Assembly (NCBI GenBank): GCA_002050275.1
Contig: MWTB01000027.1
Coordinates: 17,225 to 81,224 of the forward strand
Length of the DNA: 64,000 bases
Direction: 5' to 3'
DNA from: Anaerolineae bacterium UTCFX1
GTDB taxonomy: Bacteria > Chloroflexota > Anaerolineae > Anaerolineales > Villigracilaceae
In this document: positions 1-64,000 of the stretch, piece by piece
Layout of the letters: each line of letters starts with the position of its first letter
How positions within the stretch are numbered: the first letter of the stretch is position 1
Made by a program: the position numbers and the translations under genes
Notes under the pieces: generated by a model
Database searches by the model: none
What the model was told of the DNA's origin: nothing
What the model saw: only the letters and a program-made list of their open reading frames with translations

Positions 1-984
1 CCGTTTCCGCCGGAGATGCCGGCGCTGATTCTCGGAATCAATTCAGAGGAGTTGGCGCTGAAGATAAAAGGCACGCTGTTGAAGGTTTACCCGAACGAAC
101 ATGCGATTTACGTTGTAGAAGGCGGGGAATCGAAAGAAGAAAAAATAGGCGTTTTTTCTAATTTCTCAATTTCCGATTCGGTCTGTTGGTTTATCCCCGC
201 GCTCGGCGAAGGGACGTCGTTCGAGTCGTTCGCCGGGATCGTGGCTCATCTGCGCGCGCCGAACGGTTGCCCGTGGGATCGCGAGCAAACGCATGAGTCG
301 CTGAGAAGACATTTGTTGGAAGAAACCTATGAGACGATTGCCGCGATCGATTCGGGCGATTCCACTCATATGTGCGAGGAGTTCGGCGATCTGTTGCTGC
401 AGATCGTTTTACACGCGCAAATTGCGAGCGAAGACGGGCGGTTTAATATAACGCAGGTGATTCAGGGAATTTACTCGAAGATCGTGCGCCGGCATCCGCA
501 TGTATTCAGCGACGTAAAAGTGGACGATGCGGATGAGGTGTTGGCGAATTGGGAGAAATTAAAGGAGAAAGAAAGAGGAAAGAAGAAGGACGGCGGCGGG
601 CTGTTGGACGGCGTTTCGTTGATCTTGCCCGCGTTGACTCAAGCGCAGGAATACCAAAGCCGCGCCGTGCGAGTCGGTTTTAACTGGGGTGAGATTGACG
701 GCGTGTTGGATAAAATTAAGGAAGAGATCGAGGAGATTAAACACGCTGAAACAAACGCCGAACTCGCCTCTGAGATCGGCGACTTGTTCTTTGTGTTGGT
801 CAACTTTGCGCTTTGGAAGAAGCTGGACGCCGAATCCGCATTACGGGGAACGAACGCTAAATTCAAGAGACGTTTCTCGTATGTGGAACAAGGTGCGAGG
901 AAGCAAGGACGGGTTTTATCTGAATTAACGTTGAGCGAGATGGACGCGCTATGGCAGGAGGCGAAAGGGTTGGAACGGCGTTGA
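1..984 (+). CDS. mazG: MazG-family nucleoside triphosphate pyrophosphohydrolase; the 5' end probably lies outside the window
   Basis: The track ORF 16..984 stays open back to base 1, with no in-frame stop in 1..15. It carries MazG signatures (GCPWDREQTHESLRRHLLEETYE, EEFGDLLLQIV) and a second half-domain (EIGDLFFVLVNFA). The residues before the MazG core look like the end of a YabN-type N-terminal domain. Confidence 0.85.
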   Translation, partial: PFPPEMPALILGINSEELALKIKGTLLKVYPNEHAIYVVEGGESKEEKIGVFSNFSISDSVCWFIPALGEGTSFESFAGIVAHLRAPNGCPWDREQTHESLRRHLLEETYETIAAIDSGDSTHMCEEFGDLLLQIVLHAQIASEDGRFNITQVIQGIYSKIVRRHPHVFSDVKVDDADEVLANWEKLKEKERGKKKDGGGLLDGVSLILPALTQAQEYQSRAVRVGFNWGEIDGVLDKIKEEIEEIKHAETNAELASEIGDLFFVLVNFALWKKLDAESALRGTNAKFKRRFSYVEQGARKQGRVLSELTLSEMDALWQEAKGLERR

Positions 985-988
985 CTCG

Positions 989-1597
989 TCAGCGATTACA
1001 GATGAAGCGAGCGAGAGCCGCGTCGAACAACGCAGGCGCGGAAGATTCGTCAGGCGTATAGACTTTCCACGCAAAGACGCGGTCGCCGCAGGTCCATGCC
1101 GCTGCGCCGCCGTAAGGCAATAGCGACGTGGCGGCGGAGGCGATCGCAATGGAGATCACGTTCATGTTGCGAATTGACGTTATGCTAGGCGCGCCGAGAC
1201 GCGTATCTATTCCTTCTTCCAGAATTAAGTCGAGTAAAAAATTAGGATCAGACGCTCCGGGCGCTAATTGCCAGATTATCTGAATGAACAAATTGCCGCT
1301 GTAGGCGGCGAGCAGTCCTTGCGAATAACCGCTGGGCGCGGCTGGGTTTTGTTGCGCGCTGACATCGTAGAACGCCATGTCAACGGGATGCCCAATGCAA
1401 AATTGATATTCGCAGAACAAGCCGGCAAGGTTGAACGGAGTCGGGGAGGGGAGCGGCGGTGAGATGGGTGCGGGCGCGCTTGTTGGAAGCGCTGTCAGCG
1501 TAGAAGCGACCGCTAATGGTATTTGAACGGCGGCGTCTGGCTGGGGCGCACAAGCGGTTAGAATTATCAGAAGTAGAAGGATGGCTTTAATTTGCAT
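989..1597 (-). CDS. Hypothetical lipoprotein
   Basis: Internal Met gives MQIKAILLLLIILTAC, a signal peptide with lipobox Cys. I moved the start from 1624 to ATG 1597. TATAAT sits 6 nt upstream of this ATG and there is no SD. I recognised no family. Confidence 0.55.
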   Translation of the reverse strand: MQIKAILLLLIILTACAPQPDAAVQIPLAVASTLTALPTSAPAPISPPLPSPTPFNLAGLFCEYQFCIGHPVDMAFYDVSAQQNPAAPSGYSQGLLAAYSGNLFIQIIWQLAPGASDPNFLLDLILEEGIDTRLGAPSITSIRNMNVISIAIASAATSLLPYGGAAAWTCGDRVFAWKVYTPDESSAPALFDAALARFICNR

Positions 1598-1663
1598 GGC
1601 AAGATTATACAGGTTTTGGAACATTCTGGCTGGGGCGCGCGCCCCTGTTTTTAAGGAGCAGAA

Positions 1664-2395
1664 ATGAAACGTTTCGTATCGATCATCCTCTTTGTGGCGA
1701 CTCTCTCAGCGTGCGCTCGCACGACGAATCCGCAAGAGCAGTCTTTTATCCCGGTGGACGGTATACGCGCGACGCCCACTCCGGTGCATCTGACGGTAGC
1801 GCAACAAGCGGCTGTTTTACGGCTGGCGTTTAATCTGGGCGTAAGTATGGATAGAATCCGCGTCATCAGCGACGTTGAAACGGAATTTACCGATACGTGT
1901 TTGGGAGTCTCGCTCGAAGGTGTGATGTGCGCGCAAGCGATTACTCTCGGTAGGGCCATCACGCTGGAAACAGACGGCTTGGAGTTTGAATATCGTGTTA
2001 ATGCGGATGAAAGCCGCATGCTACCCGCCACTGTTGCGCTTGTATGGGAGCGGGATGGCGGCATCGCCGGGTTCTGCGATCGCGCGACCGTTTTCCTTTC
2101 GGGCGAAGTATATGGAAGCGATTGCCGTTCCGAGAACCCGGATGCGGCGGCAAAGTCGTTCGCAGACTTGATGACCGATGTGGAACGGACGCAATTCTTA
2201 ATCTGGGCGAAGCAATTTGGATCGTTAAGTCTGGACGATTCTGACCCGGCGAATGTGGTTGCAGACCGAATGACAGTCACGCTGCGGTTTTACGGCAAAG
2301 GAGATCAGAAACCGACTGAATCTGAACAACGCGCGCTGTTCGATATGGCGCAGAAGTTATACCAAGGTTATAGAGGCTTGCGTCAGATTCAATAA
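1664..2395 (+). CDS. Hypothetical lipoprotein
   Basis: MKRFVSIILFVATLSAC is a signal peptide plus lipobox. AAGGAG SD precedes the ATG. I recognised no family. Confidence 0.6.
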   Translation: MKRFVSIILFVATLSACARTTNPQEQSFIPVDGIRATPTPVHLTVAQQAAVLRLAFNLGVSMDRIRVISDVETEFTDTCLGVSLEGVMCAQAITLGRAITLETDGLEFEYRVNADESRMLPATVALVWERDGGIAGFCDRATVFLSGEVYGSDCRSENPDAAAKSFADLMTDVERTQFLIWAKQFGSLSLDDSDPANVVADRMTVTLRFYGKGDQKPTESEQRALFDMAQKLYQGYRGLRQIQ

Positions 2396-2426
2396 CTGCG
2401 AGCGGAGGGCGCCGTCGCCTCTAGTT

Positions 2427-3689
2427 CTAGCGCTCGTTCTCCGCCTTGAGCGGCAGATAGCGAATGGCGAGACTGAACATGAGCAGCCAGTAGGAGATCA
2501 CTAGCGCAGCGACAGAAAACTCCACCCAAGTAGGCGCGTAGGAGTTAACGATAATGGTCGGCGTAAAGGGCGCGTATGTAGGAGCGGCGATTAACCCTGA
2601 GAAATTGTAATTCCAACGCATAAGGATGGCGGCGAAGATTGGTATGACTGCAAACGCCATCAGATAGCGGAAGTTTTTGATTGATTTCGCCGCGAGCAGC
2701 ACGGAGCCGGCGATGATGGGCAGCAGCGCCTGTCCGATCCAAAATGACAACGAGTAAGGAGCGACTGCGTTCAGCGCTTCAGTTTGCAGGCTGATGTTGC
2801 GATCGAACGAATAGTAATTGGTGACCGCCCAATCCCATAGGCGCAGATAGGTGAGCAGCAACGTCACGCCGCCGGAGAGCCGCGCAACGTCGTATAAAGC
2901 GCTATCTTCAACTGTTCCGGGGCGCATGACGCGGAAGACGATAACGCCTAAAAAGAATAACAGCGCCGTCCCGCCGCTCATTGCGGATAAAACGAATTGC
3001 ACTGGCGCGCTTTGATTGAACCAAACGCCGCGTCCCGAAATGACGGAGTATGTCGCGCCGAGCGAAGCTTGGTGGAGAAGCGATAACGTCAGCCCGATGA
3101 TGGCCAGGGCGGGGCCGGCTTTGTGCAGCCAGTGAGCGATCGTTCTAGCGGCAGAGGCGGCTTTTTTGACAACGGGAAATTTCTTATAGAGCGGATGATC
3201 CGTGAAGAAAGGGTGTTCCACAATGATCGGCGCCATTTCGGCGACCAGCACAGTCAGGTAAAGCACCACGCACATCGTCACTTCCCAGAGGAGCGAATGA
3301 GGCTGCCAGAATACGACCGGGTGCCAAAAACGGAGCGGTTGACCGAGATCGAACAACAGCACCATGCCGGCGGTGGAATATCCGAGGAATCCGAGCAAGA
3401 CCGCCAATTTTCCGATCGTTTCGAATCGTTTCAATCGCAGGAGGTAAACGATCACGCCGAATACGAACGCCGAGCCTCCCATAGCGATGGAGGAGAGATC
3501 AATAGAGATCCATAATCCCCAAGGGACGCGGTTGGAAAGCCCTGTTACTTGTAGACCGTCGCGCAATACGGTGAACGCCCCCACCAGCCCAAAGAGCAGC
3601 CCGGCGACCAGCAACCCCACCCAGTAGGGGAAGATGTCAACATTGTGTTTTCCGATTTGAAGTTTAGGACGATGAATCGTTGTTTGCAT
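2427..3689 (-). CDS. NrfD/PsrC/DsrP-like polytopic quinol-interacting membrane subunit
   Basis: About 420 aa, almost entirely hydrophobic helices. It abuts the stop of the Tat-FeS gene. Size and composition fit the 10-helix NrfD family. Start set at ATG 3689 (AAGGAAG SD 6 nt upstream). TTG 3695, which overlaps the upstream stop, is an alternative. Confidence 0.8.
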   Translation of the reverse strand: MQTTIHRPKLQIGKHNVDIFPYWVGLLVAGLLFGLVGAFTVLRDGLQVTGLSNRVPWGLWISIDLSSIAMGGSAFVFGVIVYLLRLKRFETIGKLAVLLGFLGYSTAGMVLLFDLGQPLRFWHPVVFWQPHSLLWEVTMCVVLYLTVLVAEMAPIIVEHPFFTDHPLYKKFPVVKKAASAARTIAHWLHKAGPALAIIGLTLSLLHQASLGATYSVISGRGVWFNQSAPVQFVLSAMSGGTALLFFLGVIVFRVMRPGTVEDSALYDVARLSGGVTLLLTYLRLWDWAVTNYYSFDRNISLQTEALNAVAPYSLSFWIGQALLPIIAGSVLLAAKSIKNFRYLMAFAVIPIFAAILMRWNYNFSGLIAAPTYAPFTPTIIVNSYAPTWVEFSVAALVISYWLLMFSLAIRYLPLKAENER

Positions 3690-3691
3690 GA

Positions 3692-4522
3692 TCAACTTCC
3701 TTGGAATGGATTTTCTGCCTTCGGATCGGGGGGGATGTAGTATACCCGCGGCTTTGTGCTGAGTTCCTCGCGCAGGCGGAGAGTGACTTTAGCGTTTGCC
3801 AACGCTTCGGAGATTGGGCTTTCGGAATCGTTCAAGTCGCCGAAAACGCGGGCAGATGTGGGGCAGGCGACCACGCAAGCGGGCGTCGCTTGCGAATCTA
3901 CGCCGGGCATAAGACCTCGCTCCAGACCCGCGTCAATGCGATGTGAACAAAACGTGCATTTTTCCACTACGCCGCGCGGGCGGTTGGGAACTTCAGGGTA
4001 TCCGAAAGTAGGAGATTGGGGGCTTAACTTGATGGGTTTCTTCCAGTTAAACACGCGCGCTTCGTATGGGCAGGCAATCTGGCAATAGCGGCAACCAATG
4101 CATAGGTCGTAATTCATCGCCACGATTCCGTCGGGACGCTTGTACGTCGCACCGACGGGGCAGACGTGTACGCACGGGGCTTCTTCGCAGTGCATACATG
4201 GGCGTGAAAGGAAGAACTCATCGCCTGATTGAGTCGTTTCTGTGGTGACTACGCAATAGCGCATATCTTCGGCGAGATTATTGACTGCGTCGCAAGCGAA
4301 CGTGCAATACTGACAGCCAATACAGCGATTAATATCAATCAACATGCCCCACTGATGTTTGCTTTCTTCTTCGGAGGCGGCGCGCGCGGCTATTTTTGCG
4401 GACGGGATGAATTGAGTTACGCCGGCGGCGGCGACCATTGCTCCAGCCAGTTTCAGAAAGTCGCGGCGGGTTGTTCCTGCGTTCTCTTCCGCATTTACCT
4501 GCTTGCTTTCATGTTCCGTCAT
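3692..4522 (-). CDS. Tat-exported 4x[4Fe-4S] ferredoxin-type subunit (NrfC/PsrB/DmsB-like)
   Basis: Twin-arginine signal TTRRDFLKLAG. Four Cys clusters: CIGCQYCTFAC, CMHCEEAPCVHVCP, CIGCRYCQIACP and CTFC...CVVACP. The 385-aa track ORF is an Arg-rich over-extension that overlaps the haem gene. Start set at ATG 4522, preceded by a GGAGAG SD. Confidence 0.9.
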   Translation of the reverse strand: MTEHESKQVNAEENAGTTRRDFLKLAGAMVAAAGVTQFIPSAKIAARAASEEESKHQWGMLIDINRCIGCQYCTFACDAVNNLAEDMRYCVVTTETTQSGDEFFLSRPCMHCEEAPCVHVCPVGATYKRPDGIVAMNYDLCIGCRYCQIACPYEARVFNWKKPIKLSPQSPTFGYPEVPNRPRGVVEKCTFCSHRIDAGLERGLMPGVDSQATPACVVACPTSARVFGDLNDSESPISEALANAKVTLRLREELSTKPRVYYIPPDPKAENPFQGS

Positions 4523-4545
4523 TGTTTTCTCTCCTCGCCCCTCAG

Positions 4546-5364
4546 TTAGGGTTTTTTCCTGTTTGCCGAGCCCGGTTCGCGACCGAATACCGCCCATGCG
4601 GCAACTCCGCCGATGATGACGCCCGCCAGCGCGTATACCCAGGCTGGCAGATGAACGCCGCCTTGCGGCGCGGTCGGGGGCGTTTGTTCCGCTGGAACTT
4701 GTGTGACCAGAGCCTTCGGGTTTGCCATTGCGTTCACTTCTACCCCGGCGTCGAGCATTTCTCTGGCTTGATGGAGATCGGTGTGGCAGTTGCTGCAAGT
4801 TGACGCTGATATGTTCATTGAGTGATCCTTGCCGTCGCCCATATGACAATTAACGCAACTGAGTCCCGCCGCGAAGTGAGTGGACTCGACCATATTGCGC
4901 ATCTCAGCCTTATGGCAATTTTCGCAGACAGTGCGCGCTTCAGATGCGACCTTAAGCCCCTGCGAATGCTGTTCATGGCAACTGACGCAATTTAAGCCGA
5001 CCGCTGCATGTTGGCTGGCAGCCATCTCGCTGGCGACGTTCTCTTTAGAGGCGCTGCCGTGACACACCAAACAAGTAGTCTCTTCGCTCTCCACGGTATA
5101 TTTTGCAGTTTCAGGATGCGTCCCCGCGCTATCGGCGAGTTTGTGGCAAACGGTGCAACTGACGTTGTGTTCGCGATGCGGGCTGCTCTCCCAGAGCGCT
5201 GCAGGCTGTTCATGACAACGTAGGCAATCTTTTAAGTCTTGCTGAGCCGCTTCCGCTGGCGCGATTGCAGAGACTGTTTGAGCGGACATGAGAACGAGCG
5301 CGGCGAAAACGGCAAATAGCGTAAGCGCTCCTGCAATAAAAAAAAGAGATTTTGTCGGTTTCAT
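4546..5364 (-). CDS. Heptahaem c-type cytochrome with N-terminal signal and C-terminal TM anchor
   Basis: Seven CXXCH motifs: CLRCH, CTVCH, CLVCH, CVSCH, CENCH, CVNCH, CSNCH. N-terminus is MKPTKSLFFIAGALTLFAVFAALVLMSAQTVSA. The C-terminal hydrophobic helix is HLPAWVYALAGVIIGGVAAWAVF. Start chosen at ATG 5364 (GGAG 10 nt upstream); ATG 5400 or 5373 are possible. Confidence 0.9.
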   Translation of the reverse strand: MKPTKSLFFIAGALTLFAVFAALVLMSAQTVSAIAPAEAAQQDLKDCLRCHEQPAALWESSPHREHNVSCTVCHKLADSAGTHPETAKYTVESEETTCLVCHGSASKENVASEMAASQHAAVGLNCVSCHEQHSQGLKVASEARTVCENCHKAEMRNMVESTHFAAGLSCVNCHMGDGKDHSMNISASTCSNCHTDLHQAREMLDAGVEVNAMANPKALVTQVPAEQTPPTAPQGGVHLPAWVYALAGVIIGGVAAWAVFGREPGSANRKKP

Positions 5365-5454
5365 TGTTTGCATTCTCCGTAAAAGAGCGGAATTCTTCAT
5401 TAACGATAGTATCGGTTAATGCCAACGCAAGTTAGTGTAGACTGTCATAAATTT

Positions 5455-5487
5455 GGACAATAAAAGTCATCACAGTCATTATTGTCC
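5455..5487. promoter_or_regulatory. Perfect 9-bp inverted repeat GGACAATAA-N15-TTATTGTCC upstream of the heptahaem operon
   Basis: Read directly from the sequence. It lies between the terminator of the decahaem gene and the heptahaem start. TGTCAT/AGTCAT half-site-like words occur nearby. It could be an operator or an RNA hairpin. Confidence 0.35.
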
Positions 5488-5493
5488 GATATG

Positions 5494-5523
5494 AAAAAGG
5501 CAACGTTTTTGCGCTGCCTTTTT
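5494..5523 (-). terminator. Intrinsic terminator after the decahaem gene
   Basis: Minus-strand RNA reads AAAAAGGCAGCGCAAAAACGUUGCCUUUUU. That gives a 7-bp stem (one G-U pair), a 6-nt loop and a U5 tail, 21 nt after the stop at 5544. Confidence 0.65.
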
Positions 5524-5543
5524 CGGTGGTTATCGAATGCGTC

Positions 5544-7733
5544 CTACGGCCGCGCGTAAGCGCTCACGTTGCCGCCGAGATCTTCGATCGAGTCGATCAG
5601 GAACTGGATGACGAACTTTGCGTTGTGAACGTACGCGCCCGGGTCTTTCTGAACGTACTGATAATTAAACGCGGCTCTCATAAGGCGAGGCGTCCATGCC
5701 GCGTAGCCTTTGCCGTTTGCGTCGAAGAAGTAGGGGTAGGCGTTTCCGTTATAGACGAGGAGACCGCCATGCGTTTCAGAGTACGTCTGCATCTGAGCGT
5801 AGAGGGCTTCAGCCAGCGTTGAGATTTCGCCGGAGATGCCTTCCTGCACATCGCTGTCGCCGTCGTAGTCCGCGTCGCTTTCGCGGATTAGAGCCGGGTT
5901 CGAAACGCCGTGACAGGTCTCGCAGGCTTTGATCTTAGGTTCGAGCGCGTGCACGTCATGGCAATCCTGGCATTTGTTGACCCTGCCATCCGGCTTAGCG
6001 TGCATAAATTCGCCAACGTACTGCTTGCCTTCGTAGAGATATGCGCCTTGTGCGTCTACACCGAACAGCGTCGAGCCAGCTGCAAAGTAATGAATGTTCT
6101 TGAAGCGGATCTTCGGATCGACTGTATCGAGGTCTTTGCCGCGTAAGGCGTTATTTACGCTAGTTGTAGATTCAAGCCCTTGGTGACAAGCGATACATAA
6201 ATTTGAATCATCGGGTAGATACTTTCCGTCTGCGTCTTTACCGCCGTAGCTGACTGTCTTTCCGCTGGGGAAAGTGACGGAATTAATTGCGTAACGATCA
6301 GGGAAGGAAGCTTCGTTGTGACAAGTAGAACATTGGAAGCCGTTGCTGGCGGGCAGCGCTCCCAGCCCGACGATTTGCGTCGTTCCATTTGCGGCGACGA
6401 CCGTTGTGCCGCCGTTTTGGATAAACTGCGGGAGCCCTTCGGCAGTGTGACATTTTGCGCAGGTATACGGCACGACGCCTCCGCCTTCCGCTTCGCCATC
6501 CCAATGACGGAACGGTTCGGTATTGCCGGCGAAGTGCCCCGCGTCGGTGCGCGCCAGTTTGACGACGTCGCCGCCGAGGTCGGCGATCGAGTCGTATAGC
6601 AGTTGGACGACATATTTATTACCGTGCGCGAACGCGCCCGTATCTTTGAGAGAAACCTGATAATTGTAGGCGGCTTTGAGCAGACGAGGCGTCCATGACG
6701 TGAAAGCGTTCGGGAAGATAGCTTCGCGTTCGTCTATCTCGCCGTTCGAGTTGATATCTTTGAAGAAGTACGGATAGGAGTGGTCGTCGTAGAGTAAGCC
6801 AGTGCCTACAGTTTGCGCGGCGTACGCTTGCATTTGAGCGTATAGAATCCTTTGCAAACCTTGGATTTCGTAATACATACCTTCGCGCGTATCGCCGTCG
6901 CCGTCATAATCGCTCAACGAGCTGACCATACGGATGGATTTAAGATCTTCTACCGCGCTTGCGCTGGGATGACATACCGAACATTCGCGCACTTTGACTT
7001 CCAACGTGTGCGAGTCGTGGCAGCCAATACAGGTGTCGTAGCCGGGCACATGATCGTTTTTCGAGTCGTAAGCCATGCCGTCGTATTGGTAGCCGCCGAG
7101 AGCCTTATTGCCGTACAGCGTCGCCGCCGCCGCGTAATAATGGATGCCGTTGAAGCCGAAAGCTTGATCATTGCCTTGATTGTCTTTGACGGGAGCGACG
7201 ACCGTATCAGGATGATCCGCTGCGCTGAAGAGCTCGATCTGTGCGTCTACGCTGATCTTCGATTCAAGCCCCTGATGACAGTCCATGCAGCGGGCGTCGG
7301 CGCCGGCGGTAATCGTCGCACCGGAAGGAAAGGTTACCGTTGTTCTTGAAACGGTGACCGAATTATGACAGGTTACGCATTGAATGCCTTGCGATTCAGC
7401 CGCCGGGACGGCGGCATCCACTTTATTTGCCGCGCTGCCATCTACGCCGAGGAAGTCTTGATAGCCTGCGCTGGTATGACATTTCGCACAATAGGTCGGA
7501 ACTTCGGCTGGGTCTTCTTCATCCCAGTGACGGAAGGGATAATTTAAAGCGTTCGCATGGCCGCTTTTTTCCCAATCTGCCAAAAAGGGCGTTTCAAGAA
7601 CGCTTGTAGGAGGAGGCGTTTCTACGGCAGTGGGTTCTTGAGGAGCGGCGGTTGGCGTGGCTCTGCAAGCGACGAGAATCGCAGTAAAAATGAGCGTTGC
7701 GCCTATAACGATTAAGATGCTTTTGAGTTTCAT
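5544..7733 (-). CDS. Decahaem c-type cytochrome lipoprotein built from two tandem pentahaem repeats
   Basis: Signal peptide plus lipobox (ILVAC). Ten CXXCH motifs: CAKCH, CVTCH, CMDCH, CIGCH, CSVCH, then CAKCH, CSTCH, CIACH, CQDCH, CETCH. The two halves align by eye (FRHWD...CAKCH...CHQGLES...DYDGD.D...YPYFF...WTPRL..AA.NYQ). GGAG SD lies 8 nt upstream of the ATG. Confidence 0.92.
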   Translation of the reverse strand: MKLKSILIVIGATLIFTAILVACRATPTAAPQEPTAVETPPPTSVLETPFLADWEKSGHANALNYPFRHWDEEDPAEVPTYCAKCHTSAGYQDFLGVDGSAANKVDAAVPAAESQGIQCVTCHNSVTVSRTTVTFPSGATITAGADARCMDCHQGLESKISVDAQIELFSAADHPDTVVAPVKDNQGNDQAFGFNGIHYYAAAATLYGNKALGGYQYDGMAYDSKNDHVPGYDTCIGCHDSHTLEVKVRECSVCHPSASAVEDLKSIRMVSSLSDYDGDGDTREGMYYEIQGLQRILYAQMQAYAAQTVGTGLLYDDHSYPYFFKDINSNGEIDEREAIFPNAFTSWTPRLLKAAYNYQVSLKDTGAFAHGNKYVVQLLYDSIADLGGDVVKLARTDAGHFAGNTEPFRHWDGEAEGGGVVPYTCAKCHTAEGLPQFIQNGGTTVVAANGTTQIVGLGALPASNGFQCSTCHNEASFPDRYAINSVTFPSGKTVSYGGKDADGKYLPDDSNLCIACHQGLESTTSVNNALRGKDLDTVDPKIRFKNIHYFAAGSTLFGVDAQGAYLYEGKQYVGEFMHAKPDGRVNKCQDCHDVHALEPKIKACETCHGVSNPALIRESDADYDGDSDVQEGISGEISTLAEALYAQMQTYSETHGGLLVYNGNAYPYFFDANGKGYAAWTPRLMRAAFNYQYVQKDPGAYVHNAKFVIQFLIDSIEDLGGNVSAYARP

Positions 7734-7869
7734 GCGGCAGTCTCCGTTTGCTTAGCGTAATGTCGTTGTTATTGCGCTTGGAAGCAAAATATAGATTCGT
7801 AGAGAACTTATGCCTGAATTCTATGTGAGCCGCAGATTAATACACAGTTAAATTCTTTCCTGTTTCTTG

Positions 7870-7881
7870 TGACAAATGTCA
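7870..7881. promoter_or_regulatory. Palindromic site TGACA-AA-TGTCA upstream of the decahaem gene
   Basis: Seen in the sequence about 140 nt upstream of ATG 7733. The stem is too short for a hairpin, so it is more likely a dimeric regulator site. TGTCA-type half-sites recur at 5441-5460. Confidence 0.25.
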
Positions 7882-7899
7882 TATGCGTAGAGGGGAATT

Positions 7900-8349
7900 T
7901 TATGGATAGTTGGCGTAAATTTCCTGCGTCCCATCGGCGTAGAACAAGATCACATTAAAAGGTTCGGCTTCTACGCCGGCAACCTCCATACCGGGCGAGC
8001 CAATAGGCATTCCGCCGACGGCTATCCCAAGCGCGGCGGGTTGTTCTTGTAGCAGGCGTTTGATCTCTCTAACGGGAACATGTCCCTCGATCACATAGCC
8101 GTCTACGATAGCGGTATGGCAGGATTGAAGTTCAATGGGAACATGATATTTAACTTTGACGGGAGACATATCTCGCATATTTTCTTCCGTTGGCTTAAAC
8201 CCGTTGTCTGCGACGTAGTCAGCCCAGGCGCCGCAACAGCCGCAAGTGGGCGAGCGATAAATCGTGATGGGAATCCCGTCTGCGGTTTGGCTTGCACAAG
8301 CGCTCAACAAAACGGCAAGCGCAGCCAGCAGGCTGTAAAACTTTTTCAT
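7900..8349 (-). CDS. copG: DUF411/CopG-family periplasmic copper-binding lipoprotein
   Basis: Lipoprotein signal LLSAC. It carries the diagnostic SPTCGCCGAW (CxCC) motif, plus CHT and the MPIGSPGME motif typical of DUF411. AGGAG SD is present. Confidence 0.85.
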   Translation of the reverse strand: MKKFYSLLAALAVLLSACASQTADGIPITIYRSPTCGCCGAWADYVADNGFKPTEENMRDMSPVKVKYHVPIELQSCHTAIVDGYVIEGHVPVREIKRLLQEQPAALGIAVGGMPIGSPGMEVAGVEAEPFNVILFYADGTQEIYANYP

Positions 8350-8370
8350 ATCAACTCCTTGATCGTTATT

Positions 8371-9246
8371 TCAACTTAATAGAAATCCCACTCCGCTTCC
8401 AAGCGCGAAGAGTATAAACGTTAGTAAGGCGTTTGCTTGCGCAGGGATGATTTGAGCGGTTGTTTCTGGGTTCGCAAGCAATCGCTTAGACGCGGAAAAG
8501 GCTGGAACGACGGCGATTAGCCCCAGCCAGAGCGCGGGGGAAAATTGTAGAAGCGGCAGAAGCAGCGCAATCAGGAATGCGACCGCCATGATAGCGACGA
8601 ATAATCGGCTTGCAGGCTTTCTTCCCAAGAGCACCACGAGCGTTTGTTTCCCGGCGGTTTGATCTGCGTGAAAATCAGGGAATTCGTTGATAATCAGAAA
8701 CGCCGCGATGAAGACGCCCAGCAAAGCGGCGACCGAGATGATCGCAGACGATACGGTTCCGCGCTGGACGAGATACGTCCCCGCGCCGATCAGCGGCCCG
8801 TAGGACGCAGCAACTGCTAATTCGCCCATTCCGCGATATGATAGTTTCAAAGGCGGAGCATGATAGAAGAAAGCGAGCGCTATGCCGATAATTCCCAGCC
8901 ACAAAACGGACGGCTCTCGTTTGAGAAGGATAATGAGCCCTGTAATGCCGCCGATCGCATAACCAGCCAACGCAATGCCAGCCGTCTGACGTTTCGTCAA
9001 TAACTTGTCTACAAGGACGCGTTTGCCGCCCGAAAAGGGAGAGCGATCTTCGGGCATAACCGCTTGATCGTTCCCGCTGTTCCAATCGAATATTTCGCCG
9101 GAAGCGTTTTTAGCGATCTCGATGGCGAAGATTCCGATAAGCGTCGCTGCCAACCATCCGAAATGAAGCGTTCCATCTGACGCCGCCGCGCACGCGCCCA
9201 GAAATATAGACGCAAAAGACGCCAGAGAGATTTTCGGATCTGCCAA
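8371..9246 (-). CDS. UbiA/MenA-like polyprenyltransferase (N-terminus uncertain)
   Basis: Polytopic protein. Second Asp-rich motif is NEFPDFHAD. The first motif is the variant NASGEIFD (Glu in place of Asp). The frame is open upstream to 9315 with no ATG/GTG/TTG. AAGGAG at 9289-9294 sits 6 nt before ATA 9282, so the true start may be non-canonical. Confidence 0.75.
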   Translation of the reverse strand: MADPKISLASFASIFLGACAAASDGTLHFGWLAATLIGIFAIEIAKNASGEIFDWNSGNDQAVMPEDRSPFSGGKRVLVDKLLTKRQTAGIALAGYAIGGITGLIILLKREPSVLWLGIIGIALAFFYHAPPLKLSYRGMGELAVAASYGPLIGAGTYLVQRGTVSSAIISVAALLGVFIAAFLIINEFPDFHADQTAGKQTLVVLLGRKPASRLFVAIMAVAFLIALLLPLLQFSPALWLGLIAVVPAFSASKRLLANPETTAQIIPAQANALLTFILFALGSGVGFLLS

Positions 9247-9496
9247 CCTCCAGAACCCTTGCCAAAATGTAGATTTTATTATTGTCTTCTCCTTGTGAGA
9301 AAGAATCCCCGCATTCTAAGCGGACTTCGCAGCGAGGCCTTTTGAAAAACACGATGTTCATCGAAATGATAAATCTAACGATGGAAAACAATCTTCAATA
9401 ACGCAGGCGTAAATATTGTGGAGCGGAAAAGATCTTCCTCTGCTTGCGCGTAAGTTATGAATAGGATGAAGGAACGTTAGGCGATGACGCGACGTT

Positions 9497-10510
9497 TCAC
9501 ATCAGAAATTTACGGATCAATGTATCCGCCAACAACCCCAATAAGAAATAGGAACCGAAAGCGCGATTATACACAAACGATAGCGGGGCGAAGTATAGGG
9601 GCCAGCCGCCCTGTCCTTCGGGAAAATCTGCGGGACGTTCGGCGGGTTTGGGCTTAAGGAAGGCTGGAACAACTTGTCGTAAGCTGGGCAACGCCAACAG
9701 CGTGACTAGAAGCACGGGCGAGAAGACTTTGCTCCCAATCAGGTGAAAGATGATCAAATAGGGAAATATCATCATCCCAATGACCATGTAACGCGACGCT
9801 TTCTCGCCGATAACGACCGGCAGGGTGTGAATTCGTTTTTCTCGATCGATCGCAAGTTTGTCAATGTGCTTACCGAAGATAACCGTCGTTACGCCGAAAG
9901 CGTAGATTGAGCCGATGAGCGCCGCGTTCCAACTCCAAGCGCCGGTGATAACGTAATGACCGCCGCCGACCATGAGCGGACCCCAAACAAGGAAAACAGC
10001 GATCTCTCCAAGGGCGATATATTTCAAGGGCCAGGTGTAGAAGAGGAGTAAAAATGCGCCCGCACCCAATAGGAACCACGCTTGCGGCGCATAGCTGTTG
10101 CGCGCCATGAGGTAGAGTCCACAGACGAATGCGAGCGCGACCGTGAAGATAAAATAGGCGAGATGTTGTCGTTTTGTGAGAAGGTGGTTTTCAAGCGGAT
10201 GCGGACCGTACATAGTGCGAAAGTAATTCTTTTGGTCTACGCCGCGCGCATGGTCCACATAATCATTTAGGAGGTTATTGCTGGCGTGCGCCAAGACCAA
10301 ACCCAGCGTTACCGCGATCCAGGCGGAGAAATTGAACGAGGAGTCGCGCCAGGCTAACAGTCCCGCGAGAGCCGCAGACAGCACAGTCATCACAAGCACC
10401 GCCGCACGTGTCGAGATCAGCCAGCGTGAAATTGCGTCAAGCTGATCCCATTCTTCTTTTGAGACGTTTGGAATTACTGTAAGAGCCTTGCGCCACATGG
10501 ATACGTTCAT
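9497..10510 (-). CDS. UbiA/MenA-like polyprenyltransferase, long form (paralog of 18300..19355)
   Basis: NNLLNDYVDHARGVD matches the NxxxDxxD motif of MenA, and the second motif is HIDKLAID. The protein is polytopic. Start moved to ATG 10510 (MNVSMWRK) by alignment with the paralog. This also removes the overlap with the rrf2 gene. Confidence 0.8.
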   Translation of the reverse strand: MNVSMWRKALTVIPNVSKEEWDQLDAISRWLISTRAAVLVMTVLSAALAGLLAWRDSSFNFSAWIAVTLGLVLAHASNNLLNDYVDHARGVDQKNYFRTMYGPHPLENHLLTKRQHLAYFIFTVALAFVCGLYLMARNSYAPQAWFLLGAGAFLLLFYTWPLKYIALGEIAVFLVWGPLMVGGGHYVITGAWSWNAALIGSIYAFGVTTVIFGKHIDKLAIDREKRIHTLPVVIGEKASRYMVIGMMIFPYLIIFHLIGSKVFSPVLLVTLLALPSLRQVVPAFLKPKPAERPADFPEGQGGWPLYFAPLSFVYNRAFGSYFLLGLLADTLIRKFLM

Positions 10511-10535
10511 GAATCGTCCTTTTCTGCTGATTTGA

Positions 10536-10931
10536 TTAAATGAATTGCGCAAATGTTGTGTTGCGTAATTGCGTCGTTAGGGCGTCTTGTGCTTCGCGCC
10601 AAACAAGTTGCATGGCGCAGTTTTCTTCGAGCGCGCACAGACCGACTCGGTCAACGCAGACGTTGAGTTGAACGGGCCCGTCAATTGCTTCGATGACTTC
10701 GAGCATGGTGATTTGGCTGGGATCGCGCGCGAGAGCGATGCCTCCTCGCGCGCCGCGAGAGGTGTGGAGGAGCCCCGCAATTGAGAGTTGCGAGATGATT
10801 TTCGCTAGAAACGAAGAGGGAATGCATTGCGCTTTTGCGATCTGACTGGTGGAGATGCGCTTACCTTGGCTGGCGCGCGTAAGGTGTAAGATCGCCCGCA
10901 AAGCGTAATCGGCTTGACGTGTAATTTGCAT
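10536..10931 (-). CDS. Rrf2-family transcriptional regulator with a Cys triad (possible Fe-S sensor)
   Basis: MQITRQADYALRAILHL...SSFLAKIISQL...TSRGARGG is a typical Rrf2 wHTH. CVDRVGLCALEENC gives C-x7-C-x5-C spacing as in IscR/NsrR. Start set at ATG 10931. Confidence 0.88.
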   Translation of the reverse strand: MQITRQADYALRAILHLTRASQGKRISTSQIAKAQCIPSSFLAKIISQLSIAGLLHTSRGARGGIALARDPSQITMLEVIEAIDGPVQLNVCVDRVGLCALEENCAMQLVWREAQDALTTQLRNTTFAQFI

Positions 10932-11102
10932 GTCTGCCTTTCTCTCATTTTGGCATGAGTTGCTCAACCTGTGTGAAGGTTTGAGCCTTGTTTGACGATA
11001 ATTCGGACAATTAACGTCCTTGATGCGTAGTGTATGGAAGAATGGAATAGTAGAGAAGTGATGGATGTCATCAATGTAGAGGAAGAATCGCGTTTGGTAG
11101 GC

Positions 11103-11131
11103 TTGACAAGCGACTGACAGCGCGATATAGT
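11103..11131 (+). promoter_or_regulatory. Sigma-70-type promoter of the csoR-cop operon
   Basis: TTGACA (11103-11108), a 17-nt spacer, then TATAGT (11126-11131), read directly from the sequence. Confidence 0.7.
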
Positions 11132-11166
11132 ATCCCTACCCCCTAGGGGGGGGGTAGAAGCGGGAT
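11132..11166. promoter_or_regulatory. CsoR-type operator (C-tract/G-tract inverted repeat) overlapping the transcription start
   Basis: Sequence is ATCCC TACCCCC TA GGGGGGGGG TA gaagc GGGAT. The inner TACCCCC..GGGGG..TA resembles the pseudo-palindromic C/G-tract operators known for CsoR at copZA-type promoters. The outer ATCCC/GGGAT arms extend the dyad. Confidence 0.7.
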
Positions 11167-11198
11167 AGAATCCGCTGTCAAAGAAGAAAGAGGAACAT

Positions 11199-11468
11199 GT
11201 GGACACGAAGGCTACGCTCCGACGTTTGAGAACGGTTGAAGGGCATTTACGCGGCATTATTCGTATGGTCGAAGAAGACGCGTATTGCATTGACATAATT
11301 CGTCAGATTCAAGCGGTGGATGGGGCATTGAGTAAGGTTAGCGGTCAGATCCTTGAAAACCACTTAAATTCATGCGTCATTACTGCGATTCAAGGGAATG
11401 ACAAGGAGGAGCGCCAGCGCGTATTGAAAGAAATTGCCGAAGTGTTTGATATGTCTACAAAAGTGTAG
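11199..11468 (+). CDS. csoR: CsoR-family copper-sensing transcriptional repressor
   Basis: RLRTVEGHLRGIIRMVEED.YCIDIIRQI.AV..AL is the CsoR/RcnR fold. The C-H-C ligand set is present (YC...HLNSC). GTG start with AGAGGAA SD. Confidence 0.9.
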   Translation: MDTKATLRRLRTVEGHLRGIIRMVEEDAYCIDIIRQIQAVDGALSKVSGQILENHLNSCVITAIQGNDKEERQRVLKEIAEVFDMSTKV

Positions 11469-11560
11469 CGCAGCTTGTGCGTAAAAAGTAGGATTTATCT
11501 GCGAATGGATAATTCCGCAGTTAATCGCAGGAAATTTTAATAACCCTAAAGGAGAAAACT

Positions 11561-11779
11561 ATGACTACCGTTACTTATTCCGTTCCCGCCATGCATTGTA
11601 ATCATTGCACGCACACTATTGAAATGGAAGTGGGCGAGTTGGCTGGCGTGCAATCTGTTAAGGCGAATCTCGATGCGAGAAAGGTTGAGATTATGTTCGA
11701 CGCTCCCGCTGACGAAACGCAGATCAAGGCGTTGTTGGCTGAACTGAATTACCCGGCGGAAGGGCTGATCACTCTGTAA
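11561..11779 (+). CDS. copZ: Heavy-metal-associated (HMA) copper chaperone
   Basis: 72 aa with an MHCNHC (MxCxxC) motif and betaalphabetabetaalphabeta-type length. AAGGAG SD. Confidence 0.9.
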   Translation: MTTVTYSVPAMHCNHCTHTIEMEVGELAGVQSVKANLDARKVEIMFDAPADETQIKALLAELNYPAEGLITL

Positions 11780-11820
11780 AAAAGGGATAAATATCCCCTT
11801 GTTGTTTTGTAAGAGGCATA

Positions 11821-13938
11821 ATGAACGACGCCCACAAAACGCATAAAGACTATCATCATGAAGAGATGAAACACGATTCGCATGCGCAGCCAGATGTGAA
11901 GCCGTCTCATTCCGCCCACTTGGGACACGAAATGCACGATTCGGCTTCTGCACAAAATAAACATGCGAGCCATACAGATCATAGCGGACATGAAGACATG
12001 TTCCGCAAACGGTTCTGGGTCTCGTTGTTGTTGAGCATTCCTGTTTTGCTTTACACGCCCATGCTCCAGATGTGGTTCGGGTTCAAAATGCCTGAATTCA
12101 TGGGCAGTCAGTGGGTGGCGGCGCTGTTCGCCGTGATCGTTTTCATCTATGGCGGCGTGCCGTTCATTCAAATGGCTCTCCCAGAGATTCGCAACCGCCA
12201 GCCTGGCATGATGCTGTTGATCTCGCTGGCGATCTCGGTCTCGTTTGTGTACAGCCTCGCCGCGTTGTTCTTCAACTTGGGTGAAGGGTTCTTCTGGGAA
12301 CTGGTCACGCTGATTGACATCATGCTCTTGGGGCATTGGATCGAGATGCGCAGTGTCCGTCAGGCTTCGGGCGCGTTGAACGCGTTGGCAAAGTTGATGC
12401 CCGACACAGCCGAACACATCATGCCCGACGGCAGTGTCCACACGATGCCAGCCTCTTCGTTGAAGTTGAATGATCTCGTGCTTGTCCGCCCTGGGGCGAG
12501 TATCCCTGCCGATGGTGTGGTGGCAGACGGCGAGTCTGATGTGAACGAAGCGATGATCACGGGCGAGTCGCTTCCTGTGAAAAAAACTGTCGGCGCGAAA
12601 GTGATCGCGGGCAGTATCAACCAAGATGGAAGTCTGCGCGTCCGCGTATCAGCCATCGGAGAACAAACCGCGCTGGCTGGCATCATGCGCCTGGTTCGTG
12701 ATGCGCAACAAAGTAAATCGAACACGCAAATATTAGCCGATAAAGCGGCGGGTTGGCTTTTCTATCTCGCCATCGGCGTTGCCGCGCTCACTGCTATTTT
12801 ATGGACGATCGCTCTGGGCTTCGACCTCTTCACGTTGGAGCGCGTTGTCACCGTGTTGGTGATTGCGTGTCCGCACGCGCTGGGGCTGGCTGTCCCGCTC
12901 GTCGTGGCGATCAGCACCACGTCCGCCGCGCAGAACGGGATCTTAGTCCGCAACCGTTTGGCGCTCGAAGCCGCGCGTGAAATTGACGTGGTGATCTTCG
13001 ACAAAACTGGCACGCTCACGAAAGGCGAACAGGGCGTGGTTGCCGTCAAAACCAACGGCGTGGATGAAGACCACGCTCTTGCCCTCACCGCAGCTGTTGA
13101 GGCGGACTCGGAGCACATCATCGCCCGCGCGATCCGCGATGCGGCGAAAGAGAAAAATTTGCAACTGCCAGTCGTCTCCGATTTTGAAGCCATCAAGGGA
13201 CGCGGCATCCGCGCCAAACACAACGGGAAGGATTTGTGGGTGGGCGGTCCGCGCCTGTTGGAGATGCTCGACATTCAACCCGATTCGGCAATTTCGGAAT
13301 TCGCTTCTTCCTCAGGGACAAAGGGTCAGACCGTCGTCTATCTGATCGTTGATGGGAAGATTTTCGCCGCGCTTGCATTGGCAGATGTGATTCGTCCTGA
13401 AAGTTACGAAGCCATCAAAAAACTTAATGAGATGAACGTGCAAGTCGCCATGCTGACGGGTGACAGCAAAGATGTCGCCAAAGCCGTCGCCGATGAACTT
13501 GGAATCAAATTGTATTTTGCCGAAGTATTGCCTGAACATAAAGATGAAAAAGTGATCGAACTTCAGAAGCAAGGAAAGAAAGTTGCCATGGTCGGCGATG
13601 GTGTCAACGATGCGCCCGCTCTCACTCGCGCCGACGTAGGCATTGCAATCGGCAGTGGCACCGACGTGGCTGTTGAATCCGCTGGGATCATCTTGGTGAA
13701 AAGTAATCCGTTGGATGTGGTCAAGATATTCAAATTGAGCCGCGCCAGTTACAACAAAATGATCCAAAACCTGATCTGGGCGTCGGGCTACAACGTTGTT
13801 GCTTTGCCGTTAGCCGCAGGCATCCTTGCCTCGGCTGGGATATTGCTTTCGCCAGCCGTAGGCGCACTGTTGATGTCGGTGAGCACCATCGTCGTGGCGA
13901 TCAACGCCCAATTACTGCGGCGCGTAAATTTAAATTAA
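11821..13938 (+). CDS. copB: P1B-type copper ATPase, CopB-like (His-rich N-terminus, CPH motif)
   Basis: The first 60 aa are His-rich and there is no HMA domain. The TM6 motif is [12 protein letters not shown] (CPH). DKTGTLT, MLTGD and [10 protein letters not shown]-type signatures are present. Confidence 0.92.
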
Positions 13939-13960
13939 CAACAGAAATAAGGAGTAAAGT

Positions 13961-14131
13961 ATGACAACAACTACAGTGCATGATCCTGTTTGCCACATGG
14001 ATATTGACCCTGAAACTGCCGCTGGCGCCTCCGAGTACAAAGGACAGACTTATTATTTTTGTTCGCTTGGCTGCAAGAAATCTTTCGAAAAAGATCCTGA
14101 GAAATATTTGAATAACAGCGAACAGGCTTAA
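13961..14131 (+). CDS. YHS/TRASH-domain small metal-binding protein (56 aa, absent from the ORF track)
   Basis: Translated by hand: MTTTTVHDPVCHMDIDPETAAGASEYKGQTYYFCSLGCKKSFEKDPEKYLNNSEQA. It shows the YHS pattern DPVC.M.......Y.G..YYFCS..C...F..DP..Y. AAGGAG SD lies 7 nt upstream, and the ORF begins 22 nt after the copB stop. Confidence 0.85.
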   Translation: MTTTTVHDPVCHMDIDPETAAGASEYKGQTYYFCSLGCKKSFEKDPEKYLNNSEQA

Positions 14132-14391
14132 CACCACGCCGCGCCTCTGTTATGGCTGGGAGCGTGGAAGAGCTGCTTGATAAACAGCAAGCCGCGACCG
14201 CAAAAACGGCATGTGAAGAAAGGCTGACAGGTCCCGCGAGCTATTCGGGCGCGATGCATCGTGGCGAGCGAATATATTTTTATACGGATATTTATTTGCG
14301 CGTTTCCGAACAAAAACCCGCCGCGTTTTTATGGCAGGCGAGATTGAGCATCCCTTGAATGAAGATTGAACGAATGTAGAAAGCAAATACC

Positions 14392-16815
14392 ATGACCGAT
14401 ACAAAACAACTTACCCTTCCTATCACAGGTATGACCTGCGCCAACTGCGTCGCGACAGTAGAGCGCAACCTTAAGAAATTAGACGGCGTACAGACCGCCG
14501 TTGTTAACTTATCGTCTGAGCGTGCAACGGTGGACTTTGACGCGACAAAGCTGGCGTTGCCTGATTTTATCGCGCGCGTTAATCGCGCAGGATACGGCGT
14601 AGCGACGGGCGAAGCGGACCTCGTGATTAAGCGCATCGCAGACGATAATGATGCACGCCGACTCGAAGCGGCGTTGCTCAAATTGGACGGCGCGCTCGAA
14701 GCGCAAGCATCGTACGCCAGTGGAAAGGCGCGCGTCAAATATGTTCCAACCATTGTCAGCCAATCGGAGATTCGGGCGGCGGTGACGCAGGCGGGTTTTG
14801 AGGCGATGGAACTTGGCGGAGACGCCGAAGATGCTGAAGCCATTGCGCGTGAGCATGAAGTTAATGAACAGTTTCGGATGTTCGTTATCGGTTTAATCTT
14901 TACCGCGCCGTTGTTCGTCTTTTCCATGCTGCGCGATTTCAATTTATTGGGGCATTGGGCGCACGCGCCCTGGGCGAATTATGCGATGATGATCGTCGCT
15001 GCGCCGGTTCAGTTCTATGTGGGCTGGCAGTATTACGTCGGCGCGTACAAATCTTTGCGCAACGGTTCCGCCAATATGGACGTCCTTGTTGCGATGGGCT
15101 CTACGGTCGCCTACGTTTATTCCATATTTATTGCCTTCGGAATAATTCCAGGACATGTCTATTTCGAGACTGCCGCAGTGATCATCACGTTGATCCGGCT
15201 TGGAAAATATTTGGAAGCGCGCGCCAAAGGACGCACCTCTGAAGCGATCAAGAAGTTGATGGGTCTTCGCGCTAAAACAGCGCGCGTCATTCACAATGGG
15301 GAGGAAGTTTCCGTTCCGGTGGACGATGTTCGCGTCGGCAACGTCGTCCTTGTGAAGCCCGGTGAGATGATACCGGTAGACGGCGTGGTCATCGAAGGAA
15401 AATCCAGCGTGGACGAATCCATGCTGACAGGCGAGTCGTTGCCGGTGGAAAAAAAGCCAGGCGACGCAGTCGTTGGCGCGACGTTGAACAAACTTGGATT
15501 GCTGAAATTCGAGGCGACGAAAGTCGGTAAAGAGACCGCGTTGGCGCGCATTATCAAGCTTGTGGAAGATGCGCAAGGCAGTAAGGCGCCGATTCAAAGA
15601 CTTGCCGATCAAGTTTCCGCTGTGTTCGTACCAGTGGTAATCGTCATCGCCGCGCTGACCTTTGCAGGTTGGTATTTCCTCGGCGCTCCGGGCGACCTGA
15701 CTCGCGCACTAATCAATATGGTCGCCGTGCTCGTAATTGCATGTCCATGCGCGATGGGGCTTGCCACGCCTACGGCGGTGATGGTAGGGACGGGCAAAGG
15801 CGCGGAGATGGGCGTGCTGTTCAGAAATAGCGAGGCGTTGGAGCGCGCGGGAAAAGTGAACATTGTGGCGCTGGATAAAACTGGAACGCTTACAAAGGGC
15901 CAGCCTGCCGTGACGGATATTGTGTCTGCCGGTGCGGATTGGAACGAAGATAAAATCCTCTATATGGCGGCTTCCGCAGAAACAGGCAGCGAACACGGAT
16001 TAGGCGAGTCTATCGTAGCCGCTGCAACCGCGCGCGATATTCGGCTGAGCGAAGCGTCGGATTTTAAAGCGTTGACCGGTATGGGCATTTCGGCAAGCGT
16101 GGACGGTCGGCGAGTCCTGATCGGCAACCTGCGCTTGATGAACGCGGAAGATATTTTCGTCCAGGACATTCACGCGGAGATGGAGCGGCTTCAGACGGAG
16201 GCGAAAACCCCAATGATCGTTGCCGTAGACAATGAGGTCGCAGGCGTGGTCGCCGTGGCGGATACGTTAAAAGAACATTCAAAAGACGCGATTGGCGAAT
16301 TGCATCGCATGGGTTTGAAGGTGGCGATGATCACGGGCGACAACCATAAGACGGCTGAAGCGATTGCAAAACAGGTGGGCATTGACCGAACGCTAGCAGA
16401 GGTGTTGCCGGAAGGGAAGGCAGACGAAGTAAAGAAATTGCAAACAATGGACAATGGTCAACGCTCTGCGATCTCTGTAGTTGCCATGGTTGGCGACGGC
16501 ATCAATGATGCACCGGCGCTCGCTCAGGCGGACGTTGGCATCGCGATCGGCACAGGAACGGACGTTGCCATGGCGGCGGCGCCTGTGACTTTGATGAGCG
16601 GCGACTTGCGCGGCATAGCGAAAGCAATCCGCTTATCGAGAAAGACATTATCAACGATCAAACAAAACTTGTTCTGGGCGTTCTTCTATAACGTGATCCT
16701 AATTCCCGCCGCCGCACTGGGTTGGTTGAACCCAATGCTCGCCGCCGGCGCGATGGCTTTTAGCAGCGTCTTTGTTGTGACGAATAGTTTGAGGCTAAAA
16801 TCGTATACAGGTTAA
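14392..16815 (+). CDS. copA: P1B-1 copper-exporting ATPase CopA (CPC motif)
   Basis: The N-terminal HMA carries GMTCANC. A second HMA-like repeat lacks CxxC (IADDND). [12 protein letters not shown] (CPC), DKTGTLT, ITGD and VGDGINDAP are present. Confidence 0.95.
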
Positions 16816-16824
16816 GTTGACGAT

Positions 16825-16868
16825 GGGAGCGACAGCGTCGTGGGCGACGCTGTCGCTCCCGTTTTTTT
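16825..16868 (+). terminator. Rho-independent terminator of the cop operon
   Basis: GGGAGCGACAGCGTCG tggg CGACGCTGTCGCTCCC followed by T7. That is a perfect 16-bp stem, 10 nt after the copA stop. Confidence 0.9.
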
Positions 16869-16891
16869 GTGCCTGCGTGTATACTTCTGAT

Positions 16892-17275
16892 ATGCCGATT
16901 TATTTCACCCTTGAGGAAGCCAACCGAGCGTTAGAAACGATACGCCCGCTTATCCACGAAGCGATGCTGATTCGCCGCCGAGTTCTCGCCGACCAGCCCG
17001 AAGTTTGGGCGATGATGGAAAAAGCCGCCGGTAACGGCGGCAGCCCGACCTTGAGCAAGATGGTCGTTGATTTTGAGCGCTTCGACGATTTGTTGCATGC
17101 AATTCAAGCCGCTGGCGCGCAGATTAAAGATATCAGCGCGGGACTTATGGATTTTCCCGCGCTTAAAGAGGGACGCGAAGTATGCTTGTGCTGGCGCTAC
17201 GGCGAAACGGATATTGCGTATTGGCATGAAGTTGAGACAGGCTTTGCAGGGCGGCAACCGATTGCGACGTTCTGA
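16892..17275 (+). CDS. DUF2203-family protein
   Basis: MPIYFTLEEANRALETIRP...GLMDFPALKEGREVCLCWRYGE.DIAYWH matches my recollection of the DUF2203 pattern. Start moved to ATG 16892 because the track ORF's N-terminus runs through the terminator hairpin. Confidence 0.7.
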   Translation: MPIYFTLEEANRALETIRPLIHEAMLIRRRVLADQPEVWAMMEKAAGNGGSPTLSKMVVDFERFDDLLHAIQAAGAQIKDISAGLMDFPALKEGREVCLCWRYGETDIAYWHEVETGFAGRQPIATF

Positions 17276-17318
17276 GAATTGTCGCGTTCCTAATTCTAGA
17301 TTTTCGTAAGGACACTTA

Positions 17319-18212
17319 ATGAGCAAAGGCATCTTGAACGGCGTTGTCGCATACGCGCTGTGGGGCTTCTTCCCGCTCTACTGGAAACTGTTGCGCGAGG
17401 TTCCCGCTCCGCAACTATTGGGGCATCGCATTATCTGGTCGTTTGCGCTGCTGATTGCGATCATCGGCGTTAGCGGTCAATGGCGAGATTTCCACTCTGT
17501 TGTGAATTGGCGCGTATTTCGCGTTTATTTGATCGCTTCAATATTGATCGGCGTTAATTGGCTGGTGTATGTTTGGGCGGTCAACTCGGATTTTGTGATT
17601 GAGGCAAGCCTGGGATATTTTATAAATCCGTTATTAAGTGTGTTGCTAGGCGTGCTCTTCTTGCGCGAGCGATTGCGTTCAGCGCAATGGCTTTCTGTCG
17701 GACTTGCCGTGATCGGAGTCGGTTATTTGACGTTCGTTTATGGACGCTTGCCGTGGATCGCGCTCGCGCTTGCTTTCTCATTCGGTTTCTACGGGTTAGT
17801 CAAGAAACTTGCGCCGCTCGGCTCGCTCTATGGACTGACGTTTGAAACTGGCATTCTCCTCGTTCCGGCGCTCGTTTACTTAGGCGTTGTAGAAGCCGCG
17901 CGAACAGGCGCGTTTCTGCATTCCGGTGCAACAGCAGATTGGCTTATGGTCGGCGCAGGCGCTGTAACCACGATTCCGCTATTGTTGTTTGCATCCGCTG
18001 CTAAGCAAATCCCGCTCACTGTAGTCGGCGTTCTTCAATACCTTACGCCAACGCTTCAATTTCTATTGGGCGTATTCGTCTATCATGAATTATTTGATCG
18101 TTCACAGTTGTTCGGCTTTGGGTTGATCTGGCTGGCGTTGGGAGTGTTTGGAATCGAAGGTTATGTCGTTAGCCGTGCGAAACAAAGCGCGCCAGCTCGA
18201 TTTGTTCGATAA
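17319..18212 (+). CDS. rarD: EamA/RarD-family permease
   Basis: GVVAYALWGFFPLYWKLL is the RarD N-terminal signature. About 10 TM helices and two EamA-like halves. Confidence 0.85.
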   Translation: MSKGILNGVVAYALWGFFPLYWKLLREVPAPQLLGHRIIWSFALLIAIIGVSGQWRDFHSVVNWRVFRVYLIASILIGVNWLVYVWAVNSDFVIEASLGYFINPLLSVLLGVLFLRERLRSAQWLSVGLAVIGVGYLTFVYGRLPWIALALAFSFGFYGLVKKLAPLGSLYGLTFETGILLVPALVYLGVVEAARTGAFLHSGATADWLMVGAGAVTTIPLLLFASAAKQIPLTVVGVLQYLTPTLQFLLGVFVYHELFDRSQLFGFGLIWLALGVFGIEGYVVSRAKQSAPARFVR

Positions 18213-18299
18213 GTTGAGAGTATAATCACGGCGTGCGATCGGCGATGGACTATGCCGAAAGACGAAAACTATCAGATCTTTTATGTCAGGAGAATCATA

Positions 18300-19355
18300 A
18301 TGAATATCAATTTCGCTATGTGGCGCAAAGCCTCGTGGCAGCTCATCAAAATGGACGATAAAAAGGAATGGGATGCGCTCGACGTAGTCTCGAAGTGGCT
18401 GATTGCTACGCGTTCGGCGGTGACGTTGGTCACCGTCTATTCGTGCGTAATCGCAGGCATCCTTGCCGCGCGCGATGGATATTTTTCGTGGATTCCGTTC
18501 CTGATCGTCACGCTCGGTCTGTTTATCGCGCACGGCACAAATAACCTGCTCAACGATTACACCGATTTCTCGCGCGGCGTGGATAAAGATAACTATTTCC
18601 GCTCTCAGTATGGGGTTCACCCGCTTGTGCAGGGCTTCTTTACGAAACCGCAGCAGATCCGCTGGTTTTTAGCGAGCGGCACGTTAGCCACCTTGGCAGG
18701 CATATATGTTTTGATCAGCACAGGCTTTAACCTTGCCGTTCTGGGGTTATTCGTATTCGGCGCGATTACGCTGCTGGCATATACTTACCCCTTTAAATAT
18801 TGGGGGTTGGGCGAGTTTGCCATCTTTCTCGTTTGGGGTCCCATCATCATCGGCGGGGTCTATTATGTGCTGGCGTTGTTCAGTGGAAACGAGATCGTCA
18901 TGTCTAATGTGTGGAGCGCGGTTCTTGCGGGCGTTCCGTACGGACTCGGCGTCGCCAGCATCAACATCGCTAAACATATTGACAAACGCGACGACGATAA
19001 GATCAAAGGCGTCGGTACGTTCCCCGTTCGCGTCGGCGAAGCGTTTGCGCGCCGCACCGATCAGGTCGCGATCTGCCTCATTTACATTATCGTTGCTTAT
19101 CTGGTATTCGTCTCGCGCTACTTCACCCCTGCGATGCTGATCGTTTTTCTTGCCGCGAAAGACGCTCTCAATGTCATCAAAGTTTTAAATCGCCCAAAGC
19201 CATCCGAAGCGCCGGAACAAGCTCGCGCATTCTGGCCCATTTGGTTTTCAGGTTTCGCCTTTCAACATAACCGAAAATTCGGCGGCTATATTTTGCTTGG
19301 CTTGATCATTGACGCGTTGCTTCGCACCTACCTGCCAACGTTTTGGGCTTTCTAA
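18300..19355 (+). CDS. UbiA/MenA-like polyprenyltransferase, long form (paralog of 9497..10510)
   Basis: NNLLNDYTDFSRGVD and HIDKRDDD motifs. It is co-linear with the 9497 paralog along its full length. Start set at ATG 18300 with AGGAGA SD. Confidence 0.8.
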   Translation: MNINFAMWRKASWQLIKMDDKKEWDALDVVSKWLIATRSAVTLVTVYSCVIAGILAARDGYFSWIPFLIVTLGLFIAHGTNNLLNDYTDFSRGVDKDNYFRSQYGVHPLVQGFFTKPQQIRWFLASGTLATLAGIYVLISTGFNLAVLGLFVFGAITLLAYTYPFKYWGLGEFAIFLVWGPIIIGGVYYVLALFSGNEIVMSNVWSAVLAGVPYGLGVASINIAKHIDKRDDDKIKGVGTFPVRVGEAFARRTDQVAICLIYIIVAYLVFVSRYFTPAMLIVFLAAKDALNVIKVLNRPKPSEAPEQARAFWPIWFSGFAFQHNRKFGGYILLGLIIDALLRTYLPTFWAF

Positions 19356-20152
19356 TCTCTGATCTCTAGTTCCTTAATTTCCAACCATGCGGGTTCGGGG
19401 TTTGCCAATACTCCGAACCCGATTTTTCCATCGGGGATAAACGATGCATATTGATTATCAATCCAGACGACCAATCCCAGCGGCGGCTTCGGGCTCACAT
19501 CCGATTTGAACGCTTCAATATTATCCACTTCAAACGACACGCGCTTCTCTTCCCACGTCAGGCTGTATCTGTGCCATTCAGTCGTGTTCACGCTTGTGTA
19601 GGGCGCATTCTCTAATGCGCCATTCGGCGCTAGAGAGCGCCGACTACGCAAATTAATTCCATCCTCGCCGATGATTCTTCCCAACAGCCGACGCGTCGTC
19701 TTGCGCGAAAAAGGAAGCGTTATCCCTGCAAGAATCAACAATGGATGAAACATCGGCGAGCGGAATGATTGTGCTAAAAAGCCGTTCGCTGGTTTGTCAT
19801 CTTTGAACGACAAAAAGTTCTCTTTCGACGCTCTGAAGAACCAAACTGCATTCGGCAGCGTGGGCAATCGAAACGGATTTCCTCCGAAGCCGAACGACAA
19901 CCCGAACGGATCGTTCCACAAGCCGAAGCCCCACGTGCCGGAGATAGAGTCGCTTGAAGTGCGAGCGAGCAGGCTGAAGGTCAGAGGGAAACGATGCGGG
20001 AATCGTCGGCGCGAGAGTCTGGCGTAATCATCTAGTTGCGCGTTGCGATATTCGTTTGCATTTCCAGCAGGGATGGAGAGTCGCCAGCCGCGCTCGATCT
20101 CCTCCACGCGCGCGTTGGGCGTGACGTGCGGAGTTAATTTCGCTTGAGCCAT
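19352..20152 (-). CDS. Hypothetical protein, possibly with a concanavalin/GH16-like beta-sandwich
   Basis: Long ORF with no signal peptide. The patterns WGFGLWNDPF and WHRYSLTWEEKRVSFEVDN are reminiscent of LamG/GH16 folds. Start uncertain (ATG 20152 or 20188). Its stop overlaps the convergent ubiA stop. Confidence 0.55.
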   Translation of the reverse strand: MAQAKLTPHVTPNARVEEIERGWRLSIPAGNANEYRNAQLDDYARLSRRRFPHRFPLTFSLLARTSSDSISGTWGFGLWNDPFGLSFGFGGNPFRLPTLPNAVWFFRASKENFLSFKDDKPANGFLAQSFRSPMFHPLLILAGITLPFSRKTTRRLLGRIIGEDGINLRSRRSLAPNGALENAPYTSVNTTEWHRYSLTWEEKRVSFEVDNIEAFKSDVSPKPPLGLVVWIDNQYASFIPDGKIGFGVLANPEPAWLEIKELEIRD

Positions 20153-20388
20153 CTGCGCCCCAACGTGAATAGACCGATGGCGACCCACACCGCGTTGAGA
20201 CCTGTGGTGGCGTATGCGCCGAGTGTGAATGTGTAGATGACGAGGAATGCGCCCGCCACGATGTTCATGCCTTGATAGAGAAGCGAATCACCGTCCGCTT
20301 TTTTGAGCGAGACAAGCGCGTACGCCAATAGGAAGAGGATGGAACCTGTCCAGCCGAGGATGTTGATGAGGAGTTGAGAGTTTGTCAT
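20134..20388 (-). CDS. Small 3-TM membrane protein
   Basis: 84 aa with three hydrophobic helices (ILGWTGSILFLLAYALV, NIVAGAFLVIYTF, NAVWVAIGLFTL). Family uncertain. Confidence 0.55.
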   Translation of the reverse strand: MTNSQLLINILGWTGSILFLLAYALVSLKKADGDSLLYQGMNIVAGAFLVIYTFTLGAYATTGLNAVWVAIGLFTLGRRWLKRN

Positions 20389-20412
20389 TTAGACCCCATG
20401 AGGTCGTTTGAT

Positions 20413-20766
20413 TTATGCATGAACTACGACATGCTCGCGCGTCAACTCGACAAAGCGATTATCCGTTAGATATTCGACGATCTGAACAAAGTTGGAGATG
20501 AGCAGTGATTCGAGTTCATCGTTGCTGATATTCCCCGTTGAAATCAAAAGTAATTTTTCTGGGCGATTATTTAACCAGAATGAAGTTGAGAAATCCGAGT
20601 CCTTTGTCGTGATGACGTGGTTTTCCCTGTCGGCGTAGTCTAACAGTTCGAGGTTGGGTGTTGAATTCCCCTTTGGCAAATCGAGGGTATGAATGCCGTG
20701 ATGACCTCGCTCACGGAAAATATTGGTCAGGCGACGTGGGGGGGTGGCGTAAACAAGGAAATTCAT
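20413..20766 (-). CDS. DUF5615-family PIN-like putative toxin
   Basis: About 117 aa with a VITTKDSDF motif. It has a 4-nt overlap with the upstream DUF433 gene, which is the usual DUF433/DUF5615 pairing. Confidence 0.75.
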   Translation of the reverse strand: MNFLVYATPPRRLTNIFRERGHHGIHTLDLPKGNSTPNLELLDYADRENHVITTKDSDFSTSFWLNNRPEKLLLISTGNISNDELESLLISNFVQIVEYLTDNRFVELTREHVVVHA

Positions 20767-21002
20767 GCCAGTGTAACGCTAACGCGTTTAACTTGGCTGA
20801 TCCGCGCGGCATAGAGCAATGCCGCTTGAATATCGGCAGGCTCGAGGTCTTCGTAGTCTGCAAGGATTTCTTTTGGCGACATCCCTGAACTGAGCGTTTC
20901 CAATAACCATTCTACAGAGTAACGCAAGCCGCGGATGGTGGGTTTGCCAAACGACATGGCAGGGTCAATGGTGATTCGGTTGAGGAGTTCTTGATTGGTC
21001 AT
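20763..21002 (-). CDS. DUF433-family putative antitoxin
   Basis: ITIDPAMSFGKPTIRGLRYSVEWLLETLSSGMSPKEILADYEDLEPADIQAAL is the typical DUF433 sequence pattern. Confidence 0.8.
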   Translation of the reverse strand: MTNQELLNRITIDPAMSFGKPTIRGLRYSVEWLLETLSSGMSPKEILADYEDLEPADIQAALLYAARISQVKRVSVTLA

Positions 21003-21038
21003 GATTCAATCTCCTGTGTTAAGTATAACCGATGACGA

Positions 21039-21959
21039 TTATGTCCACTCCCCAACCTTCTCCATCACCTTGTATGGATCGAACGCGTCGCGGAGACCGT
21101 CGCCGATGTAGTTGACGGAGACGATCGTTAGGAAGATAGCGATACCGGGGAAGACGGCCAGCCACGGGTATTTTGTGAAATGACTTTGAGCCGCATAGAT
21201 GAGATTGCCCCATGAAGGCGTCGGTTGCTGGATGCCGAAGTTGAGAAAACTTAAGCCCGCCTCCTGGATGATGGCGTAACCGAGTTGCAGAGTTGCTTCG
21301 ACGATGACGACGCCGATGCCGTTGGGGAGAATGTGACCCAGCATGATGCGCCGATCTGACGCGCCGAGCGCGCGCGATGCAGAGACGTAATCCATCTCGC
21401 GCAGGGTGAGGAAGGCGGCGCGGACGAGACGCGCGAAGGTCATCCACGAAAGAGCGCCGATAACGAGACTGATGGTCAGCACGCTGTTGCGCTGTAAGAT
21501 GGGAAGTTCCACTTCGCGCAAGATTGCCGCCAGCAGGATTAAGACGAGGAAAGACGGCAGCGACAGGAATGCGTCGGTGATACGCATAAGAATGGAGTCG
21601 ATTTTGCCGCCGTAGTAGCCAGCCAGCGCGCCGATAGGAACGCCGATGAGGAGCGAAATCGCAACGGCGATCCCGCCGACGGTGAGCGAAATTCTTCCGC
21701 CGTAGAGGATACGCGTCAGCAGGTCGCGTCCGAGCGCGTCGGTGCCGAGCAGATGGACGGATGAGGGCGGCAGAAGCTTCTCGGCAAGACTCGATTTCTC
21801 CGGATTGAATGGCGATAGGAACGCGAAAATGCACAATAGTATGATGAGGCTGATGATAACCATGCCGATGATGGCGCCCCGATGACGGGTGAAGCGCTTC
21901 CAGATGGCGATGGAGAATTCGGAGGGTTGCGGGATCATTATTGCGTCCATCCTATGCAT
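21039..21959 (-). CDS. ABC peptide/nickel transporter permease (DppC/OppC-like)
   Basis: Polytopic protein with an EAA-type loop (SASRALGASDRRIM). It lies in an operon with a second permease and a family-5 SBP. Confidence 0.9.
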   Translation of the reverse strand: MHRMDAIMIPQPSEFSIAIWKRFTRHRGAIIGMVIISLIILLCIFAFLSPFNPEKSSLAEKLLPPSSVHLLGTDALGRDLLTRILYGGRISLTVGGIAVAISLLIGVPIGALAGYYGGKIDSILMRITDAFLSLPSFLVLILLAAILREVELPILQRNSVLTISLVIGALSWMTFARLVRAAFLTLREMDYVSASRALGASDRRIMLGHILPNGIGVVIVEATLQLGYAIIQEAGLSFLNFGIQQPTPSWGNLIYAAQSHFTKYPWLAVFPGIAIFLTIVSVNYIGDGLRDAFDPYKVMEKVGEWT

Positions 21960-21965
21960 ATGCGA

Positions 21966-23003
21966 TTATTCATATCTTACTCGCGGATCAAGGTAGGCGT
22001 ATAAAATATCGGCAATGAGATTGCAGAGGATGATGAATGCCGCGCCGATGATCAATACGGCAAGCAGCAGCGGATAGTCGCGATCTATGGCGGCTTGATA
22101 ATACAAACGTCCCATGCCGGGCCAGGCGAAAACGGTTTCAGTCAAGACGGCGCCGGTAAAGATGTACGGTAGGTCGAGCGCGATTAATGTTACGATGGGA
22201 ATCAACGCGTTGCTGAGAGCGTGTTTGAGAACTACGATACGTTCGGTGAGTCCGCGCGCGCGGGCGGAGCGAAGGTAATTTAGCGGCAGGATTTCGAGCA
22301 GGCTTGAACGGATAAAACGCGAATACCAGGCGATCCAGCCCAATGTTCCGGTGACGACCGGGAGGATCAAGTGAGCGAGTCGGTCGGAGAGTGAGAATCC
22401 GCTGCCGAGGGAGGAGATGCCGCCAGAGGGTAAAAGGGATTCTCCGGTCCATGGATTTTTTAACCACGCGTAGAAAATGATAATGAGGATAAGCCCCAGC
22501 CAAAATTCTGGGATGGCTTGTCCGGCGAAGGAGAAGGTGGTGGCGAAAAAGTCGAAGGAAGAGTATTGTTTGACGGCGGAGTATACACCCAATGGAATGG
22601 CGATGAGGAGCGCGACCAGTATGGTGATGCTCATAAGATAGACGGTGTTCGGTAGGCGCGATTGAATTTCTTCTAACACGGGTTTACGCGTGCGATACGA
22701 AAAGCCAAAATCGCCGCGTAGAACGCCTTTGCGCAAGCCCGCTGAATCTTTAATGCCGTCGCCGTTCGAGTCAATGGTCGTCCAATCGTTGCCGATAAGC
22801 CAATAGAGATATTGAGTGGGGAGCGGCTGATCCAGCCCAAATTGTCGTTTGAGTTGCGCTATCTTTTCGGGACGCGGACGCCGCCCCGCATATGCCGTGA
22901 TAGGACCGCCGGGTGCGGCATTGACCAAGCCGAAAAGAATCACGCTGAGGAAGAAGAGCAACCCAACGGTTTGAAGAAGACGGCGGAAAATGTAAGCGGT
23001 CAT
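21966..23003 (-). CDS. ABC peptide/nickel transporter permease (DppB/OppB-like)
   Basis: MTAYIFRRLLQTVGLLFFLSVILF is the typical DppB N-terminus. YLRSARARGL EAA loop is present. Confidence 0.9.
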   Translation of the reverse strand: MTAYIFRRLLQTVGLLFFLSVILFGLVNAAPGGPITAYAGRRPRPEKIAQLKRQFGLDQPLPTQYLYWLIGNDWTTIDSNGDGIKDSAGLRKGVLRGDFGFSYRTRKPVLEEIQSRLPNTVYLMSITILVALLIAIPLGVYSAVKQYSSFDFFATTFSFAGQAIPEFWLGLILIIIFYAWLKNPWTGESLLPSGGISSLGSGFSLSDRLAHLILPVVTGTLGWIAWYSRFIRSSLLEILPLNYLRSARARGLTERIVVLKHALSNALIPIVTLIALDLPYIFTGAVLTETVFAWPGMGRLYYQAAIDRDYPLLLAVLIIGAAFIILCNLIADILYAYLDPRVRYE

Positions 23004-23085
23004 CTTAAAGCGTTACGGCGCGGAAGCGGCAAACGCTCTGGACTTAATCGAATAAGCCAGAAGCGTTCGCTGCGGCGCTTGTCGC

Positions 23086-24813
23086 TTACTTGAGCGTCCA
23101 ATCGGCGATATTCCACGTCACCATGTCGTTGACGGACGACTGAACGCCTTCAATGCGCGTGGAGTGGGCTTCGGCGTTCGGCGTAGTGAAAAGGTAGACC
23201 ATGGGGACGTCTTCATCGAGACGTTCGGCGATGGCGCAGAAGGTTTCTTTGCGCGAGGCTTCATCAAGCGTATAGGCTTCGTCAATCAGCGCATCCACTT
23301 CGGAATTGTTATATCGCATGACGTTGTTGCCGAAGCCCGGCACAAGCGCTTCTTGCGAATACATTTCCCAGATATAGTCGGTAGGGTCAATGCCCGGGTA
23401 TCCATCGTCCCAAATATCCATATCGAAGTTACCGCTTTGTTCGATGCCGCCGTTTTCGGCTTGATCCCATAAGATGCTGCCTTCGACGACGGAGATGTTC
23501 GCTTTAACGCCGATATCGCTCAACATTTCAGCGATGAGCTGTTGCGTGAGAATAAGCGGTTCGCCGAATTCAGGATAGGTGATGAATTCCATTTCCATTT
23601 TATAGCCCTCGGGCGCGCCGGTCGAACAACCGCGACATTCGCGCACGCCGTCGTTGTCAGAGTCGATCCAGCCCGACGATTCGAGCAGGGCTTTAGCGGC
23701 TTCGAGATCGTACGTTGGGCGCGGCACGTTGCACTGATAGGGCGGGCGAAAGAATTCCGACCAGACGGGAGTCGCCAGCCCAAAGTAGATTTCAGAATTG
23801 ATCGTATCTATATCAATAGCGGAACGAATCGCTTTTCGCACATTGACGTCCGACAGAATCGGGTGCGGCGTTGCGGATGAGTCAACCGTTCCTTTTTGGG
23901 CAAGGTTGAAGAACATACGCATGAGCCAGCGATCGGTAGGACTCATGCTTACTTTGACAACATCCGACCCTTCCAGGTCTTTAGCGACGGTTGTATTAAT
24001 CCACATATCAATATCCGCATCGCCTTTTAGCATCATCGTCTTGCGGACGGCATCGTCTGGCACGATGCGCACGATGACCTGATCAATGTTGGGTTTGGGA
24101 GCGAGGTAGTACTTCTCGTTCTTGTGGAATGTCATATGATCGCCTTTGAGCCAATCGTGCAGGACGAAGGGACCGTCGCTCAGTGGTTCGCGCCCGCAAT
24201 CCCACGCGATAAATCCTTGCTCTAAGTCGCAATAATGTGCGGGCCAAATGGCGATTTGCTCGCCGCCTAGTTGCGTAAGGTAATTAGGATACAGCGTGTT
24301 GTAATTGACGACGAATGAATATTGGCTTAGCTTCTCAATCGAGTCGACGTAATCAATGCCGGGAATCCATGAGCCGTTGACCGGATCGGTGATCGCCTCC
24401 CAAGTGAACAGCGCGTCGTCCGCAGTGACGGGTGTGCCGTCGCTCCATTGGATATCTTCGCGCATCGTCCATGTGACCGACATTGTCCCCGCATCTTCGT
24501 CAACAATTACGCCGCCGTTTTCGATAGTTGGCAGTTCTGCGGCAAGCTCGGGAAAAACATTGCCGTAAGGGTCAATATCCGCCATGCCGAGCAATACGAG
24601 CTCCATAACGAGCGAATCGTAGCCGGTATCCGCCACCATAGGGTTAAACGACGGCGGATCTTCAGGGATAACGATCGTAATACTGCTGGTTGAATCTGGC
24701 GTGATTGATTGTTCGGTTCCCGCTGATTGCGAGCGCAGTCCGCATGAAACGATCGCCAGCGAGAGTATGACCATAAAGGCCGGAAAGAGCAACGTACGCG
24801 TTCGTGTGAACAT
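23086..24813 (-). CDS. ABC transporter substrate-binding lipoprotein, family 5 (peptide/nickel)
   Basis: Lipobox IVSCG, 575 aa, with general SBP_bac_5 features. It is first in the operon. Confidence 0.85.
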   Translation of the reverse strand: MFTRTRTLLFPAFMVILSLAIVSCGLRSQSAGTEQSITPDSTSSITIVIPEDPPSFNPMVADTGYDSLVMELVLLGMADIDPYGNVFPELAAELPTIENGGVIVDEDAGTMSVTWTMREDIQWSDGTPVTADDALFTWEAITDPVNGSWIPGIDYVDSIEKLSQYSFVVNYNTLYPNYLTQLGGEQIAIWPAHYCDLEQGFIAWDCGREPLSDGPFVLHDWLKGDHMTFHKNEKYYLAPKPNIDQVIVRIVPDDAVRKTMMLKGDADIDMWINTTVAKDLEGSDVVKVSMSPTDRWLMRMFFNLAQKGTVDSSATPHPILSDVNVRKAIRSAIDIDTINSEIYFGLATPVWSEFFRPPYQCNVPRPTYDLEAAKALLESSGWIDSDNDGVRECRGCSTGAPEGYKMEMEFITYPEFGEPLILTQQLIAEMLSDIGVKANISVVEGSILWDQAENGGIEQSGNFDMDIWDDGYPGIDPTDYIWEMYSQEALVPGFGNNVMRYNNSEVDALIDEAYTLDEASRKETFCAIAERLDEDVPMVYLFTTPNAEAHSTRIEGVQSSVNDMVTWNIADWTLK

Positions 24814-25039
24814 TGGTCCTCCTGCAATTATTTTCTCTTGTTTAGCCTTGGGCGTTCAAAAGCGAACGCAACGGCGGGGAAGCGGGCGCGCAAAAGCCTT
24901 TGAGATTTCTTGAGCGCCTTCGATCCCTGTGGTTGCTATACTCTCACAAGAGTTGTTTTGCAAACGTGACGTATTATTGCATAGAATGCCCGCTGTGTTA
25001 AGGTTTTTAACCGACGAATTTTCGAGTACAATAATTTTT

Positions 25040-26083
25040 ATGAGAACCGTATTTTGGGAAGATAACCAAGTCAAAATGATAGACCAGCGGGTTTTGCCCG
25101 CGCGTTTCGAGGTCGTTGCATACAGCGATCATAAGTCTGTCGCGCGCGCGATCACCGACATGGTCGTGCGCGGCGCGCCTGCCATCGGGGCGACTGCCGC
25201 GTTTGGTCTCGCGCTTGCGGGATTCGAATCCGCTTCCACCTCGACGGGCGATCTGCTCGCCGATCTTCGAGCCGCCGCGTCCACGTTGAAGGCTTCGCGT
25301 CCCACCGCAGTAAATCTCGCGTGGGCTGTTGATCGCGTGATGAACAAGGTCTCCAGTCTCCAGTCTCCAAGCGCAGACTCGCTTCGTCAATTCATCTTAG
25401 ACGAAGCTCAGCGCATCGCCGACGAAGACGTAGAGATCAACAAACGTATGGCGGAGCACGGTGCGGCCCTCATCAACGACGGCGACACGATCATCCATCA
25501 CTGTAACACGGGCGCGCTCGCCGCAGTGGACTGGGGCACCGCGCTGGGAGTCATCCGCACCGCGCACGAACAAGGTAAAAAGATTCACGTGCTGGTGGAT
25601 GAGACTCGTCCGCGTTTGCAAGGCGCGCGATTGACGGCATGGGAATTACAGCAATACGGCATCCCGTTTGAGATCATCAGCGACAACACGGCGGGATATT
25701 TCCTCAAAGCGGGCAAAGCGCAGAAATGCTTTGTCGGCTCGGACCGAACAGCGGCAAACGGCGATGTGGCGAACAAGATCGGAACGTATATGCTTGCGCT
25801 CGCTGCGAAAGATAACGACGTTCCGTTTTATCCTGTCGTGCCGACCTCCACGATTGACCTCTCGCTTTCGCACGGCGATCAAATTCCCATCGAAGAACGC
25901 GACCCGGAAGAAGTCCTCGGCTTGGAGTTTAAGGGCGAGCGTGTCACTCCGAAGAATGCTAAGGCGCGCAACATCGCCTTTGACGTAACTCCGAATCGTT
26001 TGATCACTGCAATTGTCACAGAAAACGGCATCGCCTATCCGCCGTATGAGAAGAGTTTGAGGCGGCTAGTTTTAGGAGAATAA
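25040..26083 (+). CDS. mtnA: S-methyl-5-thioribose-1-phosphate isomerase
   Basis: MIDQRVLP...VRGAPAIGATAAFG...RPTAVNL...HCNTGALA...DETRP.LQGARLTAWEL are MtnA/eIF-2B-family signatures. Start set at ATG 25040. Confidence 0.9.
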   Translation: MRTVFWEDNQVKMIDQRVLPARFEVVAYSDHKSVARAITDMVVRGAPAIGATAAFGLALAGFESASTSTGDLLADLRAAASTLKASRPTAVNLAWAVDRVMNKVSSLQSPSADSLRQFILDEAQRIADEDVEINKRMAEHGAALINDGDTIIHHCNTGALAAVDWGTALGVIRTAHEQGKKIHVLVDETRPRLQGARLTAWELQQYGIPFEIISDNTAGYFLKAGKAQKCFVGSDRTAANGDVANKIGTYMLALAAKDNDVPFYPVVPTSTIDLSLSHGDQIPIEERDPEEVLGLEFKGERVTPKNAKARNIAFDVTPNRLITAIVTENGIAYPPYEKSLRRLVLGE

Positions 26084-26133
26084 TTTTCTAGACATTCTCC
26101 GTCTGACGTGATAAACTTTCGCCCGTTGAATTC

Positions 26134-26162
26134 GGCGTGACGCGATCCGCGTCACGCCTTTT
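26134..26162 (+). terminator. Hairpin terminator after mtnA
   Basis: GGCGTGACGC gatcc GCGTCACGCC followed by TTTT. Confidence 0.6.
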
Positions 26163-26182
26163 GATGCGAAGATAAGGAAATT

Positions 26183-27142
26183 ATGGACATTCTTCTCACT
26201 GGCTCAGTCGCTTACGATTACTTGATGACCTTCCCCGGCTACTTCAAAGAACAGATCCTTCCCGAACGACTCGCCTCGATCAGCCTTTCATTCCTTGTTG
26301 AATCCATGTCGAAACAGCGCGGCGGAATCGCGCCGAACATCGCCTATTCGATGGCATTGCTGGGCGTCAGACCGCGCGTCATGGCGACTGTTGGCGAAGA
26401 TTTTAGCGACTATCGTCAATGGCTGGAATCAAAAGGCGTGGACACGTCGCTGATGAAGGTGGTTCCCGGCGAGTTTACCGCGTCGTTCTTTGCAACGACC
26501 GATCAATCTTCCGCTCAGATCGCTTCGTTCTATCCCGGAGCGATGGCGCATTCTTCCACGCAGTCGCTGAAAGAGTTGGATAAAGAGCCAGACTTAGTGA
26601 TCGTCTCCCCGTCTGCGCCGGATGCGATGATGAAATTCCCCGCCGAATGCCGCGAGTTAGGAATTCCGTATTTGTATGATCCAAGCCAGCAAGTGCTTCG
26701 TCTGGACGGAAGCGAGTTGGCGCGCGATATGGATGGCGCGCAGTTTCTGTTTTGCAACGATTACGAATTTGGATTAATCTCGAAGAAAACAGGCTGGGAT
26801 TTAAACCAGATGCTTAAGCATGTGAAGGCGTTGGCGATCACGCGCGGAAGAGACGGTGCAGACTTGTATGTGAATGGCGATTCTGTGCGCATCCCGACCG
26901 TTCCTGAAAGGGAGATCGTTGACCCGACCGGAGTCGGCGATGCGTTTCGCGGCGGATTTTTGGCGGGTTATGCGCGCGGATTTGATTGGAAATTATGCGG
27001 TGAAATCGGCTCGCTGGCGGCGGTCTATTGCTTGGAGAGAAAAGGCACGCAGAGCCATTCGTATTCGCTAGGCGAGTTCGTTGAACGATTTAGAGAACAT
27101 TTTGACGATCAGGGAAAATTGGACAGTTTGTTGGAATCGTAA
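26183..27142 (+). CDS. PfkB-family carbohydrate/nucleoside kinase (likely adenosine kinase, by context)
   Basis: PfkB motifs GGIAPNIAY and DPTGVGDAFRGGFL. It sits directly upstream of ahcY. Confidence 0.8.
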   Translation: MDILLTGSVAYDYLMTFPGYFKEQILPERLASISLSFLVESMSKQRGGIAPNIAYSMALLGVRPRVMATVGEDFSDYRQWLESKGVDTSLMKVVPGEFTASFFATTDQSSAQIASFYPGAMAHSSTQSLKELDKEPDLVIVSPSAPDAMMKFPAECRELGIPYLYDPSQQVLRLDGSELARDMDGAQFLFCNDYEFGLISKKTGWDLNQMLKHVKALAITRGRDGADLYVNGDSVRIPTVPEREIVDPTGVGDAFRGGFLAGYARGFDWKLCGEIGSLAAVYCLERKGTQSHSYSLGEFVERFREHFDDQGKLDSLLES

Positions 27143-27198
27143 ACTGGAGAATTAGCATTGCGGTTAATGCGCCAGTATATCGAATTATTGATTTATAG

Positions 27199-28548
<1,350 letters not shown>

Positions 28549-28649
28549 TTCGATTTAGATAGGATTGGCGATTAGCCTCGCGGGCGCTGACGCGCTCGCT
28601 GAATAGCAATGCTGCTGCGAATCGCGAAGAGAGGAAACATAATCAATAG

Positions 28650-28685
28650 AAAACCTCGGAGTCCTAAAAGACTCCGAGGTTTTTT
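28650..28685. terminator. Bidirectional intrinsic terminator between convergent genes
   Basis: AAAACCTCGGAGTC ctaaaa GACTCCGAGGTTTTTT, with an A-run on the left and a T-run on the right. Confidence 0.8.
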
Positions 28686-28715
28686 ATCTTGGTTGAACGT
28701 AGGCAGGCGATAGAT

Positions 28716-29546
28716 CTAATTTTTGTTGCACGAGAAATTAATCCCATACGAATTGCTCGTATGCCCCGCCTGATCGCGGACGGTTACGACGACTGCCATG
28801 TCGTACTGCTTTGAGCCACAACCCCATTGTCCGATGACGGAAGCGCCGTTGCGTTGGTTGGCGGAGGGGGCGAAGGAGACGTCTTTAATGCCTCCGGTTA
28901 CGGCTCGTGAAGCGCTGACGATTTGGAAGTTAGCAAGATTGGCGTCGCCTTCGCCGTCGCGGAAGAATACCTCCAAATAGACGATCATCGCGCCCGACGA
29001 AGCATCGAAGCGCACGGTTACGCGATCAATGACAGGCGCCGCGGCAATCACAGGGACGGCGGTCACGGTGGGAGGCGCGGCGAACTCTTCCAACCTGGCG
29101 GCGTCTCCGCTGATAATGATGACGTGTTCGCCCCATAGCCAGCAAGTACCGGCTTTATTTGGATTCTTGATGATCCAGTAGTTGAGAGCGGAATTTCGCC
29201 CAGTGGCTTCCGCTTGCAACCCAGCTGTCAACGCGCCGACGATGTCGTACGCGCCGCTCGGTCCCGAGCGGCAATTGGTGGTCTCTCTTACTGTAATGAT
29301 GACTTTAGATGGTGCGTCTGTAGACGGCGGAGGAAGAGTGACGGCTGGCTCTGGCGTGAAAGTAGAGGTTGGAGGGACGAGCGCGGTTTGCGTCAACGCT
29401 TCGAAAATCTGCGCTTGTGAGGTGACGGTCAGCGCGAGATCGGGTCCCGCCGTCGGTTCGGCTGAAGGCGCGACGGTCGCTGTTCCGCATGCCGACAGCG
29501 CCAGAGCGCCGAGAAGGATGAGTCGTCCAAAATTCTTGATGTTCAT
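28716..29546 (-). CDS. Secreted lipoprotein with an SH3b-like domain
   Basis: Lipobox LSACG, a Pro/Thr linker, then RETTNCRSGPSGAYDIVGAL...GTCWLWGEHV, which resembles bacterial SH3. Start set at ATG 29546 with AGGAG SD. Confidence 0.6.
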   Translation of the reverse strand: MNIKNFGRLILLGALALSACGTATVAPSAEPTAGPDLALTVTSQAQIFEALTQTALVPPTSTFTPEPAVTLPPPSTDAPSKVIITVRETTNCRSGPSGAYDIVGALTAGLQAEATGRNSALNYWIIKNPNKAGTCWLWGEHVIIISGDAARLEEFAAPPTVTAVPVIAAAPVIDRVTVRFDASSGAMIVYLEVFFRDGEGDANLANFQIVSASRAVTGGIKDVSFAPSANQRNGASVIGQWGCGSKQYDMAVVVTVRDQAGHTSNSYGINFSCNKN

Positions 29547-29657
29547 GTTTCTCCTAAGCAAACGACCTTGTTTGAAAAAGCAGAAGATTTTATATCACAG
29601 AATCATGAACGTTTCTTAATGTTTAGGCCTGCTTGCGAGGAAATTGAGACGATTGGG

Positions 29658-30584
29658 CTACTCTACAGCCGATGTATTTTTAGGCTGTTGCTCGTGCCGA
29701 CTGCGTGTAAGCAAAATAATTAGACCTACACCGATGATTAGCGCTGGCAGGGCGATCAGCCCCGCTTCGGGACCGAACCCGCCGCCGGTCCAAAGTTCGG
29801 GGCCGCTGACCTCGATGCGTGTCAATGGGTAGATGGTTAAGCCTGAGACGGGGAAGCCAAATCCGACGCCTTCAAAGAAGTTCCAGCCGATGTGCAATCC
29901 GATGGGGAGCCAGAGTTGCTTTGTGCGCAAGTAGGCGAAAGCGAAGAATAATCCTGCCAGTGCAGTTCCCAACGCCGCCGCCCAACTGGCGTCGGGGTTG
30001 AAGATATGGAGGAAGCCAAATATGACGGATGAAATAGCAACGCCCCAGAATAAATTGAGCCCGCTGGCGAGGGTTTGCAGATGGTAGCCGCGCGAGAGCA
30101 GTTCTTCGTTCCAACCGACGAGTAAGAAGATGAATAAGAATAGGAGCACGTTACCAACAACTTGGTCTGGCGGGTCGAAGTTCCATGCGAATCCCTGGAA
30201 GGTTATCCAACCGAATGCGCGCATAAGCAGATAGATGAAACCCATTTGGACGAAAGTAATGACGATGCCAGCCAAGACATCGGACAACGCTTGAAAATTT
30301 ATTGTTAATCCGAGGCTTGCGATGGAGCGTTTATCGAAGAAGCGCCTTGTGAGGAAGATCGAAGCGGTGAATGCGAGCGCTTTGGCGATCATAGAGAGAG
30401 CCGTCATCGCTGGTGTGGATGAGTTTGTAAACTCCTCAATCAAGTCGGGAGAAGTTATGTAGAGCGCGACTCCAATAAGTATTCCAGCGCCCGCTAAAAA
30501 TAGGAACGCGAGAATAGTCTGAAGCGCCAAACGCCAGCCTGCTCGCAGGCGCGACTTGTCGGCTGTCAGGAAAATTCGTTTCAA
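29658..30584 (-). CDS. CPBP-family intramembrane glutamic endopeptidase (CAAX protease-like)
   Basis: Motif 1 WNEELLSRGY (EExxxR), motif 2 FGFLH, and a later GLHIGWNF. The protein is polytopic. TTG start lies 2 nt after the CoA-transferase B stop, preceded by a GGAGG SD. Confidence 0.85.
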   Translation of the reverse strand: MKRIFLTADKSRLRAGWRLALQTILAFLFLAGAGILIGVALYITSPDLIEEFTNSSTPAMTALSMIAKALAFTASIFLTRRFFDKRSIASLGLTINFQALSDVLAGIVITFVQMGFIYLLMRAFGWITFQGFAWNFDPPDQVVGNVLLFLFIFLLVGWNEELLSRGYHLQTLASGLNLFWGVAISSVIFGFLHIFNPDASWAAALGTALAGLFFAFAYLRTKQLWLPIGLHIGWNFFEGVGFGFPVSGLTIYPLTRIEVSGPELWTGGGFGPEAGLIALPALIIGVGLIILLTRSRHEQQPKNTSAVE

Positions 30585-30586
30585 GA

Positions 30587-31363
30587 TTATCCTCCGCCTT
30601 TTAAATAGATGCCTGTCGGGTCGAGCTCGTCGCGGAGGATACGGAGTTCGTCCGCAGTAACCGGATGAGTCGTCTCGATGCGCGCGGCGGTTTTTAAATC
30701 CCAGCCGGTGTTTGCCTGCGCTTCTTCCGCTGTTTTGCCGGGGTGTAGTTGCGTCAGAGTCATTTCGCCTGTTTCGTCAGGTTCCATCACGCCAATGTCG
30801 GTGACAACGGCAAGCATACCTCCGCCGCGTAAGCCGGCTTTTTTACGATCGTCGCGCCCGCTGATGAAGCCTGCCGAGGTCATAAATTCCACTTTTTCAG
30901 GGAAGCGGCGTTTTTGATGCAGTGTCATAATATAGCAGCGATTCGCCCATGCTGCGATCTCTTGCGAGCCGCCGGAGCCGGGCAAACGCACCTTGGGTGA
31001 ATCATACCCGCCGATAACCGTAGCGTTGATGTTGCCGTATTTGTCAATTTGCGCGCCGCCCATGAAGCCCACGTCCACGTTGCCGCGTTGAAGATAATTT
31101 GAAAAAATATCGTACATGCTTACGACCGATAATGAGCCGCTCACCAGAGTCGGATCGCCGATCGAAAGCGGCAGGCGCGCAGGTTCCGCGCCGATCACGC
31201 CCGCTTCGTAGATCATCACAAGGTTGGGTGCGTGCGTCCGCTTGGCGAGGTTGCATGCCAGATTCGGTTGTCCGACTCCCACAAAGACCACGTCGCCGTC
31301 GCGCAATAGACGCGCGGCGTTGACGATCATTAATTCGGCGGGTGAGTAGCGCATTTCGCTCAT
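30587..31363 (-). CDS. CoA-transferase subunit B (family I, GctB/AtoA-like)
   Basis: VFVGVGQPNLA, IYEAGVIG (catalytic Glu region), GGAQIDKYGNIN and PGSGGSQEIA. Confidence 0.88.
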   Translation of the reverse strand: MSEMRYSPAELMIVNAARLLRDGDVVFVGVGQPNLACNLAKRTHAPNLVMIYEAGVIGAEPARLPLSIGDPTLVSGSLSVVSMYDIFSNYLQRGNVDVGFMGGAQIDKYGNINATVIGGYDSPKVRLPGSGGSQEIAAWANRCYIMTLHQKRRFPEKVEFMTSAGFISGRDDRKKAGLRGGGMLAVVTDIGVMEPDETGEMTLTQLHPGKTAEEAQANTGWDLKTAARIETTHPVTADELRILRDELDPTGIYLKGGG

Positions 31364-32190
31364 AAAACCTCTTCGATAAATGATTGCATAATGCCGGCGA
31401 CTTCTTTGGGGCGTTCCACCGGCAGCAGATGTGTGGACTTCGGCAACGCTTCGACTTGTACCTTCGGCTGTTTCCGTTGTATTAGCCTTGCCGCGTCCTC
31501 CAGAAAGGTGTCGGTTTCCGCGCCGCGCAGGCAGAGAATGGGAATGTCAAGTTGGGGCAATGCGCGCCACAGGTCGAAGTCTTGTAAGCCCGTGCGATAG
31601 ATTTGCGCTTCCCATTCCGGCGAGTAGACCAATTCGTAGCCGTCCTTTGTTTTGCGCGTTATTCCATCGATGTAAATTCGCAGATTTTCGTCGCTGAAGT
31701 AGCGAAAGACGTTTCTCTTGCGGTAGCCTTTGAATACAGTTTCCAGATTGTTAAATGTGCGTCGTCGTTTTTTTGCTCCCGCAATGAGCGGATGCAGTCT
31801 ATCGCCCAAGCCGAGAGCGTTGACGAGCGCCCATAAGCGCATGCGAAACGGCGTGAAGAGGACAGGATCAATTAAGATCAAAGCGTTGAATTTATCGGGT
31901 TGGCGTATTGCTGCGCGTAGGGTGATGATCGCGCCGATGGAATGCCCGACTCCGATCACGGGCGTCGTTTTGCGCTCATTGAGGAAGCGCAGTAAGTCGT
32001 CGGTAAACGGCTGCCAGTCTCGAATTTCGTTTGGATGCGAGCCTTCCCATAGCGGACGGAGAAGCATTCCGAAAACGCGATATTTCGATTTTAAGAGATC
32101 AAATAATGGCTTATAGCACTCCGGTGGATAACCGTTGGCGTGCAGAAAATGCAGCGGCTGCCCCGCGCCGTTGAGATCGAAGTAATTCAT
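31360..32190 (-). CDS. Alpha/beta-fold hydrolase
   Basis: Nucleophile elbow GHSIGA and an HFLHANGY oxyanion region. 276 aa. Its stop overlaps the start of CoA-transferase B by 4 nt. Confidence 0.85.
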   Translation of the reverse strand: MNYFDLNGAGQPLHFLHANGYPPECYKPLFDLLKSKYRVFGMLLRPLWEGSHPNEIRDWQPFTDDLLRFLNERKTTPVIGVGHSIGAIITLRAAIRQPDKFNALILIDPVLFTPFRMRLWALVNALGLGDRLHPLIAGAKKRRRTFNNLETVFKGYRKRNVFRYFSDENLRIYIDGITRKTKDGYELVYSPEWEAQIYRTGLQDFDLWRALPQLDIPILCLRGAETDTFLEDAARLIQRKQPKVQVEALPKSTHLLPVERPKEVAGIMQSFIEEVL

Positions 32191-32205
32191 CCGTGTTGTG
32201 TCGTG

Positions 32206-33108
32206 TTAATACTTTCCATAGTTGATCGGCTCGCTCATTAAACTGGGAGTGGCAAGCCGTTTGTGGACGTTTGCACCGAGTTTTTGCCAATACTGGTCGC
32301 GGTCTTTTACGCCGTACACCCACTTGTCAAGATATTGCTTTGTTGCCTCCGCTGAGGCGCTGATCTTGTCCCATGTGAGATAGAACTCGTTATCGCGGTC
32401 ATAGCAGCCTTGCGCATAACTGGGATGACAGGCGAACGGAACATGACACACCGCGCTGACCACGATGCCGGGGATGATTGTGCGGTTCGGGTCGGAGCGG
32501 ATAACCGATTCGGCTACGATCTCTTCGGCGGTGAGGATAACTTTTTTTGCGGCAAACGCGGCTTCCTTCTGTTCGCCGATAATGCCCCATAGGTGCGCGT
32601 TGCCATTCGCGTCCGCGCGTTGCACATGGACGATGGCGACGTCAGGATTCAATGCCGGCACGACGACTACGTCTGCGCCGCCGTAGGGATCGCGAATCTG
32701 CTTGATGTTGGGGTTGGCAGTTTGCAGGTCGGTTACGCCTGTTTGATTCATAGGGAGGAAAGGCAGACCCGCTGCGCCGGCTTGCAAGCGCGTGATCATC
32801 CCGAAGTGCGAATATTCTTCCCACTCTAATTCTCCCCGTTCGATCGCCGAGCGCACGATGCGAAGCGAGCCTACGCCTGGGTTCCCCATATAAGAAAAAA
32901 TAACCTTATTGGCGCATCCTGCCGCGACCATCTGATCGTAGATCAGGTCGGGCGTGGCGCGGGCGAGCGTGAGATTCTTTTTGCCCTGCCGAATAATTTC
33001 GTGCCCGGCGGCGAACGGGATTAAGTGTGTGAATCCCGCCGCGTACACCGTGTCTTCGTCGCGTACGAAATTGGCGATCGCTTCGGGAAGCGAGATAAGT
33101 TTTGTCAT
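32206..33108 (-). CDS. CoA-transferase subunit A (family I, GctA/AtoD-like)
   Basis: MTKLISLPEAIANFVRDEDTVYAAGF is the typical N-terminus. Start set at ATG 33108, which forms an ATGA overlap with the upstream small ORF. Confidence 0.88.
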   Translation of the reverse strand: MTKLISLPEAIANFVRDEDTVYAAGFTHLIPFAAGHEIIRQGKKNLTLARATPDLIYDQMVAAGCANKVIFSYMGNPGVGSLRIVRSAIERGELEWEEYSHFGMITRLQAGAAGLPFLPMNQTGVTDLQTANPNIKQIRDPYGGADVVVVPALNPDVAIVHVQRADANGNAHLWGIIGEQKEAAFAAKKVILTAEEIVAESVIRSDPNRTIIPGIVVSAVCHVPFACHPSYAQGCYDRDNEFYLTWDKISASAEATKQYLDKWVYGVKDRDQYWQKLGANVHKRLATPSLMSEPINYGKY

Positions 33109-33362
33109 TCCTCTTCTTTGCCTTTCAATAATCGTTTCAGCCATTCAAACCTGCCGCTGGCAGATGAGGGCTTTCTGTATTGTGCGCGGAAAGCAAACGC
33201 AAGAATAGCGAGAATCATGCTCCAGCAGAAATATTGCAAGGCAGGCGCGCCGGCGGAATCGGCTAGCAGGAAGTAGACCAGCAGCCCGATGGCAAGCAGA
33301 AGAAAGAACGTCCCGATGCGATGCATCAGTTCTTGACTTGTATATTGTTCAGGATCGCTCAT
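33105..33362 (-). CDS. Small 2-TM membrane protein
   Basis: 85 aa with two hydrophobic helices and a basic C-terminus. It is translationally coupled (ATGA) to CoA-transferase A. Confidence 0.5.
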   Translation of the reverse strand: MSDPEQYTSQELMHRIGTFFLLLAIGLLVYFLLADSAGAPALQYFCWSMILAILAFAFRAQYRKPSSASGRFEWLKRLLKGKEEE

Positions 33363-33418
33363 GTTGAATCAATGTCCCTCTCCTTATATTTAAGGAGAGG
33401 GACGGCAGTTGATTAGCG

Positions 33419-35092
33419 TTACTTGCGAGACTTCGCTCTCTTTATAAGCGCTGTTTTAGCAACCTTCTTCTTAACAACCTTCTTGACGGCTTTCTTCTTT
33501 GCGGGGCTTTTGGGGGCAAGTTTGATCAGCGTTTGAATTTGTTCATGCATATATAACTGCACGTAGTAGTAGCCGCCGCCGTTCTTGCCGCTTGCGCCGG
33601 AGCCTTTCCAGCCGCCGAAAGGTTGGAAGCCAGGCCATGCGCCGGTGGTCGCGCCTTGCGGGCGGTTCGCATAGGTCACGCCGGCTTGGATGTTGTCGAA
33701 GAACCACGCGGTCTCTTTTGGCGAGCCATAGAAGCCGGCGGTTAGACCATAATTAACGTCGTTAGCGATGCTCATGGCTTCGTCGAGATTCTTCACTTTG
33801 CCGATCGTAGCGATAGGCAGGAACATTTCGTGCTTCCATAAGCGATGCTCGAAGGGCAAATCCGTGACGAGAGTCGGTTCGCAATAGTAGCCTTGGTCGT
33901 ACATGCCGCCAGATTTGACATGTCCGCCGGTAAGGAATTGTCCGCCGGCTTGGTTGATCTCTTCGGCATAAGTTTTGAATTCGTTGTACGCGCCTTTATT
34001 GATGACGGGTCCGATATATGTGGAGTGTTCGGTCGGGTCGCCGATCGCAAGCGCGTCTACTTTACTTTTGAGTTTGGCGAGCAGTTCGTCGTAAACCGGC
34101 TCTTCGACCAGCACGCGCGAAGCCGCTGAACATTTTTGCCCCTGTAAGCCGAAGGCGGAGCGATAGATGCCCGTCGCTGCGTCTTCGAGATTCGCATTGC
34201 GCGAAACAATGGCGGGGTTTTTCCCGCCGAGTTCCAAGATGATCGGGCGGACGTAACTGCGATTCGCAAAATCGCGATGAATCTTCATACCTACGTCGTA
34301 CGAACCAGTGAAGGTCACGCCGTCCACATGCGGGCTGTCTACGAGAGCCTGCCCTACGGTAGAGCCGGGACCAGTCACAAAGTTGACCACGCCGGGCGGG
34401 AAGCCTGCGTCGCGCAGGCATTCTATAAAGAGGCGCACGATCCACGCTGTGTCCGACGCGGGCTTAATGACGACGGTGTTGCCCGCTACGAGCGCTGCGC
34501 CGACCGGTCCGCCGGTGAGCGCGAAGGGGAAGTTGAACGGTGAAATAACGAGCCAAACGCCGTACGGGCGAAGCGCGGAGATGTTGGTCGCGTCGTAGCC
34601 GGCGAGCGGATCTTTGCCCATCGGCTTGATGAAACCGTGGTTCTCCTCCATCATTTGTGCAGACCAATACATTAAATCGGCGGTCTCTTGCACGTCACCA
34701 AGCGATTCCATGCGATTCTTGCCGACTTCGAGCGCCATCGCCGCTCCGAGTTCGAAGATGCGCTTTTCGATCAGCGCTGAGGCTTTACGGACTAACTGAA
34801 CGCGCCGCTTCCACGACGTATGACTCCACGCAGGGAAAGCTTTCTGCGCCGCTTCAATCGCCATGCGCGAATGATTCTCATTCCCTTTTTGCATGCGCGC
34901 CAGTATCCAGTTGGTATTGACGGGGGAGCGATCGTCGAATTTCTCGTCGGCGAACACGTCTTTACCGTCAATGAACATTCCGTATTCCTTGCCGAAATTC
35001 TGTTTGAGCGTTGCCACCGCTTTATCGAATCCTTTGTGCAAAGCTTCGGGCGGATTGAACATCGTGCCGTAGGTAAGCTTGAAACCAGCCAT
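33419..35092 (-). CDS. L-glutamate gamma-semialdehyde (1-pyrroline-5-carboxylate) dehydrogenase with a Lys-rich C-terminal tail
   Basis: ALDH superfamily features: FTGS, ELGGKNP and the GQKCSA catalytic Cys. It is co-linear with RocA/PruA-type P5CDH from N-terminus to ...MHEQIQTLIK. A 33-aa tail, LAPKSPAKKKAVKKVVKKKVAKTALIKRAKSRK, follows. Confidence 0.85.
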   Translation of the reverse strand: MAGFKLTYGTMFNPPEALHKGFDKAVATLKQNFGKEYGMFIDGKDVFADEKFDDRSPVNTNWILARMQKGNENHSRMAIEAAQKAFPAWSHTSWKRRVQLVRKASALIEKRIFELGAAMALEVGKNRMESLGDVQETADLMYWSAQMMEENHGFIKPMGKDPLAGYDATNISALRPYGVWLVISPFNFPFALTGGPVGAALVAGNTVVIKPASDTAWIVRLFIECLRDAGFPPGVVNFVTGPGSTVGQALVDSPHVDGVTFTGSYDVGMKIHRDFANRSYVRPIILELGGKNPAIVSRNANLEDAATGIYRSAFGLQGQKCSAASRVLVEEPVYDELLAKLKSKVDALAIGDPTEHSTYIGPVINKGAYNEFKTYAEEINQAGGQFLTGGHVKSGGMYDQGYYCEPTLVTDLPFEHRLWKHEMFLPIATIGKVKNLDEAMSIANDVNYGLTAGFYGSPKETAWFFDNIQAGVTYANRPQGATTGAWPGFQPFGGWKGSGASGKNGGGYYYVQLYMHEQIQTLIKLAPKSPAKKKAVKKVVKKKVAKTALIKRAKSRK

Positions 35093-35410
35093 TTTTCCTC
35101 CGTATGAATAATTATGTTAGATATTTTAGAGTCTGACGAGCAGGCAGGCGGGAAATCTTACGCCGGTTGCAGCGTCTTTTTCGAAACGCTTGTAGTATAG
35201 CGTAGGATAAAGCAGTCGTCAAAGACGTTGCGTTATAGCTTATGCGCTGAACGCGTTCGCACAAGGAGATTTAATGTCTATAAAACCGTTCCTTGCCTTA
35301 TAATGGACGCAATTAAATTAAAAGGAGAGCGCGTTGATGGCGACTGCCCTGTTGATTAATTTTGATATGAAAGGCGGGACTATGGAATATGCAAGCGAGG
35401 CTTCGCTCTC

Positions 35411-37030
35411 ATGACCGAAGCGTTGCCGCTGGCCGTTAAAGACCTATCCTTTCGTTATCGCGATCGTCAGGAAACTGCGATCCGAAATATTTCGTTCGAT
35501 GTACGCGCGGGCGAAATCCTTTTGATCGCCGGCGCAAGCGGCTGCGGCAAAACGACGCTGATCCGCTGTTTGAATGGGCTGGCGCCGCGCTCTTATAAAG
35601 GCGAGATCAACGGACGCGTCGCCGTATTTGGCAAAGATATTCAAAGTTGGAAACTTTCACAAATTTCGCAGAAGATCGGAACGGCGCTTCAAGACCCCGA
35701 ACGGCAGATCCTTGGAACGAAGGTGGTGAACGAAGTCGCTTTCGGGCTGGAAAACCTGAATATTCCGCGCGGAGAGATCTTTCAACGCGTGGATGAAGCG
35801 CTGACCTTCTTGAAGATATTTCATCTGCGCGAACGCGAGACCTTTAGCCTTTCGGGCGGCGAAAAGCAGAAGCTGGCATTGGCGGGCATATTGGCAATGA
35901 AACCGTCTATCTTGTTGCTCGACGAGCCGCTGGCAAGCCTCGACCCTGCTTCGGCTCAAGACGCATTAGACACGGCGCGTTTTCTCGCCGATCAGGGCAT
36001 TACCATCTTGATGGTTGAACACCGCGTCGAAGACGTGTTGCGGATTAAGCCGGAACGTGTAATGCTTATGGATAGCGGAGAAATTCGTTACTTGGGAGAT
36101 GCGGCGGGGTTATTTAACGTGGCGAGCTTTCGCGAGATAAAGTTGCCGGCGAACGTCATCGTTGAGCGCGCCAAGGCAGAAACGCCTCCCGAGGAGATTA
36201 ACCTCCTGCCGGGCGCAGCGTCTGCCGTCTCGAATGATGAAGCCATCGTCGAGTTTGAGAATGTTGCATTCGGATACGAGTCTAACGTCGAAGTCCTTCA
36301 CTGCCTTAACTTGAAGATCAAGCGCGGCGATGTGATTGCCGTCTTAGGACCCAACGGCGCAGGCAAGACAACTTTCGTTAAACATGCGATTGGTTTGCTC
36401 AAGCCGAAAGCGGGGCGCGTGCTGGTAAATGGACGCGATACCAAGGAAATCAGCGTCGCGCAAATCGCAAGCGTCTTGGGCTATGTGTTCCAGAGCCCAA
36501 GCCATATGTTGTTCGCGCCGACCGTGCGGGAAGAATTGGCGTTTGGTCCTACAAATTTGCGACATTCACACGAGCGGATCGAAATGGAGGTGAAAGAAGC
36601 GCTGAGAATTGTGAACCTATCCGATAGAGAGAACGACCCGCCGCTGGCGTTATCGTTTGGCCAGCAAAAACGCGTGAGCATCGCCGCGATTCTGGCAATG
36701 CAGTCAAAAATCCTTGTGATGGATGAACCGACTGCCGGGCAAGATTATCAAAATTATATGAACTTCATGGATTCAATTTTGCAACTGCCTTCGTTCGAAG
36801 CGATCCTTTTCATTACGCATGATGTGGATTTAGCGGTCATTTACGCTAACCGCGTATTGATCGTGAACGATGGGCGACTCGTCGCCGATGGCAGACCGCA
36901 GGATGTCTTGCGCGATTTCGACCGGCTAAAAGCCAACCGCCTAGCGCCCACTTCGCTGTTGAGGCTTAATTTGGAACGCCTTGATGAAACAGGAAAATTT
37001 ATGCGAGCCGAAGCGTTGGCGCATTTGTAA
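35411..37030 (+). CDS. ecfA: ECF-transporter ATPase, fused EcfA1-EcfA2 (two ABC domains)
   Basis: Two Walker A motifs (GASGCGKTT, GPNGAGKTT), two signature motifs (LSGGEKQ, LSFGQQK) and two Walker B motifs (LLLDEP, LVMDEP). CbiO-like. Confidence 0.9.
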   Translation: MTEALPLAVKDLSFRYRDRQETAIRNISFDVRAGEILLIAGASGCGKTTLIRCLNGLAPRSYKGEINGRVAVFGKDIQSWKLSQISQKIGTALQDPERQILGTKVVNEVAFGLENLNIPRGEIFQRVDEALTFLKIFHLRERETFSLSGGEKQKLALAGILAMKPSILLLDEPLASLDPASAQDALDTARFLADQGITILMVEHRVEDVLRIKPERVMLMDSGEIRYLGDAAGLFNVASFREIKLPANVIVERAKAETPPEEINLLPGAASAVSNDEAIVEFENVAFGYESNVEVLHCLNLKIKRGDVIAVLGPNGAGKTTFVKHAIGLLKPKAGRVLVNGRDTKEISVAQIASVLGYVFQSPSHMLFAPTVREELAFGPTNLRHSHERIEMEVKEALRIVNLSDRENDPPLALSFGQQKRVSIAAILAMQSKILVMDEPTAGQDYQNYMNFMDSILQLPSFEAILFITHDVDLAVIYANRVLIVNDGRLVADGRPQDVLRDFDRLKANRLAPTSLLRLNLERLDETGKFMRAEALAHL

Positions 37031-37086
37031 ACAAGCGTTGCGAAAACATTCGTCGCTTGTCATAACACAATATGAGGAGAAGGAAA

Positions 37087-38028
37087 ATGTCTAAGAATTT
37101 ACGCAGTATGCTGTATTCTCTGGCTGGGATTTTGGCGATCATGTTATTCTTGATCCTATTTCTAGGGAATGCGTTAAAGATAGAGAATTTTCAAGTAGAA
37201 CAAGCCACGCTCGGCTTACGTTTGGGATTCATGTTCATCGGGCTGCTGATCGTCTATGCAGTGTACGCCGCTACAAAAGAAAATAACGCATGGGAAGTGG
37301 GTACGCGTCAGGTAGTTTGGATGGCGATCGGCGCGGCGCTGTACGCCGTGTTCTCATGGTTTTTCAACGCCACTGTATTCGTCGTGCCGTCGTTGAGCCA
37401 AGTGGCTTTGCGCCCTGCGGTCGCTATTCCGATGTTCTTCGGCTATGCGTTTGGTCCCGTCGTCGGATTTTTCACCGGTATTGTCGGCAATACCTTCGGC
37501 GATGCGATCTCCGGCTTTGGCTTGTCTCCCCAGTGGAGCGTGGGCAACGGCTTGATCGGCTTTATCGCCGGCTTGCCCGCTCTGTTCTCTGACCGTAAAC
37601 GCAGCGCGAATGCCGTCCTGTGGATTGGCGGCGTCTTGACCGCTTTGGCGACCGTTCTCTATTTCATGAATAGCTCTGAGACGAACATGATGTTTTTTGA
37701 CCCCGCTAGAGACGTCTACGGCGACCAGCCTATCGCGTTAACCGCCGGCATTTCCGTATTGATCGGCTTTATTCTAGTGTTAGCAGTTCGCTTTGGGTTT
37801 GGCAAAAATGTTGACGTAGCCGCTGCGGTCACATGGGGCATGCTTGGCAACTTGATTGGCATCGGTTACGCCGCGCTCTCCGATATTTGGATTAATGGCT
37901 ATAGTTTCGTTACGGCTATTGTAGGCGAGTTCCTACCTGCGGCTGGACCAAACTTGATCTTTGCCGCCATTCTCGTGCCGCTGCTTGTCGTCGCATATGC
38001 AGCGGTGCAGAAACAATCTGGTAGATGA
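37087..38028 (+). CDS. ECF-transporter S (substrate-capture) component, unusually long
   Basis: Polytopic protein with LRPAVAIPMFFGYAFGPVVGFFTGIVGN, which is typical of ECF S components. About 313 aa. Start set at ATG 37087 with GAGGAGAAGG SD. Confidence 0.7.
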   Translation: MSKNLRSMLYSLAGILAIMLFLILFLGNALKIENFQVEQATLGLRLGFMFIGLLIVYAVYAATKENNAWEVGTRQVVWMAIGAALYAVFSWFFNATVFVVPSLSQVALRPAVAIPMFFGYAFGPVVGFFTGIVGNTFGDAISGFGLSPQWSVGNGLIGFIAGLPALFSDRKRSANAVLWIGGVLTALATVLYFMNSSETNMMFFDPARDVYGDQPIALTAGISVLIGFILVLAVRFGFGKNVDVAAAVTWGMLGNLIGIGYAALSDIWINGYSFVTAIVGEFLPAAGPNLIFAAILVPLLVVAYAAVQKQSGR

Positions 38029-38040
38029 GAAGATTTAAGG

Positions 38041-38065
38041 CTTGCCGGGGCGCGTCCCCGGCAAG
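38041..38065 (+). other. Intercistronic GC-rich hairpin between ecfS and ecfT
   Basis: CTTGCCGGGG cgcgt CCCCGGCAAG, a perfect 10-bp stem with no T-tract after it. Confidence 0.6.
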
Positions 38066-38076
38066 CGAAATATAAC

Positions 38077-38934
38077 ATGCTCATTCCTTGGCGATACCGT
38101 AAACGCGAACGCTCTTTCATCCAGAGTTTTGATCCGCGCGCTTGGCTGATCTTTTATGTTTGCTTTCTGTTCTCCACGCTTACGTTCTGGGACGTTCGTT
38201 ACCTGATTCCCTTTCTAGCTTTTGCTGTCTTTACGCTGATCTCTTCGCGCATTCAATGGCGGGAGATTCGCCGTTCGTTTTTGTTTATTGTCGGATTTGT
38301 CTTTTTCTTTTCCATCATGACCTTTTTAACGGGGCGCGGCGGGGTGGAAGTGTATGCGGAAGAGCATCTTATCCGCCGTTTTGAAGCGTCTTTTTCCATC
38401 CTCGGATGGACGCCCGCGCTTGACATCACCGTCGAACGAATTTTCTTCGCTCTGAGTCAATTTACCCGCGTCGCCAGCATGGCGATCATGACCGTGTTGA
38501 TCCCTTTTTCTCTCAACCCTGCCTTATACGGCGTTACCTTCAAAGGATTGGGACTCAACGATAAATTTGCATACGCGATGGACCTGACCATGCGCTTCAT
38601 CCCCACGTTTGCGCGCGATTTTCAGTTGACGGTGGATGCGCAACGCGCGCGCGGCTATGAGTTGGAGCATTTTAGCGGCGGGCTGATCGAACAAGTTCGT
38701 AAGATGGGACCTATCTTCGTACCGGTCGTGATCCATGCGATCATCGGCAGCGAAGATATTATTGACGCGATGGATTTGCGCGCTTTTGGAATCGGGCCGC
38801 GCACATGGATTGATGTGCTGGAACGCAAAACGCGCGATCGAATTTTAATCTGGGTTGGTGTCATCCTGCTTGTCGGCTCGCTCGCCCTCGGCTTTACAGG
38901 ATATGGGATGTTCTGGGCGCCAACCGCCTTATAA
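38077..38934 (+). CDS. ecfT: ECF-transporter transmembrane (T) component, CbiQ/EcfT family
   Basis: Polytopic protein with coupling-helix motifs (RFIPTFARDFQLTVDAQRARG). Confidence 0.85.
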   Translation: MLIPWRYRKRERSFIQSFDPRAWLIFYVCFLFSTLTFWDVRYLIPFLAFAVFTLISSRIQWREIRRSFLFIVGFVFFFSIMTFLTGRGGVEVYAEEHLIRRFEASFSILGWTPALDITVERIFFALSQFTRVASMAIMTVLIPFSLNPALYGVTFKGLGLNDKFAYAMDLTMRFIPTFARDFQLTVDAQRARGYELEHFSGGLIEQVRKMGPIFVPVVIHAIIGSEDIIDAMDLRAFGIGPRTWIDVLERKTRDRILIWVGVILLVGSLALGFTGYGMFWAPTAL

Positions 38935-38955
38935 CGCTAGCTTTACAGTTAATGC

Positions 38956-38989
38956 GACATTCCGCCTTTGATAAACGGAATGTCTTTTT
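38956..38989 (+). terminator. Intrinsic terminator after ecfT
   Basis: GACATTCCG (11-nt loop) CGGAATGTC followed by TTTTT. Confidence 0.75.
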
Positions 38990-38991
38990 AT

Positions 38992-39843
38992 TTAATGATG
39001 GCGCTTGCGTTGATAGTCGGTATATAGCTCGCCCGCTTCGACCGCGGTTTGTAAATGATTCTCTTGCGGCGGGAATGTACAGGTGGCGTACTCGGTAAAA
39101 GAGCATGGCGGACTATAGGCTTTATTGAAATCAATAAAAACGTTCCCATTTTCATGCGGGTCGGTGTGGTGATAGCGCCCCGAAGGATAGGTGGACCGAT
39201 TGTTCGTCTCATCCATAAATTGGATGAACAGGCGGCGATCGGGCAATTCCTGCGCCATCAGTTCGCGTTGTTGACCGTTCAACTCGAACGATACATAACC
39301 ATGCATCTGCTCGTCGAGGATCGAGCCGAGGATATCGGGCATTTTGACGATCTGCGGCGTTTCATATTTCGTGTATGTAGCGGGGACTAGATATTCATCT
39401 TTCACCGCGTACCACTCGCGGGGCGGATAGACGTTTCTGTCTTCGCGGGTGTTATCCCACAAACGAATGCCCACACCTTTAGAACGGCGCACAACAACCA
39501 TGCGCATATTGTCGAACGTGATGAAGGATGGGACGTTCTCTTCGTCGGCGCTGAGCGCGGCAGATTTAGTCTCGACGCCGTTGATCTCGACCGGCAGGCT
39601 TGCTTCAATCTGGATGGCGACGTTGGAGCCGTCGAACTCAAACACGCCCAACTTTGCCGGCGCGCGCTTCGGAAGCAGAATATCCACGTCGGGCGCTGAA
39701 CCGACAATATTTTTGCCTTGACGAAGCCAGAATAATCCCGCTAGCGCGAGCCAGCCGTTCTCTCGCCGTAGGTTATCATCCATTTCTTCGCGCCACATAT
39801 ACACGTTCTTTAGATGTTTTTCACTTGTCATAGTAAGACTCAT
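38992..39843 (-). CDS. DUF1684-family protein
   Basis: WREEMDDNLRRENGWLALAGLFWL and the C-terminal YSPPCSFTEYATCTFPP pattern are typical of DUF1684. Confidence 0.8.
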   Translation of the reverse strand: MSLTMTSEKHLKNVYMWREEMDDNLRRENGWLALAGLFWLRQGKNIVGSAPDVDILLPKRAPAKLGVFEFDGSNVAIQIEASLPVEINGVETKSAALSADEENVPSFITFDNMRMVVVRRSKGVGIRLWDNTREDRNVYPPREWYAVKDEYLVPATYTKYETPQIVKMPDILGSILDEQMHGYVSFELNGQQRELMAQELPDRRLFIQFMDETNNRSTYPSGRYHHTDPHENGNVFIDFNKAYSPPCSFTEYATCTFPPQENHLQTAVEAGELYTDYQRKRHH

Positions 39844-39968
39844 TTCAGATCTATTGTTGATAAATTCCTGTTTATCGGGCGATTATACTAGACGCCGACA
39901 GGCATAGCGAGGGCGACCCTACGCCGGTTTCTGCGATGCGGGAATCGTATAACCCTTTGCTGCGCCTC

Positions 39969-41867
39969 TTAATCTTCCAACGTACTTAAATCGCCTTCGG
40001 GTAAGCCCTGCATTCTGGCTTTCAGTACGCGGCGCATGATCTTGCCAGAGCGCGTCTTGGGCAGTTTGTCGAGGAATTTCACCTCTTCCGGACGAGCGAT
40101 AGGACTGATGACTTTTGAGACATGCTGACGGAGTTCCTCGCTTAGCGCGTCGGAAGGGACGATGCCGGCGCGCAGCAAACAGAAGACGTGAATACCCGTC
40201 CCTTTAACCTCATGCGGCAAACCGATAGCCGCGGCTTCGGCGACGGCAGGATGACTGACCAGCGCCGATTCGATCTCTGCCGTTCCGAGCCGGTGCCCAG
40301 AGACGTTAATCACATCGTCTACGCGCCCGATGATCCAGTAATAACCGTCTGCGTCACGGCGAGCGGAATCCCCGGCGAGATATTTGCCCGGGAATTTAGA
40401 CCAATACTGGCTGACGTAACGCTCTGCGTCGCCGTAAATAGTGCGTAACATGGCGGGCCATGGTCGCGTGATAACGAGGTAGCCCTCGTCTCCGTCTTTC
40501 ACAGGTTCGCCGGCGTCGTTGAGAATCTCAGCCCGAATCCCAAAGAAAGGTTTTGTGCCGCTGCCTGGTTTGAGCGGCATAACTGGTGTGGGCGTGATCA
40601 TAAACATGCCCGTTTCGGTTTGCCACCAGGTATCCATCACCGGGCATCGTTCCTTGCCGATGACGCGGTGATACCACTTCCACGCTTCGGGGTTGATCGG
40701 TTCGCCGACGCTGCCGAGCAAACGCAACGACGAAAGATCGTGCTTGTTGGGCCAGGCTTCGCCGAAGCGCATCAAGCCGCGAATGGCGGTCGGGGCAGTG
40801 TAGAGAATTGTGATGCCGTAGCGTTCCACGCATTGCCACCAACGATTGGGATACGGGTAGGCGGGTCCGCCTTCGAACATGAAGGACGTGGCGCCGACCA
40901 GCAGGGGACCGTATACGATGTATGAGTGTCCCGTCACCCAGCCGGGATCGGCGGCACACCAGTAGCGGTCGCCGTCTTGCGCGTCGAAGACGTATTTAAG
41001 CGTGGAGTAAATACCGACCATGTAGCCGCCATGCACATGCAAAACGGCTTTCGGTTTACCGGTTGAGCCGCTGGTGTAAAGAATGTAAAGCGGATCTTCA
41101 GCATCCATTTCTTCGGTGGTGCATTTACCGTTGGCGATGGGAAGTTTTTCCATTTCGTGATACCAATGATCGCGGAGCGGATCCATTTCGATTTCGTGCC
41201 CGGTGCGGCGAATCACTAGCACGTTCTCCACTGACGGGCATTTTTTGACTGCTTCATCCACCGTGCGTTTGAGTTCAATGATCTTGCCGTTCAAGAAGTT
41301 GCCGTCTTGCGTGACGACCAATTTGGAATCGCTGTCTTCGATGCGCCCGCGCAGCGCGTCCGCTGAAAAGCCGCCGAAGACCACCGAATGCACCGCGCCG
41401 ATTTTGGCGCACGCCAGCATGGCAAACGCGATCTCAGGGATGCGTCCCATGTAGATGGTTACGCGGTCGCCTTTGCGCACGCCCATGGCTTTGATGATGT
41501 TCGCCATGCGCGTCACTTCGCGGTTCATCGCAAAATAGGAGAACGAGCGGGTTTCTCTGCCGTCTTCCGATTCCCAGATGAGCGCCAGTTGGTTTTTACG
41601 ATGCGTTTTTAAATGCCGGTCAATGCAATTATGGACGATATTTACTTTCCCGCCGGTGAACCATTTGTAGAAAGGTTTGTTTGAATCGTCGAGAACTTTA
41701 TCCCACTTCTTGAACCATTCAAGTTCCGAAGCCTCGTCCGCCCAAAAGCCCGTAAAATCTTTATCCGCTTTCTTCGCTAGCGCGTCCCAATCTTTTACGC
41801 GCGCCTGCGCCATAACCTGCTCAGATGGATAAAAGACCTCGCCTTCTAATTCCTTCTTCGTCGCCAT
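39969..41867 (-). CDS. acs: Acetyl-CoA synthetase (acetate--CoA ligase)
   Basis: [15 protein letters not shown]-binding motif, WWQTETG and [11 protein letters not shown]. Start set at ATG 41867 (AGGAG 6 nt upstream) rather than TTG 41873. Confidence 0.95.
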
Positions 41868-42085
41868 GCGCAACTCCTACGTAAGTTAGAGATATTTTTC
41901 TATTCTAATACTATTTATCCGATATGTCACTCCGAGGCGATAAAGCCATGCTCGATACAAAAAAGTCTTTCGGACTTATTTTACTCCAGCCCCGAAGTGG
42001 CTTTTATGAACTGAAGTAGAGCTCGTACCCTACAGGTTAGCCTGCGCCGAGTGACGCGCAAAGAGTAATTCTCTCTTCTCTTAAT

Positions 42086-43366
42086 TCACCCCGTCCAATC
42101 TAAAATCTTGTGCCACGCGCCCGCAAATGGTAGAAACCACGGAAAACCGTTGTACAGCCCCAACGGTGCGGATGGAAAAGCAAATTTTGCAAACGGGTGT
42201 TCTTGGATGTTGCCTTTCAACAACGCTTCGGCGGTCGTCGCGCCTAAATACGTCGCCAACGCCACGCCATGCCCCGCGTAGCCCAGGGCGTAGAAAACCC
42301 CGTCCTCTTCGCCCACATGCGCCATATCGTCGAACGTAAAATCGAGGACGCCGCCCCACACATATTCGACTTTCGCGTCTTTCAACTGCGGGTAAACCCT
42401 CGTCATATCGTCGCGTAGAATTCTTCCGCTCTGTTCCAGCGTCCTTTTGTTTTCGGGGAAAAATGCCGCCCGTCCGCCGAAGATCAGGCGCTTATCCCAG
42501 AGACGAAAATAATTGAGAAAATTCTTGTAATCAAAGAGCATGCGCTCGTTTGGGATCAGTTCGCGCGCGACTTCATCCGGCAGCGTTTCAGTAGCGAGGA
42601 TATACGATCCGAGCGGAATGACCCTCCTTTGCAGTTTTTTGACGAGCGCTCCGGTATAACCGGACGTGCCCACTAGAACTTTCTCTGCGCTTAAATTTCC
42701 GCGCGCGGTTTGGAGGAAGAAACTGTTCTTGCCGCGCTCCAGTTTGATGACGCGCGCTCGCGCGCACAGCGTTGCCCCAGCCCGTTCCGCCGCGTCCGCC
42801 AGCCCCCGCGCGTATTGCGCCGGGTTTAACCCGCCGCTGACTTCGTCCAGCAAACCGCCAAAATATAGTTCGGAACCGATTTCCGCTCTCAACTCTTGCG
42901 GAGCGATTAATTTGGTCTCATAGTTGAATTCTTTTTGCATAAATTCAACGTCTTTTTTGAGCGCTTCAAAATGCTCAGGTTTATTGGCGAGCAAGATATG
43001 CCCGCGCCGCGCGAAACCGCAGTCAATATTTTCTTCTTTGACGATACGCTCGACCAAGTCTACTGCGTCTAACGAGCATTGAAATAATTCTCCAGCCAGT
43101 TCTCGCCCATACGTTTTAAGGACCGTTTGCATGGCGGGCTTTAAGCCGGTTAGCGTCATACCGCCGTTGCGTGAACTGGCTCCCCAGCCGATCGTCTCCG
43201 CTTCGAGTACGACAACATTTATGTTGTTTTTTGCCAGCGTCCGCGCCGCGCTCAACCCTGTAAACCCGCCTCCGATAATGGCAACGTCCGCTTTTTCAGG
43301 GATAGGCGTAAGAACGCTGTTGTCCGGCATGTGAACGGTGGTGTGCCAGTAAATTTGTCGCTGCAT
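42086..43366 (-). CDS. FAD-dependent oxidoreductase (DAO family)
   Basis: DVAIIGGGFTGLSAARTLA dinucleotide fold. The length and C-terminal pattern resemble glycine/D-amino-acid oxidase-like proteins. Confidence 0.85.
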   Translation of the reverse strand: MQRQIYWHTTVHMPDNSVLTPIPEKADVAIIGGGFTGLSAARTLAKNNINVVVLEAETIGWGASSRNGGMTLTGLKPAMQTVLKTYGRELAGELFQCSLDAVDLVERIVKEENIDCGFARRGHILLANKPEHFEALKKDVEFMQKEFNYETKLIAPQELRAEIGSELYFGGLLDEVSGGLNPAQYARGLADAAERAGATLCARARVIKLERGKNSFFLQTARGNLSAEKVLVGTSGYTGALVKKLQRRVIPLGSYILATETLPDEVARELIPNERMLFDYKNFLNYFRLWDKRLIFGGRAAFFPENKRTLEQSGRILRDDMTRVYPQLKDAKVEYVWGGVLDFTFDDMAHVGEEDGVFYALGYAGHGVALATYLGATTAEALLKGNIQEHPFAKFAFPSAPLGLYNGFPWFLPFAGAWHKILDWTG

Positions 43367-43381
43367 AAACGTCCTTCCTTT

Positions 43382-44182
43382 TCATGTGGATATTTCGCGC
43401 AGGAGTTCCCGCGCCTCGGTTTGGAGCCCCGCTGGCAGGTCTGGGGAGATGCGGCGCAGCGTGATTGCGGGCAGCGGGCTTTTCGTCTTCCTTAAGATGT
43501 GTTGGAGGAAATGGATCGTTTCTTCCGGCGAGGCTCCATATAGCGCAATCAATAAATCTCGCAGATCGGATTGCAATATGGCTGGCGACGCTTTAAAGAC
43601 CGGCTCGACGAGTTCGAAAATGGCTGGCAGGTTGTCGAAGTCTTCCGATTCGACCAGTGGAATGAGCGCTTGCACCCCGTTCGGCCACATGCGCTGACGT
43701 GTAGGATAGAGCCATTCCTTCACCAGCACAAGGAAAAGTTGCGGCGCTTCTTGGCGCAGGCGGGCAAGGCTGGTCGTCAGCAACGCGCTGCGCACGGATG
43801 GATCGCGTATAGCTTGCGTCCAAGCGGTGAGACGGGCGAGCAAGCGCTCTTCTTGCGGCGGGATGCGTCCGAGCAGGAACGCGGCGAGCAGACGCGTTTC
43901 CAGCCAGCCTTCATCCCAAAGCGCATCGGCGAGCGCTAACGCTTGTGTTGGGTCCGCCGCTATGGCTGAGCTGAGTTCCGCTTCGATTCTACGCAGGACG
44001 ACGACTGGAGTTCGGTAGGTGGGCAGGACGGACGATGGCGCGATGTCTTGACTTCGCAGTGTGCGATTGACGTAGAATTCAAGCAGCTCTTTCAGTTCGC
44101 GCAAGAAATCGTCGGGCTGATTGAATAGATCAGCCAGTTGCGCGGTCTGTTTTCGAAGACGAGCGAGGTCAATAGCGGGCAT
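43382..44182 (-). CDS. Hypothetical all-alpha (HEAT/AlkD-like) protein
   Basis: Leu/Ala-rich helical-repeat composition with a weak resemblance to DNA-alkylation-repair HEAT proteins. No SD upstream (the tract is C/T-rich). Confidence 0.5.
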   Translation of the reverse strand: MPAIDLARLRKQTAQLADLFNQPDDFLRELKELLEFYVNRTLRSQDIAPSSVLPTYRTPVVVLRRIEAELSSAIAADPTQALALADALWDEGWLETRLLAAFLLGRIPPQEERLLARLTAWTQAIRDPSVRSALLTTSLARLRQEAPQLFLVLVKEWLYPTRQRMWPNGVQALIPLVESEDFDNLPAIFELVEPVFKASPAILQSDLRDLLIALYGASPEETIHFLQHILRKTKSPLPAITLRRISPDLPAGLQTEARELLREIST

Positions 44183-44196
44183 GAGGAGGGGGCAAG

Positions 44197-44256
44197 TATC
44201 AGGTCTTAGGTATCAAGTATCAGGTATCAGGTTGATAGCTGCTCCTGATACCTGAT
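44197..44256. repeat. Heptanucleotide tandem repeat (TATCAGG)x5 plus two inverted copies that form a 10-bp hairpin
   Basis: The run reads TATCAGG TCTTAGG TATCAAG TATCAGG TATCAGG, then a 12-nt spacer, then CCTGATA CCTGAT. AGGTATCAGG (44222-44231) pairs with CCTGATACCT (44244-44253). Confidence 0.8.
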
Positions 44257-44274
44257 CTCTAAAAACCTGACGCT

Positions 44275-45714
44275 TTAATACGCTTTAGCAAAATACACTT
44301 TGCGTTTGCTGGCTTTTTCGCAAACGACGCATTTGCCTTCTTGATTTGGTTGATCGAAGGGGATATTGCGCGTGGTGGCTTTGGTCTCTTCTTTGACTTT
44401 CTTTTCGCATTCGGTTGATTCGCACCAGTAGGCGAACGCCCATCCGTCTTGAACGACTTTCTGCAATTCTTCGTACGTCTCTACGGGATGGATGTTTGCG
44501 TCGCGGTATTCGACGGCGCGTTGCAAAAGCGAATCCTGCACGTCGTCGAGCAAGACGCTGACAGTTTGCGCGATTCCTTCTTGCGAGACGAAGACCTTGC
44601 CTTCTTTGCCGGGTTTATCGCGGCGCGCTAACGCCACGGTCCCTTTTTCCACGTCTTTGGGACCAATCTCCACGCGGACGGGAACGCCGCGCATTTCCCA
44701 ATCGTTGAATTTGAATCCGCTGGAGACGTTGTCGCGGTCGTCAAATTTGACGCGAACGCCGGCGGCTTTCAAATCTAGGAAGAGGCGGTCGGCGACTTCC
44801 ATCACTTTATTTTTTTCCTCGTCGTTTTTGTAGATCGGCACAACGACCGCTTGAGTCGGCGCGAGTCGCGGAGGCAGGACGAGTCCTTTATCGTCGCCAT
44901 GCACCATGATCATCGCGCCGATGATGCGCGACGAGATCGCCCATGAGGTTGTTTGAGCGAAAGTCAATTTATTATCTTTGTTCAAGAACTGAATGTCGAA
45001 GGCTTTGGAAAAATTCTCGCCAAAATAATGCGACGTTCCCGATTGTAACGCGCGCTTATCCCACATCATCGCTTCAATGGACGTGGTGATCTGCGCGCCG
45101 GCGAAGCGCTCGGTTTCGCTCTTTGTGCCTTTCAACACAGGGATAGCCGCTTGCTCGTAACAAAAACGTTCGTAAATGTCGAGGATGCGATACATCTCTT
45201 CTTTGGCTTCTTGTTCGTCCGCGTGCGCGGTATGTCCTTCGTGCCAATAAAATTCCGCCGTGCGTAAAAAGAGTTTTGTGCGCAATTCCCAACGCATGAC
45301 CGAACCCCATTGCACAATCAACAGCGGAAGATCGCGCCACGACTTAACCCATTTGGAATACATATGCCCGATGATGGTTTCAGACGTGGGGCGCACCGCG
45401 AGTTTTTCTTCCAACTCTGCGCCGCCGCCATGCGTAACGACCGCCAACTCCGGCGCAAATCCCTCGACGTGTTCTTTTTCTTTTTCAAAGAACGACATCG
45501 GAATTAATGTCGGAAACGCCGCGTTGACGTGACCAGTTTTCTTGAACTCCGCGTCTAGCCAATCGCAAATATTTTCCCAGAGCGCCCAGCCGTAAGGCTT
45601 GACGACCATACATCCGCGCACGGGGGCGTAGTCCGCCAAATCTGCGCGTACGACCAATTGGTTGTACCATTCTGAAAAATCTTCCGCGCGGGTGGGTAAT
45701 TTATCTTCTGCCAT
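44275..45714 (-). CDS. proS: Proline--tRNA ligase (archaeal/eukaryote-like type)
   Basis: The N-terminus F.EWY..L...A.L.DY.PVRGCMV..P.G...WE is typical of the short ProRS type. The C-terminal Zn-like CESTEC...CVVC is present. Confidence 0.93.
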   Translation of the reverse strand: MAEDKLPTRAEDFSEWYNQLVVRADLADYAPVRGCMVVKPYGWALWENICDWLDAEFKKTGHVNAAFPTLIPMSFFEKEKEHVEGFAPELAVVTHGGGAELEEKLAVRPTSETIIGHMYSKWVKSWRDLPLLIVQWGSVMRWELRTKLFLRTAEFYWHEGHTAHADEQEAKEEMYRILDIYERFCYEQAAIPVLKGTKSETERFAGAQITTSIEAMMWDKRALQSGTSHYFGENFSKAFDIQFLNKDNKLTFAQTTSWAISSRIIGAMIMVHGDDKGLVLPPRLAPTQAVVVPIYKNDEEKNKVMEVADRLFLDLKAAGVRVKFDDRDNVSSGFKFNDWEMRGVPVRVEIGPKDVEKGTVALARRDKPGKEGKVFVSQEGIAQTVSVLLDDVQDSLLQRAVEYRDANIHPVETYEELQKVVQDGWAFAYWCESTECEKKVKEETKATTRNIPFDQPNQEGKCVVCEKASKRKVYFAKAY

Positions 45715-45730
45715 TTTTCCTCTTTGATGT

Positions 45731-46261
45731 TCAATCTTCCAGATTTTTTACCGCCTCGTTCGCGTCGTTTACAAAAGACAATAACTCGCGTTGAGGGGCG
45801 GACATATAACTTCCTAGCGCGTCGAAAAAGCGGTCGAATGTGGAACGCCAGCCCTGCCCGATTAAAATTAATGGTCGGCGGGGGAGAGCTTCGACGATCA
45901 TGAGATTCCACATGGACGTAATTTCGGTCAACGTGCCTGCGCCGCCGGGCAATGCCATCGCTGCATCGCAGCCCTCGATCAGCGCTTGGATGCGTTCGGG
46001 GAGCGTTTGGAAGCGCCGCTCTTCCTGCACCCAGCCGTTCGCTTTGGTCGGACGCCACGCTTCAATATCGCCGCACGTTACGCCGATGACGCGCCCGCCG
46101 GCTTCGCTTGCGCCGCGCGAAACCGCCTCCATAACGCCCATGTAACCGCCGGTCAATACGGCGTGTCCGCGTTGGGCGAGGAGCGCGCCCAACGTGCGCG
46201 CTTCTTCATAAGCAGGAGAATCCGGTGCAGGTCGCGATCCACCAAATACCGATATGTTCAT
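45731..46261 (-). CDS. LOG/TIGR00730-family Rossmann protein (nucleotide 5'-monophosphate phosphoribohydrolase-like)
   Basis: GGYMGVMEA and the ALPGGAGTLTE (PGGxGTxxE) motif. Its start forms an ATGA overlap with the upstream gene. Confidence 0.85.
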   Translation of the reverse strand: MNISVFGGSRPAPDSPAYEEARTLGALLAQRGHAVLTGGYMGVMEAVSRGASEAGGRVIGVTCGDIEAWRPTKANGWVQEERRFQTLPERIQALIEGCDAAMALPGGAGTLTEITSMWNLMIVEALPRRPLILIGQGWRSTFDRFFDALGSYMSAPQRELLSFVNDANEAVKNLED

Positions 46262-46575
46262 TGGTCAACATCCCATCGTCGCGTTTTATTTTTTTCGATC
46301 TTCTTCAATACCGCGTCTTCTAAATCAATTCCAGAAACGGACGCCAACTGTAAAAGATATAACATCACATCCGCAAGTTCGGCGCCCAACTCGTCGCGAG
46401 CTGCGATCGCGTCGGTGAATTGGAAGTGCTCCAAAATTTCCGCCGCTTCAATCGAAAGCGATATCGCCAAATTGCGCGGAGTTTGCGGACGTTTGCTGCC
46501 CGGCGCATACCAGCCTTTCGACGTTACCAGCGTGTGCATGCGTTCTGTCAATTCTTTGATTGTTAAATTGGTCAT
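46258..46575 (-). CDS. Small MazG-like nucleotide pyrophosphohydrolase
   Basis: SIEAAEILEHFQF and ELADVMLYLLQLA form the EExxE/D metal-binding helix pair of single-domain MazG/YpjD-like proteins. Start set at ATG 46575. The longer 136-aa track ORF would be translated through a terminator hairpin. Confidence 0.8.
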   Translation of the reverse strand: MTNLTIKELTERMHTLVTSKGWYAPGSKRPQTPRNLAISLSIEAAEILEHFQFTDAIAARDELGAELADVMLYLLQLASVSGIDLEDAVLKKIEKNKTRRWDVDQ

Positions 46576-46591
46576 GGTTGTGCTATCCGAT

Positions 46592-46628
46592 AAAAAAAGA
46601 AACGGCTCGCCGAGTCTGGGAGCCGTTT
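46592..46628 (-). terminator. Intrinsic terminator inside the 5' leader of the mazG-like/LOG/proS operon
   Basis: Minus-strand RNA reads AAACGGCUC (11-nt loop) GAGCCGUUU C UUUUUUU and ends 16 nt before ATG 46575. Confidence 0.75.
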
Positions 46629-46709
46629 GGACGCGCTTAAGCGAACCTAACCAGACTGGCAGGAACAACTCGCTGTAGGGGACGGGTTGGAACGCAGAGA
46701 CATTCGCTG

Positions 46710-46738
46710 ATTATAAGGGTAAAATTGATTTTATGCAA
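46710..46738 (-). promoter_or_regulatory. Sigma-70-type promoter driving the leader
   Basis: On the minus strand: TTGCAT (46738-46733), a 17-nt spacer, then TATAAT (46715-46710). The -35 overlaps the divergent cca start codon. Confidence 0.6.
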
Positions 46739-48022
46739 AAGGATGAGATGCTTCGCCGCTTACGCGACCCGCGCCTGATTCCGTTCAAAACGCAGACGCT
46801 CCTCTTGCGCATCGCTGCGCTTGCCTCGGAATTGCGCGTCCCTTGTTATCTGGTCGGCGGCGTAGTGCGCGATCTTCTTCTTGATCGTCCCGTTCACGAG
46901 AGCGATATTGATTTTGTTTTTGAAGGCGATGCGATTGAGTTTGGATATCAACTGGTTAAAGCCTGCGGCGGCAAACTGACCGCTCACCAGAAGTTTCGCA
47001 CTGCTGTTTGGCATACGCCTGAGAACGGAGATTTAGCCCCCGATACCGTTGATTTGATCACTGCTCGCAGAGAAGTCTATAAGTGCCCCGGTGCGCTTCC
47101 AACCGTGACGCCTGCCATGCTAATGGACGACTTGCGCCGCCGTGATTTCCCCGTCAATGCGATGGCGATTCGTTTGGGCGGCGACGACTCCGGCGAATTG
47201 ATTGACCCGCTGGATGGACAAGGCGACTTGGCAAGGAAATTGATTCGCGTTTTGCATCCCGCTTCCTTTCTCGACGATCCGACGCGTATTTTCCGCGCGC
47301 TTCGCTACGTTGCGAGATATGGCTTTACGCTTGAAGCGGAAACACTGCGGCTTATCAATGCTGAAGCGCGCGCAGGGCTCGCCCAGTTGAGCGGCGAACG
47401 TCTTCGCCACGAATTCGACGTAACCTTTGAGGAAACGAATCCGCCTGTAACGCTTCAACAGTTTGCCGACTTCGGTTTGCTGGAGGCGATCCACCCGGCG
47501 TTGTTAACCGCGCAGTGCGGCTTCATGCCTTTAGAAACCCCATCTACGCATTTTGGCGAATTTGCTGTCCCGGAGATATTATCTATGCGCCAGTCCCTCG
47601 GTTGGATTTTTTATCTGATCGAGTTAAACAAATCGGATAGCGCGGCGCTTGCCAAGCGATTGGCTTTTCCCGTCGCGCTTGCGGAAGCGGTTCGCTTCGC
47701 CTTCATTCTGAAGCGAGATTTGCCTTCCTTTAAGGACTATTCGCCCAGCCAATGGACGTTTTATCTTGACGAGGCGCCCCCTCTTTCGATCTATGCCGTA
47801 TATCTCATCAGCCGAGAAAACGCTCTGAGCGAATATCTGTCGAAGTGGCGGCACGTTAAGCCGATCGCGACAGGCGCGGATCTAAAGATGCGCGGGCTGC
47901 GTCCGGGTCCGCATTTTGGAGAAATCCTCCGCCGACTTCGCGCGGTGTGGCTGGATGAAATTGTTGTCAACCAAGAGCAGGAAGACCGCTGGCTTGATTC
48001 AGCGCTGAACGCGCAGAAATAG
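46733..48022 (+). CDS. cca: CCA tRNA nucleotidyltransferase / poly(A) polymerase-family protein
   Basis: YLVGGVVRDLLLDRP..D.DFV head-domain motif and RRDFPVNAMA. Confidence 0.85.
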   Translation: MQKDEMLRRLRDPRLIPFKTQTLLLRIAALASELRVPCYLVGGVVRDLLLDRPVHESDIDFVFEGDAIEFGYQLVKACGGKLTAHQKFRTAVWHTPENGDLAPDTVDLITARREVYKCPGALPTVTPAMLMDDLRRRDFPVNAMAIRLGGDDSGELIDPLDGQGDLARKLIRVLHPASFLDDPTRIFRALRYVARYGFTLEAETLRLINAEARAGLAQLSGERLRHEFDVTFEETNPPVTLQQFADFGLLEAIHPALLTAQCGFMPLETPSTHFGEFAVPEILSMRQSLGWIFYLIELNKSDSAALAKRLAFPVALAEAVRFAFILKRDLPSFKDYSPSQWTFYLDEAPPLSIYAVYLISRENALSEYLSKWRHVKPIATGADLKMRGLRPGPHFGEILRRLRAVWLDEIVVNQEQEDRWLDSALNAQK

Positions 48023-48038
48023 AAAGGAAAATAACGCT

Positions 48039-48812
48039 ATGCGAAAGGTTCTTCTCATCATGTTGGCGCTTTATGCGATACTGACAGTGGGATCGTATGG
48101 AGCGGTACACGTCGCTCATCCATTTCCGTTTTTTCTCTTCCCGTTGACGACTTTGCTGGGTTTCGTCATCGCCTTGCTGCATGCTTCGACGCGTTTAAAT
48201 CGTTCGCGCATGCTCACGCTCTTGCTGACGGCATTCGTCGTCAGCCTTGCGTTCGAGAGCGTGGGCGTGCTGACGGGGCTCGTGTACGGTCCCTACCATT
48301 ATACAGAGAAGCTCGGCTACCGCTTTTTGGGATTAGTGCCGCTCATCATTCCGATCGCATGGTTTATGATGATGTATCCGTCTTTTATAATTGCAGATTG
48401 GATCATTCCTAAGACGATGAAAATTCGTTCGGTCTGGGTGGCTGCGGCGGGCGCCGCGGCAATGACGGCGTGGGATGTAGTGATGGATCCAGTCATGGTG
48501 AAAATCGGTCACTGGGTTTGGGAAGTAAACGGTCCATACTTCGGCATTCCTTTGCAGAATTTCTTCGGCTGGTGGCTCACAACCTTCGTAACTTTTCTGG
48601 TTTTTATCTGGTTGGGCAAGCCGCTTCTAGCGGATCGTTCGGATGCGAAACTTGACCGCATGGCGGTCGTCTTGTTCAGCGTAACCGCTTTGGGCAGTAT
48701 CTTGGGCGCGTTAACAGGCGGATTAGGCGGCGCGGCGCTAGCAGGCATCTTCGCTGTCGCTCCGTGGGCGTTCTTTGGTTGGCTTCGTATGTCGGAGAGG
48801 GAGCCGGCCTGA
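48039..48812 (+). CDS. DUF422 'carotenoid biosynthesis protein'-like membrane protein
   Basis: Polytopic protein. The GPYHYTEKLGYRFLGLVPLIIPIAWFMM and GIPLQNFFGWW patterns match my recollection of DUF422/CruF-like proteins. Confidence 0.6.
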   Translation: MRKVLLIMLALYAILTVGSYGAVHVAHPFPFFLFPLTTLLGFVIALLHASTRLNRSRMLTLLLTAFVVSLAFESVGVLTGLVYGPYHYTEKLGYRFLGLVPLIIPIAWFMMMYPSFIIADWIIPKTMKIRSVWVAAAGAAAMTAWDVVMDPVMVKIGHWVWEVNGPYFGIPLQNFFGWWLTTFVTFLVFIWLGKPLLADRSDAKLDRMAVVLFSVTALGSILGALTGGLGGAALAGIFAVAPWAFFGWLRMSEREPA

Positions 48813-48840
48813 TACAGAAATGCGCGAGTTGTGAAATCCG

Positions 48841-49743
48841 CTAGAAGTGTCGCTTCAATTCGGAAGCGTAACGTGCGCCCACTGTTGCGCGATTCTCGTA
48901 CAACCAATCTTTTAAGCTGGTTTTGCAACGCGGCGGCTCATTGGAAACGAGCAGATTTGCCATCAACCCATCCACTTCTTCGGGAGTCAGCATTACATCG
49001 CCGACGAAGAGGCTGAGAAATTGCGCGGCGAATAACGCCAGACGCGGGGGCAGGGGGAGCGTCAGTCGTTTTCTCCCGATCGTGGAACCGATCAGTCCGA
49101 CCATTTCTTTGAACGTGAATTCATTGGGTCCGACGGCGTCCCAGATATAATTTTCCTCCTTGTAAACTGCGTCCACCGCCAACTCTGCGAGATCGTCCAC
49201 ATAGACAGGCGAAAGCCGGTAGGAGCCGTCGCCCGGCATGCCGAAGACAGGCAACCGTCGCAATAGCCAAGCGATGTTGTTGATGAGAATATCTTCTTTG
49301 CCGAATAGGACCGTTGGGCGCAGGATAGCGTAACTTATGCTCGATTCGATCACGGTCGTTTCGTTCGCGGCTTTGCCCCAATAATAGGGCAAATGCGAAT
49401 CGGCGGACGGATTTGCAATACTGATGTGGACAATGCGCTTTACTCCCGCTTTTACCGCCGCGGCGATTAGCGTTTTAGTATTCTCGACCGCTTTAGGTTG
49501 AGTGTTTCTCCCTTTGTCGAAGCGCACCCAATAGGTGTTGATGAATGCATCCGCGCCGCGTAAATTTGCAGCGAGTTCATCCGGATCGTCGAAATTCAAG
49601 GGAAAGGCTTTGACTCGTCCGCCGAATGGGTCGGGACGGTCGGGGTGATTGGTTAGCGTGACGACCTCTTCGCCTTTTTCGAGGAGTCGTTTAGCGATGT
49701 ATTTGCCCGAATAACTAAACGCGCCGGTCACTGCGATTTTCAT
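48841..49743 (-). CDS. NAD(P)H-binding SDR-family protein (NmrA/NDUFA9-like)
   Basis: MKIAVTGAFSYSGKYIAKRLL Rossmann motif. The length and pattern fit atypical SDRs. Confidence 0.8.
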   Translation of the reverse strand: MKIAVTGAFSYSGKYIAKRLLEKGEEVVTLTNHPDRPDPFGGRVKAFPLNFDDPDELAANLRGADAFINTYWVRFDKGRNTQPKAVENTKTLIAAAVKAGVKRIVHISIANPSADSHLPYYWGKAANETTVIESSISYAILRPTVLFGKEDILINNIAWLLRRLPVFGMPGDGSYRLSPVYVDDLAELAVDAVYKEENYIWDAVGPNEFTFKEMVGLIGSTIGRKRLTLPLPPRLALFAAQFLSLFVGDVMLTPEEVDGLMANLLVSNEPPRCKTSLKDWLYENRATVGARYASELKRHF

Positions 49744-50273
49744 TTCAAAACTCCTAAAATGGATTTGACGTTAGCGAATCCTAATTTCTCCAATTTGATG
49801 ACCGCGCTAGAAAGACTGTCAATCGCGTTAAAGAATTCTTGCAGCGCTTTGACGCGCTCGTAGATGAAATTAACTTCCGCTTTGTCGCCAGACACCGAGC
49901 CGGTCTCCAGACTTACAAGCGTTTCTCGCACTCCGCGCAGCGCTCGGTCGAACTCGTTGTTTTGACGTTCTCGTAACAGCGAACGCACGGCGGCGTAGAA
50001 ATTCGTTTCCGCTTCGTAATAATCTTTGCGATCGCCGAGTTTGCTCGACCGATGAACCAGCCCCATCCGCGCTAACGCTCGCACTTCGGAGCTGACTGCG
50101 CCTTTTGTCAACCCGGTCTGTTGTACGATCTCATCCAGCGAAAGCGAGGCGGGGGAGAGGTATAGCACGGCGAAGATCGCGCCCATTCCTTTGGGAAAGC
50201 CCCAAAACCGACTAATGTGGCTCAGGCTTTCTATAAAATCTTTTTTAATTTGAGGAAGAGTTAACGTTGGCAT
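49740..50273 (-). CDS. GbsR/MarR-family transcriptional regulator
   Basis: The FIESLSHISRFWGFPKGMGAIFAVLYLSP..LSLDEIVQQTGLTKGAVS pattern is typical of GbsR-type wHTH regulators. 4-nt overlap with the downstream SDR gene. Confidence 0.75.
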   Translation of the reverse strand: MPTLTLPQIKKDFIESLSHISRFWGFPKGMGAIFAVLYLSPASLSLDEIVQQTGLTKGAVSSEVRALARMGLVHRSSKLGDRKDYYEAETNFYAAVRSLLRERQNNEFDRALRGVRETLVSLETGSVSGDKAEVNFIYERVKALQEFFNAIDSLSSAVIKLEKLGFANVKSILGVLK

Positions 50274-50288
50274 AGTTAATATTGTTTA

Positions 50289-50335
50289 TTTAGTGAAAAC
50301 TAAACGAAGTATATATTAAATGCCATATTTGTCAA
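50289..50335 (-). promoter_or_regulatory. Promoter (TTGACA-16-TATACT) with the dyad TTTAGT-gaaa-ACTAAA at the predicted TSS
   Basis: On the minus strand: TTGACA at 50335-50330, TATACT at 50313-50308, and the perfect 6-bp dyad at 50289-50304. This is a candidate autoregulatory operator for the GbsR-like gene. Confidence 0.4.
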
Positions 50336-50373
50336 GAGGAAAGGAGAGCCGCCAGCGGCGGTTTTTCGCGGTG

Positions 50374-51921
50374 TTATTTTGTTTGCGCGCTCGCGACGAC
50401 GCAATTCTTGCCCGCCGCTTTGGCTTGATATAGGAATTGATCGGCTGCGGCGATGAGCTCTTCGATGGTTTTTCCGTTCGCGGGAAATTCTGCGATACCG
50501 CAAGAAATGGTGATTTTGTTGGAGGCAACCTTGTAGATCGCATTTACTTTCTGAAAGGAATGCCGCCACCGTTCGGCGATTTGCGCGGCGTGCGCGCTTG
50601 CGCAGTTGGGCATGAGCGTTAGGAATTCTTCACCGCCGTAGCGGTAGACGGTGTCTATCGCTCGCGTTTGACCAAGAAGCTGCTTGGCGAAATTTCTTAA
50701 CACATTATCTCCAGCGGCATGACCATACGAGTCGTTGAGAAGTTTGAAATCGTCAATATCAATGATCGCCAGGCTGATCAGGTAATTTTCGCGGGCGGCG
50801 CGCGCCAGTTCGCGCGTCAGAACATCGTTTAGATAACGGCGGTTGTACAGCCCGGTGAGAGGATCGCGGATGGCTAACTCTTGCAGCTCAATGTGCGCGG
50901 TTTTGAGCGGGGTAATATCCCTCCATACGATGAGCCGTCCTAAGAAGTTGGAACGAGAGTCGTACAATGGAGAAATTTTCAAGTCGTAGAATGTGCGGCG
51001 CGGCTGTTCGAACGAAACTTCGGTGCGAAGATCGACGCTTTCGAAGAAGTCTGTTATGAGGCGGGGCCAGGGAGCGAACGCTTCGCTGGCAGGTTGACCT
51101 ATCTGGAGCGCTCCTGTTCCTCCCAAGGCCTGAAGCGCGACGGGGTTGAAATCTACGATACGGCTTTGAGCGTCTAATACGATAACGCCGTCGCTCATGT
51201 TCTCGATTAATACGTCTCGCGCAATAGGAATGATATCCAGTAGACGGTAGCGCAGCAATGCGTATATGAAGATGATTCCTGTGAGGGTAAATAACAGCGG
51301 AGTGTGGTCTATGGTAGGCAGCGGGGTTAGTTTTAAGACGAAGAGAAAATTGCCGAGCAGCGGGACGCTGACGCCGAGAAAGACGGTCGCTAATTGCTTT
51401 CGATACATTCCGCTTGTTAATTTGAAACGGCGCGCCAGAAGGATCAATCCTGAAAGGATGAGGATGTAAGCGTAGGTGACGTTTACCCAGAAAACGGGAC
51501 CGCCGCTGAGGATCATTTCAGCGTTTTCGATCTGGCGTCTCCCAAAAAACAAGCCGTGATACGAGTCGGTCGCTAATAACATTAGAATGATGATGGGAGT
51601 AACGCATAAACTGATGATCGTCGAGGGCGCTGTCCATTTCTTAGCCCCCGTTATTTGAATAATAAACCATAAGACCGACGGCGGGGTAAAAACGACGCCG
51701 ATGTAGGCGCTGTACATCCAGAAATTAGGATAAGGTTGGGAAGCGCCTGCCAGAAATAAACCGTAAGAAACATCCCACAAACATAGATTCAACATTAAAC
51801 TTATTAAAGAAAAAATACCTGGCGTGTTCTTACGAGTTTGAAAAGCGATGAATCCCCCGGCAAGGCAAAGCGCCCCTGCGATGAATAAGATGGCGCTTAT
51901 ACCAGTGTTAGGATGGGGCAT
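50374..51921 (-). CDS. Membrane diguanylate cyclase (7TM sensor - PAS - GGDEF)
   Basis: N-terminal multi-TM region, a PAS-like middle (IENMSDGVIVLD), a GGEEF active site and an RAID I-site five residues upstream. Confidence 0.9.
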   Translation of the reverse strand: MPHPNTGISAILFIAGALCLAGGFIAFQTRKNTPGIFSLISLMLNLCLWDVSYGLFLAGASQPYPNFWMYSAYIGVVFTPPSVLWFIIQITGAKKWTAPSTIISLCVTPIIILMLLATDSYHGLFFGRRQIENAEMILSGGPVFWVNVTYAYILILSGLILLARRFKLTSGMYRKQLATVFLGVSVPLLGNFLFVLKLTPLPTIDHTPLLFTLTGIIFIYALLRYRLLDIIPIARDVLIENMSDGVIVLDAQSRIVDFNPVALQALGGTGALQIGQPASEAFAPWPRLITDFFESVDLRTEVSFEQPRRTFYDLKISPLYDSRSNFLGRLIVWRDITPLKTAHIELQELAIRDPLTGLYNRRYLNDVLTRELARAARENYLISLAIIDIDDFKLLNDSYGHAAGDNVLRNFAKQLLGQTRAIDTVYRYGGEEFLTLMPNCASAHAAQIAERWRHSFQKVNAIYKVASNKITISCGIAEFPANGKTIEELIAAADQFLYQAKAAGKNCVVASAQTK

Positions 51922-51987
51922 GAGATGTCCCTTTTTCCAGGTCGAACGTCAGTTCGTTGGCGGAGCGTTGAGCAATGAAATCGTTCT

Positions 51988-53178
51988 TTACGATAAGAGT
52001 CTTGCCGCAGCAGACGCCATTAATGCCGCGCCGTTGATCAGGGCGCGTTCGTCGAAATCGAACTTAGGATGATGATGTCCATAGTTGAGATTCCTTTCAT
52101 CGTTAGCGGAACCCACCATGAAGTAGCATCCGCCAATCTTTTCTTGCATATAACCCATATCTTCCGCGCCCATGGTCAAGTATTGGGCGGTATCAATGTC
52201 TGCCTGAGGGAAAAGTTTTCGCGCGGCTTGTAAGACTGTTTCAGTCGTTTGCTCTTCGTTGATTACCGTTGGCGTGACCTGTTCGAGCGCGATCTCCACT
52301 TCGCACTGCATGGCGGTTGCCACGTTGCGTACGATCTGTTTGAAGCGTTCTAGCGTCGTCTTCCGCACGTCGGGGTCGAAGTTTCGAATCGTGCCGTTGA
52401 TCTCGGCGGTTTGCGGGATGATATTAAAGGCGGTCCCCGCGTGGAGCGATGTGACGCTTATGACCGCCGGCTTGAGCGGCGAGACATTGCGCGCAACGAT
52501 GGTTTGCAGCGCGACGACAATATGCGCCGCGGCGGCGACTGGGTCAATAGTTGTATGGGGCGCGGCTCCGTGCCCGCCTTTACCGGTCAACTTAACGGAG
52601 AACATCTCGGCTCCCGCCATGACAGGTCCTTGAGCGACGCTGAACCAACCGAGCGGCTTGTCATTCCATAAGTGGAGGGCGAGCGTCTTGTCCACTTTGG
52701 GCGTATCCAGTACGCCGTCGCGCATCATCATTAACGCGCCGCCCATCTCTTCGCCGTTGTTGCCCTCTTCGGAAGGCTGGAAGCAGAATTTTATGTTGCC
52801 CGCTAAATGCTCTTTGTGAGCGTTTAATAATTTTGCTACGGTCAACCCGATGGCGGTATGACCGTCGTGCCCGCAAGCGTGCATGACGCCGGGATTAGCG
52901 GATGAGTATTCCGCGCCGGTTTCTTCGTTGATGGGGAGCGCGTCCATATCGAAGCGCAGGAGGATCGTGGGACCCGGCTTCGAGCCTTCCAGATAGGCGA
53001 CCACGCCGGTCTTGCCGACTCCTTTGGTCACTTCGAGCCCAAGTTCCTCAAGTTCTTTTGCAACGATGCCGCCGGTGCGAATCTCATTGAACCCCAGTTC
53101 GGGATGCTTATGAAAATCGCGGCGCAAGGTCTGAGTGTAAGAGAAAAGTTCTTCGGCTTGTTGGAGGAAGTTGGGCAT
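51988..53178 (-). CDS. M20-family amidohydrolase (N-acyl-amino-acid amidohydrolase-like)
   Basis: HKHPELGFNE, MHACGHDGH and FQPSEEG are M20D signatures. Confidence 0.88.
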   Translation of the reverse strand: MPNFLQQAEELFSYTQTLRRDFHKHPELGFNEIRTGGIVAKELEELGLEVTKGVGKTGVVAYLEGSKPGPTILLRFDMDALPINEETGAEYSSANPGVMHACGHDGHTAIGLTVAKLLNAHKEHLAGNIKFCFQPSEEGNNGEEMGGALMMMRDGVLDTPKVDKTLALHLWNDKPLGWFSVAQGPVMAGAEMFSVKLTGKGGHGAAPHTTIDPVAAAAHIVVALQTIVARNVSPLKPAVISVTSLHAGTAFNIIPQTAEINGTIRNFDPDVRKTTLERFKQIVRNVATAMQCEVEIALEQVTPTVINEEQTTETVLQAARKLFPQADIDTAQYLTMGAEDMGYMQEKIGGCYFMVGSANDERNLNYGHHHPKFDFDERALINGAALMASAAARLLS

Positions 53179-53268
53179 AATATCTCTGTTTTCAATTGGG
53201 ATTATAAATTGAGACTTTGAAGGCTAGTCTGACGTTCTGATGCTCAACGAATCTGCGCCCGGCGGCGC

Positions 53269-53997
53269 TTAATCATATTTGACGACCTTGAAAGTTTCTT
53301 CATAGCGCGGATGCTCGTCGGAGCTATTTTGGGCGTGGCGCGCTTTCATACGTTCGGTTAGTTTGTCGGCGTCTTGCACTTGCGTTTTATGTTTGAGAAT
53401 GGCTTGCAGTTTAATATCCCACGTTTCGGTGACGTCTACGATGATATTGGGCTGCGTGGTGAGCGAACACCAAACTTCTTTTGGCATATGAGGCTCGAAA
53501 CCTTCGGCGAGCAATTCGGGGAAGAAGACCTTGTTGCCGGCGGCGGGAAAGACCGCGTCGAGGACAACTTGTCCGCAGGCGCGGTGGTCGGGATGATTGA
53601 GACCGTATAAGGCGAATAGATTTTGCGGGTCGCAGGTGACGAGGATGTCTGGCTTGTAGCGGCGAATCTCACGGACGATGTTGCGGCGCAGATCAAGGTT
53701 GGGGGTGAGGTAGCCATCCTCCACGTCCAGAAAATGGACCGCTTTTGCGCCGATCACGTCTGCCGCATGGCGTTGTTCCGTATGACGCAGCGCGCATAAT
53801 TTTTCGGTCGTCATATCCGCTTGTGTGACGGGATTGAAACCTTTATCGCCGCAGGTCAGAAGCAGGTAGGTGATCTCATGCCCGGCGCGCGCCCAGAGGG
53901 CGAGCGTGGCGCCGCAGAAAAATTCGGGGTCGTCGGGATGCGCTAGAATGACCAGAATTTTTTGAGAGGTTTCCCACACGCCGCTGATGTCAGTCAT
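53269..53997 (-). CDS. PIG-L/LmbE-family deacetylase
   Basis: ILVILAHPDDPEF and HPDH motifs. Confidence 0.85.
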   Translation of the reverse strand: MTDISGVWETSQKILVILAHPDDPEFFCGATLALWARAGHEITYLLLTCGDKGFNPVTQADMTTEKLCALRHTEQRHAADVIGAKAVHFLDVEDGYLTPNLDLRRNIVREIRRYKPDILVTCDPQNLFALYGLNHPDHRACGQVVLDAVFPAAGNKVFFPELLAEGFEPHMPKEVWCSLTTQPNIIVDVTETWDIKLQAILKHKTQVQDADKLTERMKARHAQNSSDEHPRYEETFKVVKYD

Positions 53998-54922
53998 CGG
54001 TCTTCTTCTGAGATGTGGATTTGCCGCAGGTGCAGCCGCCCGAATCGTGACGGTCGCAAGGACCTTGCGCTTTGCGCCGTAGGGCTTCGAGTTCGTCCCA
54101 AGGCTGCAGGTCGGTATGAGCGAAAGTTTCGGTAAATCTCTTGCCGTCTTCTGTCTCGATGAATACTATCACTTTGTTGCTCATCGGCAAGATGTCTACC
54201 ACTTTACCTTCGCCTTTGGGGGTAACGACGCGTTTGTTGCGTTTGGGCAATTGTTTGCGTGCCTCGACGTATTGTTCATATTCATAAATGAGACAACAGC
54301 GTAAGCGTCCGCACATACCGGTGATCTCTTCGGGCGTAAGCGAGATGCCTTGTTCCTTTGCCATCTTGATCGAAATGGGCGAAAACTCGGTCAGGAATTT
54401 GGAACAGCAGCGCGTTTCGATTCCGCACGCGCCCATGCCGCCAATGATCTTCGCGACGTCGCGCGGACCGATCTGCCGCATCTCGATGGTCGCGTTGGGG
54501 TAGAGGTTGTGCATGTCTTTTTTCAGCGACTTAAGATCTACTTTATCTTCTGTTTCGGAACTGAATAGCAAAGCGAGGCGCGAACCGTCGTAACTATATT
54601 CTGCGGCGACGATTTTTACGCCGTCGAGTTTAAGCTCCGCTGCGCGAGCGCGGCAGTTGATCATCGCTTCCGTCTGTTTGGATTGCCATGACTGCTGCAA
54701 TAAGAGATCGCGCGGGGTTGCGCGTCTTTCTACGGATCTCCAGCCGCCGTCTGGTTTGGGAAGCGCTTCCTTTTCCAAACGGATGACCTCGCCGAGGTGT
54801 TTGCCGCGCGAAGTATCTACGATCACATGCTCGCCAATATGCACATCGGGCACGGCGGAAGCGTCGAAATTGTAAATTTTGCCCACTTTGGTAAAGCGGA
54901 CGCCGATAATAGGTGTTTGCAT
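53990..54922 (-). CDS. PSP1-domain protein (RicT/YaaT-like)
   Basis: VGVRFTKVGKIYNFD...G..VIV.T.RG...G.V and the Cys-rich CGRLRCCL pattern. Start set at ATG 54922. 8-nt overlap with the PIG-L gene. Confidence 0.8.
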   Translation of the reverse strand: MQTPIIGVRFTKVGKIYNFDASAVPDVHIGEHVIVDTSRGKHLGEVIRLEKEALPKPDGGWRSVERRATPRDLLLQQSWQSKQTEAMINCRARAAELKLDGVKIVAAEYSYDGSRLALLFSSETEDKVDLKSLKKDMHNLYPNATIEMRQIGPRDVAKIIGGMGACGIETRCCSKFLTEFSPISIKMAKEQGISLTPEEITGMCGRLRCCLIYEYEQYVEARKQLPKRNKRVVTPKGEGKVVDILPMSNKVIVFIETEDGKRFTETFAHTDLQPWDELEALRRKAQGPCDRHDSGGCTCGKSTSQKKTDD

Positions 54923-55020
54923 AATATCGAAATTATACCGTAAGAGGACGCGCCCGGCTTGAAGACGATTCATGGTAGCATTTGCTTCGTGAGCGATTTT
55001 GATCAATATCTGGAGAATAT

Positions 55021-55428
55021 ATGTCTGAACGGAATAAGGCGACGATTCGTCGTTTTTACGACGAATTAGTCAACCAAAGGAAAATTGAGCTTGCCGATGA
55101 AATGATTCTCGAAGATTTTGACGACCATGCCGCGCGAGGGACGGGATTGGAGAATTTCAAGACGCTGTACGCCATTATGGTGCGGATATTTCCCGACATT
55201 CAAGCCAGAATCGAAGATTTGATCGCCGAGGACGATAAGGTTGTGGCGCGGGTGGAGTTTACCGCTACGCAAGCTGGGTCGTTTCGCGGATTTTCGCCCG
55301 CCAACCGTTGCGTAACCTTTTCAGGCGTGGACATCTTCCGCTTCAAAAACAACAGAATCGCCGAACGTTGGGCGCAGCGCGATTTCCTTGGTATGCTGGA
55401 GAAGTTAGGGCATGTGAAGCGGCGTTAG
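55021..55428 (+). CDS. SnoaL-like ester cyclase-family protein
   Basis: NKATIRRFYDELVNQRKIELADEMI..DF.DH and the C-terminal RIAE.W is the typical ester_cyclase pattern. Confidence 0.75.
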   Translation: MSERNKATIRRFYDELVNQRKIELADEMILEDFDDHAARGTGLENFKTLYAIMVRIFPDIQARIEDLIAEDDKVVARVEFTATQAGSFRGFSPANRCVTFSGVDIFRFKNNRIAERWAQRDFLGMLEKLGHVKRR

Positions 55429-55539
55429 CGCGTCGGACAACCGCGCTTTATAGGATAAATGTCATACTTGAAATCTGCAACGAAGGTTGTACACTAGTGT
55501 TGTGTCTTTTAACCTATGTATTAACGAGGAGGCAGTTGT

Positions 55540-55980
55540 ATGAACGTCAAACGGATCGTTCAAATTAGTTTGGTTCTGGCGTTGTTCGCGTCGTCTTTTG
55601 TGAGCGCAAGCCGCGTTCAGGCGGTTCAGCCGTGGCCCTCTTGCTCGAACATCTACTACGTTCAGCCGGGCGATTGGCTTTCAAAGATCGCCAAAAATTG
55701 CGGGGTTACGCTCTCAGAGCTGGTCGCGGCGAACCCGTGGGTCAGTTACTCTTACTATATCTATCCGGGGCAGATGCTCACGATCCCGGGCGGATATAAC
55801 CCCGGCGGTTATTTCTGCGGTCCGGGCTACGATTATTACGGCGGTTATTATGTCGTTTGCCAAGGCGATACGCTGGGCGGCATTGCCATGTATTACGGCG
55901 TGTCAATCAATTATCTGCAATGGAGAAACGGCATTTCCAATGCCAATCGCATTTACGCCGGGCAATGGATACGCCCCTAA
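55540..55980 (+). CDS. Secreted protein with two LysM domains
   Basis: Signal peptide, then YYVQPGDWLSKIAKNCGVTLSELVAANPW...GQMLTIP and YVVCQGDTLGGIAMYYGVSINYLQWRNGI...IYAGQWIRP. Confidence 0.85.
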   Translation: MNVKRIVQISLVLALFASSFVSASRVQAVQPWPSCSNIYYVQPGDWLSKIAKNCGVTLSELVAANPWVSYSYYIYPGQMLTIPGGYNPGGYFCGPGYDYYGGYYVVCQGDTLGGIAMYYGVSINYLQWRNGISNANRIYAGQWIRP

Positions 55981-56007
55981 AGAACGGCGGAAACGCAATT
56001 TGATAAT

Positions 56008-56037
56008 AAAAAACGCCGGCGCGCCGCCGGCGTTTTT
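56008..56037. terminator. Bidirectional terminator between convergent lysM and mrp genes
   Basis: AAAAAA CGCCGGCG cg CGCCGGCG TTTTT. The T-run abuts the mrp stop codon. Confidence 0.7.
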
Positions 56038-57114
56038 CTATTCCGTGATGCTGACGGCGATTTCGTTCACGCCGCCCAGCGCCGCGACGCTGACCTTTGA
56101 GGCGAGATTTTCAGCGATCTGGCGCAGGGCTTGCGCCGCCGCCGAGTGGGGATGCGAGACGATGATCGGTTTGCCCGTGTCGCCTCCAATGCGGACGTTT
56201 GGATCAATTGGCACGTTGCCGAGGAAGGATGTGCCGGTGACTTGTGCAAGATGTTCGCCGCCGCCGGTTCCGAAGAGGTCCATGTGCGCTCCATCGGGCA
56301 GCTCGAGATACGACATATTTTCAACGATTCCGAGAATCGGCACTTCAAGCGTCTTGAACATATTGAGTCCGCGCCCGGCGTCTTCGAGCGATACCAGTTG
56401 CGGAAGCGTGACGATCACCGCGCCGCTAAGCGGCAAGGCTTGCGCCAGCGAAAGCGACGCGTCGCCGGTGCCGGGCGGAAGGTCAATGATTAAGTAATCC
56501 AGTTCGCCCCATTCCACGTCGCCCAAAAATTGACGGATCGCTGAATTAAGCATCGGTCCGCGCCAAATAAGCGGCTGCCCCGGCTTGACGAGCAGTCCCA
56601 TCGAAATCATCTTCAAACCGTACGCGTCGGCGGGGATGAGACGCTGCCCCTGCGGGGGCGGAAGTTTTGTCACGCCGAGCATAGTGGGTGTGTTGGGACC
56701 GTAAATATCCGCGTCTAGCAATCCGACGCGGGCGCCGCTTTGCGCCAATGCTACCGCGACGTTGACTGACACGGTGGATTTGCCCACGCCGCCCTTGCCG
56801 GAACCGATCGCAATGGCGTTGCGAATTGGGGTTTTGACCAATCCGCGCATACGCCCATCGTTTGGCACGTCCGAATCCATCTTGATGTTGACGGATTTCA
56901 CGCCGTCAATTTTCATGACTGCGTCGCGCGAATCCTTTTCGATCTTGACGCGGAATGGGCAGGCGGGCGTGGTAAGCATGACGGTAAATGAAACCTCTCC
57001 GCCGTTGATTTCAACGTGCCTGACCATGTTGAGGGTTACGAGGTCTTGTTTTAGATCGGGTTCTTGCACAACGCTCAGCGCTTGCAGAACCGCTTCTTTT
57101 GTAATGGCTGTCAT
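56038..57114 (-). CDS. mrp: Mrp/NBP35/ApbC-family P-loop ATPase with N-terminal DUF59 domain; canonical CxxC absent
   Basis: DUF59-like N-terminus (TTPACPF) and deviant Walker A GSGKGGVGKST. Where the family has ENMS.F.CP.CG, this protein reads ENMSYLELPDGAHMDLFG. Confidence 0.9.
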   Translation of the reverse strand: MTAITKEAVLQALSVVQEPDLKQDLVTLNMVRHVEINGGEVSFTVMLTTPACPFRVKIEKDSRDAVMKIDGVKSVNIKMDSDVPNDGRMRGLVKTPIRNAIAIGSGKGGVGKSTVSVNVAVALAQSGARVGLLDADIYGPNTPTMLGVTKLPPPQGQRLIPADAYGLKMISMGLLVKPGQPLIWRGPMLNSAIRQFLGDVEWGELDYLIIDLPPGTGDASLSLAQALPLSGAVIVTLPQLVSLEDAGRGLNMFKTLEVPILGIVENMSYLELPDGAHMDLFGTGGGEHLAQVTGTSFLGNVPIDPNVRIGGDTGKPIIVSHPHSAAAQALRQIAENLASKVSVAALGGVNEIAVSITE

Positions 57115-57180
57115 TTGGTTTCCTTTGTGTGTATAACGGACAAGGAGGCGCGCAAAAGCCGCTTTGCCCGTCTGTATTTG

Positions 57181-57840
57181 CTACGCTGTCGGCGCCGCCG
57201 GCGGATTTGCCGGCTTGGCGGCTTGTGCGGCGGCGCGAGCCGCTTCCTTCGCTTTCTTCGCTTCGGCTTCCGTGATACGGGCGGCTTCTTCGCGTTCATA
57301 GTTTAATGGGCGGATGCTTTTGTAATACTCGCTCGATTTGAGCAGTTTTTCCATATCGTACACATTGCGCCCGTACGAAGAGACTTCAAAGTCGTGATCC
57401 ATTTTGATCGCGTCGAACGGGCAGTATTCTGCGCAATAGCCGCAATTCATGCACAGATCCATGTCAATGTAGAATTCGGTTGGCTCGGGGATCGGTCTGC
57501 CGGTGACCGGGTCGTTTGAGCGCACGATCCAGATGCATTGCGGCGGGCAGACTTTCGGGCAAATGCCGCATGAGGTGCAGAGAATCTCCCGCTTGCCGTC
57601 GGGCAGTTTGTTGTACACGAGGAACGGCAGGAAGCGCGATTCTTCCGGCTGAATTAATTTCTCTTCCGGATACTGAACCGTGAAGATGCCTTTCTGGTCT
57701 TTGCTGGAGCGATGTTGCACACCTTCTTCTGTGTAGTAGCGTTTCTTCCCACGCAAGACCCAGGCGATATCTTCGGTATAGGTATCCCAGAAGCGTTTCC
57801 ATGTGACGCCGAGACCTTTAAGTATTCCTTTACCATACAT
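57181..57840 (-). CDS. nuoI: NADH-quinone oxidoreductase subunit I (2x[4Fe-4S]) with an Ala/Lys-rich C-terminal tail
   Basis: CTSCGICPKVCP and CMNCGYCAEYCP ferredoxin motifs. The tail reads EEAARITEAEAKKAKEAARAAAQAAKPANPPAAPTA. Confidence 0.9.
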   Translation of the reverse strand: MYGKGILKGLGVTWKRFWDTYTEDIAWVLRGKKRYYTEEGVQHRSSKDQKGIFTVQYPEEKLIQPEESRFLPFLVYNKLPDGKREILCTSCGICPKVCPPQCIWIVRSNDPVTGRPIPEPTEFYIDMDLCMNCGYCAEYCPFDAIKMDHDFEVSSYGRNVYDMEKLLKSSEYYKSIRPLNYEREEAARITEAEAKKAKEAARAAAQAAKPANPPAAPTA

Positions 57841-57852
57841 AGTTGCTTCTCC

Positions 57853-59598
57853 TTAACGGTCGCATTCGCCCATGACCATATCGAACATGGCGAGCAAGAC
57901 GACGAAATCTGCGATCTTGGTTCCTACGGAAATTTTCTCCAACGCGGTGACGTTGACGAACGATGGAGCGCGCACGTGATATCGCCACGGGTTGGGCTTG
58001 CCGTTTGACAGCACATAGAAACCGAGTTCGCCCTTCGGCGATTCGATACGCCCATACGCTTCACCCGCTGGGACCCGGACCTGATAGGCTGGCTTCTGCG
58101 AGTTGATCGGTCCCTGTGGGATCTGGCGGATGGCTTGATCCAAAATGCGCAACGACTGGCGGATTTCGTCAATGCGGATCAAGTAGTTATCCATCAGATC
58201 GCCGTTGTAACGCACCGCTACGTCAAAATCGAAGCGATCATAAATGCCGTATGGGTCGGCGCGACGAATGTCGTAAGGCACCCCAGCCGCGCGTAAAACG
58301 GGACCGGTGATCGAGTAGGCGACCGCGTCTTCCGCGTTAATCATGCGGATGCCCCGCATGCGCGCCAGCAAGACCTCGTTCTCCGATAACATGCGATCGA
58401 GTTCGTCGGTTTTGGGCGGAATGCGTTCGTACACTAAATCCTTGATCTTCTGCATGACGTCGTCGGGAATGTCGCGCACGACGCCGCCGAAGCGATAATA
58501 GTTGCACATCATGCGCGAGCCTGAGATGGCTTCGAACACGTCGAGGACGAGTTCGCGCTCTTCATAGGCGTAGAGCGAGGGCGTATACATCGCGCCGAGG
58601 TCGTTGAGCAATGTTCCGATGAAGACGAGGTGATTCTGAATACGGCTCAGTTCGGAAACGATCACGCGGATATAGTCGGCGCGTTCGGCGACCGGAATCT
58701 TCATCAACTTTTCGACGGCGAGCGCGTAGCCAAAATTATTCGTCATCGAATTAAAGTAATCGAGCCGGTCGGTGTACGGCATGTTTTGCAAGAAAGTATT
58801 CCGCTCGCCGATCTTTTCGTGGTTGCGATGCAAATAGCCCAGCACGGGTTTCAGCCCTTTGATCGTCTCGCCTTCGAGCGTCATCACCGCGCGGAAGACG
58901 CCATGCGTAGAAGGATGATGCGGACCCATATTTATGACGATACGGTCGGAACTGATGCCGTCTTCGTTCTCAACCGTGTAACGCGCCAGCGCGCCGTAGA
59001 GCAGCGCCTCGCCTTCGGGAATCCATTTTTCGGGGTCGAAATTTTTGGGAAATGTCAGATTGTCGCCAAAGGGATTCAGGTCTTCCGCCATGGCGAACTT
59101 CCCTTGGGGCCAGCGGCTTTTGAACGGTTTGACGTCTTCCTCGTAAAAGCCCTCCTTCCAATCTTTGCGGAGCGGATGCCCTTCAAAGCCTTCCCACATT
59201 AGAATGCGACGCAAGTCGGGATGACCGCTGAATTTAATGCCTAGCAGATCCCATACTTCGCGTTCTTGTAAATCTACGCCGGGCCAGAGGTGGATCAACG
59301 AAGGGACTTCTACCGGGTCTATACGCGGAATTTGAACTTTGAACGCGAGTCCCGGTCCGCCGCTAGTGCGGTACGCGTGATAGACGACTTCCATTTTATC
59401 GGGCGCATAATCCACGCCAGTGACGGAAGACAGCAGATCAAAACCGAATTCATCGCGGATCGCGGCAGCCACCTCGAGCAGCGAATCTTTTTCGACGATG
59501 AAGCCGGTGTAGTCGGGACGCGCGTCAAGTTGGACGACGTCGGGGAAGCGGGCGGCAAGGTCAACGGTTGCGGTGGAAGCGGGGGCGGGCATTGTCAT
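57853..59598 (-). CDS. nuoCD: Fused NADH-quinone oxidoreductase subunit C/D
   Basis: The NuoC-like N-terminal third is followed by NuoD signatures: [25 protein letters not shown], and the C-terminal [10 protein letters not shown]. No hydrogenase-type CxxC pairs. Start set at ATG 59598, one nt after the nuoB stop. Confidence 0.92.
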
Positions 59599-59599
59599 C

Positions 59600-60226
59600 T
59601 TATTCCTTCTGTGCGGCGGCAGCTTTAATGTCTGCCGTTCGACGTGGGTCAATCAAGTCGGGTCCGAGGATCGGAACTGGAACATAGTTTGGATCTTTGA
59701 CTTTGCGTTTGTACCACGAGGCTTCTTTGATGGTTTGTTTATCTATTTTTTCTTGCAGTTTGATCAACCCAGCGATAAGGGCTTGCGGGGTCGGGGGGCA
59801 ACCGGGGATGTATACGTCGACCGGTAGGAATTTATCAATGCCTGCGACGACGTTGTAGCCTTCTTTGAACGGGCCGCCGCCGGAAGCGCATGCGCCCATT
59901 GCCACCACATACTTGGGTTCGGGCATTTGGTTGTAAAGACGGATGATGGGAGGCAACATTTTCTTGGTGACGGTTCCCGAAACGATCAAGAGGTCGGCTT
60001 GGCGCGGCGTGGGGCGCATGACTTCCATGCCGAAGCGCGCCATGTCGTAGCGGGCAGTTTGCGCGGCGATCATTTCGATCGCGCAACAGGCGAGACCGAA
60101 CATGAGGGGCCAGACCGACGAACGCCGTCCCCAGTTGTAGAGGCGGTCGAGCGTGGTCACGGCGACGGCGTGCCGCAGGTCTTCTGGAATTTCATATTGA
60201 GGCAGGTTGAAAGTTTCACTGTCCAT
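59600..60226 (-). CDS. nuoB: NADH-quinone oxidoreductase subunit B (N2 cluster subunit)
   Basis: [19 protein letters not shown] and IPGCPP cluster-ligand motifs. Start set at ATG 60226 with GGAG SD. It has a C-terminal extension of about 60 aa. Confidence 0.92.
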
Positions 60227-60437
60227 AAAAATTCTCCTCGAACCAATCTTGATATATGGCGTACAGAATTTCGTCGTTGGCGAGCGCAGGGTCGTCGTCA
60301 AACTCCGGCAAGGCAAGCGTCCAATCGTAGATCTGTTTCAGCGTGACGTCTTCGATGTTTACGCGGGGATATGCGCGCTTCAGAGCGATAGCGATGGCGA
60401 AGGACGCTTCCCAGTTGAGGGCGCTGTCGTTTATCAT
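60216..60437 (-). CDS. iscX: IscX (YfhJ)-like Fe-S assembly protein
   Basis: 73 aa. [62 protein letters not shown] aligns by eye with E. coli IscX (W, AL..AYP, W, FDDDP, NE.IL.AI, W.E). It overlaps the nuoB start by 11 nt. Confidence 0.75.
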
Positions 60438-60485
60438 GATGAGATCTAAATCTAGTTTCGTTCACCGCTCCTTATTTTCCGGCGT

Positions 60486-61955
60486 TTATTCTTCTCGATT
60501 ATCAATCTGCGCGCGCTGCAACTTGCCCGAATAATCCACATAGATAGATTTCCATTCGGTGAACACTTCGAGCGCGGCTTGCCCGGCTTCGCGATGACCG
60601 TTGCCGGTTCCGCGCACGCCGCCGAAAGGGAATTGGATCTCGGCGCCGGTCGTGCCGTGATTGATGTACACTAAACCAGTGAAGATATCGCGCATGGCGG
60701 TGAACGCCTGATTAACGTCTTGCGTAAAGATCGAAGTGGAAAGCCCGTACTTGGAGCGGTTGTTCACTTCGATGGCTTCCTTGAGCGAGCCAACTTCGAT
60801 GATCGAAAGCACGGGACCGAAAATCTCTTCGGCTTCGAGCATAGAGCCGGGTTGGACGTTGTCGAACAGCGTCGGCGCGTAAAAGAAACCTTTGCCGTCT
60901 ACATTCGCAATAGAAGCGCCCGTCAAGACGCGCGCTTCCTTCGCGCCGGCTTGTACCATGCTGTCAATGCGCGCGAGCGCGGCTTTATTGATGACAGGTC
61001 CGACGTCCACTGCAGGATCGAGTCCGTCGCCCAGCGTAAGTTTTTTAGCGCGCTCGGTCAGCGCTTCTTTGAGCTTGCTCGCGATTCCTTTTTGAACGAT
61101 CAGACGGCTGGCGGCGGTACAGCGTTGACCGGTAGTGCCGAACGCCGCCCACAGGCTGGCATCTACGACGAGTTCGAGGTTGGCGTCGTCCATTACGATG
61201 ATGGCATTCTTGCCGCCCATCTCAAGCGATAACTTCTTGTTGAATTTGCCCGCCGCTTCCGCGATGGACCGCCCCGTTGTTGTGGAGCCGGTGAACGATA
61301 GCACGCGTACATCGGGATGGCTGACGAGAGCCTTCGCCACGTCTGCGCCGGGCGCGAGCAATAGGTTGAACACACCGGCTGGAACGCCTGCTTCCTCAAA
61401 GATTTTTACGAACGCGGCAGAAATGGCGGGAATCTCCGGCGAGGGCTTCCAGATGACTGTGTTGCCCGCGACGAGCGCAGGAAAGATCTTCCATGATGGC
61501 ACTGCGATAGGGAAATTCCATGGTGTAATAAGCCCGACGACGCCCGACGGATCGCGCACTGCCATGCCGAATTTGTTCATCATTTCTACGGGCGCGGTAT
61601 AGCCGAGCAGACGGCGTCCTTCGCCGCCCATGTAAAACGCCATATCAATGGCTTCTTGCACGTCGCCGCGCGCTTCTGCGATCACTTTGCCCATTTCGCG
61701 CGTGAGCAGTTGTGAAAGCTCTTCTTTCTTTTGTTTAAGAAGATCGCCGATGCGGAAGAGTATCTCTCCGCGCAATGGGGCGGGGGTGAGACGCCACGCG
61801 TCAAAAGCGTCCTTTGCCGCATGGACCGCCGCGTCTACATCGGAGATTTCCGCTTGCGCGATATCTGCGATAAGTTCTTCATTGGCTGGGTTGATAGTTT
61901 GAAACGCGCTTTTGCCTGCGACCCATTTGCCGTTAATGTAATTCTTGAATTCCAT
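60486..61955 (-). CDS. NAD(P)-dependent aldehyde dehydrogenase
   Basis: ALDH motifs: FTGSTTTG, LEMGGKNA, the GQRCTA catalytic Cys, and EEIFGPV. Confidence 0.9.
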   Translation of the reverse strand: MEFKNYINGKWVAGKSAFQTINPANEELIADIAQAEISDVDAAVHAAKDAFDAWRLTPAPLRGEILFRIGDLLKQKKEELSQLLTREMGKVIAEARGDVQEAIDMAFYMGGEGRRLLGYTAPVEMMNKFGMAVRDPSGVVGLITPWNFPIAVPSWKIFPALVAGNTVIWKPSPEIPAISAAFVKIFEEAGVPAGVFNLLLAPGADVAKALVSHPDVRVLSFTGSTTTGRSIAEAAGKFNKKLSLEMGGKNAIIVMDDANLELVVDASLWAAFGTTGQRCTAASRLIVQKGIASKLKEALTERAKKLTLGDGLDPAVDVGPVINKAALARIDSMVQAGAKEARVLTGASIANVDGKGFFYAPTLFDNVQPGSMLEAEEIFGPVLSIIEVGSLKEAIEVNNRSKYGLSTSIFTQDVNQAFTAMRDIFTGLVYINHGTTGAEIQFPFGGVRGTGNGHREAGQAALEVFTEWKSIYVDYSGKLQRAQIDNREE

Positions 61956-62049
61956 CGAACACCTCCGGGATTGAAAGCGTTACCGCTTGAACTGCTCGCA
62001 GATTATAGCGCTTGAATTGAAATTCGCTGATTATTTCGTAAATATATAT

Positions 62050-62076
62050 TTGCATAAATTAGAAAGTGAGTATAAT
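62050..62076 (+). promoter_or_regulatory. Promoter-like TTGCAT-15-TATAAT placed for a leaderless transcript
   Basis: TATAAT at 62071-62076 ends 6 nt before ATG 62083. There is no SD in between. Confidence 0.45.
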
Positions 62077-62082
62077 CACTTT

Positions 62083-62664
62083 ATGACTGTGACAACCGCT
62101 CGGCGTAAAATACTGGCTTATGTGACCGCGCATCGAACAGCATCGGCGCGGGCTATCTCGCGCGGACTGGAAATGTCGTCGGCGACGGTGCGGCATCATT
62201 TGCGCGTTCTGCTTGCGGACGGGAGAGTCGCTTTAACTGCGTCGCGCGAACGCGGCGCGACGCGCGGCAGGCCCGAGAAGGTTTATTCAATTCCGCGCGC
62301 GACATTAGGCAATAATTTACCCGCGTTGAGCGAAGCGCTTTTTGCGGAATCCGGCGGAAAGATCCGTGTGGAAGCGTTGGCGAAGCGCTTGGCAGGCGAA
62401 GCCAACTTCAGGAATCAGCCAGCGGCGAGACGGCTGAATCTCATCGTCGAAAAAATGAACCAAATGAAATATCATGCGCGTTGGGAGGCGGGCGCAGGCG
62501 GACCGCGCATCATCTTTGGGCATTGCCCGTATGCGGCGATCATCGCGAAACGACCCGAATTATGCCGGATGGACGCGGCGTTATTACGCGAATTATTTGG
62601 CGAGGAATTTCAGCAGATCGCAAAAATAGAAAATCTACAAGGCGTATGCGTCTTTGTGAAGTAA
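62083..62664 (+). CDS. ArsR/COG2345 (SufR-like) wHTH regulator with a C-terminal three-Cys domain
   Basis: The N-terminal ARRKILAYV....SARAISRGLEMSSATVRHHLRVLLADGRV is a wHTH. The C-terminus reads GHCPYAAIIAKRPELCRMDAALLRELFG...GVCVF. Start set at ATG 62083. Confidence 0.75.
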   Translation: MTVTTARRKILAYVTAHRTASARAISRGLEMSSATVRHHLRVLLADGRVALTASRERGATRGRPEKVYSIPRATLGNNLPALSEALFAESGGKIRVEALAKRLAGEANFRNQPAARRLNLIVEKMNQMKYHARWEAGAGGPRIIFGHCPYAAIIAKRPELCRMDAALLRELFGEEFQQIAKIENLQGVCVFVK

Positions 62665-62745
62665 ACTTTCCCTGAACGAACATCAACTCTCTCGCGCAAG
62701 CCGCGTCAGTTGCTTGTGTGCGGGTTTTATAAACGAGGATGCGTT

Positions 62746-64000
62746 ATGTCTATTGTGAAGCACGCCCCAACGTTGACGCTGGAAGAAGCCGCGAACTTAG
62801 CCGAACGCCTGTATGGTGTGCGAGGAACTTTGCGACCGTTGCCTAGCGAGCGCGATCAGAATTTTTTGTTGGACGCGGGCGAGGCGAAGTATGTGCTAAA
62901 GATCGCCAACGCAATGGAAGAGCGCGCTTTGCTTGTTGCGCAAAATGAGGCAATGACTCGCGCCGCTGGCTTGGGGTTGTTGCCGCAAGCCATCCGATCG
63001 ACGCGCGGAGAGGAAATTGAAGAGGCGCACTCTAACGGCGAAAAGCATTTCATCCGTTTGATCGCGTATCTTAACGGAACGCCGATGGGGGGTGTGAAAC
63101 GGCATTCATCCGAACTGTTGTACGATTTGGGCGATAAGTTAGGTCGGTTGGACGGAATCCTGCAACGTTTCGATACGCCTGCTCTTCATCGTCGTTTTCA
63201 TTGGGATTTGGCGCACGGATTGGAAGTTATCCGTGCGAATTGTAATCTGTTGCGCGATGCAACGTTGCGCCGTATGGTTTCACAACTGACCGCGAATTTT
63301 GAAAAACATACCTCGCCGCTGTTATCGCACTTACGGACGAGCGTTGTGTATAACGATGCCAACGACAACAATATTTTGGTCGGCGGCGGAGCGGATATTT
63401 ATTCCAGCGATCAAACGGTGACGGGCTTCATTGACTTGGGCGACATGACGCATAGTTATACCGTAAGCGATCTGGCGGTTGCGATCGCGTATGCGATTCT
63501 GAATAAGCCGAATCCGCTGGAGACGGCGGCGAATATAACGAAGGGGTATCACGCGTCTTTTCCGTTGCGCGAAGATGAGATAGCGGCGTTGTGGGGGTTG
63601 GCAACATTGCGGCTGTGTATGAGCGTGTGCATTGCCGCCGAACAACGACGCTCTCAGCCCGCTAACGCGTATCTGAACGTCAGCCAGAAAGCGATACGCG
63701 CGACGTTGCCGAAACTGCTGGCGATTCATCCGCGTTTTGCGGAGGCGGCGCTTCGCGAAGCATGCGGGCTTCCTCCTTCGGCAACGTCGTCGCAGGTCGT
63801 GAAATGGCTGAAAGGGAACGTGGCATCATTCGCGTCAATTCTATCGGTTGATTTGCGGCGCGAAAAAGCAGCGGTTTTTGATCTGAGCGTTGGCAGTCCT
63901 ATTTGGCGCGGCGATCCACGCGACAATGTAGAACCGCAATTGACGAGACGTTTGAACGTATTGTTAGAAGAGTCGGGCGCGCAGGTTGGCATCGGTCAAT
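62746..64000 (+). CDS. APH/hydroxylysine-kinase-like phosphotransferase; the 3' end lies outside the window (absent from the ORF track)
   Basis: I translated the frame by hand from ATG 62746 (GAGGA SD) to the window edge and found no stop. The protein begins MSIVKHAPTLTLEEAANLAERLYG...RDQNFLL. The catalytic loop is VYNDANDNNILV and the metal loop is GFIDLGD, as in the aminoglycoside/choline kinase fold. Confidence 0.8.
   Translation, partial: MSIVKHAPTLTLEEAANLAERLYGVRGTLRPLPSERDQNFLLDAGEAKYVLKIANAMEERALLVAQNEAMTRAAGLGLLPQAIRSTRGEEIEEAHSNGEKHFIRLIAYLNGTPMGGVKRHSSELLYDLGDKLGRLDGILQRFDTPALHRRFHWDLAHGLEVIRANCNLLRDATLRRMVSQLTANFEKHTSPLLSHLRTSVVYNDANDNNILVGGGADIYSSDQTVTGFIDLGDMTHSYTVSDLAVAIAYAILNKPNPLETAANITKGYHASFPLREDEIAALWGLATLRLCMSVCIAAEQRRSQPANAYLNVSQKAIRATLPKLLAIHPRFAEAALREACGLPPSATSSQVVKWLKGNVASFASILSVDLRREKAAVFDLSVGSPIWRGDPRDNVEPQLTRRLNVLLEESGAQVGIGQ

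Follow-up and report, generated by a model that had tools for sequence, protein, structure and literature searches.

SirCD of Shewanella, which can replace CymA, and CbcSTU of Geobacter are NrfCD-type quinol dehydrogenases that can feed EET (PMC11434368), and Qrc is a menaquinone reductase that is fed by cytochrome c3 and is electrogenic in that direction (PMC6303296). Among monoderm iron reducers, Thermincola potens and Carboxydothermus ferrireducens have OcwA and OmhA, respectively, as surface cytochromes (PMC6703420, PMC7829351). EET has also been proposed for multihaem-rich Anaerolineales, and is carried out by Ardenticatena, which belongs to this phylum and is in culture (PMC7399161, PMC5808234, bioRxiv 10.1101/2021.08.23.457424). 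The locus analyzed here lies in a 64,000-nt stretch of Anaerolineae bacterium UTCFX1 (GCA_002050275.1, contig MWTB01000027.1, positions 17,225-81,224, forward strand), hereafter the window. An earlier note on this DNA had described in it a quinol module of NrfCD type with c-type haems as its sole visible output and without a catalytic subunit, a description that both gene content and family matches uphold. Here we suggest that the operon encodes a membrane-bound, enzyme-free conduit by which electrons travel between menaquinone and the outer surface of the envelope, a reading to which we assign a probability of roughly 0.5.

Gene content of the operon

As the earlier note had it, the ORF listing places four co-directional minus-strand genes between positions 2427 and 7733. 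Their products, and the two halves of the largest one, are as follows (the basis of each assignment is given in brackets):

2427..3695, minus strand: NrfD-family polytopic membrane subunit with a putative (mena)quinol site, 420-422 aa (PF03916)
3692..4522, minus strand: Tat-exported ferredoxin of NrfC/DsrO/QrcC/ActB2 type, 276 aa (NCBIfam models, four Cys clusters)
4546..5364, minus strand: heptahaem cytochrome c, 272 aa (seven CXXCH, C-terminal TM helix, gene callers)
5544..7733, minus strand: decahaem lipoprotein, 729 aa (ten CXXCH, lipobox, homologue set)
6549..7595, minus strand: decahaem module 1, residues 47-395 (half-versus-half alignment, His conservation)
5547..6548, minus strand: decahaem module 2, residues 396-729 (AlphaFold2 model, Foldseek, invariant columns)

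Judged from its sequence, this set is one tight operon. The heptahaem and ferredoxin genes are separated by 23 nt and the ferredoxin stop codon overlaps the NrfD start, so that these three genes are very probably co-translated. The decahaem and heptahaem proteins carry 17 CXXCH motifs over some 1,000 residues, far above a chance expectation of less than 0.01 per protein (estimated from residue frequencies), and the other ORFs of the 64-kb window each have one at most. All 17 are of the CXXCH form, with no CXXCK or other variant haem motif among them. The absence of a catalytic partner, which the earlier note had placed at several kb, extends to the annotated large ORFs of the window (to 48 kb) and to 7 kb beyond its left edge; the longest of the window's ORFs of at least 200 aa has 807 aa. 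Up to 48 kb the window holds copper homeostasis genes, MenA-like prenyltransferases, transporters and housekeeping genes, and past its left edge lie MazG and a ribosomal-protein/rpoA cluster. The genes flanking the operon in UTCFX1 belong to copper homeostasis and are uninformative on iron or manganese.

The earlier accounts of the three smaller subunits were borne out as well. Independent gene callers start the heptahaem cytochrome at M13 (nt 5364) of a 284-aa ORF (4546-5400), yielding a protein of 272 aa with an N-terminal signal peptide, seven CXXCH motifs, exactly seven conserved additional His, and a C-terminal TM helix that is kept in 13/13 orthologues; its family matches (DmsE/GSU2203-type, c3/c7) are weak. 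The ferredoxin frame is open to 385 aa from a TTG, and gene callers place the real gene at 3692-4522 (276 aa). This protein matches TIGR01409 and PF10518, both twin-arginine signal models, as well as Fer4_11, and has 16 Cys in four motifs, in keeping with the four [4Fe-4S] sites previously described. Among NCBIfam models it scores 221 bits with DsrO (cutoff 200), 172 with QrcC, 163 with TtrB and 150 with NrfC, and among solved structures it comes closest to ACIII ActB, over the C-terminal domain of the latter (6f0k_B, residues 793-1023, E 3e-44). The NrfD/PsrC-like subunit, with about 9-10 hydrophobic segments, matches PF03916 with an E of 6.6e-16 (profile positions 2-302 of 313) and aligns with positions 15-401 of 408 of the QrcD model at 185 bits, below the cutoff, followed by HmcC (125) and HybB. 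Sequence and profile searches of the PDB yielded no solved relative for it, ActC and ActF included. With these family memberships, the ferredoxin and NrfD subunits qualify as an NrfCD-type quinol-interacting module.

The decahaem lipoprotein and its family

The ten haem motifs that had been reported for the 729-aa protein are all present, with CXXCH at residues 82, 119, 149, 235, 251, 425, 468, 513, 588 and 604. Its N-terminus has a single hydrophobic segment that runs up to a lipobox, L-V-A-C23, and the signal peptide with the lipobox Cys (residues 1-23) reads MKLKSILIVIGATLIFTAILVAC. Both A22 and C23 are invariant across 43 homologues, and the protein is hence predicted to be a bacterial lipoprotein, as the earlier note had proposed; a Pro/Thr/Ala-rich linker follows (about residues 24-50). 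The remainder consists of two tandem modules, each a pentahaem domain plus a helical bundle, and the halves are 40% identical (E 1e-73). Module 1 has five CXXCH, conserved distal His at H59, H198, H228, H242 and H370, a DYDGDGD loop and its helical bundle; module 2 likewise has five CXXCH and conserved distal His at H400, H548, H578, H595 and H703. These five non-motif His per module are near-invariant in 197 diverged modules (no more than about 50% identity), as they are in a set of 62 sequences with Alphaproteobacteria among them. Since every haem thus has a conserved extra His (10/10 in the decahaem, 7/7 in the heptahaem), electron-transfer haems with bis-His ligation are favoured over an enzyme site. 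All 17 haems are presumably bis-His-ligated and, with five His for five haems in each module, no open-coordinate (catalytic) haem is predicted in the decahaem. A sixth His belongs to FRHWD, a motif that is conserved in part, and gives way to D or N in 31 of the 176 modules aligned at that position (about 18%), as opposed to only about 9% for the putative distal His H228/H578; a DxDGDGD loop is also present in the family.

The decahaem family is large and uncharacterised. Its more than 4,600 homologues, a lower bound, come in their majority from Anaerolineales MAGs, with 63-75% identity over more than 100 clusters, and members are found in MAGs from strictly anoxic sites (digesters, deep mines, Zodletone spring). 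Single-module relatives adjoin Na+-NQR in Rhodobacterales genera which, to our knowledge, are marine aerobes with no known metal reduction. Pfam and NCBIfam hold no dedicated model and return only generic c3/c7 Pfam matches, and sequence searches of the PDB gave no match, leaving the family without a solved structure. An AlphaFold2 model of module 2, built without haems (pLDDT 84, pTM 0.88), has OcwA (6i5b) as its best Foldseek match in the PDB (probability 0.97, E 0.014, TM 0.43, about 15% identity for this haem-free model), ahead of OmhA (6qvm) and of NrfA entries (E 0.1 or weaker). The decahaem profile matches NrfA (3ubr) with an E of 2e-4 that is largely driven by the haem motifs, and the NrfA and octahaem HMMs fall below significance. 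The predicted fold therefore weakly resembles OcwA and OmhA, and NrfA after them. Kinship of the large cytochrome with an enzyme family bearing a catalytic haem, which the earlier note had named as adverse to its case, does not go beyond this remote NrfA-superfamily likeness, closest to OcwA and devoid of CXXCK.

Quinol modules at related loci and the direction of electron flow

Eighty related genome loci were surveyed, and annotation covered the recurrent neighbours of the decahaem gene rather than single ORFs. A constant terminal reductase beside the gene had been the other adverse outcome considered in the earlier note; no terminal reductase, oxidase, N-oxide reductase or molybdopterin subunit appears among the annotated recurrent neighbours of the 80 loci. 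What does recur is a quinol-interacting module, found within 10 kb of the decahaem gene in 36 of the 39 loci that are flanked by at least 8 kb on either side. Within this subset, NrfCD plus a 7/8-haem cytochrome is seen in 27 loci; 23 have a split CbcL-like pair of a nonahaem and an FdnI-like cytochrome b, and 17 have an NrfH-like heptahaem. We take the split pair to have the domain make-up of Geobacter CbcL. Several of these interchangeable modules often co-occur beside a single decahaem gene, which parallels the situation in known EET organisms. CcmEFGH and a HisKA_3/GerE two-component system also recur beside the decahaem gene, and bc-type cytochrome b fusions lie close to it in four loci.

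In the conduit that we propose, menaquinol would be bound and oxidised by NrfD where the cytoplasmic membrane faces outward, and the electrons would run through the Tat-exported ferredoxin with its four Fe-S clusters to the membrane-anchored heptahaem with its seven bis-His haems. From there they would enter the lipoprotein, whose ten bis-His haems hang on a Pro/Thr-rich tether of about 25 residues. Anaerolineales are thought to have no outer membrane, and the decahaem would therefore sit at or in the cell wall, from which it could pass electrons on, for instance to minerals of Fe(III)/Mn(IV), to humics or shuttles, to electrodes or to neighbouring cells. We infer the subunit order, the surface exposure, the outward flow and the kind of acceptor in this quinol-to-surface multihaem chain; most likely, electrons would pass to or from things outside the cell. 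Crossing of the wall may fail for a lipoprotein on so short a tether. Counting against the conduit, NrfD scores best with QrcD, a subunit of a system that reduces menaquinone rather than oxidising it. This resemblance, together with facultative-aerobe hosts and the Rhodobacterales relatives that adjoin Na+-NQR, leaves room for an internal respiratory role or for electron uptake.

The host lineage is described as facultatively aerobic or denitrifying, with a cytochrome c oxidase, and its members are reported to respire O2, NO2- and N2O (PMC11653643), so that the conduit could serve ordinary terminal enzymes encoded elsewhere. The NrfCD-heptahaem set would then be a substitute for complex III, a menaquinol:cytochrome c oxidoreductase akin to a stripped-down ACIII, and the decahaem would act as a distributor or store of electrons destined for enzymes such as an oxidase or nitrite, NO or N2O reductases. 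The ActB domain as closest solved relative of the ferredoxin, the bc-type fusions in four loci and the Na+-NQR of the Rhodobacterales are consistent with such a role, and the strong conservation of the decahaem family suits a core function. Nonetheless, 17 haems and a tethered lipoprotein far exceed what is needed to reach an oxidase, and neither oxidases nor N-oxide reductases are among the annotated recurrent neighbours of the 80 loci. The presence of alternative quinol modules beside one decahaem, as in EET organisms, and of family members in MAGs from strictly anoxic habitats further makes the substitution of complex III appear unlikely.

Electron uptake would instead make the operon a Qrc-like menaquinone reductase, in which the haem chain collects electrons outside (from Fe(II), reduced humics, a cathode, a syntrophic partner or a periplasmic-type hydrogenase or formate dehydrogenase) and NrfD reduces menaquinone electrogenically. 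The end-to-end alignment of NrfD with the QrcD model, followed by HmcC and HybB, and the DsrO and QrcC matches of the ferredoxin all point to complexes that supply electrons to the quinone pool; Qrc itself is electrogenic toward menaquinone reduction (PMC6303296), and the EET of Ardenticatena is both anodic and cathodic (PMC5808234). Yet the scores lie far under the cutoffs (QrcD 185 versus 570, QrcC 172 versus 400), QrcB is missing, and neither a hydrogenase nor a formate dehydrogenase lies near the operon among the annotated window ORFs (to 48 kb) and the left extension. NrfD modules are also reversible, so that family resemblance does not fix the direction, and heterotrophic Anaerolineales should face an electron surplus, not a deficit. 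Dedicated uptake is hence a doubtful reading. It is very improbable, in turn, that the decahaem is itself an enzyme, a duplicated NrfA/OcwA-like reductase that would draw electrons from quinol by way of NrfCD and the heptahaem, in the manner of NrfABCD, and pass them to nitrite, hydroxylamine, sulfite, tetrathionate, peroxide or another soluble substrate. A remote likeness to NrfA-family enzymes in fold and in profile (E 2e-4 for the latter), the slow nitrite reduction by OcwA (PMC6703420) and a pocket and Ca site that FRHWD and DxDGDGD could form speak for it; they are met by the absence of CXXCK, the full set of five distal His for five haems per module, NrfA and octahaem HMMs below significance, and an FRHWD His that is lost more often than H228/H578.

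Returning to the conduit, we tentatively extend it, at somewhat less than even odds, to the notion that tandem pentahaem lipoproteins are a hitherto unrecognised and very widespread class of surface terminal cytochromes: an all-bis-His wire of NrfA/OcwA-fold origin, with one-, two- and three-module forms, that monoderm Anaerolineales plug onto interchangeable quinol dehydrogenases. If so, the filamentous Anaerolineales that abound in activated sludge, anammox granules, aquifers and sediments would be electroactive, with electron transfer possibly in both directions or between cells within a filament.

Comparison with known systems

The operon is like CbcSTU and SirCD in its NrfD-type membrane subunit and NrfC/DsrO-like ferredoxin without a catalytic subunit. 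Geobacter Cbc4 (CbcSTU) also has a c-type cytochrome, and the Cbc-type comparison of the earlier note is apt for subunit composition as described in PMC11434368. The differences reside in the seven haems and C-terminal TM helix of the operon's cytochrome, in the decahaem lipoprotein of the same operon and in a host thought to be monoderm. Qrc and Hmc/Nhc of sulfate reducers share a multihaem cytochrome, a ferredoxin and NrfD at the outer face, and Qrc/Hmc provide the best HMM matches of the membrane and Fe-S subunits, with DsrO alone over its cutoff; the operon has neither the molybdopterin-like QrcB nor HmcA (16 haems) or HmcDEF. QrcABCD was rejected on the scores given above and the absence of QrcB from window and extension, and scores are also under the HmcB and HmcC equivalog cutoffs. 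In ACIII, whose haems number 5 + 1, quinol is similarly wired to c-type haems via a TM-anchored multihaem subunit, whereas the operon has 17 haems and lacks the N-terminal molybdopterin-like domain of ActB. ACIII was rejected on the grounds of a 276-aa ferredoxin instead of a fused ActB of about 1,000 aa, a single NrfD gene and no ActD, monohaem ActE or ActF. Other candidates rejected were NrfABCD/NrfHA (no CXXCK; NrfC 150 versus a cutoff of 378, NrfD 26 versus 348), DsrMKJOP (DsrO passes at 221 versus 200, DsrP scores 44 versus 350, and DsrMKJ genes are absent nearby) and the Psr/Ttr/Arr/Dms CISM reductases (no molybdopterin subunit among large ORFs to 48 kb, the 7-kb extension and recurrent neighbours).

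Regarding the decahaem, MtrC, OmcA and UndA of Shewanella are terminal EET cytochromes and, like it, lipoproteins of about 700 aa with ten haems in two pentahaem halves. The decahaem has helical bundles between its haem regions instead of the beta-barrel domains I and III, and no porin/MtrAB partner; membership of the MtrC/OmcA/UndA family was rejected, with no TIGR03507 match, inter-haem regions predicted to be alpha-helical and MtrC not in the Foldseek matches. OcwA and OmhA are extracytoplasmic proteins of cells without an outer membrane and would resemble the decahaem module, at the level of remote similarity to a haem-free model, in that a globular multihaem domain leads into a short NrfA-type helical bundle. 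Of the 9 haems of OcwA two are open-coordinate, and OmhA carries 11 haems, whereas the decahaem is a tandem pentahaem in which every sixth ligand is conserved. The decahaem is, moreover, predicted to be lipid-anchored, as opposed to the S-layer location of OmhA (title of PDB entry 6qvm) and the cell-wall location of OcwA (PMC6703420).

Composition and surroundings of the cytochrome cluster

The ORF listing of the window bears out the four co-directional minus-strand genes that the earlier note had described.

Genes of the cytochrome cluster (window coordinates, strand, product)
5544-7733, minus: decahaem lipoprotein, 729 aa, ten CXXCH motifs
minus: heptahaem cytochrome, seven CXXCH motifs, 272 aa by independent gene calls on identical contigs
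3692-4522, minus: ferredoxin, 276 aa, twin-arginine signal and four Cys clusters
2427-3695, minus: NrfD-family membrane protein, PF03916 match

The last three genes are set apart by one 23-nt gap and one overlap, and a scan for promoters and terminators gave counts not above those of shuffled sequence. Since every other ORF of the 64-kb window holds at most one CXXCH, the motif density of the cluster is not a chance feature. The CXXCH motifs of the decahaem protein start at residues 82, 119, 149, 235, 251, 425, 468, 513, 588 and 604. Its sole hydrophobic segment is N-terminal and terminates in the lipobox LVAC23, in which A22 and C23 are invariant across 43 homologues; the lipid-anchor cysteine is followed by a Pro/Thr/Ala-rich stretch of some 25 residues, where confidence in the structure model is lowest. 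The heptahaem cytochrome begins with a signal peptide, and a C-terminal transmembrane helix is present in all 13 orthologues examined. The ferredoxin gene in fact begins with the ATG at 4522: the mechanically listed ORF (3692-4849, 385 aa) opens at a TTG within the heptahaem gene and thereby gains 108 spurious, Arg/Ser-rich residues.

The absence of a catalytic partner nearby, also reported in the earlier note, holds for the window and past its left edge: no molybdopterin protein, NrfA, ActB-sized protein, oxidase or other reductase was found in the surroundings out to 48 kb or beyond that edge. One flank carries copper-homeostasis and MenA-like prenyltransferase genes and, farther out to 48 kb, EamA, ABC-transporter and housekeeping genes. 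The other carries MazG and two lipoproteins that could not be annotated, with a ribosomal-protein/rpoA cluster past the window edge. These two predicted lipoproteins (989-1624, minus; 1664-2395, plus) lie directly downstream of the NrfD gene, have no family match and are kept beside the cluster in the closest relatives only (46-97% identity). At the protein level the window is about 97% identical to the MAGs Anaerolineales bacterium H5_CFX6 and Anaerolineaceae bacterium HKUEN02.

The copper-homeostasis island (7900-16815), directly upstream of the decahaem gene, encodes two P1B-type ATPases, a His-rich one of 705 aa and one of 807 aa whose counterpart in the identical contig L087 bears an HMA domain, together with an Rrf2 regulator, a CsoR/RicR-like repressor and a DUF411 lipoprotein that contains a CGCC motif. 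The three UbiA prenyltransferase paralogues of MenA-like type (8371-9246, 9497-10552 and 18252-19355) each score under equivalog cutoffs, and relatives such as locus L003 have two small membrane proteins of Sdh_cyt type and a UbiE-type methyltransferase between the UbiA paralogues. These genes may encode a variant naphthoquinone pathway beside the putative quinol-oxidising complex. The island is syntenic with the cytochrome cluster in loci L003-L011 and L087-L089, and because the copper and MenA-like genes are seen in closest relatives only, they were judged lineage-specific and rejected as part of the electron system.

The decahaem family and its module

The two halves of the decahaem protein (residues 47-395 and 396-729) are 40% identical (E 1e-73) and represent an internal duplication. 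More than 4,600 homologues occur among the scored candidates of a collection of 5.8 billion proteins, and a library clustered at 50% identity yields 1,389 family clusters at E <=0.001 and 361 at E <=1e-30. Among the matches listed, the organism-named homologues are Anaerolineales/Chloroflexota MAG proteins labelled 'hypothetical' or 'cytochrome c3 family'. Proteins with one module (about 360 aa, five haems), two modules and three modules (15-18 haems) all belong to the family; its longer members P0121, P0139 and P0267 reach 1,284 aa and carry 15-18 haems, so the pentahaem module serves as a repeat whose copy number varies. Single-module relatives also occur in Rhodobacterales, including the genera Limimaricola, Tranquillimonas and Salipiger; two come from named species, Limimaricola hongkongensis (locus L085, 8001-9089) and Tranquillimonas alkanivorans (L086, 8001-9071). 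One of these two proteins of about 360 aa is 40% identical to module 2 of the window, and in both genera the pentahaem gene is divergent from, and adjoins, a Na+-NQR operon (nqrA-F plus apbE).

Pfam and NCBIfam offer generic c3/c7 models and none specific to the decahaem protein. Single-sequence searches of the PDB returned no usable match for it, and the heptahaem cytochrome drew weak generic matches only. No characterisation of the family or of Ca. Villigracilis cytochromes was found in the literature; the name 'Polyheme membrane-associated cytochrome c', which one Geobacter study uses, appears to be a generic annotation label.

In an alignment (hmmalign) of 197 modules from representatives at no more than about 50% identity, the five CXXCH motifs are retained in every module and are accompanied by exactly five other histidines that are near-invariant. 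In modules 1/2 of the window these are H59/H400, H198/H548, H228/H578, H242/H595 and H370/H703, whereas D or N frequently takes the place of a sixth histidine, the one in FRHWD. The same five are invariant when both window modules are aligned with 60 single-module proteins, the named alphaproteobacterial ones included. The heptahaem cytochrome likewise has seven conserved extra histidines for its seven haems, and the cytochromes of the cluster contain no CXXCK or other variant haem motif.

A DYDGDGD/DYDGDSD loop immediately precedes the long helix of each module, at residues 275-281 and 622-628 (about nt 6891-6911 and 5850-5870). In the 43-sequence alignment, D-Y-D-G-D-G of module 1 never varies, nor do D622 and D624-G625-D626 of module 2. 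The loop looks like a DxDxDG calcium-binding loop; calcium sites are also present in NrfA enzymes.

A whole-protein AlphaFold2 model was mediocre (pLDDT 68) and gave weaker Foldseek matches. It was superseded by a confident model of one module (pLDDT 84, pTM 0.88), derived from an alignment of greater diversity, that shows a haem domain followed by a three-helix bundle. Its top Foldseek match in the PDB is OcwA of Thermincola potens (probability 0.97, E 0.014, TM 0.43), followed by OmhA of Carboxydothermus ferrireducens and then by NrfA enzymes. OcwA, a cell-surface terminal reductase of a Gram-positive bacterium, combines a globular haem domain with a C-terminal three-helix bundle of NrfA type (PMC6703420), and OmhA is a surface cytochrome at the cell-mineral interface (PMC7829351). 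The remote resemblance of the modelled module to these proteins is suggestive only. Membership in the MtrC/OmcA group, considered on account of the decahaem lipoprotein format, was rejected on family models and the predicted module structure.

Quinol modules beside the decahaem gene

Across 80 genome loci the decahaem gene is the constant element among variable neighbours, with three recurring arrangements.

Recurring arrangements of the decahaem gene
Window type: decahaem, 7-haem cytochrome, Fe-S protein and NrfD; about 17 loci, NrfD 69-98% identical
Commoner type: decahaem, 390-aa nonahaem, 284-aa FdnI/HydC-like cytochrome b and 565-aa NrfH-like heptahaem; on the opposite strand, a paralogous set of NrfD, Fe-S protein, octahaem and 114-aa Cys-rich membrane protein
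Combined type: both sets in a single island; loci L033, L039, L043 and L057

Where at least 8 kb is available on each side of the decahaem gene, at least one quinol-interacting module lies within 10 kb of it in 36 of 39 loci, and NrfCD does so in 27. The nonahaem and FdnI-like cytochrome b have what we take to be the domain make-up of Geobacter CbcL, and would form a split CbcL-like pair. This pair, the NrfH-like heptahaem and the second NrfD/Fe-S/octahaem set are found in most other Anaerolineales (for example L001, 12406-19636), and some decahaem islands code for more than 50 haems. The decahaem gene is also repeatedly accompanied by CcmE, CcmF, CcmH and CcmG-like genes, by a HisKA_3/GerE two-component system, and by transporter and housekeeping genes; no terminal reductase recurs beside it among the neighbour clusters of the 80 loci. 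The only large neighbour clusters that were candidates for a catalytic partner proved to be CcmF, parts of ABC transporters, a cytochrome b fusion and a protein with class-I cytochrome c character. In L058 (8624-10741) a 706-aa fusion of a cytochrome b C-terminal (PetD-like) domain with at least five class-I cytochrome c domains looks like an unusual component of a bc-type complex; such fusions lie close to the decahaem gene in four loci (L058, L035, L045 and L082).

Proposed direction of electron transfer and relation to known systems

On the best-supported reading, the cluster would conduct electrons from menaquinol to the outer side of the cytoplasmic membrane. Electrons would enter at the quinol site of NrfD, pass through the four Fe-S clusters of the ferredoxin to the seven haems of the membrane-anchored cytochrome, and proceed to the ten haems of the tethered lipoprotein. 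PMC7399161 (citing Sutcliffe 2011) and PMC5808234 consider Chloroflexota of this group monoderm, and for that reason the decahaem protein would face wall and medium. Quinol oxidation at the outer face would release protons outside, so that the step could contribute to the proton gradient as a redox-loop arm. A conduit from the quinone pool to multihaem cytochromes, with no catalytic subunit, seems to us about 80% probable; that it serves outward extracellular electron transfer (EET) is an even bet, for which NrfCD-type quinol dehydrogenases feeding EET chains, SirCD and CbcSTU, provide precedent (PMC11434368).

Other readings draw on the resemblances of the same proteins. Against the DsrO model the ferredoxin scores above the cutoff (221 vs 200), with QrcC, TtrB and NrfC next, and its closest solved structure is the C-terminal domain of ActB of Alternative Complex III (ACIII; 6f0k_B, E 3e-44), a likeness to which an internal hub or substitute for complex III could appeal. 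The alignment of NrfD to the QrcD model is nearly full-length, as an inward, Qrc-like menaquinone reductase would have it, and scores 185 bits, far under the cutoff of 570; HmcC and HybB come next, and neither a single sequence nor a 27-sequence profile detected a solved relative in the PDB. None of the partners that define Qrc, Hmc, Dsr, ACIII, Nrf or the molybdopterin reductases is present, and the cluster is therefore an NrfCD-type module outside these systems. A hub role, which would explain the menaquinol link to terminal oxidases in these organisms, appears unlikely, and inward operation is likewise doubtful. As for an enzymatic decahaem protein, the module's sequence profile weakly matches NrfA (E 2e-4), and from the conserved histidines we infer that all 17 haems are probably bis-His, low-spin electron-transfer centres; catalysis is very improbable.

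The conduit reading makes the locus a compact, testable pathway candidate, in which four genes provide an entry point for quinol and 17 haems but no enzyme. In wastewater plants, anammox reactors, aquifers and sediments, Anaerolineales rank with the most abundant bacteria, and cultured members are few. Several papers remark on how many multihaem cytochromes they carry and speculate about EET, which is thus already a published hypothesis for the order (bioRxiv 10.1101/2021.08.23.457424; PMC7399161), and no defined pathway for it was identified in the literature searched. If EET were confirmed, the locus would provide a genetic marker of electroactivity for the Anaerolineales, show monoderm EET of the OcwA/OmhA type outside the Firmicutes and give structural biology and bioelectrochemistry a new modular multihaem fold to work on. 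NrfCD-plus-cytochrome modules are already known. What appears new is the definition of the decahaem protein as a tandem of NrfA/OcwA-like modules whose haems all appear to be bis-His. New, too, are the very wide, conserved distribution of its family, of which no member has been characterised, modelled or solved, and the consistent pairing with interchangeable quinol modules.

Follow-up and report, generated by a model that had tools for sequence, protein, structure and literature searches.

A predicted decahaem lipoprotein made of two copies of a pentahaem module distantly resembling NrfA and OcwA, encoded beside an NrfCD-type module in an Anaerolineales bacterium

Proteins of the MtrC/OmcA family consist of four domains in the order beta-barrel, pentahaem, beta-barrel, pentahaem. 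Where a protein of the NrfA superfamily is coupled to NrfCD, as NrfA and MccA are, it is an enzyme acting on soluble substrates, and complexes of the Qrc/Dsr type carry electrons towards the quinone pool. OcwA, which serves a monoderm bacterium as terminal reductase at the cell surface, combines a globular haem domain with a three-helix bundle (PMC6703420). Both OcwA and OmhA retain a non-bonding distal His, and both reduce nitrite and hydroxylamine (PMC6703420, PMC9250108). Complexes of the NrfD family share a three-part logic in which a cofactor-free, NrfD-like membrane subunit and a periplasmic four-cluster FeS protein are joined, on the membrane's outer face, to at least one multihaem cytochrome (PMC8076601, PMC7082337). 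Operons of this kind, with NrfD, FeS and multihaem genes, have been proposed elsewhere to encode menaquinol:cytochrome c oxidoreductases for extracellular electron transfer (PMC7082337).

Here we describe a decahaem cytochrome gene and its neighbours in a window of 64,000 nucleotides, the whole stretch of DNA analysed, from Anaerolineae bacterium UTCFX1 (Table 1). The 21 cysteines of the encoded protein are made up of the lipobox C23 and the ten CxxCH motifs, and a motif scan of the 729 residues found no further haem-type motif. In 67 homologues C23 is invariant and A22 is conserved at 90% or more. The N-terminal hydrophobic segment is the only one in the protein, and the region that follows it has a pLDDT below 50 at residues 24-46 of the full-length model.

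Table 1. Positions of the decahaem gene, its parts and the neighbouring operon genes in the window.
Feature	Position	Strand	Basis or remark
Decahaem lipoprotein gene	5544..7733	(-)	729 aa + stop, ten CxxCH; ORF list, motif count, self-alignment
Signal peptide, lipobox L-V-A-C (residues 1-23)	7665..7733	(-)	Read directly from sequence
Pro/Thr/Ala-rich tether, predicted disordered (residues 24-48)	7590..7664	(-)	Full-length AlphaFold model
N-terminal pentahaem module (residues 49-400)	6534..7589	(-)	Haem motifs CxxCH at residues 82, 119, 149, 235, 251
Acidic loop 1, N module, DYDGDGDTREGMYYE (residues 275-289)	6867..6911	(-)	Adjoins first long helix, N-terminal side
Acidic loop 2, N module, DINSNGEIDERE (residues 326-337)	6723..6758	(-)	12-residue, EF-hand-like; absent from C module
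C-terminal pentahaem module (residues 401-729)	5547..6533	(-)	Haem motifs CxxCH at residues 425, 468, 513, 588, 604
Acidic loop 1, C module, DYDGDSDVQEGISGE (residues 622-636)	5826..5870	(-)	Alignment with N module
Heptahaem cytochrome c (284 aa)	4546..5400	(-)	Seven CxxCH; N-terminal signal/anchor, C-terminal transmembrane helix
Tat-exported four-cluster FeS protein (NrfC/DsrO/QrcC-like)	3692..4522	(-)	NCBIfam, Fer4_11, Tat signal
NrfD-family integral membrane quinone-interacting subunit (422 aa)	2427..3695	(-)	Pfam NrfD E = 6.6e-16

The protein is a tandem duplication. BLASTP of residues 41-400 against residues 401-729 gives a single collinear alignment with 146 identities in 358 positions (41%; 217 bits, E = 6e-73), and the two halves are identical at 49% of the columns aligned by MAFFT. 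These alignments bear out a first-pass annotation in which a pentahaem module of about 325 residues (325-330 by the present analysis) was read as duplicated between positions 5559 and 7541, coordinates that do correspond to residues 65-725. The motifs on which that reading was built are all present in the sequence: FRHWD, CAKCHT, C..CHN, C..CHQGLES, IHY[YF]AA and C..CHD.H.LE.K...C..CH, then DYDGDGDTREG or DYDGDSDVQEG, YAQMQ.Y, YPYFF, WTPRL..AA.NYQ and DSI.DLGG.V. One detail needs correction, since the Tyr of the proposed common start Y.CAKCHT adjoins the first Cys in the N-terminal half and lies one residue farther away in the C-terminal half.

At the DNA level the two halves are only about 70% identical, and only in patches (the best being 136 bp, E = 5e-13), which argues that the repeat is old and has been maintained at the protein level. 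An old duplication is also indicated by the clustering of modules across proteins: the N-modules of different proteins fall together, and so do their C-modules. Hundreds of species, at 55-97% identity, preserve the two-module architecture and every one of the ten motifs, and the same sequence recurs, identical, in many independent sludge datasets. The probability that the repeat arose recently or by accident, or through faulty assembly, in a gene that is decaying and lacks a specific role is thus vanishingly small: the patchy DNA identity speaks against it, and the conserved architecture, the clustering of the modules and the independent datasets refute it.

Each module of about 330 residues comprises five haem motifs, five conserved additional His and, at its C-terminal end, three long helices that form a bundle. 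Across 152 modules, the five CxxCH and the five non-motif His are conserved at 97-100%; haem site 1 is CxxCH in all 152, and two invariant His (H198 and H228) lie between haem sites 3 and 4. The conserved His of the N module are residues 59, 198, 228, 242 and 370, and its C-terminal part is three-helix. Their counterparts in the C module are H400, the first of the set, followed by residues 548, 578, 595 and 703. Five His for five haems would be compatible either with four ligands and one non-bonding His or with five ligands. His-Met ligation is unlikely, as a conserved Met is absent across the family.

The AlphaFold model of a single module is compact (pLDDT 89.8, pTM 0.91) and ends in three long helices (model residues 238-261, 301-315 and 324-337), in agreement with the earlier suggestion that the haem-poor part forms a structured domain. 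The predicted secondary structure of the entire protein is mainly helical, with few and short strands. For the module, every Pfam and NCBIfam model stays below its cut-off, the matches being generic and driven by CxxCH, and a PDB sequence search with the whole protein yields chance matches only (E >= 0.078).

Comparison of structures and profiles brings out a remote relationship. With the single-module model, though not with the full-length two-module model, the best Foldseek match in the PDB is OcwA (6I5B; E = 5.7e-3, probability 1.0), at a TM-score of 0.45-0.47, below 0.5, over about 360 columns and at 15-16% sequence identity. The matches ranking after OcwA are all NrfA-type enzymes (NrfA, ONR, MccA) with non-significant E-values, and the full-length model finds NrfA-type matches only (E >= 0.15). 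A PDB profile match to NrfA (E = 8.8e-7) is carried by the haem-motif stretches, and hhalign against NrfA gives a probability of 82.6% over haems 1-2. The profile of 152 modules aligns collinearly with E. coli NrfA over 275 columns (E = 1.4e-4, probability 53%); this alignment superimposes all five motifs and places H59, H228, H242 and H370 on NrfA H94, H275, H301 and H391-393, its register near H198 being unreliable. Judged by these profiles and models, the module distantly resembles the NrfA/OcwA superfamily and is a remote, collinear relative of it, not an orphan fold. The first-pass annotation could assign the repeat to no known haem-protein family, a view that the remote kinship with NrfA and OcwA refines. 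A clear match to a well-characterised pentahaem family is indeed absent: the models for NrfB reach 19-25 bits where their cut-offs ask for 166-184, and PF02335 (NrfA) matches 10 of 21 modules at E >= 8.5e-4, below its cut-off, and is absent from the decahaem protein at E <= 0.01.

The same relationship raises the possibility, in our judgement an unlikely one, that the protein catalyses the reduction, or the oxidation, of a soluble small molecule (nitrite, hydroxylamine, NO, sulfite or similar) and that the operon is functionally equivalent to NrfABCD or MccACD. In each module, haem 1 would then be five-coordinate, so that one polypeptide would contain two active sites, and H198 and H548 would be non-ligating distal His, as in NrfA and OcwA. 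Once the four collinear distal His are matched to NrfA, one invariant His is indeed left over between haem sites 3 and 4, a hallmark of NrfA (PMC10716430), and OcwA and OmhA offer a precedent for a non-bonding distal His together with nitrite and hydroxylamine reduction. The position of the catalytic Tyr216 of NrfA is held by an Arg conserved at 86-90% in the family, the genes are ordered as in nrfABCD, and the lineage inhabits nitrogen-removal and anammox-type sludge. However, this pocket Arg is Leu in both modules of the decahaem protein, and the Arg of FRHWD varies across the family, so that the catalytic Arg and Tyr of NrfA are both unconserved. CxxCK is absent, although NrfA variants with CxxCH exist (PMC9250108), and PF02335 remains below its cut-off. 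The His signature shared with NrfA also has to be read with the caveat that five conserved His for five haems fit an all-bis-His protein equally well. The lipid anchor and long tether favour surface exposure, without excluding an enzyme for a soluble substrate.

A more elaborate proposal, which we regard as doubtful, would give each module an open, NrfA/OcwA-like pocket at haem 1 with the invariant H198 and H548 as non-bonding distal bases. The fusion would then amount to a covalent NrfA dimer, a calcium-stabilised two-site surface enzyme with which the abundant Anaerolineales of sludge might respire or scavenge reactive nitrogen intermediates (nitrite, NO and hydroxylamine) that nitrifiers and anammox bacteria release, and which might also serve as an extracellular electron outlet.

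To judge from their residues, one or two acidic loops per module are probably Ca2+-binding. In loop 1 the family conserves D275 (94%), D277 (84%), G278 (89%), G280 (84%), E284 (84%) and E289 (93%), and its DYDGDGD stretch makes a plausible calcium binder. Loop 2 (DINSNGEIDERE), which the first-pass annotation did not mention, has been deleted from the C module and is closer to an EF-hand. Compared with the 12-residue pattern D-x-[DN]-x-[DN]-G-x-[ILV]-x-x-x-E, it fits positions 1, 3, 5, 6, 8, 9 and 12 and misses the last position of PROSITE PS00018, whereas loop 1 (DYDGDGDTREGM) fits positions 1-7 only. A relaxed form of the pattern occurs at the loop 2 position in about half of the 152 family modules, and Pfam EF-hand_5 matches 4 of 21 modules weakly.

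The decahaem gene is followed on the same strand by the heptahaem, NrfC-like and NrfD-like genes, at spacings of 143 bp, 23 bp and -4 bp (the last being a 4-bp overlap of the FeS and NrfD-like genes), an order that matches E. coli nrfABCD. The heptahaem cytochrome has hydrophobic segments at residues 16-50 and 249-268, and its Pfam matches are of the generic multihaem type. The likely start of the FeS gene, ATG at 4522, is preceded by a GGAGAG ribosome-binding site. Its product matches NCBIfam DsrO (221 bits, cut-off 200), the Tat signal model TIGR01409 (above cut-off) and Pfam Fer4_11, and also scores with the QrcC (172 bits, cut-off 400), TtrB and NrfC models. The NrfD-like subunit has at least eight hydrophobic segments, and its best NCBIfam match, QrcD, scores 185 bits, below the cut-off of 570. 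On this sequence evidence, an NrfCD-type quinol dehydrogenase module is encoded beside the decahaem gene. It takes the place of an MtrAB porin partner, none of which is present; DsrMKJ genes are likewise absent, and no donor-specific enzyme is encoded next to the operon. Contigs from a sludge metatranscriptome span the whole operon; their depth is equally even over neighbouring genes and intergenic DNA, possibly through DNA carry-over, so that this coverage is compatible with expression and weak evidence of it.

The scores with Qrc and Dsr models also suggest a chain running in reverse, in which the decahaem protein would draw electrons from an external donor (such as Fe(II), a reduced shuttle, a cathode or a syntrophic partner) and pass them through the heptahaem and FeS proteins to the menaquinone pool, in the way Qrc works with periplasmic cytochrome c3. 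A filamentous Chloroflexi isolate transfers electrons both anodically and cathodically (PMC5808234), and multihaem chains are reversible by nature. We nevertheless find this direction distinctly improbable: the QrcD and QrcC scores fall far short of their cut-offs, the operon has no donor-specific enzyme next to it, and like subunit types oxidise quinol in Nrf, Mcc and ACIII (PMC8076601).

The linkage of such cytochromes to quinol modules is conserved. Among 44 homologous loci with full flanks, 31 carry the trio of multihaem, FeS and NrfD genes within 8 kb, and 38 carry either the trio or a module of cytochrome b and multihaem genes. Single-module relatives in Rhodobacteraceae adjoin nqr genes and not NrfCD, which indicates that the module is not bound to one partner. 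Homologues of the decahaem protein form more than 4600 clusters at 90%, with Anaerolineales MAGs as the top matches, and members of the family are found in the genomes of at least 406 species, most of which belong to Anaerolineales, and fall into about 1500 clusters at 50% identity. In answer to the question of copy number that the earlier annotation had posed, other proteins contain the module singly, doubly or triply. Members carry the annotation 'hypothetical' or 'cytochrome c3 family'; single-module relatives go by the RefSeq name 'polyheme membrane-associated cytochrome C', which has no scoring NCBIfam model behind it. In the literature retrieved on multihaem and decahaem cytochromes, OcwA and Villigracilis in Anaerolineae and Chloroflexota, Anaerolineae are described as rich in multihaem cytochromes and the module family is undescribed.

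We propose, at what we judge to be even chances, that the decahaem protein is the terminal cytochrome of an operon-encoded, menaquinol-fed chain at the cell surface whose acceptor lies outside the membrane. The N-terminal lipid anchor and the disordered tether of about 25 residues would hold it on the outer face of the cytoplasmic membrane. There, two abutting copies of one module, derived from the old tandem duplication, would each present a globular five-haem core, with motifs and distal His in NrfA order, followed by the three-helix bundle and the acidic loops. The NrfD-like membrane subunit would oxidise menaquinol, and the electrons would travel first to the NrfC-like, Tat-exported FeS subunit, next to the heptahaem cytochrome anchored in the membrane and then to the lipoprotein, whose ten haems would deliver them to the external acceptor. 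The likeliest acceptors would be extracellular or surface-accessible oxidants, for example Fe(III) or Mn(IV) minerals, humics, flavins or partner cells, by comparison with OcwA in Thermincola. Several observations run counter to this proposal. The match to OcwA does not reach TM 0.5, and the profile alignments with NrfA, at probabilities of 53-83%, are weak; the membrane and FeS subunits match Qrc/Dsr types best in NCBIfam; and the NrfCD-coupled NrfA and MccA act on soluble substrates, so that an extracellular acceptor is not required.

Filaments of Anaerolineales rank with the most abundant bacteria of activated sludge, anammox granules and sediments, and to our knowledge their respiratory abilities are known almost solely from gene lists. 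The decahaem protein is a concrete candidate terminal cytochrome for extracellular or nitrogen-oxide respiration in Chloroflexota. Its previously unnamed module, for which neither Pfam nor NCBIfam holds a model, is a compact, self-contained five-haem building block used in one, two or three copies and also fused to other domains. With the duplication of a whole C-terminal module together with its helix bundle, the 'grafting and pruning' view of multihaem cytochrome evolution gains a new architecture.

Like MtrC, OmcA, MtrF and UndA of Shewanella, the protein would be a ten-haem surface lipoprotein with an internal duplication of a unit made of a pentahaem and a non-haem domain, and Pfam PF22113 matches 19 of 21 modules weakly (best E = 1.3e-8; N module of the decahaem protein, 19 bits against 30). 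Membership of the MtrC/OmcA family is rejected, as the non-haem part is helical and not a beta-barrel, Foldseek returns no MtrC-family match and TIGR03507 scores 17-18 bits against 209. NrfB is rejected both on scores (NF008659 25.3 bits against 184, TIGR03146 22.1 against 166.6, PF22678 21.5 against 27) and on size, the module of about 330 residues comparing with some 140-190 in NrfB.

The module shares with NrfA the spacing of its five haem sites (1-2-3, gap, 4-5), a GH about 23-28 residues ahead of site 1, a His seven residues ahead of site 4, another between sites 4 and 5 and one in the C-terminal helices, which are long in both. It differs in that all sites are CxxCH, in place of the site-1 Lys (CxxCK) typical of most NrfA, in the unconserved catalytic Arg and Tyr, and in its size (about 330 against about 450 residues); the protein is, moreover, tandem-duplicated and lipid-anchored. 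The ligands of the active-site Ca of NrfA are unmatched, the Glu215/Tyr216 region reading QG[R/L]ES. The operon resembles nrfABCD in the succession of cytochrome, second multihaem protein, NrfC and NrfD, but its second cytochrome is a seven-haem protein with a C-terminal membrane helix, unlike the soluble pentahaem NrfB. Its three-part logic is common to the NrfD-family modules MccACD, ACIII ActABC, QrcABCD and NhcABCD and to the NrfD, FeS and multihaem operons of Methanoperedens. Among its subunits only the FeS protein reaches the cut-off of a named complex (DsrO), and none of the described NrfD-family complexes contains a tandem, NrfA-like decahaem lipoprotein.

The closest likeness is to OcwA (TherJR_2595, PDB 6I5B): in both proteins a globular haem domain is followed by a C-terminal three-helix bundle, and both belong to the NrfA-type lineage and not to the MtrC type. 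OcwA and OmhA are located, as we propose for the decahaem protein, at the surface of bacteria that lack a classical outer membrane, in their case monoderm Firmicutes. The penta-coordinate haems of OcwA have been shown experimentally. The decahaem protein differs in having a lipobox and tether, and acidic DxDGDG and EF-hand-like loops that are undescribed for OcwA. The nine haems of OcwA divide between a c554-like tetrahaem part and the single NrfA-like pentahaem part to which it is fused; the decahaem protein, with five haems per module and no tetrahaem N-module of the OcwA/OmhA kind, instead joins two NrfA-like pentahaem parts, both of them complete and both with a helix bundle.

The internal repeat of the decahaem cytochrome is real, old and far beyond chance. 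Residues 41–400 and 401–729 give one collinear BLASTP alignment with 41% identity (217 bits, E = 6e-73). This self-alignment confirms the tandem repeat proposed in the first-pass annotation, and the motifs quoted there all fall among the ~120 identical columns of a MAFFT alignment of the two halves; at the DNA level, similarity is limited to patches of ~70% identity. The 21 cysteines comprise C23 in the lipobox (L-V-A-C) and the twenty of the ten CxxCH motifs. In the full-length AlphaFold2 model (67 homologues; pLDDT 82.7, pTM 0.75), residues 24–46 are disordered and correspond to a Pro/Thr/Ala-rich tether following the lipid anchor. The N module alone, modeled with 21 diverse single-module relatives (pLDDT 89.8, pTM 0.91), has short helices around its haem sites, and its C-terminal end forms three long ones, which supports the earlier suggestion that the haem-poor part is a structured domain.

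Features of the decahaem protein, its operon and the neighbouring genes (window coordinates)
Feature	Residues	Window position	Strand	Remarks
Decahaem gene		5544–7733	minus	ORF, 729 codons
CxxCH motifs, N half	82, 119, 149, 235, 251			
CxxCH motifs, C half	425, 468, 513, 588, 604			
Acidic loop 1, N module	275–289	6867–6911	minus	D-[YF]-[DN]-G-[DN]-G-[DN]-x-x-E-G-[IL]-x-x-E
Acidic loop 1, C module	622–636	5826–5870	minus	same pattern
Acidic loop 2, N module	326–337	6723–6758	minus	DINSNGEIDERE; EF-hand-like, 12 residues, D-x-[ND]-x-[ND]-G-x-[VIC]-D-x-x-E
Leu of CHQG-x-ES, N module	156	~7264–7266	minus	
Leu of CHQG-x-ES, C module	520	~6172–6174	minus	
Heptahaem cytochrome		4546–5400	minus	284 aa; N-terminal signal/anchor and C-terminal membrane helix
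FeS protein		3692–4522	minus	Tat-exported, four clusters; DsrO model above cut-off; also matches QrcC, TtrB, NrfC
NrfD-family membrane subunit		2427–3695	minus	best match QrcD, below cut-off
UbiA-family (two) and Rrf2-type genes		8371–9246, 9497–10552, 10536–10967	minus	
Copper-handling cluster		7900–8349 (minus); 11199–11468, 11821–13938, 14392–16815 (plus)		

A profile of the two halves retrieved 1538 clusters (50% identity) at E <= 1e-3 and 371 at E <= 1e-30. The count of homologues by repeat number that the first-pass annotation had suggested gave proteins with one, two and three modules: restricting the best 150 proteins to those in which every match is a full module leaves 35 one-module (~355–420 aa, five haems), 57 two-module and 1 three-module proteins, and the homologue P0063 is a second three-module protein. 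The nearest neighbour is another protein's N module for 51 of 57 N modules, and a C or third module for 52 of 57 C modules; modules of one protein share 40% identity on average (range 28–65%). Most two-module proteins therefore stem from one old duplication. Single-module proteins are nearer to N than to C modules (mean identity 43% vs 36%). In P0220, P0237 and P0121, modules are fused to other domains. One fusion has the module behind a membrane segment and a HAMP/methyl-accepting chemotaxis protein, and may be a redox-sensing receptor. In another the partner is a large (1439-aa) ATPase/TPR/Med-like lipoprotein, and in a third, three modules come after three Ig-like repeats.

A PDB sequence search with the decahaem gave no match, and Pfam and NCBIfam returned generic haem-motif matches only. 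As the first-pass annotation had anticipated, there is no clear match to a known pentahaem family such as NrfB or NrfA, whose models score far below their cut-offs. The MtrC/OmcA family models are likewise far below cut-off, and this identity was rejected. Foldseek with the two-module model gave NrfA-type matches only, all non-significant. A search with one module alone ranked OcwA of Thermincola potens first among PDB structures (6I5B; E = 5.7e-3, probability 1.00; TM 0.45–0.47 over ~360 columns, 15–16% identity), with NrfA, ONR and related enzymes next at E ~1. OcwA serves a Gram-positive bacterium as terminal reductase at the cell surface; it combines a globular haem domain with a C-terminal three-helix bundle recalling NrfA, and its haems 5–9 superpose on the NrfA core (PMC6703420). 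The module profile matched NrfA chains in the PDB (E = 8.8e-7), and hhalign against E. coli NrfA gave 82.6% probability over haems 1–2. With a 152-module profile and greedy extension, 275 collinear columns were aligned (E = 1.4e-4, probability 53%), with a match at all five haem motifs and with H59, H228, H242 and H370 aligned to NrfA H94, H275, H301 and H391/393. We thus place the module within the NrfA/OcwA superfamily, as a distant branch that had no name before, but outside NrfA proper: CxxCK is absent, the catalytic Arg/Tyr are not conserved and model scores lie below cut-off.

The decahaem is an exported, lipid-anchored, ten-haem protein of two NrfA/OcwA-like modules, encoded with an NrfCD-type quinone-interacting module and a membrane-anchored heptahaem cytochrome. 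The heptahaem, FeS and NrfD-family genes follow on the same strand, with spacings of 143 bp, 23 bp and a 4-bp overlap, in the same gene order as E. coli nrfA-nrfB-nrfC-nrfD. The mechanically called FeS ORF (3692–4849, minus) begins 327 bases before the likely ATG (4522), overlapping the heptahaem 3' end; the long Arg/Ser-rich N-terminal extension that this adds is probably untranslated. Of 44 homologous loci with complete 8-kb flanks, 31 contain the multihaem, FeS and NrfD trio, ten of them in the window's adjacent arrangement, and 38 contain either the trio or a cytochrome b plus nonahaem module. In many relatives (L002 10406–14202, L004 10362–14126), genes for a nonahaem, a Ni_hydr_CYTB-type cytochrome b and a 564-aa NapC/NirT-like heptahaem come after the decahaem gene, and a more divergent trio lies on the opposite strand; in those genomes the decahaem is therefore coupled to two distinct quinol modules. 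Just upstream of the window operon is a copper-handling cluster (DUF411 lipoprotein, CsoR-like repressor, His-rich CPH P-type ATPase and CopA-like CPC ATPase with an MxCxxC domain). Between them lie an Rrf2-type regulator gene and two UbiA-family prenyltransferase genes, whose products may act in quinone or haem prenylation.

Operons that combine NrfD, FeS and multihaem genes form established quinol-linked modules in Nrf, Mcc, ACIII, Qrc and Nhc (PMC8076601), and in Methanoperedens they have been proposed to act in extracellular electron transfer as menaquinol:cytochrome c oxidoreductases (PMC7082337). In the chain that we propose, the NrfD-like subunit would oxidise menaquinol, electrons would pass via the FeS clusters and then the heptahaem to the tethered decahaem, and the latter would reduce an acceptor at or beyond the cell surface. 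We give this chain, taken as a whole, roughly an even chance. Reverse flow, with electron uptake as in Qrc, seems improbable.

The five CxxCH motifs are invariant in a set of 152 complete modules (drawn from the 150 best representatives, together with the two of the window protein). Five non-motif histidines are kept at 97–100%, namely H59 (H400 for the C module), H198/H548, H228/H578, H242/H595 and H370/H703, and there is no conserved Met. Four of the five map to NrfA distal ligands, and the fifth, H198/H548, is placed between haem sites 3 and 4, like the non-bonding catalytic histidine of NrfA/OcwA (PMC10716430, PMC9250108). Such a pattern would fit the main rival to the surface chain, in which the decahaem is catalytic on a soluble substrate, like NrfA and MccA. 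However, the module lacks the catalytic Arg/Tyr of NrfA, and the residue after haem site 3 (CHQG-x-ES), aligned with NrfA catalytic Tyr216 and Arg in ~86–90% of modules, is Leu in both window modules; we regard catalysis as rather unlikely, if less so than reverse flow. Both modules of two 97%-identical relatives (L005, L006) also have Leu here, a parallel Arg to Leu change in both repeats of this lineage, and a sizeable subgroup has Arg/Val. Ca2+ binding by the acidic loops is plausible from their motifs. Loop 2 (DINSNGEIDERE) is nearer to a canonical EF-hand than the DYDGDGD loop; it is kept in about half of family modules and was lost from the window C module through a ~12-residue deletion. 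Pfam EF-hand_5 matches 4 of 21 single modules weakly.

The decahaem matches more than 4600 clusters at 90% identity, the top ones (63–75% identical) from Anaerolineales/Chloroflexota MAGs and labeled hypothetical or 'cytochrome c3 family'. Among species-representative genomes, 406 stretches hold a relative; of the best 80, nearly all belong to Anaerolineales, among them Candidatus Villigracilis and 'CFX' genomes from anammox reactors, and two of these share 97% identity with the window protein. Remoter two-module or partial relatives carry the labels KSB3, WOR-3, Planctomycetota, Acidimicrobiia and Binatia, and single-module relatives occur in cultured Rhodobacteraceae (e.g. Limimaricola, Salipiger, Frigidibacter). 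The five-haem, ~362-aa genes of Limimaricola hongkongensis (L086, 8001–9089) and Frigidibacter sp. (L087, 8001–9095) adjoin a Na+-NQR operon (nqrA-F, apbE, nqrM), the latter 23 bp upstream on the same strand; we are not aware of any report that connects NQR with a periplasmic pentahaem cytochrome. The exact decahaem gene recurs in many datasets from bioreactors, wastewater and activated sludge. In one sludge metatranscriptome, contigs span the whole operon; this is weak evidence for expression, because depth is similar over neighbouring genes.

We found no paper describing this module family. It is widespread in an ecologically dominant, poorly understood group, directly testable and of moderate interest. 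Multihaem evolution in this superfamily is known to have grafted an N-terminal c554-like module onto an NrfA-like C-terminal module (PMC9250108), whereas the decahaem repeats the whole C-terminal module in tandem, helix bundle included. Together with the acidic loops, lipid anchor and tether, this repeat makes a new architecture, but one that belongs to a known superfamily and does not amount to a new kind of system.

Follow-up and report, generated by a model that had tools for sequence, protein, structure and literature searches.

The DNA analysed (64 kb in all, hereafter the window) came from an Anaerolineales (Chloroflexota) sludge bacterium, and the genes in question lay on the minus strand in the order ALDH, iscX, nuoB, fused nuoCD, nuoI, and mrp, followed by a terminator. 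The iscX gene (60216-60437) encoded 73 aa matching PF04384 and TIGR03412, and overlapped by 11 nt with nuoB (59600-60226; 208 aa; PF01058). A gap of 1 nt separated nuoB from nuoCD (57853-59598), a single protein of 581 aa with both PF00329 and PF00346. This was followed after 12 nt by nuoI (57181-57840; 219 aa) and, after another 66 nt, by mrp (56038-57114; PF01883 and PF10609), the final gene of the series. Every gene and gap listed in an earlier note on this DNA was found as given. The first gene, ALDH (60486-61955, minus strand), encoded an aldehyde dehydrogenase (PF00171, E 3e-164) that reached the cut-off of no NCBIfam equivalog model. It was a variable member of the group, located downstream of a conserved promoter in 29 of 68 loci. 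Directly 3' of the mrp stop codon, between mrp and a convergent LysM gene, was a bidirectional intrinsic terminator (about 56008-56037; AAAAACGCCGGCGGCGCGCCGGCGTTTTTT), which consisted of a GC-rich hairpin with runs of T on either strand. Here, the conserved sigma-70-type promoter, the genes from ALDH to mrp, and this strong terminator make up one predicted transcription unit. Other respiratory genes in the window were linked to quinones: those for a QrcD/DsrO-like complex, for multihaem cytochromes, and for UbiA prenyltransferases.

Judged by their sequences, NuoB, NuoCD, and NuoI are canonical complex I subunits that have kept all ligands of clusters N2 and N6a/b together with the quinone-site residues. 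NuoB, the carrier of N2, passed PF01058 and the NuoB subfamily models. Its four N2 cysteines, including the tandem CC, lay in the motifs CCxxE, GxCAxxGG, and PGCPP, which the window protein shared with 75/75 orthologues, and its best PDB matches were NDUFS7, Nqo6, and NdhK, with MbhJ and HycG far weaker. The fused NuoCD, which forms the quinone-binding site together with NuoB, passed the NuoD model NF004739 (434 bits versus a cut-off of 360) and had T. thermophilus Nqo4 as its top PDB match (4e-96). When aligned with chain 4 of 2fug and 4hea, the quinone-site residues H38, Y87, and D139 (T. thermophilus numbering) were conserved. NuoI, the carrier of N6a and N6b, was divergent, being extended by approximately 25-30 residues at the N-terminus and ending in a variable tail rich in Ala, Lys, and Pro; it scored under the TIGR01971 cut-off (78 versus 113) and aligned with NuoI/TYKY chains at E of about 1e-14. 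Both of its CxxCxxCxxxCP motifs were present in the window protein and all 75 orthologues.

Group 4 [NiFe] hydrogenases (Ech, Mbh, or Hyc type) and enzymes of the Fpo or NDH-1 type have homologues of NuoB, NuoC, NuoD, and NuoI, and MbhJ/L and HycE/G did give weak matches. That the locus encodes one of these enzymes instead of complex I is nevertheless barely conceivable. Both NiFe CxxC pairs of NuoD were absent in all 81 sequences, as had been claimed for the window protein, where the N-terminal site reads GPHHPSTHG and the C-terminal one DMVMGECDR; the single Cys of the latter falls outside the ligand positions, and most relatives have Leu there. A hydrogenase core was thereby ruled out by sequence. 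The E-values for NuoCD were 1e-96 for Nqo4 versus 1e-59 to 1e-33 for MBS, MBH, and FHL, the MBH and FHL matches being 40-60 orders of magnitude below those to Nqo4 or NDUFS2, and the FpoD and NdhH equivalog cut-offs were not attained whereas that of NuoD was passed. Placement against complex I, Fpo, NDH-1, and group 4 hydrogenases by model cut-offs and PDB E-values, rather than by a tree, put the proteins nearest to complex I.

NuoB, NuoCD, and NuoI were the only Nuo proteins at the locus, as had been stated previously. A tblastn search of the 64 kb window with E. coli NuoA-N as queries gave no further Nuo homologue, and no nuo gene occurred in the 10 kb past the window end (same contig, public assemblies), where it might have been expected if the rest of an operon lay immediately outside. 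This segment instead encoded a regulator, an APH/M23/aminotransferase protein, DAO, PspC, a deaminase, and GlmS. Among 80 related genomes, 823 kb of flanking sequence contained no other nuo gene near the cassette, of either the membrane or the NADH module. [quoted passage not shown] We consider such a module quite improbable, and the earlier suggestion of it found no support. The quinone site and cluster ligands were canonical; His38, Tyr87, and Asp139 as well as the N-terminal region of NuoI, which face NuoH in solved complexes, were conserved; and no alternative membrane partner was conserved beside the cassette. Moreover, in published genomes of the class the membrane operon is located elsewhere, according to the account in PMC7117926. 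That account, citing Chadwick 2018, describes a '2M' complex I of Anaerolineae in which nuoBCDI is apart from a nuoL-M1-M2-N operon and nuoCD is fused. The cassette shares with this complex (McGonigle et al. 2020, PMC7117926) the grouping of nuoB, fused nuoCD, and nuoI away from the membrane-subunit operon. Its host is likewise an Anaerolineales member, and both the separate nuoBCDI and the nuoCD fusion were found at the locus. The '2M' type is further defined by an additional nuoM that lies between nuoL and nuoM1, and by a NuoL of greater length.

We therefore favour a split operon over a stand-alone module. With a probability of roughly 0.75, the cassette encodes the Q-module (NuoB, fused NuoCD, and NuoI) of a proton-pumping respiratory complex I, whose membrane arm and any electron-input module would be encoded elsewhere in the genome. 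This reading draws on the literature for cultured relatives and on the conserved interface and quinone-site residues. The finished Q-module would dock on NuoH/NuoA of the membrane arm. The earlier note had proposed a split nuo operon with an unremarked cassette; the split is the favoured reading, but that the class keeps nuoBCDI away from the membrane part has been described before (PMC7117926, in its summary of the complex) and is not new. As neighbours of nuoBCDI, iscX, mrp, and a regulator go unmentioned in the same summary of the '2M' complex I; all three are present here. The conserved packaging of nuoBCDI with iscX, a putative Fe-S-sensing regulator, and an HCF101-like ATPase appears to be undescribed.

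The order iscX-nuoB-nuoCD-nuoI-mrp was kept in 80 related species genomes wherever the contig reached. Adjacency was conserved in 69/69 informative GTDB loci for iscX and in 65/65 for mrp, so that the neighbourhood seen in the window is not confined to it. This conservation extended to metagenome relatives with just 60-66% NuoCD identity; three deep loci lacked iscX and retained the remaining cassette. It could nevertheless be that the flanking Fe-S genes are general housekeeping genes, which share a neighbourhood or transcript with nuoBCDI by descent and have no dedicated role in complex I: mrp would be an ordinary class I Mrp, iscX would act in general cluster synthesis, and the regulator would be an ordinary SufR serving mainly a suf operon elsewhere. 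We regard this as rather unlikely, though a serious contender, and the three genes differ in how they bear on it. The presence of an unrelated ALDH gene within the unit at some loci fits it.

The arrangement of iscX speaks against a mere neighbour. The protein was clearly recognised by PF04384 (50.3 bits versus 25) and TIGR03412 (53.7 bits versus a cut-off of 40.4), and its alignment to 1uj8 and 2bzt, two structures of E. coli IscX/YfhJ, covered the FDDDP motif as well. Its stop codon overlapped the nuoB start by a median of -11 nt in 84 loci, with a value of -11 or -8 nt in 77 of them, and this fixed overlap argues for coupled synthesis. From the gene layout, translation of iscX is predicted to be coupled to that of nuoB throughout the clade. 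E. coli IscX is a small acidic protein that binds iron and IscS, and competes with frataxin (CyaY) for one IscS site (PMC5801593). The IscX/YfhJ of proteobacterial isc operons (PMC5801593) is a clear homologue whose acidic FDDDP motif is kept here; there, however, the gene is isc-linked, whereas here it lies directly upstream of nuoB, outside any isc operon with iscS. No isc or suf gene was present among the scanned ORFs of the 64 kb window. IscX made in cis with NuoB may help to bring iron or cysteine desulfurase to the nascent module; alternatively, it may stay bound to the module as an accessory protein. Nqo15 of Thermus thermophilus complex I, reportedly a frataxin-fold accessory subunit, provides a precedent for a small iron-chaperone-like protein on bacterial complex I. 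Nqo15 is, however, a proven subunit with a frataxin fold, whereas IscX is helical and its association is suggested by gene coupling.

The case of mrp is different. Its product combined DUF59 with an Mrp/NBP35-type P-loop ATPase domain, scored under the ApbC equivalog cut-off (304 versus 348), and had no Pfam match to DUF971. Alignment with 8zkc, 2ph1, 3kb1, and 6g2g showed LPDG at the CPxC position. The same substitution was found in 64/64 orthologues, which also had just one Cys (TTPACP) and an intact deviant Walker A motif (GKGGVGKS), and all nuo-linked metagenome homologues likewise lacked the C-terminal CxxC. Ind1/NUBPL is a mitochondrial complex I Fe-S assembly factor. This Mrp is a member of one P-loop ATPase family (PF10609) with Ind1/NUBPL and ApbC/Mrp, and its gene adjoins those of complex I Fe-S subunits, but the CxxC of Ind1/ApbC holds a transferable [4Fe-4S] cluster whereas this Mrp has a clade-wide LPDG, an N-terminal DUF59, and a sub-ApbC score. 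The label 'Mrp/Ind1-like' given previously needs correcting, in that the motif defining Ind1, ApbC, and Nbp35 was missing. Because of this absence, Mrp is assigned by its motifs to the class I FSC-NTPases, HCF101/cyanobacterial-like instead of Ind1-like. Class I proteins have an N-terminal DUF59 with a conserved cysteine and no C-terminal CxxC (PMC2805927), and so resemble this Mrp in domain content. Its lone conserved cysteine is that of DUF59, equivalent to HCF101 Cys128, the residue on which cluster binding depended most (Schwenkert et al. 2009, PMC2805927). HCF101 serves a [4Fe-4S]-bearing membrane complex, whereas the link of mrp to nuo is positional; eukaryotic HCF101 also has DUF971, and with one cysteine in total, Mrp would bind a cluster only as a dimer or together with a partner. 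This ATPase, with its DUF59 and no CxxC, may assist in cluster delivery, much as HCF101 supplies photosystem I.

Several observations on mrp favoured a housekeeping role. Its distance from nuoI was loose, 66-607 nt overall and 340-607 nt in the deeper clade, and CxxC-less DUF59-Mrp proteins were common (43/128 representative clusters). Downstream on the minus strand is a block (51988-55006) encoding a RicT/YaaT-family PSP1 protein (53990-55006; NF041131 RicT, 199.8 bits versus a cut-off of 70), a PIG-L/BshB-like deacetylase (53269-53997; Pfam PIG-L), and an M20 peptidase (51988-53178; Pfam M20). In deeper lineages this block travelled with mrp even where no nuo genes were upstream (four loci), so that the locus looks like a nuoBCDI set beside an older mrp neighbourhood. 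The older linkage of mrp is that to the RicT/BshB-like/M20 block; its dedication to complex I is doubtful, and it may be a housekeeping gene merely adjacent to nuoBCDI. The idea of a built-in assembly cassette was supported for iscX, with its conserved coupling to nuoB, and was weakened for mrp by the missing CxxC, the loose spacing, and the linkage outside nuo.

Of all genes that accompany the cassette, the one conserved most deeply is a divergent gene absent from the earlier account of the locus. It encodes a SufR-like (COG2345-type) transcription factor (62083-62664, plus strand; Pfam HTH_20/HTH_5) with a winged HTH, an RGRPEK AT-hook, three cysteines spaced C-X12-C-X27-C, and an Asp three residues past the second Cys, and these motifs were kept in 67-68 of 68 orthologues. 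The cysteine spacing was identical to that of C179/C192/C220 in M. tuberculosis SufR (PMC6034842). The match to the SufR model TIGR02702 was weak and N-terminal (26 bits, far under the cut-off of 178.8), and the neighbours were nuoBCDI and the APH/M23/aminotransferase gene; the protein is therefore not SufR proper. SufR and SufR-like COG2345 regulators share with it the wHTH, the GRP AT-hook, the three SufR-spaced cysteines, an acidic residue where the fourth ligand sits, and an AT-rich palindrome in a divergent promoter. SufR, however, is beside the suf operon and has Glu at the ligand position, whereas this regulator is beside nuoBCDI and has Asp. Against an ordinary SufR, neither the window nor the 10 kb beyond it had suf or isc genes adjoining the regulator, and the divergent regulator-nuoB layout persisted down to about 30% regulator identity. 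The regulator and cassette share a promoter/operator region (61956-62082) that contains the cassette -10 element (62001-62009, minus strand; GCTATAATC), a conserved AT-rich palindrome as candidate operator (62034-62057), and the regulator -10 element (plus strand, inside GTGAGTATAATCAC at 62066-62079), 7 nt ahead of the regulator ATG. From its motifs, the regulator would carry a [4Fe-4S]-type cysteine site and act on this region, and it may make synthesis of the cluster-rich Q-module, which has three [4Fe-4S] clusters, depend on iron-sulfur or redox status. ArnR of Corynebacterium, a SufR-like COG2345 regulator, controls narKGHJI (bioRxiv 10.64898/2025.12.26.696629). The promoter consensus gTGATTATACTCAC..TTATGCAAATATATTTTTGCATAA..TTGACT..TGcTATAAT was recovered in 60/68 loci, upstream of whichever gene leads (ALDH, iscX, or nuoB), and the regulator and shared promoter with its palindrome were kept even in deep relatives without iscX.

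On the minus strand, an aldehyde dehydrogenase gene (ALDH, 60486-61955) was followed by the genes for IscX (60216-60437), NuoB (59600-60226), a single 581-aa NuoCD protein with a 30 kDa (NuoC) and a 49 kDa (NuoD) domain (57853-59598), NuoI (57181-57840), and an ATPase of the Mrp/NBP35 type preceded by DUF59 (56038-57114). The ORF list and a Pfam scan thereby bore out the gene order reported by an earlier note from the sequence alone. Its spacings were also correct, with iscX and nuoB overlapping by 11 nt and the next gaps being 1, 12, and 66 nt. A GC-rich hairpin with flanking A- and T-runs was found immediately 3' of the mrp stop, and it can terminate mrp and the convergent LysM gene alike. 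In this genome, the cassette is one predicted promoter-to-terminator unit with a CxxC-less Mrp at its end. Of 68 loci, 29 had ALDH between iscX and the conserved promoter, and the rest had no ALDH. Since it was present downstream of the promoter in only some loci, ALDH is a variable passenger in the transcription unit of the Q-module (NuoB, NuoCD, and NuoI). It resembled GucD/2,5-dioxovalerate dehydrogenase, with scores under every equivalog cut-off.

The three Nuo proteins are a bona fide, canonical Q-module of complex I. NuoB carried the N2 motif, with tandem cysteines and two further ligands, and NuoI carried the CxxCxxCxxxCP motif twice; both were kept in 75/75 orthologues. The best alignment of NuoD was with Nqo4 of Thermus thermophilus (4e-96); the subunits of Aquifex, cyanobacteria, and E. 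coli ranked next. All of the quinone-site residues His38, Tyr87, and Asp139 were retained, and NuoD scored above the NCBIfam NuoD equivalog cut-off and below those of FpoD and NdhH. NuoI was divergent, with an N-terminus about 25-30 residues longer than in E. coli and Thermus NuoI and a low-complexity, Ala/Lys/Pro-rich C-terminal tail that differed even among close relatives. Its score was below the cut-off of TIGR01971 (NCBIfam NuoI), yet all eight cluster ligands were present and the protein aligned with NuoI/TYKY chains. A hydrogenase or Ech core, which the earlier note had already discounted for lack of [NiFe] CxxC pairs in NuoD, was ruled out by sequence. Neither NiFe cysteine pair was found in any of 81 NuoD sequences, and the scores of NuoD against the MBS, MBH, and formate hydrogenlyase (FHL) subunits were 40-60 orders of magnitude worse than against Nqo4. 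The single Cys in the NuoD motif GECDR was off-register, and most relatives had Leu there.

We then determined whether other nuo genes accompanied the cassette. With thirteen E. coli Nuo proteins as tblastn queries, the only matches in the 64 kb window were NuoB, NuoCD, and NuoI, and E. coli NuoA-N detected no nuoA/H/J-N in the window and 166 loci. Numerous public contigs, among them a 1.57 Mb scaffold and the MAG GCA_035063925.1, encode the identical NuoCD protein, and the matching contigs held no nuo genes in the 10 kb past the window end (regulator, large APH/M23/aminotransferase protein, DAO, PspC, deaminase, and GlmS). The membrane and NADH-module genes are thus missing from the locus, as had been claimed. 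Among the matches listed, the named homologues were all from Anaerolineales or Anaerolineae MAGs. Conservation of iscX and mrp beside nuoB-I, a check proposed earlier, was examined by scanning one genome per GTDB species, which yielded 80 loci with NuoCD identity of 73-90%, including Candidatus Villigracilis affinis. The order iscX-nuoB-nuoCD-nuoI-mrp was kept wherever the contig reached (69/69 for iscX and 65/65 for mrp), and 823 kb of flanking DNA of related loci contained no homologues of NuoA, H, J-N, or E-G. Deeper relatives, with NuoCD identity of 60-66%, were obtained from a metagenome scan with the Mrp protein as query. All 17 of these loci kept nuoB-nuoCD-nuoI-mrp, and iscX was found in 9 of the 12 that were informative, being missing from L091, L099, and L109. 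Since no nuo gene lay just beyond the window and the iscX/mrp adjacency was conserved, neither of the two findings that the earlier note had named as fatal to it was obtained.

Two readings of such an isolated Q-module had been offered, a split nuo operon or a stand-alone module with a different partner. In cultured Chloroflexi with a "2M" complex I, an additional nuoM is located between nuoL and nuoM1, as stated by McGonigle et al. 2020 (PMC7117926) citing Chadwick et al. 2018; Anaerolineae are reported there to encode nuoBCDI, with nuoCD fused, apart from the nuoL-M1-M2-N operon. Split nuo clusters are common in bacteria broadly. The window itself encodes quinone-linked functions, namely a QrcD/DsrO-like module with multihaem cytochromes and three UbiA-family prenyltransferases (8371-9246, 9497-10552, and 18252-19355). 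On this basis, the split operon is the best reading, with a predicted membrane arm elsewhere in the genome. A module acting on its own would also leave the locus without membrane genes, and is unlikely. The split operon therefore stood, though not as something new: a split Q-module is ordinary for the class and already known, and is not to be taken as a novel soluble enzyme. We put the probability that the locus encodes, within an Fe-S-linked unit, the Q-module of a split complex I at roughly three in four. The novelty left over is the conserved Fe-S accessory and regulatory context of the Q-module.

IscX was a clear homologue of E. coli IscX/YfhJ, passing TIGR03412 and retaining the acidic FDDDP motif. 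The overlap between the iscX stop and the nuoB start was 11 nt in most loci and 8 nt in most others (median -11, 84 loci). An overlap so strictly fixed indicates that iscX is translationally coupled to nuoB, and IscX would hence be made together with NuoB. Small and acidic, the E. coli IscX protein binds iron as well as the desulfurase IscS, on which it and frataxin/CyaY compete for one site (PMC5801593). No mention of IscX together with Chloroflexi was found in the literature searched, and the matches listed in the IscX protein search were all within the clade. Complex I of Thermus contains an accessory subunit with a frataxin fold, Nqo15, proposed to aid cluster maintenance, and by this analogy a partnership between IscX and NuoB is plausible. 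To our knowledge, the function of IscX is not settled even in E. coli; the conserved coupling of iscX to nuoB provides a concrete candidate client for it.

The ATPase had been described as Ind1-like, which was inaccurate in one defining respect. When aligned to four solved homologues, it had LPDG in place of CPxC, the motif that holds the transferable cluster. Loss of the CxxC, a sole cysteine (in TTPACP of DUF59), and an intact Walker A were common to 64/64 Mrp orthologues of the clade, and the same LPDG replacement was found in all nuo-linked metagenome homologues. In this respect the nuo-linked Mrp matches the class I FSC-NTPases, with DUF59 present and the C-terminal CxxC absent. Class I comprises the DUF59-bearing bacterial and plastid forms, and HCF101 has no C-terminal site, the DUF59 cysteine being the most critical residue in cluster binding (Schwenkert et al., PMC2805927). 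Such CxxC-less forms were common, making up 43 of 128 representative clusters. When the CxxC-bearing family representative P0127 was used to look for a second, canonical Mrp in this genome, the matches came from Sumerlaeota and other phyla, and an ApbC labelled Anaerolineae (P0469) had an unrelated gene context.

The nuoI-mrp gap varied between -11 and 607 nt, with values of 340-607 nt for the deeper clade, and mrp is tied to nuo more loosely than iscX is. Almost everywhere, mrp was followed 3' by genes for a RicT/YaaT-family PSP1 protein, a PIG-L/BshB-like deacetylase, and an M20 peptidase (51988-55006, minus strand; also in L091, L109, L136, L155, and many others). This block remained beside mrp in lineages with no nuo genes upstream, where an OLD-nuclease/UvrD pair (L136) or xanthine-dehydrogenase-like genes (L155) were found instead. 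The simplest history is that nuoBCDI ended up next to an older mrp neighbourhood, and Mrp may or may not serve complex I specifically. In Bacillus, RicT/YaaT is a subunit of an Fe-S-containing regulator. Two opposite-strand genes, one LysM and one SnoaL-like, were inserted between mrp and RicT in the window. The L136 pair (5817-9621), at the position of nuoBCDI upstream of mrp, consisted of an OLD-family ATPase/TOPRIM nuclease and a UvrD-type helicase and was Gabija-like.

A further partner of the cassette, overlooked in the earlier note, was a divergent regulator gene at 62083-62664 (plus strand). Its product had a winged HTH (wHTH), an RGRPEK AT-hook, cysteines spaced C-X12-C-X27-C, and an Asp three residues past the second Cys, at the position of a fourth ligand. 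These motifs were found in 67-68 of 68 orthologues, even those from deep loci with only ~30% identity. The ligands in M. tuberculosis SufR are C179, C192, C220, and E195 (PMC6034842), and most members of the SufR-like COG2345 family carry a metal-binding residue where this SufR has E195 (bioRxiv 10.64898/2025.12.26.696629; PMC6034842). ArnR, which controls the operon of respiratory nitrate reductase, belongs to this family (bioRxiv 10.64898/2025.12.26.696629). With its wHTH, AT-hook, three Cys, and Asp, the regulator shares the defining features of these [4Fe-4S] transcription factors. Since it scored far under the SufR equivalog cut-off, it was named SufR-like rather than SufR; no PDB sequence match was detected for it.

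Regulator and cassette were separated by a strikingly conserved region of 127 nt (61956-62082), with the consensus gTGATTATACTCAC, an AT-rich palindrome (TTATGCAAATATATTTTTGCATAA), TTGACT, a spacer, and TGcTATAAT (60/68 loci). This promoter unit preceded ALDH in 29 loci, and otherwise iscX (36 loci) or nuoB (3 deep loci). The first box (gTGATTATACTCAC) held the regulator's own -10, 7 nt from its ATG, and resembled a promoter element elsewhere; the position of this -10 suggests that the regulator mRNA would be leaderless. We rejected GTGATTATACTCAC as a regulator-specific operator because it contains TATAAT and is nearly repeated at 18216-18229, ahead of a UbiA gene; an extended -10 element is more likely. 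The sequence at 18216-18229, a near copy of GTGAGTATAATCAC, was 22 nt 5' of the UbiA gene start, which suggests that such boxes are a recurring extended -10 with very short leaders in this organism. The palindrome (62034-62057) occurred once in the window, and the obvious reading is that it is a candidate repressor site common to the two divergent promoters. A SufR-like regulator adjoining the Q-module offers a testable link between Fe-S supply and synthesis of the respiratory chain.

In the mechanism we propose, the regulator would tune production of the Q-module to redox or Fe-S status, IscX would aid delivery of iron or sulfur to nascent NuoB or stay attached, Mrp may assist cluster transfer, and the Q-module would dock onto a membrane arm encoded at another locus. 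A role of IscX and the regulator dedicated to complex I is a tentative proposal, which we consider doubtful. It is likewise possible, if rather improbable, that Anaerolineales and relatives have an operon-encoded Fe-S control layer for complex I biogenesis. In it, a SufR-like [4Fe-4S] sensor would gate Q-module transcription by cluster supply or redox state; IscX, co-translated with NuoB, would either serve the Q-module as a dedicated adaptor for iron or the desulfurase or stay bound to it as an accessory subunit, a functional counterpart of the frataxin-fold Nqo15 of Thermus; and the HCF101-like, CxxC-less Mrp would finish cluster delivery. No complex I of a bacterium is known to carry assembly or Fe-S-sensing genes of its own. 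If true, complex I of this group would be the first in bacteria to encode its own assembly and regulation module, and IscX would gain its first defined client. The links of IscX to NuoB and of the regulator to the cassette are testable with a small set of recombinant proteins and a single promoter fragment.

Several minor observations were made. P0129, which a quick NJ tree placed as the closest outgroup representative to the clade of nuo-linked Mrp proteins, had lost even the DUF59 cysteine (LISPGTSL for TTPACP), with the change of CxxC to LPNG kept; it would be a nearly cysteine-free Mrp. The minus-strand genes at 2427-7733 formed a cluster for a quinone-interacting multihaem complex, with a QrcD/NrfD-like membrane subunit, a DsrO/QrcC-like TAT-exported 4Fe-4S protein, and two c3/c7-type multihaem cytochromes (284 and 729 aa). 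The three UbiA genes were clustered near two P-type ATPase genes (11821-13938 and 14392-16815), one with a heavy-metal-associated domain. Four runs labelled metatranscriptomic (X1, X5, X6, and X10) covered 53000-63000 of the window at a depth that was flat across genes and intergenic DNA, with contigs up to 120 kb, and therefore hold substantial genomic DNA. In these runs, contig breaks recurred at the mrp terminator (~56030) and within nuoB (~59875-60055).
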